Source: Selaginella moellendorffii | Taxonomy: Eukaryota > Plantae > Lycopodiophyta | Assembly: GCF_000143415.4 (NCBI RefSeq) | Contig: NW_003314283.1 | Location: forward strand, 196,752-260,751 | DNA: 64,000 bases | Direction of reading: 5' to 3' | Shown here: positions 1 through 64,000 of the stretch, in pieces | How the letters are laid out: each line of letters opens with the position of its first letter | Numbering within the stretch: position 1 is the first letter of the stretch | Position numbers and translations under genes: made by a program | The notes under the pieces: generated by a model | Seen by the model: the letters and a program-made list of their open reading frames with translations, nothing else | What the model was told of the DNA's origin: nothing | Database searches by the model: none

Positions 1-135
<135 letters not shown>

Positions 136-2708
136 ATTTAGTACCTTACCTAAACACTATAATTGATTAAAGACTTTGTCAATAAAACAAAAGCAAGATT
201 ATCAACTTCATGTATATACTCAACATCCAGATTAATATGAGGATAGAAAATACTCAACTCAATACTGGATTGAGAATGAAAATCATAAGTATCATAAATG
301 ATCAATATGCTAAGGAAAGAAAATATTATAGATGAAGAGAAGACACTAGGAATATGAAAAGGTGGCTTAGGTTGGGAAATAAAAATAGGTTAGGAAAGAG
401 CAAAAAACAAAGACAAAAGATCATATGGCAGATTAAAAGATTAACACCTACCCTACAAAATCTCTAACTCATCTCCAAAGCTATTTCCATAATAATCAAA
501 CTCCTCATCATAATTTGGAATCCATTCAAGCTCATAAATATCATCTTTCCATAAACTTGATCTTTGAACATTATCCAAAAACTAAATTACATCATCCATA
601 ACTCTCCAATCGATATTATGATCACACTCTATATTAATAAGAGATGCTAAAACACTAAAAATAGGAGAAGCTAAATAATCATGTCCTATAGAAGCTGGAG
701 ACAATAACACACTAAGGATGGTTGGAGCACTAATATAATCACACCCCACAGCACCAAAAACTTGATCCAATGAAATAGTATTAGCAACCTCGAGTGATAT
801 ATTCCTTGATTGATGATGGTGTGGGATAAAGGAATGCAATGAAGATCAAAAGAAATAGCAAACCTAAACACAACAAAAAAACTAATACAAATCAAGACTT
901 ATAGAGAATAAAAGAATAAAAATATCAATATGATCTTGAACACTAAAGTAAAGCATTACTAAGATTGCTCATTAGGGACAAATTGCAATGCCTTTTATCT
1001 ATATCAATATGAGTGTTTAATAACTAGGGTTTAAACCCCTTGTTTATGTACAAAAATGGATGAATTAGATTCAGTGCTAAATGAGTGGTCTATATCCTAT
1101 ATTACTATTATCAATGTGTTGCCTAGGTAATATACATATATGGATTTATAGACCTTACATTATTAATAATATAGAGCTTATAAAGTGTAGTTATTAATAA
1201 GAATAAATATCACTATAGTTAGAACCTTTCATCAACCAAATTCCATAGAAAATTATCTATTATCCTCAATTTCAAGTTCCACAACATCTTCAACCCCAAC
1301 ATGTATTGCCACAGCTAGAATACTTTCAAAATTCACATTGCATTTCACAGCTATGGCCCCAAAAGGACCAAGCCAGAGGCAACCATTTTGGCATGGCATA
1401 ACATCAGAAGTGAAAGAAAAAGTCCTGTTCATTTTGTTAGTGAGAACATGATTCTAACACCACAAAGGTAGAAGTCTGTGTAAACTCTATTACAGTGTAA
1501 GGAAAATCTTAATCTAATAACAATTGAATCATAGAGGGGGAGGATACCATCATGGCAGCAGCAGATTGGAGTAGTACACGTTTAATTCCGAGTTTGAATA
1601 TATTACAGTATTTGATGTTTGTAAACTTGAAACTCATGGTAAGATTAATATTAGACATAAATTGTTTTGCTTCACATATCCATTAAATTAGTTTATAGTT
1701 GTGAGAATATTTTTATATATCAAGAACATTCTTTAATATTTTATTTAGAATGTTACATTTGTAACATTAGCATTACAAGGGTGCATTAGTTTTTCATTAG
1801 TATAATATTACTTTTTAACAATTAGTAACAAAATCCAATTAAACTAATTAACTAAATTGGTTTTATATTGTAAATTTTTATAAATATTACATAGATAATA
1901 GTTGGAATTTCATACTATAGGTTGAGTGAATAATATTTTAGTATAAAACTAAATAACAATCATTTTGAATGACCAAATATCTATTTATAATGCAATCAGA
2001 AAAATAGTTATCTCTATTAGGAGACCAAAAAATAGTACCAATCTCTGAATGTAATGCTAATTTCCATTATTTGCTAGTCCTAATTTAAATTTTTTATTGT
2101 TGCCTAATGTTTCTGTAGACCACATTTTATATTTATCAATATATAAAATAAGATTATAATTAAAATTCAAATATAATATTACTTTTCTGTTTGGAAAAGC
2201 TAAAAAATGTTCTTTACTTAAATATTAGTAAGGCCTATTGGCATGCTAATAAAAACAAAGCACTGGTCATTACTTATAAATCAAGCCTTTTAGTTGGACT
2301 ATGTTGAGATGGTACATAATTTTTAATTACATACTTAATAGTTTATAATTTTTTCATAATTATACTGAAAGATGAATCTGAATTAATTAATAAACTGGAA
2401 CAAAGTTTAACTAAATTTTGTAATTCAGATTTTATAATATCTCAATTGTCTCTATTTTACATAATATTCTCTAGATGTTGTACCAGCATAGACAATAAAT
2501 ATGTGATTGTGCATGCTTGCATTATATATTTACATGCAGATTTTTTTTTTTGTTTTGAGTTGTATGCAAAAATATTATGCATACAATCACTTTTTAATTG
2601 CTATATAAACAATTGAAACATGATTGTGTGTATGATATTTTTGTCATAGGATATGCCATATATGCATAGAGTATGACATCTCAAACTGTCAAGGAACACA
2701 TCATATTA

Positions 2709-3122
2709 GATAACATGGTATTACAGGATATTTTTTATTTTCATTTTCATGTCATAGATTTATAATATTTTAATTTTTATTGAGTGAAGATTTATAGTCT
2801 CTTAATTTTGATCATTTTCTCCTCTCATTTTGCTCTCTCATATTTTTGCGGCTTATTTGCAGTGGAGCACCTTAATCTAGATAGCACTTGATTGACATGA
2901 ACAATCAATTATGAAAAATTGACTGATTGATAACATGGTATTACAGAGTATTTTTTATTTTCATTCTTGTGTCATAGATTTATAATATTTTAATTATCAT
3001 TAAGTGTAGATTTATAATATCTTAATTGTGATCATCTTTCTCCTCTCATTTTGCTCTCTCATATTTTTTCGGCTTATTTGTAGTGGAGCACCCTAATCTA
3101 GGTAGCGATTGATTGACATGAA
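2709..3122. repeat. Two-copy tandem duplication, about 220 bp period
   Basis: gataacatggtattacag...gattgacatgaa occurs at about 2709-2901 and again at about 2929-3122 with scattered substitutions. Confidence 0.9.
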
Positions 3123-3996
3123 AGCAAATGAAATCAATTAGGGAAGGCAAAACATTTCTTTAAGTGCTTAGGTCTTTGATGTGGTAGTTTTTCCATAACC
3201 AAATAGATTTTGTTGTAGCCAAGGTAATCCATTAACTTTATTGATTTCTCGCATTTTTAGTCACACATTTAAGTTTTTGATATTGTAGTGGTTTGTTATA
3301 TTTGAGTATGTTATATAACCTTTCTTTCTTAGGCATGTTACAAATCAACCCATGTGTTGAAAAATATCATACCTATAAGCTCTAATCCAAAGTTTAAACT
3401 TTGCTGACAATTAAAAAAGTTTGCTATAAAGTTAAAATTTATATAGTACAAAATATTGCACATTTGGAATTCACATGTCCTTTATCATGCATATGTAGTA
3501 GGCATCAATACATGCCTATACATTATAAAAGGGCTTTTTTTTTGTGAGTCATATATATGTATTATAACAATTTAAATATATATTTTAAACTTCTGCCAAA
3601 TTGCCAACCCCATTCATGTAGATCTTCTTTTACTCCCCCAAATTACAAGCATAAATTGCTTGCCATACAATAGTGTTATTTAAAATTCAACAATTAACAG
3701 TAATAATAAATACATCATTTTCTATCTGAATATCATAACTTACATCTTGACCTCTTTGTACATCAACAAAAAAGTAATTATCTAAATGATAGCCAAAATC
3801 CCTGGTTTCTTTTTTCATATCAAACAAATTTATTAAAGAAATATTTATATATTTTATTTAAAACTTTATATATTTATTCATTTCAAAGTTCTGAATCTTT
3901 CAACGTGAATCAGTCAATTCTTTTAAGTTGAACAAACTGTCTATCGATCAAAGCCATTGAAGTAAAAGGACGAAACACTTATGGAAAGCTCTTGCA

Positions 3997-4772
3997 TACC
4001 TCCAGTAGCTCAGTTGGTCCATGTCAATTGAGAACCCCGCATCCTTGAGCCCAGTTTTGACACGCCCGAAATAGTACCTTGCATCAGCCAAGTTCCATAA
4101 AAAAAAAATGAAACAGAAATTCTACAAAGAAAATCACTTACTTCTTCTCCAATGGACTTTTCATCGGCCTCAAATTCAGGTTCCACGACATCCTCAGCTC
4201 CAACATCGATCGCGGCAGCCTGAAAACTTTCCGAATCCACATTGCCTTTCACATCTTGGCATGGCTCTTTTTGATAACATCGCGAACGAACGAAGCTCTG
4301 TTCGTGTTGTCCGTGAGAACTTCCACCACGATTCCAACACCACCAAAGCCGTATGCCAGGATTGGTTTTAACTCTTTTGCAGCGCAAACAAAACGCAATG
4401 TGAGTTACCTCATAACTCTTGCTGGTGTCTTTTGCTTTCTTGATGTTGCGTTCTATGAGACCTTCGCTTTCTGCACCAGTGCTGCCAATGTTAAATTCCG
4501 TCCCTCGCCCTGAAAAACCGATCCAATTAGCAACAAGCGAGAGAAAAAATCACAAATGCAGTACGCTTGCGCTATCTCTTTGCCAAGCCTGGCATTAACT
4601 TTGTTTCTCTTCAAGCCTGTGCCGCCTGCAGCACTGCCGATTACATTAGAAGCTTCAGACGACAAAGAAAACGCTAACCTTCCTGTCCGCAATCTTGCAA
4701 GCTCGCCTTCCCATTTCCAGAGGAGCAGAGGTCCATAGATGAAAACAAATCGCATTTCCCGCGTGCTGCCAT
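3997..4772 (-). pseudogene. YebC/PmpR (TACO1-like) unprocessed pseudogene
   Basis: Manual translation gives WTSAPLEMGRRACKIADRK, KRNKVNARLGKEIAQA, NLTLAALVQKAK, LIERNIKKA, AYGFGGVGIVVEVLTDNTNRA and AAIDVGAEDVVEP, matching plant YebC-family motifs. They are joined by frameshifts, short deletions, an in-frame TGA and a damaged acceptor; introns are retained. Ends are approximate. Confidence 0.85.
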
Positions 4773-4927
4773 GACGAACGTTTCTGCGATGTGCTCTCAC
4801 AACTGACTTCATTTGCAAAACTCTAAAACCCTAGAGATCGATATTCACCTGAGAAGGAAGCATTAACTACAACACAAAGAAAACTATAGAACACATACAA
4901 TCTTACGCTGTACAAGCTTCGGTGTCT

Positions 4928-7900
4928 TCACATCAAAGTTGCCAGGCCAACAAGCCCTGGACCATCGTCCTCTTTCACTCCCGGTTTCCCTTTCGCTAGA
5001 GGCTCTGGAAAAAGACAAAGATAGTAGTGATCGTAAAACTTTCAGAGACCACCACGTTGCTTACTTGTAACGTTAGTGATGACACTAGTGTTCTTCTGCG
5101 GTTTCAGTGCCTTGAGCTTGTCCCCTCCAGCCGCCAAGAGAAGATTCTTTATGTGCTGGCGCTGCTCTTTCACGCTGGTGGTTTTGTTAAAGGCTGTTTC
5201 AAAATTCGCAAATTCTTGTTGACTGATGGAAGGCAGAGACATCAAAACCTGTTCAAAAACAAGTAAGTAACATAGTAAAAAGGTGCAGAGGGACTTACTT
5301 GTTTAGGCGTTGACGTGTGTGGAGATAGTTTCACTAGAATTTCCCGGAGCAAACCGAGAAGTTCAGCATGCGCTGCGCTGTTCGACTCTAGTGTCAAGCT
5401 CTGGATTATAGCAGTGAACATATCTTTCCCCACGATCTCTCTTAAGTTGGTGTCGTTAAGTGGACCAGCCACGTCAATCACAGCTCCACAAAAAACCGCA
5501 CCTCTGTGAACCGCATCGCTATCTGGCCATTGCAATGACTGAATTCCTAGATGGACCGTTGCGAAAGCAGCAGCGGAGTGCTGGATTACATAACTGCGAA
5601 GAAAAAAGTAAATGTTAAACTATAAAGCATAAGAACTTCCAAGTACTCAGCTCACCAAAGCATTCCCGGCTGCTGCTCCGGATTGAGTTCACTTGAGGCC
5701 ATGATAGCCAAAAGTGTGCAGACTTCACGAGTCAGTTCCCTTAGCATACGCTCCTCGACGAGTTCCGTATTGATTCCCGAACTTCCGTCCACTGCAAATA
5801 AAGTGCCAGTCTTGACAGCACCTTCCCTCACGAGGTTTTCCCAGGCTAGTGGCAGGGTCGCATGACAATGAACAAGTAACGGTGGCAACAACTGACCGAG
5901 CCAGACTTCTCGGAGAGAGTGCGGGCAAAACCTTACAAATGACTGTATAACCGAATGAACCAGGGAACGAAGATGGCGAAATTCCATTGAAGAAAGACTC
6001 TCCATGAGCCCAGTTGCTAGAGGCCCACTCAGTCCAGACATGTTGACGAAGAACTGATTCCCTAAGCGAGAACTTGCATAACGTAAAACGTTGTATCTGT
6101 ACAGTAAAAGTTAGGAACTGCCAGTCGTATACATTCAAATACGTTACCCACTGTCGCGAACAGATTTGAGCCAGTTTCTTAGTTCATCCTCTTTGTGATC
6201 GACTGTCTTAGATTCTCCAAGTATCGATGCTTGCTCACTAGCGCTTAAATGTATTGCTTGGCGAACAGGCGGAGGCAACGTGGATAGAATCGATGGAATC
6301 CACAGCGAGTGCAAGCAGCGTAACAACTGCAGGAAATCCACGTTATTAGCCTTCATTCTGAATGAGACATGAAAGAATTACCTGTATCAAAGGCGGCAAA
6401 ATCCAAGACATGTGAACTGCCATGGGATGTGAACTAGGATTACCTTCCACACCAGCCGCACATCTTCTGAGCGCCTTTTCAAAGAAATGAATGCTGTGAA
6501 AAATGTACCACATGCCTTCGTCCCCAGACAAGTTTTCCGTGGTAGTCGTACCCAGTAGTCGCACAAAACCAGCAGGATCACACAGATACTTTTGTTGCCA
6601 GTCGGAGTGACACCAATAATCTCTGAATGGTCCAAGTAGCCATTCCAAAACTTGATTTTGTTGCTCCTGCCTGCTAATTATATCAGGCAGCAATAAAAGA
6701 CATCTAAAACATACCCGGCAGTAGACCCCGCAACCAATAAGGATTCACCCAACAATATGTACTCCCCACGAAGGAGGTGGCGCTCCTGCTGTAGCCTCGT
6801 CATTGTTTCAGCAACAATCTGCACTAACCCCATCAATCTAAAAGCACGACGTCATGAAAAATATACCTGCATGTGAGGAAATAAAGCTGGACCCGCCAGT
6901 TTTGCTATACGCAGAAACGATGTGCAGACTTGAAATCTTGCCTTCGAATTGGTAGAGCTCGCTTCCTACAAAAGAATATTAAAACATGATTTGTCGACAA
7001 GAACAAAACTAACCTTTGAGACTACAGGCACTGTTACTAAAAGTTGAAACAATTTCTGTATCACCGTAGGTACTGCAGTTGGTACATTCTTTATGTAAGG
7101 CACAAGAGCATCAAAACACTTTGCGTGGATCTCCACAAGCTCCGGTTCACTCCAATGGACGGTCAGCAATCGCTGCAATAAACCTAGACACATCATCTAA
7201 GTATACATTTATTCCAGTAGCTAACAACGTACCACCCAGAAGCTCACTCGTTCCTCCACGTGCAAAACATCCGGTTACAACTGCATCCAGCATGGTATGT
7301 GTACTCTCGAGAATGAAATACTCCTGCAAGGAAGGTTTAGATAACAGTATTGAATGCAAAATAAAAACCTGAGAAGATATCTTCTCTTTCGTCAGAAAAA
7401 CATCAAGGCGTTGAACAACTTTTGTAATGCCCAGGTCATGATGGTGATGTGCAACCAGTCGAATTAGTTCTATCTGCAGCAAGCGCAGCATTAGTCTTAC
7501 CCTTCAAAAATTTACGACGCTTACCAAACGGCCACGATACTGGCTATAATCCACCGCAGATGTGAATTCTTCTTCCTGGCCATCTTTTAGAAGCTTCTGA
7601 AATGCCACATCAAGTAGCACGCTCGCGGTTTCAATCGGAACAACCACTGTAGGTCTTGCTATGATCACCTTGTTCCGCTCTACCGATAAAGAGTCACGTA
7701 ATAGTCCCTGGAAGAATCTGTCAGCATTTACGATGACAGCGTTTAGAGGATATTTACCAGCCATAATGGCAATGCCTGAACATGCAACGAAAATTCAGAG
7801 TGTTGCAGAAACTTCAACATCTGTGAAAGTCATTTGGTCAACTCAATGTCCTCCCGAAATGGATTTACCTGACGATAATACGTTGCAAGCTTTTGATTGT

Positions 7901-9334
7901 TGGATGAAATCACCTGCAGATTTTGAGACCCAAGAGCGACAAGTGCTTCGCACAGGCACTCCGCGAACTCCAGAGGGGCACTGCCACCCCCATCGTAATG
8001 AACAAAATATGCGTCGCAAACGGACGAAAGAATTTCATAGACGCGCGCAAGCACAGAATTGAAGAGCTCGACATCTTCGTCGTATGGCTTTCTCCTATGA
8101 ACTATTATGGTCAAACCAATTTAATGAGAAAAGCCAGCACATGTTACCTGGATAGCAGTTGCTTTAAAATCTCACAAGCGGCCAAACGAAACTCTGACGA
8201 ATTTATCAAGAAACCACAACTGAAACAAGAAAGTGTCAAATGTGAAGTTCACGCGGGTACTGATGGATCCTTACGCTTCTACGAGGCCATAGCTAGAGAA
8301 GTTGGTGACAGGAGACCATTCTGCGTACACAAGAACAGCTTGTAAGGCAGCCGTCACGACAGCGGCATGCTGCTTCGCTAGCTCCATTTGCTGCAAATGC
8401 ATAGCTTCCATCCCAGCGCCAAAATGTTTTTCCAAAAGCTGTTTCAAAACAAATGAATACCCTCTGTACCAAAACGAGAAACATGGCACTTACTTTGTAG
8501 AAGAATGGAAAGAGCTGGGGAAGACTTTCCGTAAGTTCTGACAACAATTGCCTCCTCCGCGTGGCTGCCAGTGAGGAAGATGTGAGAATAATAAACAGAA
8601 GAACAGAGACATACTTTCTAGATCTTCGTTGTGAACAATCACATCTTCTGGAAGCCAACGCATCACCATAGCAACCATTTCAGCCTGTCAAATCCTTTTG
8701 AGGACAGAGAATGAAAGTGAAGTTTTAGCTTACGTGAACAGGACTCATGTCGCTTATAGGAAGTAGAGATTTTAGCATCCCTTTCCAAACGTCCGGTTCT
8801 TCCCTTCTCGTAACCTTCACCATCCAAAGAAGTGATAAAACTTCCGAGCTAGAACACGTAAACTACTCACCTCTGCCACTAGTGCGGCGGTCTGGCTCTT
8901 CACAGACCATGCCTCGTGAGGAGTAGCAAATTCTTTGACCATATCCAGCACCATGCCAGTCATCTTCCCTTTTTCTTCATGGTTGAGCTCGTCCCACCTG
9001 ATTCGAACCAGATGCTGCGATCGAGAAGAGGAAGGAAGAAAAAAGAGTGAAACAAGTTTAGCCTACGTAGGAAAGAAGCGATGCGTTACTTGTAAAAGCT
9101 TCAATCCATAATGCCGGACTTCGAGAGGCTGATTTTGGCTCGATAACGCGAATGCAGTTCCTCCGAGCACGCGCACGTCCCCCGATTTGATCTGTTCATG
9201 AAAAACACCGTGAATTTCAGCCGCAATACGCTGTCCCAACAAACCGAATCCAAAAATGATATTGCTGCCAGACGATCTTGCGCGCAATCGAGAGCCGCCT
9301 TCACTGCGGCAGCGACGCTCGCAGGATCGACCAT
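4928..9334 (-). CDS. HST1: HASTY / exportin-5 orthologue (multi-exon)
   Basis: Exons read IKSGDVRVL, HLVRIRWDEL, KSQTAALVAE, MRWLPEDV, LLEKHFGA..AKQHA, MEFRHLR..LVHSV and TSVKEQRQHIKNLLL, as in plant HASTY. GT-AG introns; ends GLATLM* at 4928. Confidence 0.95.
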
Positions 9335-9531
9335 CGCGGCGTCCAAAGAACCCTACTCTCCACCGGAAGAATCCAAAACCCTAAACTTAAACAGTGACGT
9401 GGCAAAAGTGTTATGACTTGGCGTAAACCAATGGCGAGCTTCCACGTCAGCACGATAATCCAGCATTATAGGCTGCTATTTTGTTCCCGTTAGCTAGAAT
9501 TTCTTCACGGAGAGGATGATCTCCGCGAGGT
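9335..9531. promoter_or_regulatory. Putative bidirectional promoter between HASTY and TBL
   Basis: 197 bp between divergent ATGs; contains TGACGTGG (9395), CCAAT (9428), CCACGTCA (9441) and a telo-box AAACCCTAA (about 9376). Confidence 0.6.
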
Positions 9532-11278
9532 ATGAAAGTCGGGCACTGGCATAGGTCTGTGGCGCTGCTCCTGGGAATTATTGCCACGGCGCTCTTGTTC
9601 GTGGCGATCAGCCACGATCTCCGCTCCTATTCCATCGAGGTATCGACATCGACATGGGTTTCGGCCGCAGATTCTCGCAATGCCGGCTCGATCGCGTCGG
9701 AAGTGGTGGATTACGAGGCCCGGGAGGACGAATTCGCCGATCCGGAGCCTCTAGATCAGCAAGAACAGGAAGAACAGGGCGAGAAAGAAGAGGACAAGCC
9801 AGAGGCTAGGGAAATCGAGGGCGGGGATAGCAATGGGGCGGCTGGAGTGGGATTTTCTCCAGGGAATTCGACGAATCGGGAGTGTAATCTCTACGAGGGG
9901 CGCTGGGTACGCGATGAATCATACCCACTGTTCCAGCCTTTCACTTGTCCATTCGTCGATACCGCCTTTCGGTGCCAAGAAAATGGACGCAAAGATAAAG
10001 GCTACTTGCAATGGCGGTGGCAGCCTTTTGGGTGCGACATACCAAGGTACTAGATTTTTTTCTCTCTATCCTTTTGGCTCTATCGAAACTTTTCTATGCA
10101 TTCTTCTAGCTTTAGTTTGACGAAAGCATGATAGAATGAGCTATGGAGAGATTCTTTTTCCTGTCATGACTCTAAAGTTTTTTTTCTTCTCTAGCCTTGT
10201 CTCAAGCTTTTCTTATGCATTCTTCTAGCTATAGTTTGAAGAGAACATAGATAGAATGAGCTACGAAGAGATTCTTTTTCCTGTCATGACTCTAAAGATT
10301 TTTCTTCCTTCCGCAGATTTAATGCGTTGGATATGTTGAAGAGACTACGGAACAAGAAGCTCGCCTTTGTGGGAGACTCTCTGGGGAGGAATCAATGGGA
10401 GTCTCTCGTGTGCATGCTCTATCAAGGAGTTTCCAACCGGAGCAACGTCTTTGAGGCAAGAAGGCAGCAAGTTGGAAAGGCCAGGCCGAGCTACTCGGTA
10501 AAGTTTCCAGACTACAAGACGCAGATCGACTACTACCGCACACATTTCCTGGTTCCCGAGGGTCGAAGGCCTCCAGGAATAACCGAGAGGAGGAGGATCA
10601 AGTGCTCTTTGCAGCTGGACAGAGTAGACAAGACCGGCTCCAAATGGAAGAACGCTGATATCTTGGTCTTCAACTCGGGACACTGGTGGAACCATGGAAA
10701 GATCTCCAAGAGGTAAGCTTTTCCTCACTTACATGACGTCTTCTCTGTCTCAAACTTGTGTTTGATTTTCCAAAAGGTGTTTCTTCATTGAACGGAGTAA
10801 CTACACCTTGAACATGGACGTCCATGCTGCCTACGAGAGAGCTATCCAAACTTGGGCTTCATGGGTTGACAATCACCGCGGAAAGAAAGTTTTCTTTCGT
10901 GGTTTTGCTCCAAACCACTTCAGGTACTCGGGAGAAAGAAAAGAGAGTTTTGATAAAAAGACTTTCCATGTTTGTGACAGTGGAGGAGATTGGAACACTG
11001 GAGGGACATGCGAGACACACATCCAGCCTCTCGATGATGAATCAAAGCTAGACAAGTATCCAGACAAAGTCGAGGCCGTGGAGAACGTCTTGAGCACCAT
11101 GAAGACGCCGGTGACGTTTCTTAACGTGACGAAGCTCTCGTTGTTCCGCAAAGATGGTCACGTCGCTGGATGGGGAAAACGCAACGGCAGTGGTCGCCAA
11201 GACTGTAGCCACTGGTGCCTTCCCGGAGTTCCAGATACTTGGAACGAGCTTCTCTACGCGTCTTTAACCCGGAGCTAG
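9532..11278 (+). CDS. TBL: Trichome birefringence-like (TBL/PC-esterase) polysaccharide O-acetyltransferase
   Basis: N-terminal transmembrane segment, CNLYEGRWV..CPF, WRWQP..CDIPRF, FVGDSLGRNQWESL, FNSGHWW and DCSHWCLPGVPDTWNELLY; four exons. Confidence 0.96.
10093..10310. repeat. About 120-bp tandem duplication inside TBL intron 1
   Basis: tatgcattcttctagc...gagattctttttcctgtcatgactctaaag appears twice, making this intron several times longer than its neighbours. Confidence 0.88.
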
Positions 11279-11456
11279 AGTTTTGGAAAGCGCTGTGCCT
11301 AAAAATCTCTCTTTTGACGACACTAAAGACATTCGATTCTAGGCTGAATAATGCACTGCTTCCGAAAAATTGGTTTTAGTGCCGCTGCGGTGTGAGAAAC
11401 AAAGTTTGATCGTTACGTCCAAATGGAAAAACTAGAAAAGTTTACCTTGTGCGCTC

Positions 11457-13675
11457 TCAAAAGCTGGCTTCGGCCGTGGCAGCCTCGTCCTCGTTAGGAG
11501 ATTCTTCCCTGGCAAATTCCTCCAAAAGTTGCCGCTGCCTATCGCTCATGGTTCTGGAATTCAAGGAAACGACGCGTGAGTGAAGATCTAAAGGCGATAA
11601 GAACTGAAGTAGAAAACTCACACTGGGATGCTCACACGGAAATGGACGTACTGATCGCCATAACCAGGACGTTGAACCATTCTCATGCCTTGGAAAAAAC
11701 GAAAAAGTAAAATCAAAGTAGAGAAAAGAAAAAACTCGTCTAGTCTCAAAGTACCTTTTCCTCTCATCACTTGTTTTTGCCCGGGTTGAGTGCCTGGCCT
11801 AACCTGTTTTAATCGAAAATCCATGGTGAAGAATTCCCCCTCGTAATAACTGGGCATACCTTTAGCATGACTGATCCTCCCAATGTAGGCACTTGGACAT
11901 TTCCACCCAAGGCAGCCTACAAACATATATCCGCTCGTGTCTAAAACAGTAGAAAATAAAGAAGAGAAAATGTTACCTGGATCATGGTGACTGGAGCATC
12001 GACGTGAACATCAGCACCCTCTCTCCGGAAAACTGGATCAGGCTTGACCTGGAACGACCCAAACTATTACCTCCGCAAACTGTAGGAAACAATCGTACCT
12101 CCACTCTAACAATAAGATCTGCGGCTCTTTGGCCCCGAGCACCACAAGCTCCCTCGCCAACAACTTTTATGTCCGTCCCACTCTCAACACCTGATACGCA
12201 ACAAGAAAACGAACACAGTTGAGAAGAAAACACAAACTAGCACGGTCCATTATCACTTACCAGCAGGAATATCGATAAAGACTTCCTTGACACCCATAAC
12301 GACGCCGGAGCCCTGACACCCGTTGCAATGCTCCTGTAATTCTCAACAATCAGAATGGTGTTGCTTCACAAAAGCAGTTTACCTTTACATATTCTCCTGT
12401 TCCTCTGCAATTCGTGCAACTTGACTCGAACGAAAAGAATCCCTTTTGCATGAAAACCTGTTCAGAAACATGAATATCAGAGTTATACGCGGGAAAGAAG
12501 GAAAAACCTTACCCTCCCAGCACCCCTGCACGACTTACACATCTGCGGCTTTACTCCGCTTGGAACACCAGAGCCCCCTGAGGAGTAAAATCTGATATAA
12601 AGCACAGAAAAAAAGAAAACAAAAGAAGAAGAAAAACTTACTGCACTTGTCGCAGCGTATTTGCGTGCGGTATGTGATTTTTCTTGCGCAACCGTTTACC
12701 GCTTCCATGAAATCAATATACACATTTTCCTGTTGAAGAGCAAATCAAGATGAGTTTTACAATGCAGGGAGTCTACAGAGAGAAAGCTTACGTATGTGTT
12801 TTTCTTCCCACCAAAGACTGTACTGAAGATCTGAAAGTTGCTCATGACAATGAGAACAAAGTCGTCAAAGATTTGAGTTGAAGCTTACGTCTTCCATGTT
12901 AGCACCACGACCACCGCCAGTAAACATGTCGAATACGGAGCCAAATCCGGCACCAGGACCAGGCGGTACTCCATCAGCTCGTTGAACATAAGCCTCATGC
13001 CCGAGCTGAAAAGGAGCTAGCGATTTGTCTCGTAGATAAAAGAAGGAAATCCCACCTGGTCATACAGATTCCGCTTTTCATCGTCCTTAAGAACTTCGTA
13101 TGCTTGTTGAACCTCCTGAAACTTCTTCTCGGCATCTGGATCCTCCTTGTTCACGTCAGGGTGATGTTTCTTAGCAAGCTGCGAGAAAAGAGAACAACCA
13201 CTTCGAGTTATAGAACACGCAAGAGCTTCACGAACCGCATAGTAAGCCTTTTTCACATCGGCAGCGCTTGCCGTCTTGGAAACACCCAGAGCATCATAGT
13301 AATCGTTCCTCAAGGCTGTCACAAGAAAGCATACAGGGTGAGCAAGATCCGAGAGAGGAAGAAAAAACCAAACAAAAACCACACCTGTAGAGTGGAATCC
13401 TCGAGCATTGAAGCTAAATCCAAATCCTGTGAAGCCAGCATTGTTATAAGCACGAGCAAAACTACTGTAGCAATGTCTCTGGTCACAAGAGAAAGCGTTC
13501 TCCTGCACAAGCGCTAACTGAGAAAAACTAGGCTGCGAGATTGAGAAACTTCTACCTTGTTCCCGGAGCCATAGATTGCGCGATCACACAGCCGCCGCTC
13601 CCACACGCCCGATCCGCCATGGTGACTCCCCAATGCCGTCTTGGCAGCGCGCCGAATGATCTTGTGATGCACCAT
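11457..13675 (-). CDS. GFA2: Type I DnaJ chaperone, GFA2-like, likely mitochondrial (paralogue 1)
   Basis: J domain [17 protein letters not shown]-rich linker, CxxCxGxG zinc repeats, [10 protein letters not shown] and GDQYVHF; stop at 11457. Confidence 0.9.
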
Positions 13676-13893
13676 TGCCCTCCAAAACCCCGGGAAATCT
13701 CACAGCATAAACCCTACATTTTGCTCAAAAGCGTGGAACAAGATATTTTAGGGCCTAGGGTTTAAGCTTCTACATTGCTCTATTGATGTTTACAAGGTTC
13801 TAGATACTCAAAAATGTGCTTCCACTGGAGCGGGAATGATCCACTCAAACAAAGTGTGAGTTACCGCCAAGAAGGAACGCTACCTTTTGTGAA

Positions 13894-15972
13894 TTAGAAG
13901 CTCCCTTCGGCTGTAGCATTCTCGTCTTCGTTAGATTCTTCTCTCGCGAATTCCTCTAGAAGTTGCCGCTGCCTATCACTCACGGTTCTGGAGAATCAAG
14001 AGCAACAAGATCAATCGCAAAGAACACTCGCAAGAACAAGAAAGAAAATCATACGTTGGGATGTTGACGCGGAAGTGCACGTATTGATCGCCATAAGCGT
14101 GTCGTTGCGTGACTTTGATACCTGAGGAAGACGAGGGAGTTAAAAGGAAGCTAAACTCTCAAAAGTACCTTTTCCACGCATCACTTGCTTCTGACCGGGT
14201 TGAGTACCAGGCTTGACCTGTGTTCGCAAAACCAAGATCAAAATCCATTTCCTTGAAACGTATAGCCTACCTTCAACATGACTGATCCTGTCAGTGTTGG
14301 CACTTCAATGGTTCCACCCAGAACAGCCTTGAAAACATTTCAAGTTATCAGAAAAGAAAGGAAAACTAGAGAAAAACGATCTACCTGAACCAAAGTGATC
14401 GGAACATCAACGTGGACGTCAGCGCCTTCTCTCCGGAAAACTGGATCTGGCTTAACCTGCATCAAAAGAAGTCGACAAGTTAAACAATAACTCTGCGAGT
14501 GACCGAGGATTCATACCTCTACTTTGACTATGAGATCTCCGGCTCGTTGTCCCCGAGAACCACTTCCTCCCTCGCCAGATATCTTCAAGTTCATTCCACT
14601 TTCAATACCGGCGGGAATCTCCACATCAACTTCTTTGACACCCATCACTGTGCCAGACCCTTGACAGGCCTTGCAATGCTCCTGCGATTTACCAAAAGCT
14701 TTAGATCGTTCTTCATGCTAATATCCACGTACCTTGACGAACTGGCCGCTTCCTCCGCATGCTGTGCAACTGGACTCCACGGAAAAGAATCCTTTTTGCA
14801 TGAATATCTGGACAAAGAATCGTCATATTTGACAGAACACGAAGAGGAAAAAATCCTACCCTCCCAGCTCCCCTGCACGACTTACAAGTCTGCGGCTTTA
14901 CTCCGCTTGGAACGCCAGCACCCTCTGCCAACACAAGTGATATCAAACTAACATCTACAGGGACGAAAACTGGAAAAGACTTACTGCACTTTTCGCATCG
15001 TACTTGAGTTCGATATGTGACTTTGGTTGTGCAGCCATTTACCGCTTCCATGAAAGAAATTTGTACATTCACCTGTACAGTAGTTAAGGTCAGATTTGAA
15101 CCTTGAGAACGAGGAATCACACTTACGTTTGTGTTCTTCGGTCCTTTTCCACCGAACATCGAATTTAAAATCTGCGAAGGAAAAACTCACATCTTAAGTT
15201 CATTCATTAGAAATTCTGCGCTTACATCCTCCATGTTTGGACCACCACCGGGGCCATTAAAGATGTCCTCAAATATCGAGCTGAAACCCGGACCGGGCCC
15301 AGGCGGTACTCCATCTGCTCGCTCGACATAAGCGTGATGTCCCACCTGATAAAAACACAGTCTAAAACTCCTTTCAATCCAATTAATTCTTACTTGATCA
15401 TAAATACTCCGCTTTTGATCGTCTTTCAAAACTTCATATGCCTGCTGGATTTCCTGGAACTTCTTATCAGCCTCAGGATCGTCCTTGTTCATATCAGGAT
15501 GGTGTTTCTTGGCAAGCTGCGAAGAAAGAAGATCAAAACTATACAAAAAATCACCCTTTGCATACCGCATAATAGGCTTTCTTGATGTCTGACGCACTAG
15601 CTGTCTTTGACACCCCGAGTGTATCGTAAAAATCGTTCCTTGGAGCTGTCAGCAGCAGCAGTACACTGAGAAAACATCCATGAAAGAGCCAAATACCTGT
15701 GGAATGGAAGCCTCTAGCACTCGACGTGTAAAAAGCCCCTCTTCCAACATTGCTACGCGCAAAACTACTATAACAATGTCTCGGACCATGCGAGTATATA
15801 TTCTGCTGTGAAACCTCTCCAGATGAGATCGCTGAGAACTAAAATTTTCGCAAATTCTGACCTGAGTCGCCGAGCTCCGGATGTTCCCGCCCTCCCACAG
15901 GCCACAGCGGCTCAATACAGCCCTCACAGCGCGTCGCCCCGCTGCTCCAGAGATGATCCGATGATGCACCAT
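13894..15972 (-). CDS. GFA2: Type I DnaJ chaperone, GFA2-like (tandem paralogue 2)
   Basis: Same domain order as paralogue 1 ([38 protein letters not shown]); MVHH start shared; stop at 13894. Confidence 0.9.
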
Positions 15973-16136
15973 AGCGCATTCGCGAATGCCGGAAGAAATC
16001 CCAGCCCGGCCAGCTGCTGCGAAGCGTGCCCGCGCCGCGGAGCGCTCTCGTCACGAAGCGCCCTAACCCTAATCCTATGGAGTATATTCGTTCGCATCAA
16101 AGGGTTTAACGCCCAAGATTTAGGAGACACATGGCG

Positions 16137-17876
16137 TTATATTACTCGGAGAAGGCAATTTGTTAAATATGAGCCCTCTGGATATGCCAGATCAATCGGG
16201 TGGTCTGGTCCAGCTCCAGAAACACGAAGCAATGCGGCTTTTCTTCCAGCGGCTCTCGCAGCCTCCTGGAAACCAAAGAAGATTTTTCAAACTCTCTAGG
16301 CCTAGAACAAAATGAAGAGGAATGGATCACCTGGATGATCGATAAGAAGTTCTGGCTTTGTGCCACAGCGCCAGAGCACGAGCAAGTCATTAGCAATCCA
16401 CCAGGTTTGGTTAATTGCATCGCCATTGCGTTTAGGTTGCGGTATTTGATCGCAGCTTTCTCGAGAAACTGGAAAGAGAAGTAGTGAGCCTTCTGTCAGT
16501 GGCCAGAAAAGAAAATTTAAGAGAAACCTTGCGGCTCGGTGCCAGCTTTGGAGGATCAAGCACAACCACGTCCCAGGTTTCTCCTTTTGACAGCGCGGCT
16601 TTCATGTACTGAACAATGTCCGCCTTCTCAAACGTAATCACTTGTGGATCTATGTTGTTGAGAGAGATGTTTGCGTCCGCAAGGTCTATAGCAGACTTCG
16701 AGGAGTCAACGCCTGCACGGATGAAGATTATGAATCACGAAGGCAGACTACAAGACTATAAAGTTACCAATGACTCGAGAAGCTCCTGTGATGGCTGCGT
16801 TGAGCGCAAAGGCACCAGTGTAGCAGCAAAGATCCAAAATGGTTTTATCTTTGCAAAAGGACCTGAGTGCCAGCCGATTATCTCGCTGATCGACGTAAAA
16901 TCCAGTCTTTTGTCCCCCCAAAGAGACTTGATAAGCAATACCGTTTTCAAGCACCTGGCAGCACAAGCTCGTATCACTGAAAAATCCGTCACTAAATCCC
17001 TCAATAAACAAATGAATAAGAGAACTTACGTGAACTTCTTCGGGCCTTTCTTCTGATTCAATCACGCATTCGAAGCCTTCTTCCTTCAGCAGCTCCACAG
17101 ATGGCCTCCAAGTCAGAAGTTTCGTCCCGACTAATCTCTTGAGAGTTTCCTCTATGTTCGTCTTGTATTTTTCGACCCACGCAGCAGACGATGCCACAAC
17201 TATATGCTTGTCAAAGACATCCACCACAAGTCCCGAAAGCCTGGAATAAAAGAGCAGCTCAATACAAATGTAACAAAGAAACAAAGCTCGACACATACTT
17301 GCCTATCACCTTCACTGTTGACAAGCCGATAAACATTTGTTTCACTGGAAGGAAGGCCCAAAGCTTTTCGAAGCGCAAGAGCTCCAGACAATCTAGTCTC
17401 GATAAGCTTCTCAATATCAAAGTTGGAGTGTGGATCTCTGGAGAAAAGAAAGTAGCATACCATGAGAACAAATTCTTTCCTTCATAATTCTTTACCTTGC
17501 AGCTTCGTCTTGGGTTTGTAACACACGAACCCGAAACATAGAGACCGCATTGTAGACTCCCCAAGCGATAGGCTCTTCGGCGCCATTCGTGACAAGCACG
17601 AGATCCCCCGTCTTGGGAGGAGGCCGGCCGATAATCCGATCGATGGCGCCGCTAAACACCATGGGATTGCCAGTGACGAAGATCTGCGCCTTGCCCTTCT
17701 TCAAGACGACCCTAGAAACACCTGGCATTGCATCCATTGCGATCAAAATGCCGCGAAATATCACAATCCCGGGAGAAATCCTTACCGGGATTCAAAGACG
17801 CTACTTCCGCCAGGCGCTTGCTTCCAGCGGCGGAGCTTGCGGCCCATCGCGCCACCAGAGGCGCCAAACACGACAT
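16137..17876 (-). CDS. rlmI: RlmI/YccW-like SAM-dependent rRNA methyltransferase (PUA-like domain plus MTase), probably organelle-targeted
   Basis: [70 protein letters not shown] and AGPDHP..YLT; spliced first exon MSCLAPLV from 17876. Confidence 0.9.
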
Positions 17877-17972
17877 GAAAAACGAAAAACCCTAATCCTC
17901 CGTACAACGGCTTTAGATATTTGAAAATAGGGCTTATTTACCACAAAAGTTTTAGGTCGAACTACCAGAGCG

Positions 17973-20725
17973 ATGGGGATGGAGGGGCGCCTAGACCTTC
18001 TTCCAATGTAAGTTCTTGTGAGATATTTGGGAAAATCTGTGCATCGCTCGCTTTTCCAGGTATGCGGCAATGTGCAAGCGCCACAAAATCGATCAAAACC
18101 CGGCGATCGTCAGATCTCTCCAGAAGGTACTCCTAGGTTCTTATCTCCTAGCCGGGCAATCTCACTCGATCGGGATTCCAGCAATTCGCCACGGGAGGCG
18201 ACGAGCTGGAGCTCGAGGTAGGCGACGATGTGGGAGAGATCGAGGTTTGCTGCGTCAGGGATTTTCTCAAGCTAGATTTATGGTCGGCGGTGGATTTAAA
18301 GATCACAGGCGACTGCTGGAAGAGCTGGAAGAATAACACGCTTGTAAGTCTCTTGACGGCGTCCAAGGACAGGCTTCGTCATGTAGATCTCAGCGCATGT
18401 ACTTATCGAAGAGAATTCGTAAGGTCAGTACTTTTGTTCTTCTTTCCTTGCATTTGTTTCACACTTTCCTTTCAGGTTTCTCTATAGAGTTGGTTTATCC
18501 TGCGAGACTCTAAAGCTTGGCCAATGTAGCGCGCCTACACGGAAGTTTAGCCTCGCCGGTGAGTTTCATCGCTTGGAAGTTCTCATAGTGGATCACAGCC
18601 GAAGTATCACCCTCTTGTCAAGCACTTGCTTCGAGGGCATGCCAAAGCTAGCGAAGCTTTCAATGTGTGGCACGGGCATCGTCAACCTTTGGACAACATG
18701 TCGTGCTCTTTCCAAGCTGCCGAGCCTCCGAGAGCTTCGCTTCCAGCGCTGCGTGTGTTGCGAAGGGACTGGCCACTGTATTGCTCCACCGCCCGACGAT
18801 TGTGATGGGCAAAACATTTCAGCCGGGAGTTCTGGTGATGACCAAGAAGTTGAGAAAATGGAAATTTTTCAGAAGGGGACGGATGAGAGTGACTACTGGG
18901 ATAGTAGCGGCGATGAAGAAGAGGAAGAAGAAGAAGAAGAAGAACAGGAAGAACAGGAAGAATATGATGAACTTGGAGAAGAAGAAGTTGTAGAAAGCGA
19001 GCTGGATACTGATCTGGACGAACAGTTCGTTTGTCTCGAAGCTGTGGAACCCGAAGCTGGAAACGATGAACCACCAAAGGCCGAGGAGCGGCAACTAAGC
19101 TATCTTTTCCAGTCAACAATATGCCACGAGAAGTTCTACCAACAGTTTATGATATCGTCACTCCCGAAGCTTCAAGTACTGGACAATCTGGAGATCACAC
19201 AGGAAAGCAGGAAAAAGGCATGGATAGTCTACTGCGACAACTTTGAGCGCTCGCCAAACACTCGGCGACGGCGGGAGGGCATTGTGGAGATACTTAAGAG
19301 CAGGGAGAGAGGCGGCGACCGGGGACCTCACAAGAAGAGGAAAATAAACGAGACGAGAGCTCTGTCTACTTCCAAGCTGTGTGACTGGCCTGCTACAAGC
19401 GTCGTCTACAATCCTTGCAAGTCCAACGTGGATATTAACAGGAGACTTAAGCCGCGGCAATTTGAGTACCACCCCAAGGATCCAGCTCTTATGGTTCTCG
19501 GGACACTAAACGGAGAACTAGCTGTGGTAAATCACGAGGAGGATAGACTGGTGGCTTATATTCAAGCTTCTACAGTTCAGCACCGCGTGCTGGGATTATG
19601 CTGGTTGAACAACGAGCCTGACAAGGTACCCGTGTATTTCTCTTTTCTTCTTTCCAATTCTTTTTCTTTCGTTTGCAGTTTATAGCAGGTTCTGACAATG
19701 GTGTGTTGGAACTTTATAGCTTGTCTCGGATGCGAGCTGCGACTATGGCGTGCACATATATGTGCGGTTCAGTGCACAGATTTAACGACTTCGAGCAGCT
19801 CACCTCCGTTCATATCAATTCGCAAGACGAGCTCTTTCTCGCAAGTGGCTACAACAAGAATATTGGCCTCTACGATCTTCAAACCGCCAGGCTAGTCAAG
19901 GTATTTCCTCATCTTCATGAGGACCACATAAACGTCGTCAAGTTTGCGCATCACTCGCCCAAGACGTTCGCTACTTCCTCGTTTGACAAAACTGTGAAGA
20001 TGTGGGACCTTAGAACGACGATGACTTCGCCAGTTTACTGTACTACCAGTCGATCCGGGAACGTCATGCTGTGTTTCTCTCACGACGACCATTTCGTTTT
20101 GGTTTCCGCGGTGGACAATGAGGTAACTTCCATCTCTTTTGAAGATCTTTACTATCCTGCATTACAGGTAAGGCAGTACCTTGCTGCCGATGGAAGACTT
20201 CACACGAAGTTCGACATCACACCAGCAAATAGCAGGCGAAACTACACAAGATCATACTATATGAACGGCAGGGACTACATTATCACTGGCAGCTGCGAAG
20301 AAAACCGGATCGGAGTTTACAGTGCTCAAACTGGAAGGCGACTGAGAGATGTAACGCTGGAGGTAACTTCCACGTTTATAGTTTCAAGGCTATAGCTAAC
20401 TGTTCGTGCAGGGACGAGGTGTAAATAATTCCTTGTACGTGCAGTCACTGAGGGGTGATCCTTTTAGAGTAAGTCAAGTTCTTACGTCTACTCTTTAGAT
20501 TCAAGTAGCTAAGATTGCCTCAAACAGGATTTTCACATGTGTGTCCTTGCGGCTTACAATCACCCTCACCAGCGATCAGAGATTGTCAAGGTGAAGATAC
20601 CTTCTTTCTTTCTCTACTCCTGACCCGGGTATCTTCACCAGATCAACATGGTCGCGTCAAGCAACTACGTCGGGCCTACAGATTCTCAGTCCTCGTTCAC
20701 TGGCGGAAGCGTCAGCGGAGCATAA
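17973..20725 (+). CDS. DHU1: DWD hypersensitive to UV-B 1 homologue (LRR + acidic tract + WD40)
   Basis: N-terminal LRRs, KPRQFEYHP..LMVLGTLNGE, FEQLTSVHIN, HINVVKFAHHSP..FATSSFD, NYTRSYYMNGRDYII and SLYVQSLRGDPFR, the layout of plant DHU1. Confidence 0.88.
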
Positions 20726-20761
20726 ATTCTTTCAAAAACAAGCCAGTCCTGGTTCCACTCT

Positions 20762-22046
20762 CTACTGCAAAGTGATTACTAGACGAGAGGAACTCGCTTG
20801 CAGCCGCTTCAAGTCATTGTACATCTGGGGATGCCGGGCCTCGAACAGCTCCATCAGATTCCACTCCTCACTGTCCTGGAGGAGACGTGAGCAATTCACA
20901 GTCAGGACCTTGAGCCCGGGGCAATGGACGAGCAGAGCTTCCAGCAGCTCAAAGCATCCGTTCTCTTCGAGAAAAACCGTGGCCTTGACAAGCTTAAGTT
21001 TGGCCAAGACATCGCCATCAATCTCCTTACAGAAACACTGCACAAGGAAAGACAGTTTTACACTCAGAAGAAACCGAGCTTTTACGTACCTCGAGCATGT
21101 TGCCGCCGAAAGTGATGGTGTCCAGCCGCGAGAGGCCGTGAAAGAACGTTTTCCAAGCAACAGGCTCCGGGTCCGACACCGAGACATCGATCTTCACCTC
21201 GGAGATGTTGGGTACGAGCTCCACAATGCTGTGAATCTCCTTAAACTCCCACTCACTTCCTCCCATTGTCAGGATCTCAACGTTGTCGAGCGAAACCACG
21301 ATCAAGTCCTTGCAGCGCGACGGCAAGTGTAACTCCCGGAGCTCTGGAGCGACAAGAACACAGCTGATCCCGTCCAGCGTGAGGCACTTGAGGTTCATGG
21401 TTTCCAGCATGATGAACGGCGGCCCAGTCTCGGGACCCTCACGACGATCCACTGCCAAATGGACGCTGTTAACGTTGCTGTTCGTGAGCCTCACTTTAGC
21501 GGTCTGGAAGTTCTTGACGACCAGCTTGTCGAGAGCCGGGCAGTGATTTAGAACCGAGACCACGGCCGGGTGCTTGAAGCTGGAATCGTCGAGAACGCAT
21601 TCACGGAGGGTGGTGAGATCGAAGTTTAGCATCGGAAGGAGGAACGCTATCGATCCATGGACTCGCAGGGCCGAGAGTTTTGAGCAGTTCTTCACCAGGT
21701 TCCAGAGATTAAGCTCCTTTGTGCTCACATACCAGAGCTCCAAGTCCTGTATGGAGTCTTTAACGATTTCTATCCAGCTTGAGAGGAGTTCTTCCGGAAT
21801 GTCGCAGCCCTGGTGGATTTCTATGGCGAGATTCTTGATGGAGTGGGCGCGGCGGAGCATGGGAGCCACGGCATTGGCGTCGGATTGCTGGGCGAGCGTG
21901 AAGTGGAGGGAATCGACATACCTGGAGAGGGATTGCCAGCGGCGGCACACGGGCGCTAGGGTTGCGATGCTGCGCGCGTCCTTGAGATCGGCGAAGATGG
22001 AGAGGACGGCCTCTGCGGGGAGGGATTCGAAGCTCGCCTCCTCCAT
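20762..22046 (-). CDS. F-box/LRR (RNI-like) protein, two exons
   Basis: F-box FESLPAEAVLSIF..LAPVCRRWQ followed by LxxLxL repeats (CPALDKL, CPGLKVL); one short intron near 21030-21088. Confidence 0.88.
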
Positions 22047-22089
22047 TGCATTAGAGGCAGAGGAAACCTAAAACCTGGAAGAAATATCT

Positions 22090-22142
22090 CCACGTCGGAG
22101 TGCCACGTGTAAATTATTCTTCCACGTATGCATGCCACGTGT
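22090..22142. promoter_or_regulatory. Cluster of four ACGT-core (G-box/ABRE-type) motifs upstream of the F-box gene
   Basis: CCACGTC, GCCACGTGT, CCACGTA and GCCACGTGT lie within 55 bp, about 45-95 bp upstream of the ATG. Confidence 0.6.
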
Positions 22143-23733
22143 TAACTACCTAGTGTGTGATTTAATCAGCATTGGGAACATTTAGTTCTTCCTTTTTTTT
22201 AATTTCTGTTTCGCGTGCCAATAGTCATGTACAAAGATGGCGAGACTTTGATGAGGTCCTTGCTGGCCGTCAAAGTTGCAGATATCCAAATCAACAATGC
22301 AGGAGGAAAATAACAAAAGGTGAAATCAAATTTAAACACAAATGATAAGCAAGAATATACCTTGATTACTAGGAGAATATTTTAGATATATTCCTTACCT
22401 ATAGGTTCTCAAATCTGAAATTGTAGCTTTTCTCTACTGGCAGGCTGCTGAAACTGGAATTCTACCAATGAGCTCATGGTCTAGCTAGCACTTGAGATCA
22501 ATACAAATTTTATAATATTTCTGGTACTTAAAAGTTGAGAATCTGCTCAAATTCCACAAGAATTCCATAAATTCCATATTCTACCATTGTCAATGGGAGG
22601 TCATTAGACATTCTGTTCATTGTTCCATATCATGGATAATTCTTTGTAGATTCAATGGTTCTCTCAAAATAAAACCCTAGGGACAACAGCTGTGCTGTGG
22701 CTCCTTATATGATAAGTAATTCTGAAATTGTGGATTGGATGTAGAAAGTCACCTTCAAACTTAACAATTAGAGAAAAATAATACCATCTCTACTGGAATT
22801 GCTTGAAATTGTTTTTTGTCCATGACTACAGATGGATCCCCATGTGAACAAAGTCCATTGAACAAAGCATGTCCTAATAGTGATTAGAAATTAGACACAA
22901 TTTGTTAGTGATATATAATAATTTTATTTAATAAAATGAAAAACAAATAATATAGATTTGTGAATGCATAGAATATAAAAAAGGAATATAGAAATGTGCA
23001 TATCAATTAGAAGTGAATGGTCCAAATTGAAACCAATTTAACGGTTATCAAAATCCCACTATATTAATATTAGTATATAGCATCATACTTATACACTTGA
23101 ACTTCATATCATCCCTTTCTCTTGGAACGATAGAAAATAATTAAGATTCTCTAGTGGACGGGTCAGAATCTAGAGGAATATCAGAAAAAGGTATTGGTGG
23201 ATTTGTAGATGGTGCAAATTAATCATGATCCCTTTATACAAAGCGTTTTAACACTTAAATATGCATAATTTTTAGAGGATCAACTTATTAGACATCATTC
23301 TAAACCTCATGAACTTGTGCTCCAACTTGCCATAACACCTACCTTCTATTGAGCAACAAGCCTCTTAAATAAACTATGTACTGTAAAATTAGGAAAACTA
23401 ATTAACACCAAGTCATCCACTTTGTATTGCACAAGAGGACAATGATAAGGAGTTGTAAAGCTATTATTGTCCCAAATGTTCAATAGACTTTGTTTGAACA
23501 AGCAGAAGAATGCTCATTAAATATTGATCTCAAAACTTAATATCAGCAATTTATGGTAATCATAAAGGTAAACTCAACTCTATTAACAATATTAGATCAT
23601 GGGTATATAGGACTTTATATAGTGAAACACCAATAGAACTCTATACCCTTATGATATATGCATACCAAAAAGATGATAAGTAACCATCCCAATTCGATTG
23701 TTGAAAATTTATATACTTTATGATCATCCCTTT

Positions 23734-24085
23734 TGTCGCGAATGTGACTTCGGGTATCGAAAGTTACCTGTCAGCCAATCCTTACAGACACTCTTACTTT
23801 ACTGCCACGATGGCAAGAGGTCGGTATTGCTGGACCTATTATCAGTTTCCCACTTGAGCTAGTTGAGAAACTAGTCAATGACCGTGTACTTAGATCGGAT
23901 AAACATAAGGTAGGAACCCTATGTGTTTTTTGCTGAGCATACTCGGCCTGGTTTGAGAAACTCTTATCATTGGCTTGCATTTGTTAGTATCAAAAACCCC
24001 CGTGATATTGAGATTGGTTCTGCTTCGTGGTGTTATCCTATAGTAAAGCACCATATGATAAAGGGTCAAAACCACATGCGCTACA
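23734..24085 (+). mobile_element. Solo LTR of family B with internal deletion
   Basis: Both termini present (TGTCGCGAATG...CATGCGCTACA), opposite in orientation to the B LTR at 24222; flanks CCTTT / CTTAG. Confidence 0.85.
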
Positions 24086-24430
24086 CTTAGATAATAGTTC
24101 TGTATTTATGGCTAAGGCATTTGATGTTTTAACATTCGAGAGGGATATGCTACACTTTCACGAGTACTTATCATGAATAAATAGATAGATTGGTGAAATG
24201 GTTTATTTGGACCTTCAAAGGTGTAGCGCACATGGTTTTGACCCTTTATCCTGTGGTGATTTACCATAGGATAACACCACGAAGCGGAACCTAAACCCTC
24301 TTTGTGCCACGTGACAGATGCCACATGTTTCATGCCACGTGTCCATAGGACAGTAGTGTGGAACCCGAGGTTTAGGGCCTTGGGCCACTGAACGAAGGAA
24401 CGGTGTCAAACTCCCAAGCATAGAGCCAAA

Positions 24431-27400
24431 TGTAAGCGACTAAATTTTCCATTCTACTTTAGTCACTTAACCACACCTCTGACCACTTGGAGGAGTCTCA
24501 TTCACAACCTCCATAAGTCCAATCCAGGACTTGGGACTTGCTAGCCCCGAGAATAGCATCCATGCCACTCAACATTTGCGCTTGGTCCAAGTGCTCCACG
24601 TGTCCGATCCCATGACCGACACTCAAAGGTACCACCGACATAGCAGCCCGTTACGCTAAGGCCATGCCCAATCACCTTTGCCACACTGGTAGTCCAATAC
24701 CACTTGCATCACCGTCTTGGCTCTCCAAGACTAGGCAAACCATCCGTGAGTGGTCATCTCAGATCCACTCCTTAGCATCCTTAGGATGCCCACCGACAAG
24801 GGGAATAGCCTTCCCCAATATCCCTCTGTCAGTCCCCACTAAGTCCCTTTCTGCCCCTGGCCGTGTTTGCCAACACTGCCACTGGATCGAGACCCACAGG
24901 CCCGACCACTAAGTCCCACGGTCCTCTGGGACTTCCTCACCACATGACTGTGTCCTTGGTCACTACCCCAGAGGACTGCTCCTCTTCCTTTCCACAGTCT
25001 GGGCCTTTGGGACAACATTTCGGAACACCGTGGCCTTACGCGAGCCACTTGGGTACTCTCCTCGCCTTCTGCCCTTGGGTGCTCTAGCCATGGGCTTAGA
25101 GCGGGTTCCGTTGAGCCACACCAGGTATCCAAGTAGGTAGTGCCACCCACACTTGGACTGGGAGCATCGGCCAGTCAATCTCCCGGGGGAACTAGAGCCG
25201 GCTCTTGAACACTTCACCAAGCTACCCCGCTTGTCGGTCCGTGTTCACTCTAGTCTTGGACTTCCCAGTGGGCAGCTCATCACCCAACACTGGGTCCGGC
25301 CTTCCTAGGCCAAACTGGCCTTTCCTGGCCAAATTGGCTCCACTGCAGTCCTCCCCCTACTATACTTTTGGAGCTCACCAAACCCCCCAGGGTCTGGGAG
25401 ACGAACGCTTTGGGCTTTCACCCTCTCAGGCTCCGGACTCGGACTCGGACTCGGACTCGGACTCGGATTCGGATTCGGACTTGGACTCGGGCTCGGCCTC
25501 GGTCTCGGCCTCGGCCTCGGTCTCGGTCTCGGTCCCGATCTCGGTCTTGGTCTCGGTCTCGGTCTCGGTCCCGGTCTCGGTCTCGACTTCAGACTCCATC
25601 TCGGACTCAATCTCGGACTCCATCTCGGACTCCATCTCGAACTCCATCTCGGGTCCATCTCGGGTCCATCTCGGACTCCATCTCGGACTCCATCTCGGAC
25701 TCCATCTCGGGTCCATCTCGGACTCCATCTCGGGTCCATCTCGGACTCCATCTCGGCGTCCATTTCGGGTCCATCTCGGACTCCATCTCGGGTCCATCTC
25801 GGCGTCCACTTCGGACTCCAACTCGGGTCCATCTTGGGTCCACCTCGGACTCCACTTCGGACTCCATCTCGGACTCCATCTCGGGTCCATCTCGGCGTCC
25901 ACTTCGGACTCCAACTCGGGTCCATCTTGGGTCCACCTCGGACTCCACTTCGGACTCCATCTCGGGTCCATCTCGGACTCCACTTCGGACTCCAACTCGG
26001 GTCCATCTCGGACTCCACTTCGGACTCCAACTCGGGTCCATCTCGGACTCCACTTCGGACTCCAACTCGAGTCCATCTCGGACACTCCCACGTGTCATGT
26101 GTTGGTCCTTTTGGGTCCCTTTTTGGAGCCTCGCCTTTTGCTCGCTTCGTGCTTGTTCCTCGAGCACTTCGTTGGGAGTTCCACTCCCGCTCTTGACTTT
26201 TCAAGTCGGGGCTTTTGGTCCAAACGTGTTACACTCATTTGGCTCTCGCTTCGGCCACTACCATGTGGCGCCCTTCCGGCTCCACTTTGGGGCCTAGGGA
26301 TTTTGTGTCTCACAACTCCACCACCCATAGACGAAGTTCGATGTCCTCATCGAACGGTGAACCATTTTATAAAGTAACACCTGCATGTGTTACCATTTCC
26401 ATCCTTGGCGCGTAGCCAATATTTGTCAATGGTGTGACATTGAAGGCTCACCATGCCTTCTCCATATTCGTCAATGGTTGGACATTGAAGGCTCACCATG
26501 CCTTTTGCATATCCTCTAAGGAGGGTAGTCTCTCCAACTTAGAGACTGATTGGACCACATATAATGGTTCTCTCCTTTTATTGGTTTAGTTCTCGCTAAA
26601 CCTCTTAGAGACCCTTCTCTAAGTCAATCCCACTACTCCTTCTCGAGTAGTCTCAATTTCCATCGATATAGCCTTTGCACTTTGGAACTTTGAATTTTGA
26701 CTTCTTGGAGTCAATTTCCTAGGTGTCTCCGACACCTTGCCTTGCACCTTTTGTGCAACTCCACTTCCCATCCTAGGAAGTTCTCTACTCGAGGGCACCA
26801 TCATCCTTTCTTCTATTTCGTGCCAAAGTTCTAATTATCATGCTTTGTGCTAGGGCTGTTCATGGCCCTATCATTTGGCTACCTTACCGCTCCCTCCCTT
26901 GGAGCTTCCACTTTCGCCAAATCGGAGCATTTCGGAATCCCTCCTTGGAAACACACTTCCTTTCCCGCAACTTGTTAGTGTCCAACACATTAGTGTTCCT
27001 CGCCTAACTTTGTCACTTGGATTCCTTCCAAGGGATTCCACGGCCCTATCTTGGCCACTCATCTTTTGCTTCTATCCGTTGATTGTTGCACCAAGCAACA
27101 TCGAATCTCTACCTCCCTCCTTGAGGTATTGTTTCGGTTCCATAGCAAAGACTCTTCTTTGCCAAGTCCGGAGGATGTTCACCCCTAGTACGTCTCTTTA
27201 GCATCTTCTGCTATGGGCTCTATCCACGGCCCAACTTCGTGACCCTCCCATGGGTCTTTTATAGAGACTACTTTCCTCGGACTCACTATGCCATCGCACG
27301 GACATAGTTTATTTCCCTTAGGTGCTCTTCCCACTTGGTCATCACGACCAAGCCACACCACCTTAAACAGTTCAATTTCAACATTTTGAACCAGGAACTT

Positions 27401-30400
27401 CATTCCTTAGCCAACCAAGGACCTTGTCCTTATCTGGCCATAAGATCGCATAGTGATCTCACCTTGGCACCTTAACAGAGTTGCCAAGAGGTACTTGGTC
27501 TTCTAGACCTCCAAGTTGTTGACTATAACCCCGGGGGCATCCCCCACACTTGGCGGTGCACCCAAGCCAGCCCTTACGGCCAAGGTTCATAGCAACTGAG
27601 ATTAGGTGTCCCCATCTCACTCACCACGACCTTGGTGCCACTTGCACTAAAGCATTCAAGTTAGATGTGCTGAGCTTTCACACTAAGCAATCTAACCGTG
27701 CATCACGACTCCGAGGCATCCCTCGCTTGGCGGTGTGCCCAAACCAGTCTCCCCACTGAGAGTCCATGACCACCGAAATATGAGTGTCCTCATATTCCAA
27801 ACCATCACCACGCCCTAGTGATTTGGGACTCGAACCCAAGCACTAGAGGGTCGGGACTCGAACCCAACCTCCGTATATGCATCTACGGACGGCATCACAC
27901 AAGATGCCTGGCGTGACTCCCCACGCCGGTGCACCAACTTATTTTTAAAGCGCGCTACAGATCACAGCTTAGGAACCTAGTTCCTCCACACTGCCAAGTC
28001 CTCTCACTTGACATGTCTGTGATCATGCATGGACTCTTCCATGCTCGGCCCCATGGCTCACCCTTTTTGAAGTTATCACCTTCAACTAGGGTATTTGTTC
28101 CCCCGACGTGCCAATCTCGCTTGGCAAGTCCTCTGACCACTGTAACATGGTTCCTGCATAAGTGTGAAGGTCCTTGACCATCGACTTTCGTTCAAAGCCC
28201 TCTCTTTGAACACTCGGGAACTACTTCCCTAACCTTGATAGCTTTGCCTCATGGCAAGCTTCAAGACCACGCTTCTGCTGCGCCACTCTGATTTCGTGCG
28301 TTCCATGAACCATTTACACTTGGCCTTTCTAGGTACTAAGCTACCTAGAATCGTCTTTGGGAACCTTGAAGGAACTCTGTCCCTCAGCTTGCTAAGGCCT
28401 CCCTTTTTTGCAAGCCTTCCAAATGCCACATAGTCTAACATGGACAATTCCATAACTTAGACTCTCCATGGCATCACGGTTGCTAGCGGCAACACCCTTG
28501 AGCCCCCACTTGATTCTCCACTCCCAGCTGGCATAACCAACCTTGGTTATGCCCTTTGATTCCTACGGTTCGGTTCTATCCCCTTACTTCTTGCTTTTTG
28601 GCTTCACACCTTTCCTTTGGTCATTCTCCTCCAGACCAGGAGGATAGCTTTGCACTTTCTATCATGCTTTAGCAAGTATTCTTAGGGATGAACCTACCCA
28701 ATAGCCTAGGGAGTGGTTCCTCAATCCGGGTATGCTCACCTTATAATCCCACACACTGGGATTACATTGTTGCTTATGGGCCTTTACATGCCCATCATTA
28801 GCCTTGCCAAAATTCCATTTTTGGCTTTGTCCAACTCGGGTAGACAGTCCTCTCCTGTCTCCGCAACCTTGGACATTTGGATAGCACCTTCTATCCATCA
28901 TTCGCTAGGGACTTAGTCCCTTGGGCTTTATCCATTGCCCTCGCGACATCAAACACCACCTTCTGGTGTTCTAGAGTGTTCGGGTGTCCCAATGATGGCT
29001 TTCTTGACAATGAGTATTTCCTTTTATGACATTGACTTACTATATCGCAACACAAGCAACTTATCCCCCGTAAGGGTATATCCAACTTCCCTATGCTATT
29101 AAGAAGTCTTGGGTAGCTACCTTCTACCCGTGTAACCAGTTATTTTGCACCTCTTGCTTAGTTGCCTCATAGTTGTCAAGTCCTACAACTCATTGCTGGT
29201 GCTTCCACACCTCCATCATTATCTGGGTCACCACACTCCAACTGCATGCTCTGCAGCTTAGGCTATGCTATTCCCATTTCCATTGGGATTCCTTTGGCAA
29301 GGGGTTCTCATGAACCCACCAACATAGCCTCAAGGTATCACACCTTGGCACATTTGGTGTTTCCACACCATCGGCTCCACGAGCCTACCTCTGTGACATT
29401 TCCCCTTCGTGTCTAAGTCTTTGCCAAGACCAACACCGCTCTTTCTCATGCCAACCATCCGTTAGCACTGCACCATAGAGGTCACACACAACTTTATGTC
29501 AAAGTTGTTTTCTTCTGGGAACACCTTTCCCATAACTTTAGCATGACACATTTTGCCATTGATGAGATACCCTCTGTTCTCATCTTTGGATCCTATGATC
29601 CCCCCCCATCCTTTGTGGGGTACAACACACCTTAGTCCAAATGCTTCCATCAGTCCTTTTAGGACCATCCGTTAACTCTACTTGAGTCATCCAGCAGTTT
29701 TGGACTTAGTTAATCCATAGACCCGTAAGGTCCTACTTGTGAGGCACTAGCTCACTGGAATACACTTCTTGCATTCCTGTCCTACTCAAAAGGACTATTT
29801 TCACAAGTGTTACTCCGACACTTGATTTTGTTCTCTGGGGGCAACCTTTGCCCCTTAGGACTACTTGTCCATGTGATGAGAACACCAACTCATCCACTTA
29901 ATACACCCCCAACTCCTGGGGTTGTTCCAGCATTTATTAGAGGTAGCCCCGGCTACCTTTTCAAGGACTTGAGTCCTCTTCCGTATTTGACCTCCCACAG
30001 TCATTACTTCTGGTCTCACATTCATGAGCACCAACCTCAACTATATGAGGAAAATCTTGTGACTCCTTTATTGCTTTGGAGTCTTTATCTTTCCCGTGAT
30101 CCCAACTGTAGTTGTTTACCACAACTACATTAGCCAGTTTGCTAAGTCAAACGCTCATCTAGATCACATCCTCAACTCTTTGAGGAAAACCATATACTGT
30201 TCCCAAGATCCCAAAGTCGTTCCATTATTGGCCCTTTTCTATCCACCACCTCGTCTACAAGTTCACACATGAACTGTAATGGAGAGCCATGTCTTCCCGA
30301 CTTGCTACTCCTCAAGGATAGACCCACTCCTCGGACCTTCCGATGCCAACACTAGTGGTGATATACTTGAGCACCAATAAAAGTCGGACTAAGGAACAGC

Positions 30401-31523
30401 TCCGATACCAAGTTGTAAGCGACTAAATTTTCCATTCTACTTTAGTCACTTAACCACACCTCTGACCACTTGGAGGAGTCTCATTCACAACCTCCATAAG
30501 TCCAATCCAGGACTTGGGACTTGCTAGCCCCGAGAATAGCATCCATGCCACTCAACATTTGCACTTGGTCCAAGTGCTCCACGTGTCCGATCCCATGACC
30601 GACACTCAAAGGTACCACCGACATAGCAGCCCGTTACGCTAAGGCCATGCCCAATCACCTTTGCCACACTGGTAGTCCAATACCACTTGCATCACCGTCT
30701 TGGCTCTCCAAGACTAGGCAAACCATCCGTGAGTGGTCATCTCAGATCCACTCCTTAGCATCCTTAGGATGCCCACCGACAAGGGGAATAGCCTTCCCCA
30801 ATATCCCTCTGTCAGTCCCCACTAAGTCCCTTTCTGCCCCTGGCCGTGTTTGCCAACACTGCCACTGGATCGAGACCCACAGGCCCGACCACTAAGTCCC
30901 ACGGTCCTCTGGGACTTCCTCACCACATGACTGTGTCCTTGGTCACTACCCCAGAGGACTGCTCCTCTTCCTTTCCACAGTCTGGGCCTTTGGGACAACA
31001 TTTCGGAACACCGTGGCCTTACGCGAGCCACTTGGGTACTCTCCTCGCCTTCTGCCCTTGGGTGCTCTAGCCATGGGCTTAGAGCGGGTTCCGTTGAGCC
31101 ACACCAGGTATCCAAGTAGGTAGTGCCACCCACACTTGGACTGGGAGCATCGGCCAGTCGATCTCCCGGGGGAACTAGAGCCGGCTCTTGAACACTTCAC
31201 CAAGCTACCCCGCTTGTCGGTCCGTGTTCACTCTAGTCTTGGACTTCCCAGTGGGCAGCTCATCACCCAACACTGGGTCTGGCCTTCCTGGGCCAAACTG
31301 GCCTTTCCTGGCCAAACTGGCTCCACTGCAGTCCTCCCCCTACTATACTTTTGGAGCTCACCAAACCCCCCAGGGTCTGGGAGACGAACGCTTTGGGCTT
31401 TCACCCTCTCAGGCTCCGGACTCGGACTCGGACTCGGACTCGGACTCGGACTCGGATTCGGACTCGGACTCGGGCTCGGGCTCGGTCTCGGCCTCGGCCT
31501 CGGTCTCGGTCTCGGTCCCGATC

Positions 31524-31571
<48 letters not shown>

Positions 31572-32246
31572 CCGGTCTCGGTCTCGACTTCGGACTCCAT
31601 CTCGGACTCAATCTCGGACTCCATCTCGGACTCCATCTCGAACTCCATCTCGGGTCCATCTCGGGTCCATCTCGGACTCCATCTCGGACTCCATCTCGGA
31701 CTCCATCTCGGGTCCATCTCGGACTCCATCTCGGACTCCATTTCGGGTCCATCTCGGGTCCACCTCGGACTCCATCTCGGACTCCATCTCGGACTCCATC
31801 TCGGGTCCATCTCGGACTCCACTTCGGACTCCAACTCGGGTCCATCTCGGGTCCACCTCGGACTCCACTTCGGACTCCATCTCGGACTCCATCTCGGGTC
31901 CATCTCGGACTCCACTTCGGACTCCAACTCGGGTCCATCTCGGACTCCACTTCGGACTCCAACTCGGGTCCATCTCGGACTCCACTTCGGACTCCAACTC
32001 GAGTCCATCTCGGACACTCCCACGTGTCATGTGTTGGTCCTTTTGGGTCCCTTTTTGGAGCCTCGCCTTTTGCTCGCTTCGTGCTTGTTCCTCGAGCACT
32101 TCGTTGGGAGTTCCACTCCCGCTCTTGACTTTTCAAGTCGGAGCTTTTGGTCCAAACGTGTTACACTCATTTGGCTCTCGCTTCGGCCACTACCATGTGG
32201 CGCCCTTCCGGCTCCACTTTGGGGCCTAGGGATTTTGTGTCTCACA
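24431..32246 (-). mobile_element. Young full-length non-autonomous LTR element, family A (LARD-like)
   Basis: LTRs 24431-26314 and 30414-32246 (TG...CA, nearly identical outside the satellite); TSD CCAAA on both sides; PBS TGGTATCGGAGC at 30399-30410; polypurine tract (PPT) at about 26315-26327; 4.1-kb interior with no long ORF. Confidence 0.95.
25432..26082. repeat. Composite satellite in LTR A: (CTCGGA)n, (CTCGGT)n, then 12-mer CTCGGACTCCAT and 11-mer CTCGGGTCCAT
   Basis: Directly visible; related arrays at about 31415-32014, 36830-37210, 42160-42806, 43345-43616 and 49975-50217. Confidence 0.95.
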
Positions 32247-32973
32247 CCAAAGAGTGATGGAACTGAACCACGGAGCAACTCCCGAGCATATAGCCCAAGG
32301 AGCGAAGGGACAGGAGCTTGGAGCGACTTGGAACAGTCCTGGAGCAACCAGCATCCCAATGCCAGGACTAGCACGCAAAATGGAGCCAAATGGAGTCTGG
32401 TGCTATTTCGGCATACCGGTGGTCTAACGCAAGGACATGGGTACTCTACCAACTAGCATGGAATGGAACTTGGGTTTAGACCCAAGCCGGACGTAGAACA
32501 AGGACAGGCACACAAGCGGACACTAGATGAACCCCATTGTGTTCAGGCCGATCTCTATATTTCGTAGATATGCCAAATGAGCTAATCTAGACACTTTCCA
32601 TATATAGCACTTAGGACCGAAATAAGATTAACACAAAGGGCATGATAGCAAGGGTGTTTGGCAGACACGGTAAGCTATCATTTAGCGAATATTGAGGGAC
32701 TAGTCTCAATATCACGGGGGTTCCCAACACTAGCAAGTGCAAGTCAATGAATGAGTTTCTCTAATCAGGTCAAGTATGCTTGACAAATAGCACGTAGGAA
32801 TTCCATCCTTATGCTCATTTGGTCAAGTGCACACGCGATGACCAGTTTCTTAACCAGCTTGAGTGGAGACCATAAAAGGGACTAGCAATACCGACCTCCT
32901 GCCATCATGGCAGTAAGGTAAGGTAAGAGTGTCTGTAAGGACTGGCCGATAGGTAACTTTCAATACAAATAGT

Positions 32974-33482
32974 TGGTATCGGAGTAAATGGCATGGGTTC
33001 AATTCCCATTGATTAGTGGCTACTTAAAATATAGTATACCCTTGAGCAAAGTATATTCCTACCCCTAAATTTGAAATCGTACGTATTGAGCATCCATGCG
33101 TACGTCCTTCCTCTTGTTTGGAGTATCCATGGACGAAGGTATCCACAATGGGACTATGGTACGGGTGGATGACTAGTTGCCTTATATGGAATAACTGGTC
33201 TACACAATGGAAGGATTGGTAGATTCAGTGAGGAAATGAAGGTGTTGTTTCCCCTTGGCTCAATAGGGGTTGTTAGTTAATAGTCAATGAAGACATTGAC
33301 ATCTCTGAAGGGGGGGTGAGTGTAGCGCATGTGATCATGGGATGAGATTTGGATATACTGTCACCATAGATCTTTGGAACCTTGGAGAATAAATGAGGAT
33401 AAAATAGCCACTAAGGGCTCTCTCATCAAACAATTGCCCCTTTTCTAGTTGGCTTAAGGGGAGAGAGATAAAGTGCGCTACA
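32974..33482 (+). mobile_element. TRIM (family C) lacking its 5' LTR
   Basis: PBS TGGTATCGGAG at 32974, about 340 bp non-coding interior, PPT GAAGGGGGGGTGAG, and a 162-bp LTR at 33321-33482 with terminal inverted repeat TGTAGCGCA/TGCGCTACA. Confidence 0.88.
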
Positions 33483-36400
33483 ATCGCCGATAAGGAAATG
33501 ACCAACGGAGTCAGCCACCCTTGCTACTCTGAGTGTCACCCAGCTTATAAAAGTGTGATACACCCTTACCCATAGGGACATAGAGAGAGAAGCTAAAGGC
33601 CCCAACCCTCCTGAGCAAAGAAACTAAACCCGTCAATAAGGTTTAGATAGACTACTGTAAATAGGCAGTTAGAGTTGTTTACACAGTCATGCCCTTTTAA
33701 CAGAATAAGGAACACCAACAAAGAGGCGGGTTATGTGACCAGTCGATAGTAGCTACCCCATGACTAGAGATTTCACCATGCACACGAAGTGCCGAAGCCA
33801 GTTTGCCTATACTGGCGCAAAGCCAAAGATCAATAGATGGACAATATCAAAGTCATAGACAATGATATCTTAGAGACGTAATTATCAGTGAATATATCTT
33901 AGTTTAGAACATAAAAGTATTCCAAGTAAGTTATCATCCGATAAACTAGTAGTATAGTATAGGAACCACCAAGATCATCATAATTGGTAGGCATAAGAAT
34001 CACCATCCAACAAAATTCAATAGCAAGGATATCATCAAGGAAACTCAATGATGAAACTTAACTACCAAAGATGGCAGATAGTATGCCAAACAACTTACCA
34101 AAGATAACTCAAAGAACACAAAGTATTATCAACTGGCAAACAAAATGCTCGCGAATGTATCACCCAAAGGAAATAACATTCCAATCTATTAAAACAAACC
34201 TGAGCAACAATCAACAGAACAAAATGAATGTGGTAAGACCAACAAACATAGCGTTCAGGCTAACTATTACACTAGCCAATCTGAATAGATCCCAGTCAAC
34301 AACACCAAGGAACTCAAGTTGCCTAAGCAAGTGTTAGCAATATCCTATCAATATTTCAAACCCAAAAGACCAATCCATAGCAAACCACAAAGTACATGTG
34401 GTATTGTGAAAAGCCAGAAGCCATCAAAGAGAATAACTAACTATCATGAAAGACTATCAATCATCCCATCAAGAAAGAGATGCATAATCATCGTTAAAGA
34501 AGGAATCCACTATCTCGAAGAATGGCAAATCATTCGATATCAACAATAATCAAGCAAATTCTTTTGACAAGGATAATCAATTATCTTAGATTATAGTCAA
34601 TCATCACTAATGATTGTTATATGCAAATAATAACTTCAACATTGAAACTAATAAGCCAAAATGCCTTCCCCAACAACTTCTAACAAATGTACCACAAGTA
34701 TGAAAGCTCAAGGAAGCAAAAACTCGAAAAAGCCTATAGCCAAGCCTTGCCTAACAATGATCACAAGTCGTGTATAAATCAATTTCAATGCTAAAGAAGA
34801 AATCATGGTGCAACCCACAATATCTTCCTCAACACATCCATAAGCCAAACTTCATAATGCAAAGCTAATGAAGAGTATGTCTGCATCAATCCAAAAGCCA
34901 AACATATTGAAACTACGCTCAACAAGTGATCACTAAATGATCCTCCATGAATCCATCTATAGCAAAACATAACTCACTTCATAACAAGCACAAAAAGAAT
35001 CATCAATGATCGATATATCCCAATTCAAATTTAACAAGGATTCAAAAATTCTAATATTGATCACTAACTCTTCTGCTTGTAGAGTTAGCATAGTCTATGA
35101 CTAAATCACTTTTCAAGGAAAAGCTCAAACCTCAACCCCTACTAAACAATCTCGTCTAAAACACAACTAGCTTCACTTGCCACTCAATTCATTTGAACGT
35201 CAATACAGTTGCCAACTAGCAAATGCACAAATGCTAAATAACATAAAGCAACAACTCAAGCATCAACACTATCTCTATCGAGACTAATGAAACTCGACAT
35301 CAATCTTTGAAGAGACATCTCATTTCACTCAAATCTCAACATTAACAATGTCAACGGCAAGACATCACTTCAATGCCATCAACACCATAACAAAGTTAAA
35401 AGAAAGTATGAGTGAATCACCACCCAAAACTTCCTAACAACTAAGCTAACCAAGGTCGAAGATACTTTACTTAGTATCTGAGACCAATTCTTCAGCAAAA
35501 CTTAGTTATAAATAACACTTCCTTAAGGAGTGAATCACCATATCTAAGACTCAATGAAATCCAACACTATGGACTAAATGTAACAAAATGATATCGACAA
35601 AGGAATCGATATGCCAACATGGAAAAGAAACCATGTAAGTTTAACCATACGATCCTTCCCAACACCATTCGGTAAAGCAAGCCTATCACTGCTAAATTAT
35701 CATCGAGTGAAGCAAGTGTCAACAGTCTTTCGACAAAGTTTACAAGCAATCACTAGTTGCAAAGCAACTAACAATCACTCTTTCAACTTGCCTTCATAAG
35801 ACCCAAACACTAAACTCATGCTATTGAGTTATATACTTGTCCAACATGAACTTAATACCTCAAGCATGAGATAAAAGTTTATGGACAAGCATAACTAAAT
35901 AACTACTTGAATCCAACTCAACTGCAATAAGCTCACTAATGCATTTAGCCACTAGCTCTGAGCATGCCTTGAAGACACTAGCTATACATGATTAACACTC
36001 AGTCGAAACTAAGGTGAAGACCATAAGATGGACTCATATTGGTACACAACCTCCTCATAGACAAAGCTATAGTATAGGTACCAACATCTCAACCTAAATA
36101 ACTAAGTTAGACATCACTATCCTCAACCAAAGCGTAGGGCTACCAAGACTAAATCAAGATCAGTGAGAGCTCACTACTATCATAGAATCTTAACGAAATG
36201 CAAGATGCAACCTATCACCAAACATAACGCTACAGAAGAAAGGTGTAAGGGTCACCCTTTTTAGAAAACTATAACAACCACTTTTCTACACCAACTTCAA
36301 ACTCTATCCAACTCAATTGCTTTTGCCCCAAAAATTAGCATCCCTTTTGGGTCGCATCATACAAACTATCTACTAAGCTCTAAGCTAACCAAAGTCAACT

Positions 36401-36608
36401 CTAACCCCTTTCACTAGTTTGTATTGGCTTACGAAAATGGAATGGTATTCGAGCAAAGTGACCGATAGATCAGCCATTGAAAAAGCCTAAGAAAATTTGT
36501 GAAAAAAAATAAAAAAAATTCCCATCCTAGAAAAAGAATGTCTCTCAGTCTAGGAATGCAAATTTTCAAGACTCAACCAACTTCTTCCTACTAACAACTT
36601 CACATAGG

Positions 36609-38205
36609 TGTGAGAAACAAAACTGAGTGGAGCCAGAAGGGTGCCACGTGGTAGTGGCTGAAGCAAAAGCCAAACAAGCGTAACACATTTGGACTAAAAG
36701 CTTTGACTTGAAAGGTCGAGAGCGGGAGTGGAACTCCCAACAAAGTGCTCAAGGAATGAGCACGAAGCGAGCAATAAACGAAGCTCTAAAAAGGGACCCA
36801 AAAAGGACCAACCCATGACACGTGGAAGTGTCCGAGATGGACCCGAGATGGAGTCCGAGATGGAGTCTGAGATGGACAGAGATGGAGTCCGAGATGGACA
36901 AAGATGGAGTCCGAGATGGATCCGAGATGGAGTCCGATATAGACCCGAGATGGAGTTCGAGATGGACCCAAGATGGAGTTTGAGATGGAGTCCGAGATGG
37001 AGTCTGAGATGGACCCGAGATGGAATCCAAGATGGAGTCCGAGGACCCGAGATGGAGTCCGAGGTCGAGACCGAGACCAAGACCGAGACCGAGACCAAGA
37101 TTGAGACAGAGACCGAGATCGGGATTGAGACCGAGACCAAGGCTGAGGCCGAGACCGAGCCCGAGTCTGAGTCTAAGTCCGAGTCCGAGTCCAAGTCCGA
37201 GTTTGAGTCTGGAAGGGTGAAAGCCCAAAGCGTTCGTCTCCCAGACCCTGGGGGGTTTGGTGAGCTCCAAAAGTATAGTAGGGGGAGGACTGCAATGGAG
37301 CCAGTTTGGCTAGGAAAGGCCAGTTTGGCCCAGAAAGGATGTACCCAGTGTTGGGTGATGAGCTGGCCACTGGGAAGTCCAAGACTAGAGTGAACACAGA
37401 CCGACAAGCGGGGTAGCTTGGTGAAGTGTTCAAGAGCTGGCTCTAGTTCCCCTGGGAGATCGACTGGCCGATGCTCCCAGTCCAAGTATGGGTGGCACTA
37501 CCTACTTGGATACTAGGTGTGGCTCAACGGAACCTCGCTCTAAACCCACGGCTAGAGCACCCAAAGAAAGAAGGTGGGGAGAGTACCCATGAGGCTCGCG
37601 TAAGGCCACGGTGTTCCGAAATGTTATCCCAAAGTCCCAGACGGTGAAAAGGAAGAGGAGCAATCCTCTAGTGCAATGACCAAGGATATAGTCACATGGT
37701 GAGGAGGTCCCAAAGGACAGTGGGACTTAGAGGTCGGGCCTGCAGGCCTTGATCCGATGGCAGTGTTAGCGAACATGGCCATAGACAGAAAGGGACTTGG
37801 TGGGGACCGGAAAAAAGAGGTTGGGGAAGGCTATTCCCCATTTGTGAGCATCCTAAGGATGCTAAGGAGTGGATCTAGGATGATCACTCATAGACGGAAG
37901 GCCTAGTCTTGGAGAGACGGGATTGCAATGCAGGTGGTGTTGGACCATTGATGTAACCAAGGTGAATGGGCATGGATTAGCGTAATGGGCTGGTATGTTG
38001 GTGGTACCTTAGGGTGTCAATCATGGGATTAGACACGTAGAGCACTCGGACCAAGCGCAAAGGTTGAGTGGCATGGATGCTATTCTTGGGGTTGGCAAGC
38101 CCCAAGTCTGGAGTTGGACTTATGGAGGTTGTGAATAAGACTCCTCCAAGTGGTTAGAGGTATGGTTAAGTGACTAAAGTAGAATGGAAAATTTAGTCTC
38201 TTACA
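36609..38205 (+). mobile_element. Solo LTR, family A
   Basis: TGTGAGA...CTTACA; TSD ATAGG; region D is continuous across it. Confidence 0.93.
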
Positions 38206-38583
38206 ATAGGTTCACCTCAACACAAATTCTCATGATCTAACAATATGCTTAAGCATCAAACATCTTTGCCCATATATCCAACATCTAACACCGATATCCG
38301 CAAAATGCAAAGTGAACATCTAAGGCTTAATCATGAAGACCATATCTTCGGACATCCACAATGCACTAACATTCTTCTTCAACAAACTTTAAGATCCAAT
38401 GTGAAGCCAAAACACTAACAAAAAAAATGACATGGAAAATCAAGTTCTAAGGAAAATTCCTCACTCGAACAATAATGCTACTTCCACTAACACAAGTGTT
38501 AGCGATATCAATATCTACACTACACACTTTCTCTATCCAATAACTTACTCCAAGTGTTAACAGATCAACTGATAAGCTATAGC

Positions 38584-38745
38584 TGTAGCGCACCTTATCT
38601 CTCTCCCCTTAAGCCAACTAGAAAAGGGGCAATTGCTTGATGAGAGAGCCCTTAGTGGCTATTTTATCCCCATTTATCCCCCAAGGTTCCAAGGATCCAC
38701 GGTGACAATATATCCAAATCTCATCCCATGATCACATGCGCTACA
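38584..38745 (-). mobile_element. Solo LTR, family C (162 bp)
   Basis: TGTAGCGCAC...TGCGCTACA; TSD ATAGC. Confidence 0.93.
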
Positions 38746-41700
38746 ATAGCAAATGAATGCTACAACCCCTTTCCAACACTTCACGGCAAACCCTCAAAAA
38801 AGCAATGTACCAACTTAAGTTTAGCATAATGGACCACCATTGAGAATCCAGTCAAAGCTACTTCTATGCTACTTCGTGTAAGTACACTAACTTCACTATC
38901 AACAACTTTGGGGTTGATCATTGTTTGTCCAAGCAACTTCGTAAAACACATTACTCATTATCACATGAATATGATATAAGAAATCATAATGACTTGATCA
39001 TCAATTGAGCAACACCATGAGCAACACCTATGTCATTACTTCAAAAGTTTATGTGATTATCAAGTGCCAACTCGATTCAACAAAATGCAACATAAATGCC
39101 ACACTCCATCAATAGAGATTTACAATACCCAACACCACTAACTTTTGTTCACAACACAGACAAGCTAAATGCCACACTCCACCAATAGAGATTTACAACA
39201 CTCAACACCACTAACTTTTGTTCACAACACAGACAAGCTAAATGCCACTCTCTATTTGACCAAACTCAACACTAATCCAACACCAAGCTACTCAAGGAGC
39301 AATAGCAAGGTTCTCGGAAAAGAATTGAGCATTGCAACCTAAGTCTTCCAATAGTAAGCCTAGACAAAATGGTTTAGCGTTTCACTGCTATCCACCCCAT
39401 AACTCACCATTTGTAAAACCATCATTTCCAACATGCATCAAGGTAGGGACTCTTGATTTCATGATGTGAACATGAGCAATAAGTTACACCTTGTTGCAAA
39501 TCGTCTCTTCAAGAAAAGAGAATGATTTACGTGTTTGATCCTTTGTCCCTGATAACTCTCTTTTCGGTCTCATCTTTCACTAAACCTCAAGCTTTCTTTT
39601 GCACTACTTTCAATCCAATTCAAGAAAAGTTTATGAGAGAGCACAACAATGACTACTTGAACCATTAGATTAATCCTTACAGTCTTGATTGATCCACTTA
39701 TAATCGTGCCTAGGAAGGATTCACTAGTGCCGTGCTAAAAAGCTACGAACCAACCTATTTGCCACTCATAGCAAACCTAGGGAAGGTTTACTTTCGCCTA
39801 CGGTACATGGAAAAACTAATGGAACCACCAATAGGCTAACATTAATCCTGCCTACTCAAAATGTAACCTTGAGTTGCTAATGTGCCTCACTCACGAGCCC
39901 AAGCTCAAACTCATGCAACCAGAACAATTTATTCCATCCTAAAAGCAAGCTCACATTATTATGGTACAAAAAGTTAACCCAAGTCCATACCCAAGGAACC
40001 AATGTGAAGCCTTTGCACCCAAACGTGTACGCACTCGGATCATCGTTTTCATCTCTGCATATGCAACAAGATTAGTTGCCCAATCTCATTGAATAGTACT
40101 CGCTGAGACTCATCCTCTGATACCAAATGTAGCGCACGTGGTTTTGACCCTTTATCCTATGGTGATTTACCATAGGATAACACCACAAAATGGAAACTAA
40201 ACCCTCTTTATGCCACGTGACACATGCCATGTTTCACATGCCACGTGTCCATATGACAGTGGTGTGGAACCTGAGGTTCAAAGCCTTCGGCCACTGAACA
40301 AAGGAACGGTGCTAAACTCCCAAGCATGGAGTCAAGGAGCATTGGCACTGGAGCACGGAACGACTCCTGAGCATATAGCCCAAGGAGCAAAGGGACAGAA
40401 GCTTGGAGCAACTTGGAACAGTCCTAGAGTAATCAACATCCCAATGCCAGAACTAGCATGCAACATAGAACCAACTAGCATGGAATGGAACTTGGGCTTA
40501 GACCCAAGCCGAACATAGAACAAGGATAAGCACGCAAACGGGAGTTAAACTATGCCTTAGGTTAGTCGGCCATGCCCAACCTACCCACTATCCCTACTAT
40601 ACATTTGGAACACCCCCCCCCCCCGCCCTTCCCCGCTTGAGGGACACACGCTTTGGGCTTTCACCCCAAACCTCCCTTAGTATCAGGAGTTAATCTCTGG
40701 GACAAGCTCGAAATTTACTAATTATGGAATGGCGCTAGACACGGGACAAACACCATTGTGTTCAGGACAATCTTTACATTCCGTAAATATGCCAAATGAG
40801 CAAATCTAAACACTTTCCATAAATAGCATTTGGGACCAAAATGAGACTAACACAAAAGGCATGATAGCAAGGGTGTTTGGCAGACACAGTAAGCTATCAT
40901 CTAGTGATATTGAGGGACTAAACTCAATATCATGGGGGTTCCCAACACTAGCAAGTGCAAGTCAACAACATGAGTTTCTCGTCACTGTGCCAAGTATGCT
41001 TGACTAAATGACAACATAGGATTTCCTTCTTTAGTGCCCTTCCGATTTAAGTGCACATGTGATGACCAGTTTCTCAACTAGCTTAGGCAGAGACTAATAA
41101 CGGGTCCAACAATATTGACTACCTGCCGTCATAGCAGTAAGGAAAGAATATCTGAAAGGACTAGCCGATAGGTAACTTTTGATACCCAAAGTCACATTGG
41201 CAACACTAAGAGAATCTGCTTTGAATAGAAATGTTGGAATACCATTCAATTGAGAAGGAAGTACCTAACAGTAGTTCCAAATGCACTAGCAAGAGCACTA
41301 ACTTCCTTTTCACAAATCAAGTAGTCAGAGGCAATAATGACATACTCATTATTACAAGTTAACCGTGGAAAAAGCCTTATTAGATCAAATGCCATCAACT
41401 CAAATTAACTCAAATTGCCCTTTTACAGCACGAGGGTGAGTATTATGAACACAATTACACACATATCGGATAATATCATATTTCATCTTCGGCCAATAAA
41501 AAGACCTATATAGCTTCTTTGTCACATGTTGATGTCTCATATGCCCGCCAAGATTAGAAGAGTTATGATCATGGAGAAACCTTGGAATAAATATTGAAAG
41601 TACCACCAGCTATAAATGATCATCAAGATCAATCCCAACAAAATAAAGAAAATTATCCTTCAGATGATCTTGAGAATGTAAAATGCAAAATGGCAAATCA

Positions 41701-41948
41701 TTACTAAGTGATGTAGGATTCTTAAACCATTCATGAAGCCTTTAGATCCATAATTCAACCTTTTAAGCCTCATAAACCTCATCAAGAGAAGGTAAATTTT
41801 GGTCTACACCTTGACAACACAGAATCTTCATCTAGAAAATCCATTGATGCTAGAACAATGCACTTGTCAGGAATAATAGAAGATAACGAAGAAGGGAGAG
41901 GAGCTTGAGAAAAGATGTTAGCATTAGCCATAAAACTCCTTGGGTGAT

Positions 41949-44915
41949 TGTAAGACACAAATCCCTAAGCCCCAAAGTGGAGCAAAAAGGGTGTCACATG
42001 GTAGTGGTTGAAGCAGAAGCCACTACCATTAGGACACATTAAGACATAACACATTAGGACTAAAAGCTTTGACTTGAAGAGTCAAGAGTGGGAGTGGAAC
42101 TCCCAATGGAGTGCTTAAGGAACGAGTGCGAAGTAAATAATAAGAGAGTCTCTAGAAAAGGGACCCGAGATGGAGTTCGAGATGAACCCGAGATGGAGTC
42201 CGAGATGGAGTCCGAGATGGACCCGAGATGGAGTCCGAGATGGAGTCCGAGATGGAGTCCAAGATGGAGTCCGAGATGGATTGAGATGGAGTCCAAGATG
42301 AAGTCCGAGATGGAGTCCAAGATGGAGTCCGAGATGGATTGAGATGGAGTCCAAGATGAAGTCTGAGATGGACTGAGATGGAGTCCGAGATGGAGTCCGA
42401 GATGGACCCGAGATGGAGTCCGAGATAGACTGAGATGGAGTCCAAGATGGACCTGAGATGGAGTCAAAGATGGACCCGAGATGGAGTCGGAGATGGATCA
42501 AGATGGACTGAGATGGAATCCGAGATGGACCCGAGATGGAGTCCGAAATGGACCCGAGATGGAGTCCAAGATAGACCCGAGATGGAGTCTGAGATGGAGT
42601 CCAAGATGGACCAAGATGGAGTCCAAAATGGAGTCTGAGAAGGACCCGAGATGGAGCCCGAAGTCAAGACCGAGACCAGAACTAAGACCAGAACTAAGAC
42701 CGAGACCAAGGCCGAGGCCAAGATCGAGACTAAGACCGAGGACTGAGACCGAGTCTGAGTCCGAGTCCAAGCCTGAGCCCGAGCCTAAGTCCGAGTCTGA
42801 GTCCAAGGTGAAAGCCCAAAGCATTCATCTCCCAAACCCTGGGAGGTTTGGTGAGCTCCAAAAGTATAGTAGGGGGAAGACTCCAGTGGAATTAATTTGG
42901 CCAGGAAAGGCTAGTGTGACCAAGGAAGGCTATACCCACGTGGTGGGTGATCATAAAACCACTGAGGAGTCCAAGGCTAGAGTGAATACAGACAAACAAG
43001 CAAGGTAGCTTGATGAAGTGTTCAAGAGCCGACTTTAACTCCCCTGGGAGATCGAATGGTTGATGCTCTCAATCCAAGTGTGGGTAGCACTACCTACTTG
43101 GAAACCTGGTGTGGCTCATTGGAACTGCGCTCTAGCCACATAGCTAGGGCACATAAAGGCAGAAGGTGGGGAGAGTACCCATGAGGCTCGCGTAAGGCCA
43201 CGGTGTTTTGAAATGTCATCCCAAAGCCCCAGACTATGGAAAAGAAGAGGAGCAGTCCTCTAATGTAATTATAAGGAACCAACTCCCCGAGGTGTCGTAG
43301 GCTAAAGGATCCCCAAAAGCATGACCAAAACGATAAAGAGTTTCCGAGTCTGAGATCAAGTCCAAGATTGACTCTGAGACCGAGTTCGAGATAGAGTTTG
43401 GGATTGAGTTCGAGGCCGACTCCGAGACCGAGATCGAGACCGAGTTCAAGATAGAGGAGGGTTGGGTCTGAGACCGAGTCCGAGGTCAAGTCTGAGGTTG
43501 AGTCCGAGATCAAGTCCGAGGTCGAGTCCGAGATCAGGTTCGAGACCGAGTCCGAGATCAAGTTCGAGGTTGGGTCCGAGATCGAGTCCGAGATCGAGTC
43601 TAAGACCGAGTCCAAGTACTAATACAAGTCGAGGGGTGAAAGCCCAAAGTGTGTGTCTCCCGGGGGGGGAGGGGGCTGTAGGGGGTTCCAAAAGTATAGT
43701 AGGGATAGTGAGGTCTAGGAACCAGTCTTGAAGGAACTCTCTAGTGGTGCTTCCAAACTAACTTGAGGTTTAGACTGAGGCCGAGGGGCCTTGGATGGGA
43801 GTGAGCATGGACTCGGATGTGGCCAGAGGGGCCACCCAAGGAAGTGCTCAAGAGCAACTCCCACTCCTGGAAAGGAAACCGACTGTGGTGCTCCTAGTTC
43901 ATGTGGAGTGGTGCCCCACTTGAGTACCTTGTGGCTCATTGGTCCTCACCCTTCCTAGGGGCTTGGGCCTTCCCTTTGGGATGGAAGTGAGGGGGTAGAA
44001 GTACCCATACCGGGCCGTTAGGCCACGATGTTTCCCCCGGCGTCCCGGAGCAAGTGTTGCACCTAAGGCTTGGGATTTAAAGGGTCCCATAATCAAGCCT
44101 TGTTGTACCAAGGGATGTTAGAAACTTGAAGGCTTGGTGTGTTTGGCTACTTGTGCTTGCAGGGAGTGTATCCAAACTTTAAGTCCAGTTTAACCCAGGG
44201 AGGGGGATTGGGAGAGATTTGGGAATCTGTGGATAGATGGCTAACGCTCCGTTGCTCGTGTAGTTGAAACTAAGTAGGACCAAGTAGGAGCTGGTATAAT
44301 AGGTGGGAACCTTGGCGAGGGAACTTAACAAAGGCCAAGGCGGTGGTGGTTGGATAGACGGGGTAAACTGGCAAATTGGAAATGAAAAACTTATAACTTA
44401 CAATAGTGACTAAAGATACGGTCACATGGTGAGGAAGTCCTAGAGAACAGTGGGACTTAGTGGTCGAGCCTTTGGGCCTTGCCCCAATGGCAGTGTTAGC
44501 AAGCATGGCCATGGATGAAGAGGGACTTGGTAGGGACGGAAGAAAAGACATTGGGGAAGGGTGTTCCCTATGCCTCTAGGCATTCTAAGGGTGCTAATGT
44601 ATGGTCAAGGGATGACCACTCATGGATGGATGGCCAGTCTTTGAAAGATAGGATTGTGATGCAAGTGGTGTTGGATCACCAATGTGACAAAGGTGAATGG
44701 GCATGGCTTTAGCATAACGAGCTGATATGTCAGTAGTACGTCTGGGTGTCAATCAGGGGATCGGATACGTAGAGCACTTAGACCAGGTGCAAAGTATGAA
44801 TGGCATGGATGTCATGCTTGAGGCTCGCAAGCCCTAAGTCCAGAATAGGACTTATGGAAGTTGTGAGTGAGACTCCTCCATGATTGAAATAGAATGAAAA
44901 ATTTAATCGCTTACA
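41949..44915 (+). mobile_element. Solo LTR, family A, with nested LTR E
   Basis: TGTAAGACAC...CGCTTACA; TSD GTGAT. Confidence 0.9.
43270..44402 (+). mobile_element. Probable solo LTR of a related family (E)
   Basis: Interrupts LTR A; ends TATAAGG...CTTACA; degenerate TSD GTAAT/ATAGT (A consensus GTAGT); has its own CCGAG satellite and the shared GGGTGAAAGCCC module. Confidence 0.7.
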
Positions 44916-45163
44916 GTGATGAACCTTGAAATTATATATCTAAAGCTTCAAAGCCTACTAAATAGTACAACCAACCAAATTTTTCTACTTCAATAATGAA
45001 GTAACTACAACATAATCACTTTTTAGTAATATCCGAGAACCATGCAAATATGTATAAAACTTCTTAAAACCCTAAACTACTATTAACACTTCTCTATTGT
45101 GGAGTAGTTCACCATCGCTAGTTGTAATATATGGCTGATGTACAATGGGATGACACTGATCAG

Positions 45164-47426
45164 TGTCACAAATATGACTGTGGGTATCAAAAGTTATCTA
45201 TTAGCTAGTACTTTTGAATATTCTTTCCTTACTACCACAACAGCAAAAGTGTAACGCACGTGGTTTTTACCTTTTATTTTATGGTGGTTTACCATAGGAT
45301 AACTACAAAGTGGAATCTAAACCCTCCATGTGCCACATGTCATATGCCATGTGTCCAAAGGACAATGGTGTGGAACCCAAGTTTCAGGGCCTTGGACCAC
45401 TGAATGAAGGAACGGTGCCAAACTCCCAAGCACAGAGCCAAAGAGTAATGGCATTAGAGCATGGAACGACTCCCAAGCATATAGCCCAAGAAGTGAAGGG
45501 ACAAAAGCATAAAGCAACTTGGAACAGTCCTAGAGCAACCAGCATCCCAATGCCAGGACTAACATGCAAAACAGAGCTAAACGAAGTCTAACGCTATTTT
45601 GGCATATCGGTGGCCTAACATAAGGACATGGGTACTCCACCAACTAGCATGGAATAGAACTTAGGCTTAGACCTAAGTTGGATGCAGAACAAAGACAAGC
45701 ATGCAATGGGAACTAAATTATTCCTTAGGTTAGTCAGCCATGCTTAACCTACCCACTATCCCTACTATACATTTAAAACCCCCCAATTCCCCCCCCCCCC
45801 CGCCCTCCCCCCTTGAGGAACACACGCTTTAGGCTTTCACCCCAAGCCTCCCTTAGTATTAGGAGTTAATCTCTGGGACAAGTTCGAAACCTACTAAATA
45901 TGGAATGTCCTTAGATTGCGAATTTGGACATGGGACAAACACCATTGTGTTCAAGACAATCTCTACATTCCATAGATATGCCAAATGAGCAAATCTAGAC
46001 ACTTTCCATAAATAACATTTGGGATTATAATAAGACTAACATAAACGGCATAATAGTGAGGGTGTTTGGCAGACATGGTAAGCTATAATCTAGTGATATT
46101 GAGGGATCAAGCTCAATATCATGGAGGTGCTTGATACTAGCAAGTGCAAGTCAATGACACAAGTTTCTCAAATCAAGCTGAGTATGTTTAGCAAGAAACA
46201 CATAGGGTTCCTACCTTATGTTTATCCAATTTAAGTACATAGTCATTGACTAGTTTCTCAACTAGCTCAAGTGGGAAATTGATAACGGGTCCAACAATAC
46301 TGACCTCCTACCGTCGTGGCAATAAAGAAAGAGTATCCGTAAGGAGTGGCCGATAGATAACTTTTGATACTTGAAGTCACATTTGCAACAAAAAGGTTGG
46401 TATTGCTAGTTTCTTTTTTAGTCTCCGCCTAAGCTAATTGAGAAATTGGTCATTATATATATACTTATGTTGGATAAACATAAGGTAGGAACTCCTATAT
46501 GTTTCTTGCTGAGCATACTCAACCTGATATGAGAAACTTATATATTGGTTTGCATATACTAGTGTTATGAACTTTTGCAATATTGAGCTTGGTCCCTCAA
46601 TATTCACCAAATGATACCTTACCATGTCTAACAAACACCCTTACTATCATGCACCTTGTGTTAGTCTCGTTTGGTCTCAATTACTATTTATAGAAAGTAT
46701 CTAGATTTATTAATTTGGCATATCTCTGGAATGTAGAGATTGTCTTGAATATGATGGTGTTGGTCCCGCATCTAAATTCAAAATTTAACGCTATTCCATA
46801 TTTAGTAAGTTTCAAGTTAGTCCTAGAGACTAACTTCTGAAGCTAAGGGTGAAAGCCTAAAGCATGCGTTTGCTACAGGGGGCTGGGGCTGTGGGGGGTT
46901 CCAAATGTATAGTAGATAGTGGGTAGGTTAGGCATAGCTGAGTAACCTGAGGCATTGTCTAGCTCTTGCTTGTGTGTTTGTCTTTGTTTTGTGTTCAGCT
47001 TTAGTATAAGCCTAAAGTCCACACCATGTAGCTAGTGAAATACCTATATCCTCATGTTAAACCACTAATATGCTGAAATAATACTTGGCTCTATTTTTAG
47101 TGCTAGTCCTAGCATTAGGATGTTTGATGCTCTAGAACTATTCCTATATCGCTTTGTAATCTTGTCTTTTCGCTCTTTGGGCGGAATACTTAAGAATCAT
47201 TCCGTGCTTTATTTCTTTCACTCGGCTTCAAGTTTAAGAGTTTAACTCCGTTCCTTCATTTAGTGGCCTAAGGCCCTAAAATTTGAGTTCCACTCCACTA
47301 TCTTTAGATATATGGCATGTGGCACGTGGCATATGACATATGGCATATGGAAGATTTAAGTTCCGTTTCGTGATTATCATATGACAAATCATCATAAAAT
47401 AAAGGGTGAAAACCACATGCATTACA
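45164..47426 (+). mobile_element. Older solo LTR, family B, with a nested B LTR
   Basis: TGTCACAAATATG...CATGCATTACA; TSD ATCAG. Confidence 0.88.
45250..46390 (-). mobile_element. Solo LTR, family B, inserted in opposite orientation into another B LTR
   Basis: TGTAACGCACG...TTTGCAACA; TSD AAAAG. Confidence 0.9.
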
Positions 47427-48714
47427 ATCAGGCACACTCATACTCTTTTGCATTAAAACACCCCCAAGACTAATATCCGAAGCATCCATATGCAAAATAA
47501 AAGATTTAGTGTATTCAAAATGCACCAAAACTAAAGGAGTTGTCAATAAGTCTTTAAGATTCATAAATATATATTTGCAATCCTCATACCAAAATGAAAG
47601 ATGATATTGATGACTTTAACAATGTTTGCAATAATGCAATATGATAAAAAAGATGATCAATAAAACAACTAAAATACTGCACCTTACCCAAAAGCATTAT
47701 AATTTATACACTTCGGAATAGAAAAATTTTGAACGACTACAAATTTGTCAAGATCAACTTACAAACCTTTATGAGAAATATGGTACCTAAGATAAGTCAT
47801 ATCCTTGGACCCAAATATACACTTCAACTGCTTCAACTTTAGACTAACTTTCCACAACCAATTTAACACCTTCCAAACATCATGGAAATGCTCCTTTTAC
47901 ATCTTTTTTAAGTGGATCAAGACATTATCAATAAAGTCAACAATCACCTTTGACATACTGCAAAGAATTTAGTCCATCATCCACTAAAAAGTCATTACAA
48001 CATTGTTCAAATTATTTAGCATTACTAAGAACTTATATAAACAAAATTATGTATGAAAAGCAGTCTTGGGAACATCATTTTCGACCATCAGCACTTGCCA
48101 GTACCCAGAAGTAAAATCTAACTTGATAAACCAATAATTTTTCTTTAAAAATACAAAAGATTATCATTGTGAGGAATAAAATACACATCTTGTAACACAC
48201 GTGATTTTGACCCTTTATCCTATGGTGATTTACCATAGGATAACACCACGAAGTGGAACCTAAACCCTCTTTATGCCACGTGACACATACCACATGTCAT
48301 ATACCACGTGTCCAAAGGACAGTGGTGTGGAACCCGAGGTTCAGGGCCTTGGGCCACTAAACATAGGAACGGTGCCAAACTCCCAAGCATGGAGCCAATG
48401 AGTGATAGTACCCGACCATGGAGCAACTCCTGAGCTTACAGCCCGAGGAGCGAAAGGATAGGAGCCTGGAGCGACTTGGAACAGTCCTGGAGCAACTAGC
48501 ATCCCAATGCCAAGACCAACACGCAAAACAAAGCCAAATGGAGTTTGGCATTATTTCGGCATACCGGTGGCCTAACGCAAGGACATGGGTACTCCACCAG
48601 CTAGCATGGAATGGAACTTAAGCTTAGACCCAAGCCGAACGCAGAACAAAGACAAGCACGCAAGCGGGAGTTAGACTATGCCTCAAGTTGACCGCTATGC
48701 CTAGACTATGCCGT

Positions 48715-50448
48715 GTCAAACGCTCATCTAGATCACATCCTCAACTCTCTAAGGAAACCCTCATACTATTCCCAAAATCCCAAAGTCGTTCCCTTACTAG
48801 CCCTTTTCCATCCACCACATCATGCACAAGTTCACGCATGAACTCGAGTGGAGAACCATGTCCTCTCGACATGCTATTCCTCGAGGATAGGTCCATATCT
48901 AGGACTTTCCAATTCCAATACAAGTGGTGATATACTTGGCCACCAATAAGAGTCGGACTAAGGAACAACTCTGATACCAAGTTGTAAGCGACTAATTTTT
49001 TCCATTCTACTTTAGTCACTTAACCACACCTCCGACCACTTGGAGGAGTCTCATTCACAACCTCCATAAATCCCACTCAGGACTTGGGGCTTGCTAGCCC
49101 CGAGAATGGCATCCATGCCACTCAACCTTTGCATTTGGTCCAAGTGCTCCACATGTCCAGTCCTATGACCAACACCCCAAGGCACCACCAACATATCAGC
49201 CCGTTACGCTAGGCCATGCCCAATCACCTTGGTCACATCGGTGGTCCAACACCACCTGCATTGCAATCCCGTCTCTCTAAAACTAAGCCATCCGTCCATG
49301 AGTGGTTATCCCAGATCCACTCCTTAGCATCCTTAGGATGCCTGCAGACATGGGGAATAGCCTTCCCCAATATCTCCTTTTTGGTCCAAACCAAGTCCCT
49401 TTCTATCCTTGGCCGTGTTCGCCAACACTGCCACTGGATCAAGGCCCGACCACTAAGTCCCACAGTCCTCTGGGACTTCCTCACCGCACAACTATATCCT
49501 TGGTCACTACACTAGAGGATTACTCCTCTTCTTTTCCACAGTCTGTGCCTTTGGGACAACATTTTGGAACACCTTGGCCTTATGCAAACCTTGTGGGTAC
49601 TCTCCTCGCTTTCCGCCTTTGGGTGCTCTAGCCATGGGCTTAGAGCGAGGTTCCGTTGAGCCACACCTGGTATCCAAGTAGGTAGTGCCACCCACACTTG
49701 GACTGGGAGCATCGGGCAATCGATCTCCCGAAGGAACTAAAGCCGGCTCTTGAACACTTCACCAAGCTACCTTGCTTGTCAGTCTGTGTTCACTCTAATC
49801 TTGGACTTCCCAATGGGCAGCTCATCACCCAACACTGGGTACAACCTTCTTGGGCCAAACTAGCCTTTCCTGGCCAAACTGGCTCCACTGCAGTCCTCCC
49901 CCTTACTATACTTTTGGAGCTCACCAAACCCCCCAGGGTCTAGGAGACGAACGCTTTGGGCTTTCACCCTCTTAAACTCGAACTCAGACTCGAACTCGGA
50001 CTCGGACTCGGACTCGGACTCGGACTCGGCCTCGGCCTCGGTCTCGATCTCGGTCCTGATCTCGGTCTCGACCTTGGACTCCATCTCGGGTCCTTCTCAG
50101 ACTCCATCTCGGATTCCATCTCGGGTCCATCTCAGACTCCATCTTGGACTCTGTCTCGGTCCATCTCGGACTCCATCTCAGACTCCATCTAGGTTCATCT
50201 CGGACTCCATCTCGGACACTTCCACGTGTCATATGTTGGTCCTTTTGGGTCCCTTTTTAGAGCCTCGTTTATTGCTTGCTTCGTGCTCATTCCTCGAGCA
50301 CTTTGTTGGGAGTTCCACTCCCACTTTCGACCTTTCAAGGCGGAGCTTTTGGTCCAAACGTGTTATGCTCATTTGGCTTTTGCTTCGGCCACTACCACGT
50401 GGCACCCTTCTGGCTCCACTTTGGAGCCTAGGGATTTTGTGTTTCACA
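48715..50448 (-). mobile_element. Truncated family A element (5' LTR 48983-50448, PBS and about 270 bp of interior)
   Basis: Matches 30146-32246; right flank CGTGG resumes LTR B; the left junction is a deletion with filler CTAGACTATGCC apparently copied from nearby. Confidence 0.85.
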
Positions 50449-52477
50449 CGTGGCAGTAAGGTAAGAGTGTCTGTAAGGATTGGCCAATAGGTAACTTTTG
50501 ATACTTGAAGTCACATTCGCAACACTTTCCCCCCCTAGGGAAGATCGACATCCTCGTTGATGCATACTCGAGTCTAAAATACTGCCAAGGAAAAAACTGT
50601 AGAAAAAGTTCACAGTACTCACACTATGTGAGAAATGCACCAACTTAAATGAGTTAGGAGGCAACCTCTTTGTCTAACGCAGATGCATTACCCACTTAGA
50701 CACCTTTCGATCGTCGCTGGCAAGGTTTAGATAGACTACTGTAAATAGGCAATTAGAGTTGTTTACACGGTCACGCCCTTGTAACGGAATAAGGAACATC
50801 GACAGAGAGGTGGGTGATGTGATCAGTCGACAATAGCTACCCCATGACTAAAGATTTCACTATGCACACGAAGTGCTGAAGCCAGTCTGCCTATACTAGC
50901 CCAAAGTCAAAGATTAATAGATGGACAATATCAAAGTCATAAGCAATGATATCTTAGAGACTTAAGTATCAGTGATTAAATCTTAGATTAGAACACAAAA
51001 GTATTCTAAGTAAGTTATCATCTGATAAACTAGTATTAAAGTATAGGAACCACCAAGATCACTATCATTGGAAAACATAGGATTCACCATCCAACAAAAT
51101 TCAATAGCCAGTGTATCATCAAAAAAACTCAATGATAAAACTTAACTACTGAAGATGGCAGACAGTATGTCAAATAACTTACTAAAGATAACTTAAAGAA
51201 CACAAAGTATCATTAACTGACAAGCACAATGCTCGCGAATGTATCACCCAAAGGAAATAACATCCCAATCTATCAGAACTAACTCAAGCACTAATCAACA
51301 GAACAAAATAAATGTTGCAAGACTAACAAACATAACATTCATGCCAACCATTACACTAGCCAATCTGAATAGATCCCAATAAACAATACAAAGGAACTCA
51401 AGTTGCTTAAGCAAGTGTCAGCAACATCCTATTGATGTTTCAAACCCAATAGACCAATCTAGAGTAAACCACAAAGAACATGTGGTATTGCAAAAAACTA
51501 TAAACCATCAAAGAGAACAACTAACTATCATGAAAGAATATTAATCATCCCACCAATGAAGAGATGTATAATCATCGTTGAAAAAAGAATCTACCATCCC
51601 AAAGAATGGCAACTCATTCTAGATCAACAATAATCAAGCAAAACCTCTAACAAGGATAATCAATTATCTTAGATGATAGTCAATCATCACCAATGATTGC
51701 TAAATGCAAAAGCCAACTTCAACATCAAAGCTAATAAGCCAAAAATGCCTTCCCCAACAACTCCTAACAAATAAAACAAATGAGCATGAAAAATCAAAAA
51801 CCCAAAAACTCGAAGAAGCCTATATTTAAGTCATGCCTAGCAATGATCACAAGTCTTGCATGAATTAACTTCAATGTTAAAGAAGAAATCATAGCACAAT
51901 CCATAATATCCTCCTCAACACATCCATAAGCTAAACTTTATAATGCCAAAGCTAATGAAGAGCATATCTGCATCAATCCAAAAGCTAAACATAATGGAGT
52001 TATTCTCAACAAGTGATCACTAAACGATCCTTTATGAATCCATCTATAGTGAGACATAACTCACTTTATAACAAGCACAAGAAGAATTATCAATGATTGA
52101 TATATTCTAACTTAAACCTAATAAGGATTCAAACATTTCAATATCAATCACTAACTCTTCATTTCGTAAAGTTAGTATAGTCCGTAACTGAATCACTTTT
52201 CAAGGAAAAGCCAAATCTCAACCCCTACTAAATAATCTCGTCTAGAACACAACTAACTCAACTTGCCATTTATCTTGTTTGATTGCTAACATAGTTGCTA
52301 ATTAGCAAATGCACGAATGCCAATAACACAAAGCCATAGCCAAATCATCAACACTATCTTCATCAAGACTAATGAAACTTAATATCTATCTGAAGGAGAG
52401 ACATCTCATTTCACTCGAATCTCAACATCAATAGTGTCAACGACAAGGCATCACTTCAATGCCATCAACACCATAAC

Positions 52478-52504
52478 AAACCCTAAACTCTAAACCCTAA
52501 ACCC
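52478..52504 (+). repeat. Interstitial plant telomere repeat tract, about 3.5 units of CCCTAAA
   Basis: AAA CCCTAAA CTCTAAA CCCTAAA CCC at a deletion junction. Confidence 0.85.
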
Positions 52505-55495
52505 ATCCCTTTTGGGTCGCATCATACAAACTATATACTAAGGTCTAAGCTAACCGAAGTTAATTCCAACCCTTTCACTAGTTTGTATTGGCTTATGAAA
52601 ACAGAATGGTTTTCGGGCAAAATGATCAATAGATCAACTCTTGGATAAGTCTAAGAAAATTTGTGGAAATTTTCCCATCCTAGAGAAAGAATGACTCTCA
52701 GTCTAGAAATACAAACTTTCAAAACTCAACTAACTTTCTCCTACTAACAACTTCACATAAGTTCACCTCAACACAAATCCTCAAGACCCATAATATGTTT
52801 AATCCTCGAACATCTTTTTGCCCATACTTCCGACATCCAACACTAACATCCGCAAAATGCAAAGTGAACATCCAAAGCTTGATCACAAAGACCATATCTT
52901 CAGATATCCACATTCCACTAACACTCTTCTTCAACCGCTTTCAAGAGCTAATATGAAGCCAAAACACTAACAAAAGAAATAACATGGAAAATCAAGGTTT
53001 AAGGAAAATTCCTCATCACTCGAACAACAATGCCACTTTCACTAACACAAGTGTTAGCGATGTTAATGCCTTAACTACACACATTTTCCATTAATCAATC
53101 TACTCCAAGTGTTAACGGATCAATCAACAAGTTATAGCAAATGAATGCTATAACCCTCTTCTAACACCTTATGGGCAAACCCCCAAGGAATAAAGAACCA
53201 ACTTAAACTTAGCATAATGGACCACTATAGAGAATTTAGTCAAAGTTACGTCAATGCTACTTCGTGCAAGTAGACTACCTTCTCCATCAACCACTTTGGG
53301 GTTGATCATCTTTTGACCAAGCAATTTCGTAAACACATTACTCATTATCACATGGATATGATATAAGTATCACAATGTCTTAATCATCAATTGAGTAACA
53401 CCACGAGTAATGGCTATGTCATTACTTCAAAGGTTTACGTGAATATCAAGTGCCAACTCAATTCAACAAAATGCAACATAAATGTTATACCTCACCGATA
53501 AAAATTTATAACACCCAATACCACTAACTTTTCTTCACAACATGGACAAACTTATGTCACTCTCTTTCCGACCAAACTCAAAATTGATCCAACACCAAGC
53601 TACTTAAGGAGCAATAGCAAGGTTCCCCAGAAAAGAATTGAGCATTGCAACCAACGTCTTCCAATAGCAAGTCTAGACAAAATGGTTTAGCGCTTCACCG
53701 CTATCCATCTCACAGCTCACCATTTGTAAGACCATCATCTCCAAGATGCATCAAGGTAAGGATTCTTAATTGCATAATATGAACACGAACAATGAGTTAA
53801 CACCTCGTTGCAAATCTTTTTTCTAAGAAGGGAAGATGATTTATGTGTTTGATCCTTCGTCCCTGACGACTCTCTTTTCGGTCTCATCTTTGACTAAACC
53901 TTAAGCTTGCTTTTGCATTGCCTTCAGTCCAATCCAAGAAAAGTTTATGAGAGACTACGGCAATAATTACTTGAATCAATAGACTCATCCCTACAGTCTT
54001 GATTGATCCACTTGTAACCATGCCTAGGAAGGATCCACTAGTGCTGTGCTAAACAGCTACGGACCAGCCTATTTGCCACTCATAGCAAACTTAGGGAAGG
54101 TTTACTTTCACCCATGGTACAAAGAACATCTCGTGGAATTAACGATAGGGTAACATTAATCTTGCCAACTCAAAGTGTAACCTTGAGTTGCTAATGTGCC
54201 TCACTCACGAGCCCAATAGCAAGCTCATATTATTACGGTACAAAAAGGTAACCGAATCCATACCTAAGGAACGAATGCGAAGCCTTTGCACCAAAACGTG
54301 TACCCACTTGGATCATCGTTTTCATCTCTGCATATGCAACGAGACTAGTTACCCAATCTTATTGAATAGTACTCACTGAGACTCATCCTCTGATACAAAA
54401 TGTAGTGCACGTGGTTTTGACCCTTTATCCTATGGTGATTTACCATAGGATAACACCATGAAGCGGAACCTAAACACTCTTTATGCCATGTGACACATGC
54501 CACGTGTCATATTTCACGTGTCCAAAGGACAGTGGTGTGGAACCCGAGGTTCAGAGCCTTGGGCCACTAAACGAAGAAACGGTGCCAAACTCCCAAGCAT
54601 GGAGCCAAGGAATGATAGTACTAGACCACGGAGCAACTCCCGAGCTTACAGCTTGAGGAGCGAAGGGACAGGAGCCCAGAGCGACTTGGAATAGTCTTAG
54701 AGCAACTAGCATCCCAATGCCAAGACTAGCACACAAAACAGAGCCAAATGGAGTTTGGCACTATTTCAGCATACTAGTGGCCTAACGCAAGGACATGGGT
54801 ACTCCACCAACTAGCATGGAATGGAACTTGGGCTTAGACCCAAGTCAGACGTAGAACAAGGACAGGCCCCCACAGGGGAAGTTAGACGTTGCCTCAGGTT
54901 GGTTGGCCATGTTTGACCTACCCCCTATCCCTTTTATACATTTGGAACCCTCCATAAGGCCCCCCCCCCCCCCCCCCCCTTTGAGGAACACACACTTTGG
55001 GCTTTCACCCCAAGCCTCCCTTATTATCAGGAGTTAGTCTCTGGGACAAACTCGAAACTTACTAATTATGGAATGGCGTTAGATTGTGAATTTGGACATG
55101 GGACGAACACCATTGTGTTCAGGCCGATCTCTACATTCCATAGATATGCCAAATAAGCGAATCTAGACACTTTCCATAAATAGCATTTGAGACCGAAATG
55201 AGACTAACACAAAGGACATGATAGCGAGGGTGTTTAGCAAACAAAGTAAGCTATCATCCAACGATATTGAGGGACTCATCTCAATACGTGAGGGTTCTTG
55301 TCAAGCCAGTGCAAGACAAAGCAAAAGAGAACTAACAAGCTGGGCCAAGTATGCTTGGATAAATAGACACTTAAGAATTCCTTTCTTATACTCGTCCGGC
55401 CAAGTACACATGCAAAGTCCAGTTTACTAACATTTGAACAAGAGGGGTTGATAAAGGGTCCAGCAATACCGACCTCTTGCCATTGTGGCAGTAAG

Positions 55496-58400
55496 TGTAG
55501 TGCACTTTATCTCTCTCCCCTTAAACCAACTGGAAAAGGGGCAATTGCTTGATGAGAGAGCCCTTAGTGGTTATTTTATCCCCATTTATCCCCCAAGGTT
55601 CCAAGGATTCACGGTAACAGTATATCCAAATCTCATTCCATGATCACATGCGCTACACTCACCCCCCCTTCAGAGATGTTGATGTCCTCATTGACTATTG
55701 ACTAATAACCCCTACTGAGCCAAGGGGAACCAACACCTCCATTTCCGCACTCAATCTACCAATCCTTCCATTATGTAGACTAGCTATTTTATGTGAGGCA
55801 ACTAGTCATCCACCCGTACCGCAGTCCCACGGTGGATACCTTCGTCCATGGATACTCCACACAAGAGGAAGGACGTACGCATGGATGTCCACTACATACG
55901 ATTTCAAATTTAAGGGTAGGAATATACCTTGCTCAAGGGTATATTATACTTTTAAGTAGCCACTAATCAATGGGAATCGAACCCGTGCCATTTGCTCCGA
56001 TACCAATATGATTGTAGATAGGAACCACCAAGATCATCATAATTTGGCAAACACAGGAATGACCATCCAACAAAATTCAATAGCAAGTATATCATCAAGT
56101 AAACTCAACGATAAAGTTTAACTATTAAAGATTGCAGAAAAAATGCTAAACAACTTACGAAAGATAACTCAAAGAACACAAAGTATCATTGACTAACAAA
56201 CAAAATGCTCGCGAATGTATCACCCAAAGGAAATAACATCCAAATTTATCAAAACTAACTCGAGCAACAATCAACAGAAGAGAATGAATGTGGTAAGACC
56301 AACAAACACTCATTCCTGCCAACTATCACAAAAGCCAATCTGAATAGATCCCAGCCAACAATACCAAGGAACTCAAGTTGCCTAAGCAAGTGTCAGCAAC
56401 ATCCTACTGATGTCTCAAACCCAAGAGACCAATCCAGAGCAAATCACAAAGAACATATGATATTGCGAAAAGCCACAAGCCATCAAAGAGAACAACTAAC
56501 CATCATGAAAGATCATCAATCATCCTATCAAGAAAGAGATGCATAATCATCGTTGAAGAAAGAATCTACCATCCTGAAGAATAGCAACTCAGTCTATACC
56601 AACAATAATTAAGCAAAACCTTTCTGACAAAGATAATCAACTATCCCAGATGATAGTCAATCATCACCAATGATTGCCAGATGCAAATACTAACTTCAAC
56701 ATCGAAGCTAAAGAGCCAAAAATGCCTTCCCCAACAACTTCAAACAAATGGACCACAAGCATGATAATGCAAGGAACCAAAAGCTCGAAGAAGTCTATAG
56801 CTAAGTTTTTGCCTAACAATGATCACGAGTCTCGCATGAACTAACTTCAATGCTAAAGAAGAAATCATGGTATAATCCATAATATCTTCCTTAACACATC
56901 CATAAGCTAAACTTCATAATGCAAAGCTAATGAAGAGCAAATTTGCATCAATCCAAAAACCAAGCATAATGAAGCTCTGCTCAACAAGTGATCACCAAAC
57001 GATCCTCCATGAATCCATCTATAGCAAGACGTAACTCACATCATAACAAGCACAAGAAGAATCATCAATGATCGATATATTCCAACTCAAATCCAATAAG
57101 GATTCAAATAGTCCAATATCAATCACTAACTCTTCATCTCGTAAAGTTAGTGTTATCCACGACTAAATCACTTTTCAAGGAAAAGCTGAAGCTCAACCCC
57201 TACTAAATAACCTTGTTTAGAACACAACTAACTCAAACTTGCCACTCAGTTCATTTAAACGTCAACATAGTTGCGAACTAGCAAATGTACAAATGCCAAT
57301 AACACAAAGCCATAGCCAAATCATCAACACTATCTTCATTAAAACTAATGAAACTTGACATCAATCTTGCGGAGAGACACCTCATTTCACTGAAATCTCA
57401 ATATCAACAATGTCAACGACAAGGCATCACTTCAATGCCACCAACACTAGAACAAAGCTAAAAGAAAGCACGAGTGTATCACCACTCAAACCTCTCTAGC
57501 AACCAAGCTAACCAAAGTCGGAGATACTTTACTCAGTATCCGAGACCAATCTCTCAACAATACTCAGTCACAGATAACACTTCCTCAAGGAGTGAATCAC
57601 CACATCCAAGACTCCATGAAATCCAACACCACGAACTAAACGTAACCAAATGATATCGATAGAGATAGAGTCGACATGCCAACATGGAAAACCCATGTAA
57701 GTTTAACGACACGATCCTTCGCAACCCCATTCGGTAAGCAAGCCCATCACTGATAAATCTTCATCGAGTGAAGCAAGTGTCAACAGTCCTTGACAAAGTC
57801 TACAAGCAATCACTAATTGCCAAGCAACTAACCATCACTTTTCAACTTGCTTTCATGAGACCCAAACACTAAACTCACGTCATTGAGTTACACACTTGTC
57901 CAACATGAATGTAATACCCCAAATATGAAATAAAAGTTCATAGACAAACACAAACCAAATGACCACTCAAATCCAACTCAACCACAATAAACTCACCAAA
58001 GCATTTAGCCAATAGCTCTGAGCATGCCTTGAAGAGGCTAGCTATGCATGATCAACACTCAGCTGAAACTAAAGTGAAGACCATGAGATGGATCCATATC
58101 GGTACACAACCTCCTCATAGACAAAGCTACAGTATAGGTACCAATATCTCAAACTCAAATAACTAAGTTGAACATCACCATCCTCAGCTAAGGCGCAGAG
58201 CCATCAAGACCAAGTCAAGATCAGTGAGAGCTCACTACTCTCATAGAGTCTAACGAAATGCAAAGTGCAACCTGCCACCAAGCATAACGCTACAAAAGAA
58301 AGGCACAAGGGTCACCTTTCTTAGAAAAGCGCAACGGCCACTTTTCTATACCAACTCCAGACTCTATCCAACTCAATTGCCTTAGCTCCAAAAGCTAGCA

Positions 58401-60640
58401 TCCCTTTCGGGTTGCATCATGCAAACTACCTACCAAGGTCTAAGCTAACCGAAGTCAACTCCAACCCCTTCACTAGTTTGTACTGGCTTACGAAAACGGA
58501 ATGGTTTTCGGGCAAAGTGATCAATAGATCAGCCATTGGAAAAGTCTAAGAAAATTTGTGGAAAATTTCCATCCTAGAGAAAAAATGACTCTCAGTCCAG
58601 GAATACAAACTTTCAAGACTCAACCAACTTCCTCCTACTAACAACTTCACATAGGTTCGCTTCAACACAAATTCTTGAGACCTATAGTATGCTTAAGCAT
58701 CAAACATCTTTGCCTATTTTTCCGATATCCAACTCCGGCATCCGCAAAATGCAAAGTGAACATCCAAGGCTTGATCACGAAGACCACATCTTCGGATATC
58801 CACATTGCACTAACTCTTCTTCAACCACCTTCAAGATCCAATGTGAAGCTAAAACACTAAGAAAAATGACATGGAAAATCAAGCTCTAAGGAAACTTCCT
58901 CATCACTTAAAATAACAATATCATCTCCACTAGCACAAGTGCTAGCAATGTCAATGTCTCAACTACACACTTTCTCCATCCGGCAATCTACTCCAAGTGC
59001 TAACGGTTCTACTGACAAGCTATAGCAAATAAATGCTACAACCATTTTCCAACACCACAATAGGCAAACTCAAGGAACTAAGGAACCAACTTAAGCTTAG
59101 CATAATGGACCATTATTGAGAATCTAGTCAAAGCTACTACAATGCTACTTCGTGTAAGTAGACTAGCTTCACTATCAACCACTTTGAGGTTGATCATTGT
59201 TTAACCAAGCAACTTCGTAAACACATTGTTCATTATCACATGGATATGATATGGAAATCACAATGTCTTGATCATCAATCAAGCAACACCACGAGCAATG
59301 CCAATGTCATTACTTCAAAGGTTTATGTGAGTATCAAGTGTCAACTCAATTCGACAAAATGCAACATAAATGCCACACTTCCTCCGATAGAGATATGACA
59401 TAGAAATTGCAATGACTTGATCATTAATTAAGCAACACTATGAGCAATGCCAATGTCATTACTTCAAAGGTTTATGTGTATCAAGTGTTAACTAGATTCG
59501 ACAAAATGCAATATAAATGCCACACTCCACCGATAGAAACTTATGATACTGAACACCACCAACTTTTGTTCACAACACGGACAAGCTCATGCCACTCGCT
59601 TTCCGACCAAACTCAAAACTTAATCCAACACCAAGCTACTCAAGGAGCAACAGCAAGGTTCCCCGGAAAAGAATTGAGCATTGTAACTCAAGTCTTCCAA
59701 TAGCAAGCTTAGACAAAATGGTATAGTGTTTCACCACTATCCATCCCATAACTCACCATTTGTAAGACCATCATCTCCAAGATGCATCAAGGTAGGGAAT
59801 CTTGATTGCATATTATGAACATGAGCAATGAGTCAACACCTCGTTGCGAATCATTTCTTCAAGAAGAGAAAATGATTTACGTGTTTGATCCTTTGTCCCC
59901 GATGACTCTCTTTTCGGTCTCATCTTTGACCAAACCTCAAGCTTGCTTTCGCACTGCCTTCAGTCCAATCCAAGAAAAGTTTATGAGAGAGCACGGCAAT
60001 GATTACTTGAACCAATAGACTAATCCCTACAGTCTTGATCGATTCACTTATAATCATGTCTAGGAAATATCTACTAGTGCCGTGCTAAATAACTACGGAC
60101 TAGCCTATTTGCCACTCATAGCAAACTCAGGGAAGGTTTGCTTTTACCCATGGTACAAGCTACTACAAAACCACTGATAGGCTAACATTAATCCTGCCAA
60201 CTCAAAGTCTAACCTCAAGTTGCTAATGCGCCTCACTCACGAGCCCAAGCTCAAACTCGTGCTAACGGAACAACTCAATCCATCCTATGAACCCAAGAGC
60301 AAGCTCACATCATAAAGTACAACAAGGTAACCAAATCCATATCCAAGGAACAATTGCGAACCCTTTGCACCAAACGTGTACCCACTCGGATTATCGTTTT
60401 CATCTCTACGTATGCAACGAGACTAGTTGCCCAATCTCATTGAATAGTACTCGCTGAGATTCATTCTCTGATACTAAATGTAGCACACCTTATCTCTCTC
60501 CCCTTAAGCCAACTGGAAAAAGGGCAATTGTTTGATGAGAGAGCCTTTAGTGGCTATTTTATCCCCATTTATCCCCCAAGGTTCTAAGGATCCATGGTGA
60601 CAGTATATCCAAATCTCATCCCATGATCACATGCGCTACA
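55496..60640 (-). mobile_element. Chimeric element: family C LTRs enclosing region D plus a TRIM interior
   Basis: 162-bp LTRs at 55496-55657 and 60479-60640; TSD GTAAG; PBS-like sites at 60466-60476 and 55994-56005; PPT at 55658-55670. Confidence 0.9.
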
Positions 60641-61117
60641 GTAAGGCAAGAGTGTCCATAAGGACTAGCCAACAGGTAACTTTCGATACCCGAAGTCATA
60701 TTTGCGATACATCTGAGATAGTTATTTCATTTAATAGATAAAGTTGATGCAAAAGTAAATACTTCCATTATGTTTTATGATAAAATGAGTTTAATACACC
60801 TGTAAGGACTCTACAACTTTCAAATAACACCCTTTTCTAACATTTTCTTAATGTTTACACATAAAATCTTGATTTCTTTTAATGGCCAATAACGAATATA
60901 AACCTTAATTGAATAAATATCCATAATTAGAATTAAGTTGAATTAAAAATACTTCACTAAAAAACATAACATAATTTAGATAGAGTGAAAAATGTTAATA
61001 ACATATATTATATATTAATTTATTTCCCCGTTAAGCATATTCTAAGCACCAATCGGACCGTCCAAGCTTTTAGACCTAGAAATGGACGGTCGGTGATTGG
61101 ACACCGGATATTCTTTT

Positions 61118-62970
61118 ATGGCGCTCAGTTGTGTGTTCCTGGCGCACGGCAGGGTTTGCCCGATTCGCGGTGAGAACCTATCCAATCAATCTCCGTTCTC
61201 TTCGACGACAGCATTGGACTGCGAGCAATCGCTACACCGGATTCTCAGCAAGCTGGAATGCTACAAACAGTCGCCATTGGCGGCGCTCCAGTCCGGGCGC
61301 TGGGTGAAATTGATTTGCGGAGCAAGCTTTGAGGTGCGTCTCACTGCTGGTTTGCCTCATTTGCAAGATTTCTCGTTTCATTTCTTCCTTGTGTGATCAC
61401 ACAATGTATGGTTCATTTTGATCTAGTGGCAACTCCCTTTTTAATTTCTCGCATCTTTCCAGGACATTGCAGAAGTAAGAAATCTATCACTCATTTATGC
61501 TCTTGCTGGTGGTAAGTTTGTCTTTGAAGAAAATAAGCAAACTCTTTGCTTATTTCCTTGCAGTGGACTGCATCGATTGCGCTGCTGATGGAGCAGTAGT
61601 GACGGCAGTCAGTGATGGTGTTCGTGCGGCCAAGGAAATCGCTCTGGACTTTGGATATAGTTTGCGTGATCCGTGGCTCATGGTCAGCATAAACGATGAC
61701 GAGGATCCTCATTTTCGCAAAGCTGGTATGCTCTCGGGAGTTCTAAGTTTTTGTGAAGAAATCTTTTGATTTTCAGCTGGTTTTGGACAGAATTCAATCC
61801 AAGGCTTTGTCCTTCTGACTGTCCGCGTCCCTGCGAGCGTGTATGTCCTGCTTCAGCTATTTCTGTCAGCTATCCAGAATCAAGTGGAGTTATTCCGGAA
61901 CGCTGCTATGGCTGTGGTCGTTGCATTCCAGTCTGTCCCATACGAAACATTCGTAAGTTCTTTCTATTCCATTTTTGTAGGAATGCTAACAAGAACATTG
62001 GATCCAGAAGCTGTAACTTACGTACGAAACCTTGAGAAGGTCTCAGAGTTACTGTGCTTAGACGAAGTTGATGCTGTGGAGATTCACACCGGACAAGGGT
62101 AGCGTTTTCTATTCCAATTAGTGTCATCTAAAGTCACTAGTGCTAAACTTCTAGACGTTTGGAGGCTTTTCATCAGCTGGTGACAAACCTCGGCAGTTCT
62201 TTCGATCATCTAAAGCTTGTGGCGGTAAGCACTTGCTTTCTTTCATGCATTTCTTCACTCGTTTGCAGGTAAGCGTTCCTGACTTGGGCGATTCAATGAT
62301 CTCTTCCATGACGTCAATGTACGAGAGCATGAAACCATATGTCAAATGTGCAAACCTCTGGCAGGTATTGTTTTCGTTTTGATTTCAACGATGCTATATA
62401 TGATTCTTTAGCTGGATGGACGTCCAATGAGTGGTGATATCGGCAAGGGTGCTACTCGAGCTGCGGTAATCCTGGGTGGAAGAGTTTTAGCGGCTTTGGA
62501 TCGTCCCCCAGGTATTTGCCGATCTTTTCACTTAGACCACCAACACTGTTATCATCTTTCCTTTTTGTCTTATTTGCTACAGGTTTCTTACAGCTTGCTG
62601 GTGGGACAAATTCACACACCAGAGAGGCTTTAGAGCTCGATGGACTTGTAAACAATGGTTTGTCTTTCACTACTTGGTCGGTTGGTTTTACTATTATACT
62701 CTACACAGGCAATGAGTCTATGATTGCTGGCATTGCGGGCATTGCTTTCGGTGGCTATGCTCGAAAGGTATCACTCTTTTATAAGCATTATTCTTCTCTT
62801 CCGTGCGGCAAAGACTTAACGTTTTTCCTGTAAAAAAAATCGACCAGATTGTTTGTGGTTTGCTCAAGGAGCTAGAAGCAACAAAGTCTACACGATTGGA
62901 GGACCATCCAGAGCTGTTGTTTAAGTCGATCTCTATCACAGGAGAGCTTGTATGGCCCATGAAGCTTTAA
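61118..62970 (+). CDS. ldpA: LdpA-like 4Fe-4S protein (homologue of the cyanobacterial light-dependent period protein), probably plastid-targeted
   Basis: WVKLICGASFED, YALAGVDCIDCAAD, PWLMVSINDDEDPHFRKA, CPSDCPRPCERVCPA, CYGCGRCIPVCP, DAVEIHT, WQLDGRPMSGDIG and QLAGGTN. Confidence 0.92.
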
Positions 62971-64000
62971 TCTGGGTGCGCTCGCGCGACTGGTACGCAA
63001 AAAAAAGAGAAGAACACATTGTCATGGCGATTAGCTAATGAGTAGTTGCAGGAAAAAACGCATCTCAGGACTGAAGTTTCCAACAAGTTCATGTAAGAAC
63101 CCTGTTTAAGGTGCCTCTTGATTGTGTCTCTTCATCATTTCCTATACTAATCCTAAAATTATAGAGAAATCGCGAATGGTGGCGGCCGATTCTCTCGAAT
63201 TGAATGAGCTTTATTCGCTTCATCAAGGTTGGATGAGTGAGAGCGAAGATCTGTCTTCCATTAAACAGATGCCAAGCTAATTATTGAGGAGAAATTCCAC
63301 ACTCCCATTTTTTCCCGGAAGCATGATGAAAAACTTTCCAAGCTAAGAGCAAGACCGGACTCTATGAATGGCTAGCTATCAGCTTTTTATTTTCTTTTCT
63401 ATGTTTTTTCCTTCGTACTTGGGCTGGAAAATCAGTGCAAACATGATGGTGGTGGATCCTTTCAGGTGGTGAAAGTGGTAAAAGTGGTGTGGAGTGGAAT
63501 AATGCTGATGAGTTTGGACATGACTCATGAGGGGAGAGCGTTATCTTCTTGTCATGTTATTTAAATGGTACACACTGAGTAGAAGCATAGAGATATTCCC
63601 TCCACCAAGCAAGAAAACAAGCTATTTTAGCTTGGTCCCAATGAGAGAATCATCAAAATCTTCAAGGCTCTCTCTCTCTCTTTTCCTTTGAATTTATCTC
63701 CTTCAACAGAAAGAAACAAGAAACAAAGGGTGGGCTATGCTCTGAGGGGAGCTTCTTTTTTGTTTGGGCTTTTGGTACTTTGTCATCTGGAGTTTGTTGT
63801 TTCTTGACTGGAGAAAGAATGAATGGATTCTTTTCAACTCTATTCTCTTTTTCTCTATCTACTAACTCCTCTGGATGGAGAATATGATCGCCTGATTGAG
63901 GCAGTTTCTCAATCACTTATATTCGATCCAGCAAAGAAACAGCAGAGGAAAAAGTGGCACACTTTACATTTTGCCCTTCCACCACCAAGAGCTATTGCAC

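What the first reader, a model, noticed from the sequence alone, without database searches (positions are those of the whole stretch)
23729..24226. 136-bp inversion between head-to-head LTRs, shown by swapped TSDs and a rescued integrase
Seen: the B solo LTR has flanks CCTTT/CTTAG and the adjacent B element (24222-41205) has AAAGG/CTAAG. Neither pair matches, but the inner flanks are reverse complements of the other element's outer flank. Flipping 24086-24221 restores CCTTT/CCTTT and CTAAG/CTAAG. It also makes the host integrase read through: KQILLDNSSVFMAKAF..TSTYHE*IDRLVKWFIWTFKGMIIKYINFQQSNWDGYL (one frameshift). Inference: recombination between inverted LTRs flipped the spacer; the large deletion in the solo LTR may have stabilised the near-palindrome, and the spacer could be polymorphic in orientation.
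Basis: seen in the sequence. Interest (0 to 1): 0.75.

Follow-up and report, generated by a model that had tools for sequence, protein, structure and literature searches.

The report
Flipped 136-bp spacer between retrotransposon LTRs
In a plant retrotransposon cluster, 136 bases of an old, dead integrase gene lie flipped between two inverted copies of the same repeat; this is a clean small example of the known way inverted repeats turn DNA around by recombination.

Summary
A truncated solo LTR (23734-24085, + sense) and a 17-kb element of the same family (24222-41205, minus sense) face each other across 136 bp. Their 5-bp flanks are CCTTT/CTTAG and AAAGG/CTAAG, so each inner flank is the reverse complement of the other element's outer flank. 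Both flanks outside the pair encode a degenerate Ty3-type integrase on the minus strand. The spacer encodes the missing 45 residues on the plus strand.

In 34 of 35 reference polyproteins the residue gap between the flank matches equals the spacer's length. A profile places the spacer pieces at positions 151-179, between 85-123 and 195-219. A frameshift-tolerant score is 19.8 bits for the plus strand against 13.0 for the minus strand (null 13.3 ± 2.0).

Four neighbouring insertions have perfect direct duplications, and the present arms are only 74 bp at 86.5% identity. An assembly artefact is therefore unlikely.

The best explanation is inversion by recombination between the two inverted LTRs. 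That is the mechanism, and the diagnostic (exchanged duplications), already described for Galileo in Drosophila. Chimerism of the LTRs could not be shown. The LTRs are tail-to-tail (U5 ends facing), not head-to-head. Present-day orientation polymorphism is unlikely. This is an ordinary, well-documented instance of a known process.

The parts
23596..23733 (-). Host Ty3-type integrase, part downstream of the spacer (profile positions 195-245); includes one copy of duplication 1 (CCTTT, 23729-23733)
   Evidence: tblastn hits from 51 polyproteins; own profile score 10.1 bits at positions 195-219
23734..24085 (+). Solo LTR of family B, TG..CA ends, about 730 bp deleted internally (junction near 24016-24022 with GGTYC microhomology); U5 end faces the spacer
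24086..24221 (+). Inverted 136-bp spacer: host integrase core (profile 151-179 and onward) now on the plus strand; begins CTTAG (reverse complement of duplication 2) and ends AAAGG (reverse complement of duplication 1)
24222..24430 (-). U5-terminal 209 bp of the 3' LTR of element B1
24431..32246 (-).
32247..32970 (-). Rest of the 3' LTR of B1 (about the first 20 bp of U3 missing, replaced by a 510-bp foreign block at 32973-33482)
32973..40127 (-). B1 internal region without long reading frames, carrying a nested inverted solo LTR of the young family (36626-38206) and a 165-bp TG..CA unit (38584-38748)
40128..41205 (-). 5' LTR of B1, followed on the minus strand by the primer binding site TGGTATCAGAGG
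41206..41609 (-). Host Ty3-type integrase upstream of the spacer: zinc-binding domain 41403-41609 and core N-part 41210-41404; includes one copy of duplication 2 (CTAAG, 41206-41210)
   Evidence: (Integrase_H2C2 E 1.3e-9, 38.4 bits, cut-off 25.5)
47448..48148 (-). Reverse transcriptase / RNase H remnants of the same host element, upstream on the minus strand

Best explanation
An old Ty3-type retrotransposon on the minus strand received two independent insertions of the non-coding LTR family B. The insertion sites lay 126 bp apart in its integrase core, the two elements were in opposite orientation, and their U5 ends pointed at each other. Each insertion made its own 5-bp duplication (CCTTT and CTAAG on the plus strand).

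Homologous recombination then took place between the two spacer-proximal LTRs. This could have been an intrachromatid crossover or an equivalent repeat-guided repair or template-switch event. It inverted everything between the crossover points. The LTRs kept their orientation and length, while the spacer and its two inner duplication copies were flipped. The left element was reduced to a solo LTR by LTR-LTR recombination. Separately, it lost about 730 bp by illegitimate recombination at a GGTYC microhomology. A young element later landed in the right-hand LTR.

Shown: the exchanged duplications, the opposite orientation, and the strand switch and collinearity of the host gene. Inferred: the crossover itself and the order of events.
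For: Exchanged 5-bp duplications at exact LTR ends. LTR ends fixed by alignment of five copies. Sense orientation comes from the primer binding site after the 5' LTR.

The host zinc-binding domain lies on the minus strand. 35 reference polyproteins match both flanks on the minus strand, and in 34 of them the residues missing between the matches (median 46) equal what the spacer holds (45.3). A profile of 98 integrases maps the pieces in this order: 8-59 and 85-123 (right flank, minus); 151-164 and 169-179 (spacer, plus); 195-219, 226-245 and 291-316 (left flank, minus). The frameshift-tolerant profile score is 19.8 for the spacer plus strand and 13.0 for the minus strand. The null is 13.3 ± 2.0, and 0.5% of 800 shuffles reach the observed value.

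Both LTRs have a normal column order with no duplicated segment, so the breakpoints were at equivalent positions. The U3 half of the B1 3' LTR pairs with the B1 5' LTR (45 shared sites against 21 and 19). This rules out the variant in which the whole 3' LTR came from the left element.

Four neighbouring insertions have perfect direct duplications. The mechanism and the diagnostic are established: PMC2775673 and PMC8232201.
Against: Chimerism of the two LTRs, the third classical criterion, was not demonstrated. The copies are 12-25% diverged. The solo LTR keeps only 74 bp on the spacer side. The only signal is marginal: Fisher p = 0.046 in one of three comparisons, uncorrected. No uninverted allele or orthologue was seen. 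No reads were available to confirm the assembly.
Confidence: 0.82

Rival explanations
1. Assembly artefact: the spacer was placed in the wrong orientation between inverted repeats by the assembler.
For: Inverted repeats are a known source of orientation errors, and no read data could be inspected.
Against: The arms next to the spacer are only 74 bp at 86.5% identity. The left LTR also lacks 730 bp that the right one has, so the two junctions are unique sequence for any read or k-mer of ordinary length. Four nearby nested insertions have base-perfect duplications.
Confidence: 0.05
2. Inversion between the distal (left) LTR of a then-complete left element and the proximal LTR of B1. This carried the left element's body to the right of the spacer and left a solo-like LTR behind. 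LTR-LTR deletion in the resulting three-LTR composite followed.
For: It needs the same number of events as the main model, gives the same exchanged duplications, and explains the solo LTR without a separate step (reasoning).
Against: It predicts that the U3 part of the LTR at 32247-32970 is the sister of the solo LTR's U3 part. Instead those two are 74.5% identical, the solo LTR is 85% identical to another copy (45250-46390), and the 32247-32970 LTR pairs with B1's own 5' LTR. No third LTR or second internal region remains.
Confidence: 0.07
3. Two double-strand breaks inside the LTRs were rejoined without homology (end joining), or an aberrant integrase reaction on chromosomal LTR ends flipped the fragment.
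For: Microhomology-mediated events do occur in this locus, as shown by the 730-bp deletion junction. Aberrant transposition makes inversions for cut-and-paste elements (PMC2775673).
Against: End joining at non-equivalent positions would leave one LTR with a duplicated and the other with a missing segment of matching extent. The right LTR has a normal column order. LTR retrotransposon integrase acts on cDNA ends, not on chromosomal copies (established knowledge).
Confidence: 0.04

Closest known systems
Inversions made by ectopic recombination between oppositely oriented transposon copies, e.g. Galileo inversion 2z3 in Drosophila buzzatii (PMC2775673)
   Same: Two copies of one family in opposite orientation flank the inverted segment, and their target site duplications are exchanged, each being the reverse complement of the other copy's. 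Secondary insertions with intact duplications sit in the breakpoint copies.
   Different: Here the repeats are LTRs of a plant retrotransposon and the inverted segment is 136 bp rather than megabases. Chimerism of the copies could not be shown, and no uninverted chromosome is available. The ancestral order is read from a host reading frame instead.
Inter-element LTR recombination in plant genomes: solo LTRs and complete elements with mismatched duplications (e.g. chimeric centromeric retrotransposons of maize CEN10, PMC4806543)
   Same: Mismatched 5-bp duplications serve as the mark of recombination between different copies. Solo LTRs and microhomology deletions occur in the same neighbourhood.
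   Different: Those cases involve copies in the same orientation and delete the DNA between them. Here the copies are inverted, so the DNA between them is kept and flipped.
Flip-flop of a segment between closely spaced inverted repeats (general inverted-repeat recombination; review PMC8232201)
   Same: The geometry is the same: inverted arms, a short spacer, and a reversal of the spacer only.
   Different: There is no evidence of ongoing switching. The arms have since decayed and one is largely deleted.

Membership tests
Inversion by ectopic recombination between inverted transposon copies (criteria of PMC2775673) | Two homologous copies in opposite orientation at the two ends of the inverted segment | tested here: met
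   Solo LTR on the plus strand and B1 3' LTR on the minus strand share the same termini and are 86.5% identical over the shared 74 bp
Inversion by ectopic recombination between inverted transposon copies (criteria of PMC2775673) | Exchanged target site duplications | tested here: met
   CCTTT/CTTAG and AAAGG/CTAAG; each inner flank is the reverse complement of the other copy's outer flank
Inversion by ectopic recombination between inverted transposon copies (criteria of PMC2775673) | Both copies chimeric (switch of ancestry at the crossover point) | tested here: inconclusive
   Sliding identity and informative-site counts give p = 0.046 in one of three comparisons. The solo LTR retains only 74 bp on the spacer side
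Inversion by ectopic recombination between inverted transposon copies (criteria of PMC2775673) | Ancestral, uninverted order known | tested here: met
   No uninverted chromosome was available. The host integrase serves as the internal standard: profile order 8-123 (minus), 151-179 (plus), 195-316 (minus), and a residue gap equal to spacer length in 34 of 35 references
Solo LTR | TG..CA termini, homology to LTRs of complete elements, no internal region, direct 5-bp duplication | tested here: met
   Termini and homology. The duplication is direct only after the spacer is read in reverse
LTR retrotransposon (element 24222-41205) | Two LTRs in direct orientation, primer binding site after the 5' LTR, polypurine tract before the 3' LTR, 5-bp duplication | tested here: inconclusive
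   LTR pair and primer binding site TGGTATCAGAGG are present. The polypurine tract region is replaced by a foreign 510-bp block. The duplication is exchanged. No coding capacity was found
Ty3-type (Metaviridae) integrase (host gene) | Zinc-binding H2C2 domain followed by the catalytic core, downstream of reverse transcriptase and RNase H | tested here: met
   Integrase_H2C2 scores 38.4 bits against a cut-off of 25.5. Reverse transcriptase and RNase H matches lie upstream on the same strand. Core pieces are too short for Pfam but map in order on the own profile

The most novel reading that the evidence does not exclude
The convergent LTR ends with their 136-base loop could be transcribed by read-through into a hairpin RNA (the stem is about 70 bp; DNA fold z = -12.7). 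Such an RNA would feed small-RNA silencing of family B, in the manner of natural inverted transposon duplications that silence their family. Alternatively, the spacer may still switch orientation in some lineages.
Probability: 0.04. Interest if true: 0.5.

Novelty: new member of a known kind. Interest (0 to 1): 0.22.

Why it matters
It is a tidy, base-resolved example of repeat-mediated inversion at the smallest scale. The ancestral order can be read from a broken reading frame, with no second genome needed. It shows that exchanged duplications can be used to detect micro-inversions inside nested retrotransposon clusters, where annotation pipelines would simply report elements 'without duplications'. 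It changes nothing in principle: the mechanism and the diagnostic are textbook.

Tried and rejected
Pfam scans of the short integrase pieces gave nothing except the zinc-binding domain.

The exhaustive representative search with the 69-residue zinc-finger piece gave 13 hits. None was close enough to match the core pieces. A word-based search with one of those hits supplied 132 polyproteins, which did match both flanks.

tblastn did not hit the spacer itself, because of its frameshift, stop and short length. A profile search per piece and a frameshift-tolerant profile alignment were used instead.

Chimerism of the LTRs was tested by regional identity matrices, sliding windows and informative-site counts. 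The result was inconclusive.

Self-comparison found no other copy of the host element in the window. Earlier scan notes held nothing on this locus.

The pieces were searched apart, so the joined step is left out.

Full report
**Setting**

The window is plant DNA. Bases 4-22 kb carry ordinary genes: PMR5/PC-esterase, DnaJ, a DHU1-like WD40 protein and an F-box-LRR protein. From 22 kb onward it is a cluster of nested LTR retrotransposons.

**The observation**

Direct reading shows a 352-bp LTR at 23734-24085, reading TGTCGCG...GCGCTACA, with flanks CCTTT and CTTAG. A 17-kb element lies at 24222-41205, reading TGTAGCGC...GGCAACA, with flanks AAAGG and CTAAG.

Alignment with four further copies of the family fixes the LTR ends to the base. 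The same alignment shows that the short LTR lacks about 730 bp internally. The deletion junction lies near 24016-24022 in a GGTYC microhomology.

The reverse complement of the 136-bp spacer starts CCTTT and ends CTAAG. Flipping the spacer therefore gives each element a direct 5-bp duplication. The chance of this at fixed positions is about 1e-6.

**Orientation**

The LTR at 40128-41205, read on the minus strand, is followed by TGGTATCAGAGG. This is the usual initiator-methionine tRNA primer binding site (established knowledge). The large element (B1) is therefore minus-sense, and its 3' LTR lies next to the spacer. The solo LTR is plus-sense. The two U5 ends face each other, so the pair is tail-to-tail, not head-to-head.

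The B1 3' LTR is split into 24222-24430 and 32247-32970 by a young nested element at 24431-32246. That element has near-identical LTRs and a perfect duplication CCAAA.

**The host gene**

The right flank on the minus strand holds an Integrase_H2C2 domain (41403-41609; E 1.3e-9, 38.4 bits against a cut-off of 25.5). Reverse transcriptase and RNase H remnants of the same element lie further upstream on the same strand, at 47448-48148. The host is thus a degenerate Ty3-type element on the minus strand.

Translations:
- Right flank, minus strand: ...FYSKQILL
- Spacer, plus strand: LDNSSVFMAKAF... and, in a second frame, ...TSTYHE*IDRLVKWFIWTFK
- Left flank, minus strand: KGMIIKYINFQQSNWDGYL...

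The duplicated bases keep the same codon phase on both sides of both junctions.

The pieces are too short for Pfam, so reference proteins were fetched. This gave 132 Ty3-type polyproteins, many from plants. Three tests followed.

1. tblastn matched the right flank (41404-41210, minus) and the left flank (23733-23596, minus). Of 35 proteins that match both, 34 lack 44-46 residues between the two matches. The 126 unique spacer bases plus the flank remainders hold 45.3 residues.
2. A profile built from 98 of the integrases (319 positions) maps the stop-free pieces in this order: 8-59 and 85-123 (right, minus); 151-164 and 169-179 (spacer, plus); 195-219, 226-245 and 291-316 (left, minus).
3. A frameshift-tolerant alignment of the profile to the spacer DNA scores 19.8 bits on the plus strand, at positions 151-179. 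It scores 13.0 on the minus strand, at an unrelated place. Shuffled spacers give 13.3 ± 2.0, and 0.5% of 800 reach the observed score. The figure is 0.25% when the profile is limited to the expected gap.

The spacer therefore holds the missing stretch of the host integrase, on the wrong strand. No flipped or joined integrase sequence was built; the pieces were searched apart.

**Mechanism**

Two distinct duplications mean two integration events. The flip moved the inner copy of each duplication together with the spacer, so the breakpoints lie inside the elements.

Both LTRs keep a normal column order, with no duplicated or reciprocally missing block. The breakpoints were therefore at equivalent positions. 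That is the signature of homologous recombination between inverted repeats. The review PMC8232201 states this outcome in general terms. The Galileo study PMC2775673 sets out three criteria: opposite orientation, exchanged duplications and chimeric copies. The first two are met here.

The third was tested and is inconclusive. The family's LTRs are 12-25% diverged from one another, and the solo LTR keeps only 74 bp on the spacer side. The B1 3' LTR is clearly closest to its own 5' LTR in the U3 half (45 shared informative sites against 21 and 19). It loses that preference in the U5 half, as a crossover would predict, but only at p = 0.046 in one of three comparisons.

The same data argue against a variant in which the distal LTR of the left element recombined and its body moved across. 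The solo LTR's U3 part is 85% identical to another copy (45250-46390) and only 74.5% identical to the B1 3' LTR.

**Artefact?**

The arms now flanking the spacer are 74 bp at 86.5% identity, and the left LTR lacks 730 bp present in the right. Both junctions are therefore unique sequence. Four neighbouring nested insertions have base-perfect direct duplications: CCAAA, GTGAT, ATCAG and AAAAG. Mis-orientation by an assembler is unlikely, but it cannot be excluded without reads.

The region still folds as a 70-bp stem with a 136-base loop (z = -12.7). That the deletion 'stabilised' a long quasi-palindrome is reasonable, since long inverted repeats are known to be fragile (established knowledge). 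It is untested here. Present-day flipping is improbable given the decayed arms.

**Comparison and verdict**

This is a new instance of a known process. It is notable only for its small size and because the ancestral order can be read from a broken reading frame. Interest is low to moderate.

Noticed in passing
window 38584-38748; 32973-33482; 55496-56006; 60479-60643: A 165-bp TG..CA unit has the duplication ATAGC, and both its termini resemble the U5 end of the B LTR (TGTAGCGCA...TGCGCTACA). The same unit ends a 510-bp block that starts with a PBS-like TTGGTATCGGAG and a tRNA B-box-like GGTTCAATTCC. The block sits between a B internal region and the U3 start of a B LTR at two loci, in opposite orientations. 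It may be a miniature LTR element or a second small inversion.
   Followed up: partly
It has the duplication CCAAA. The long open frames inside the arrays are repeat artefacts.
   Followed up: partly
window 41949-44915; 45165-47426; 45250-46390: Three solo LTRs have perfect duplications. One belongs to the young family (GTGAT). One is a B LTR (ATCAG). The third is another B solo LTR nested in reverse inside that B LTR (AAAAG).
   Followed up: yes
window 23596-48190, minus strand: About 2.6 kb of surviving host Ty3-type pol sequence carries at least five insertions of family B, plus others. This is a striking local pile-up of one family.
   Followed up: no
window 48191-60710: Two B internal regions (50722-54400 and 56018-60488) lie in series, separated by one LTR (54401-55495), with truncated LTR ends at 50450-50526 and 60644-60710. 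This is a tandem, LTR-sharing arrangement of the kind made by unequal recombination.
   Followed up: no
window 4000-22050: A gene-dense stretch directly abuts the repeat cluster: PMR5/PC-esterase (9532-11278), DnaJ (13017-13508, minus), a DHU1-like WD40 protein (18573-20395) and an F-box-LRR protein (21027-22046, minus).
   Followed up: partly
window 1-140 and 2709-3122: A 6-bp-period tandem array lies at the very start of the window, and a 194-bp direct repeat pair (90% identity) lies at 2709-2901 and 2929-3122.
   Followed up: no
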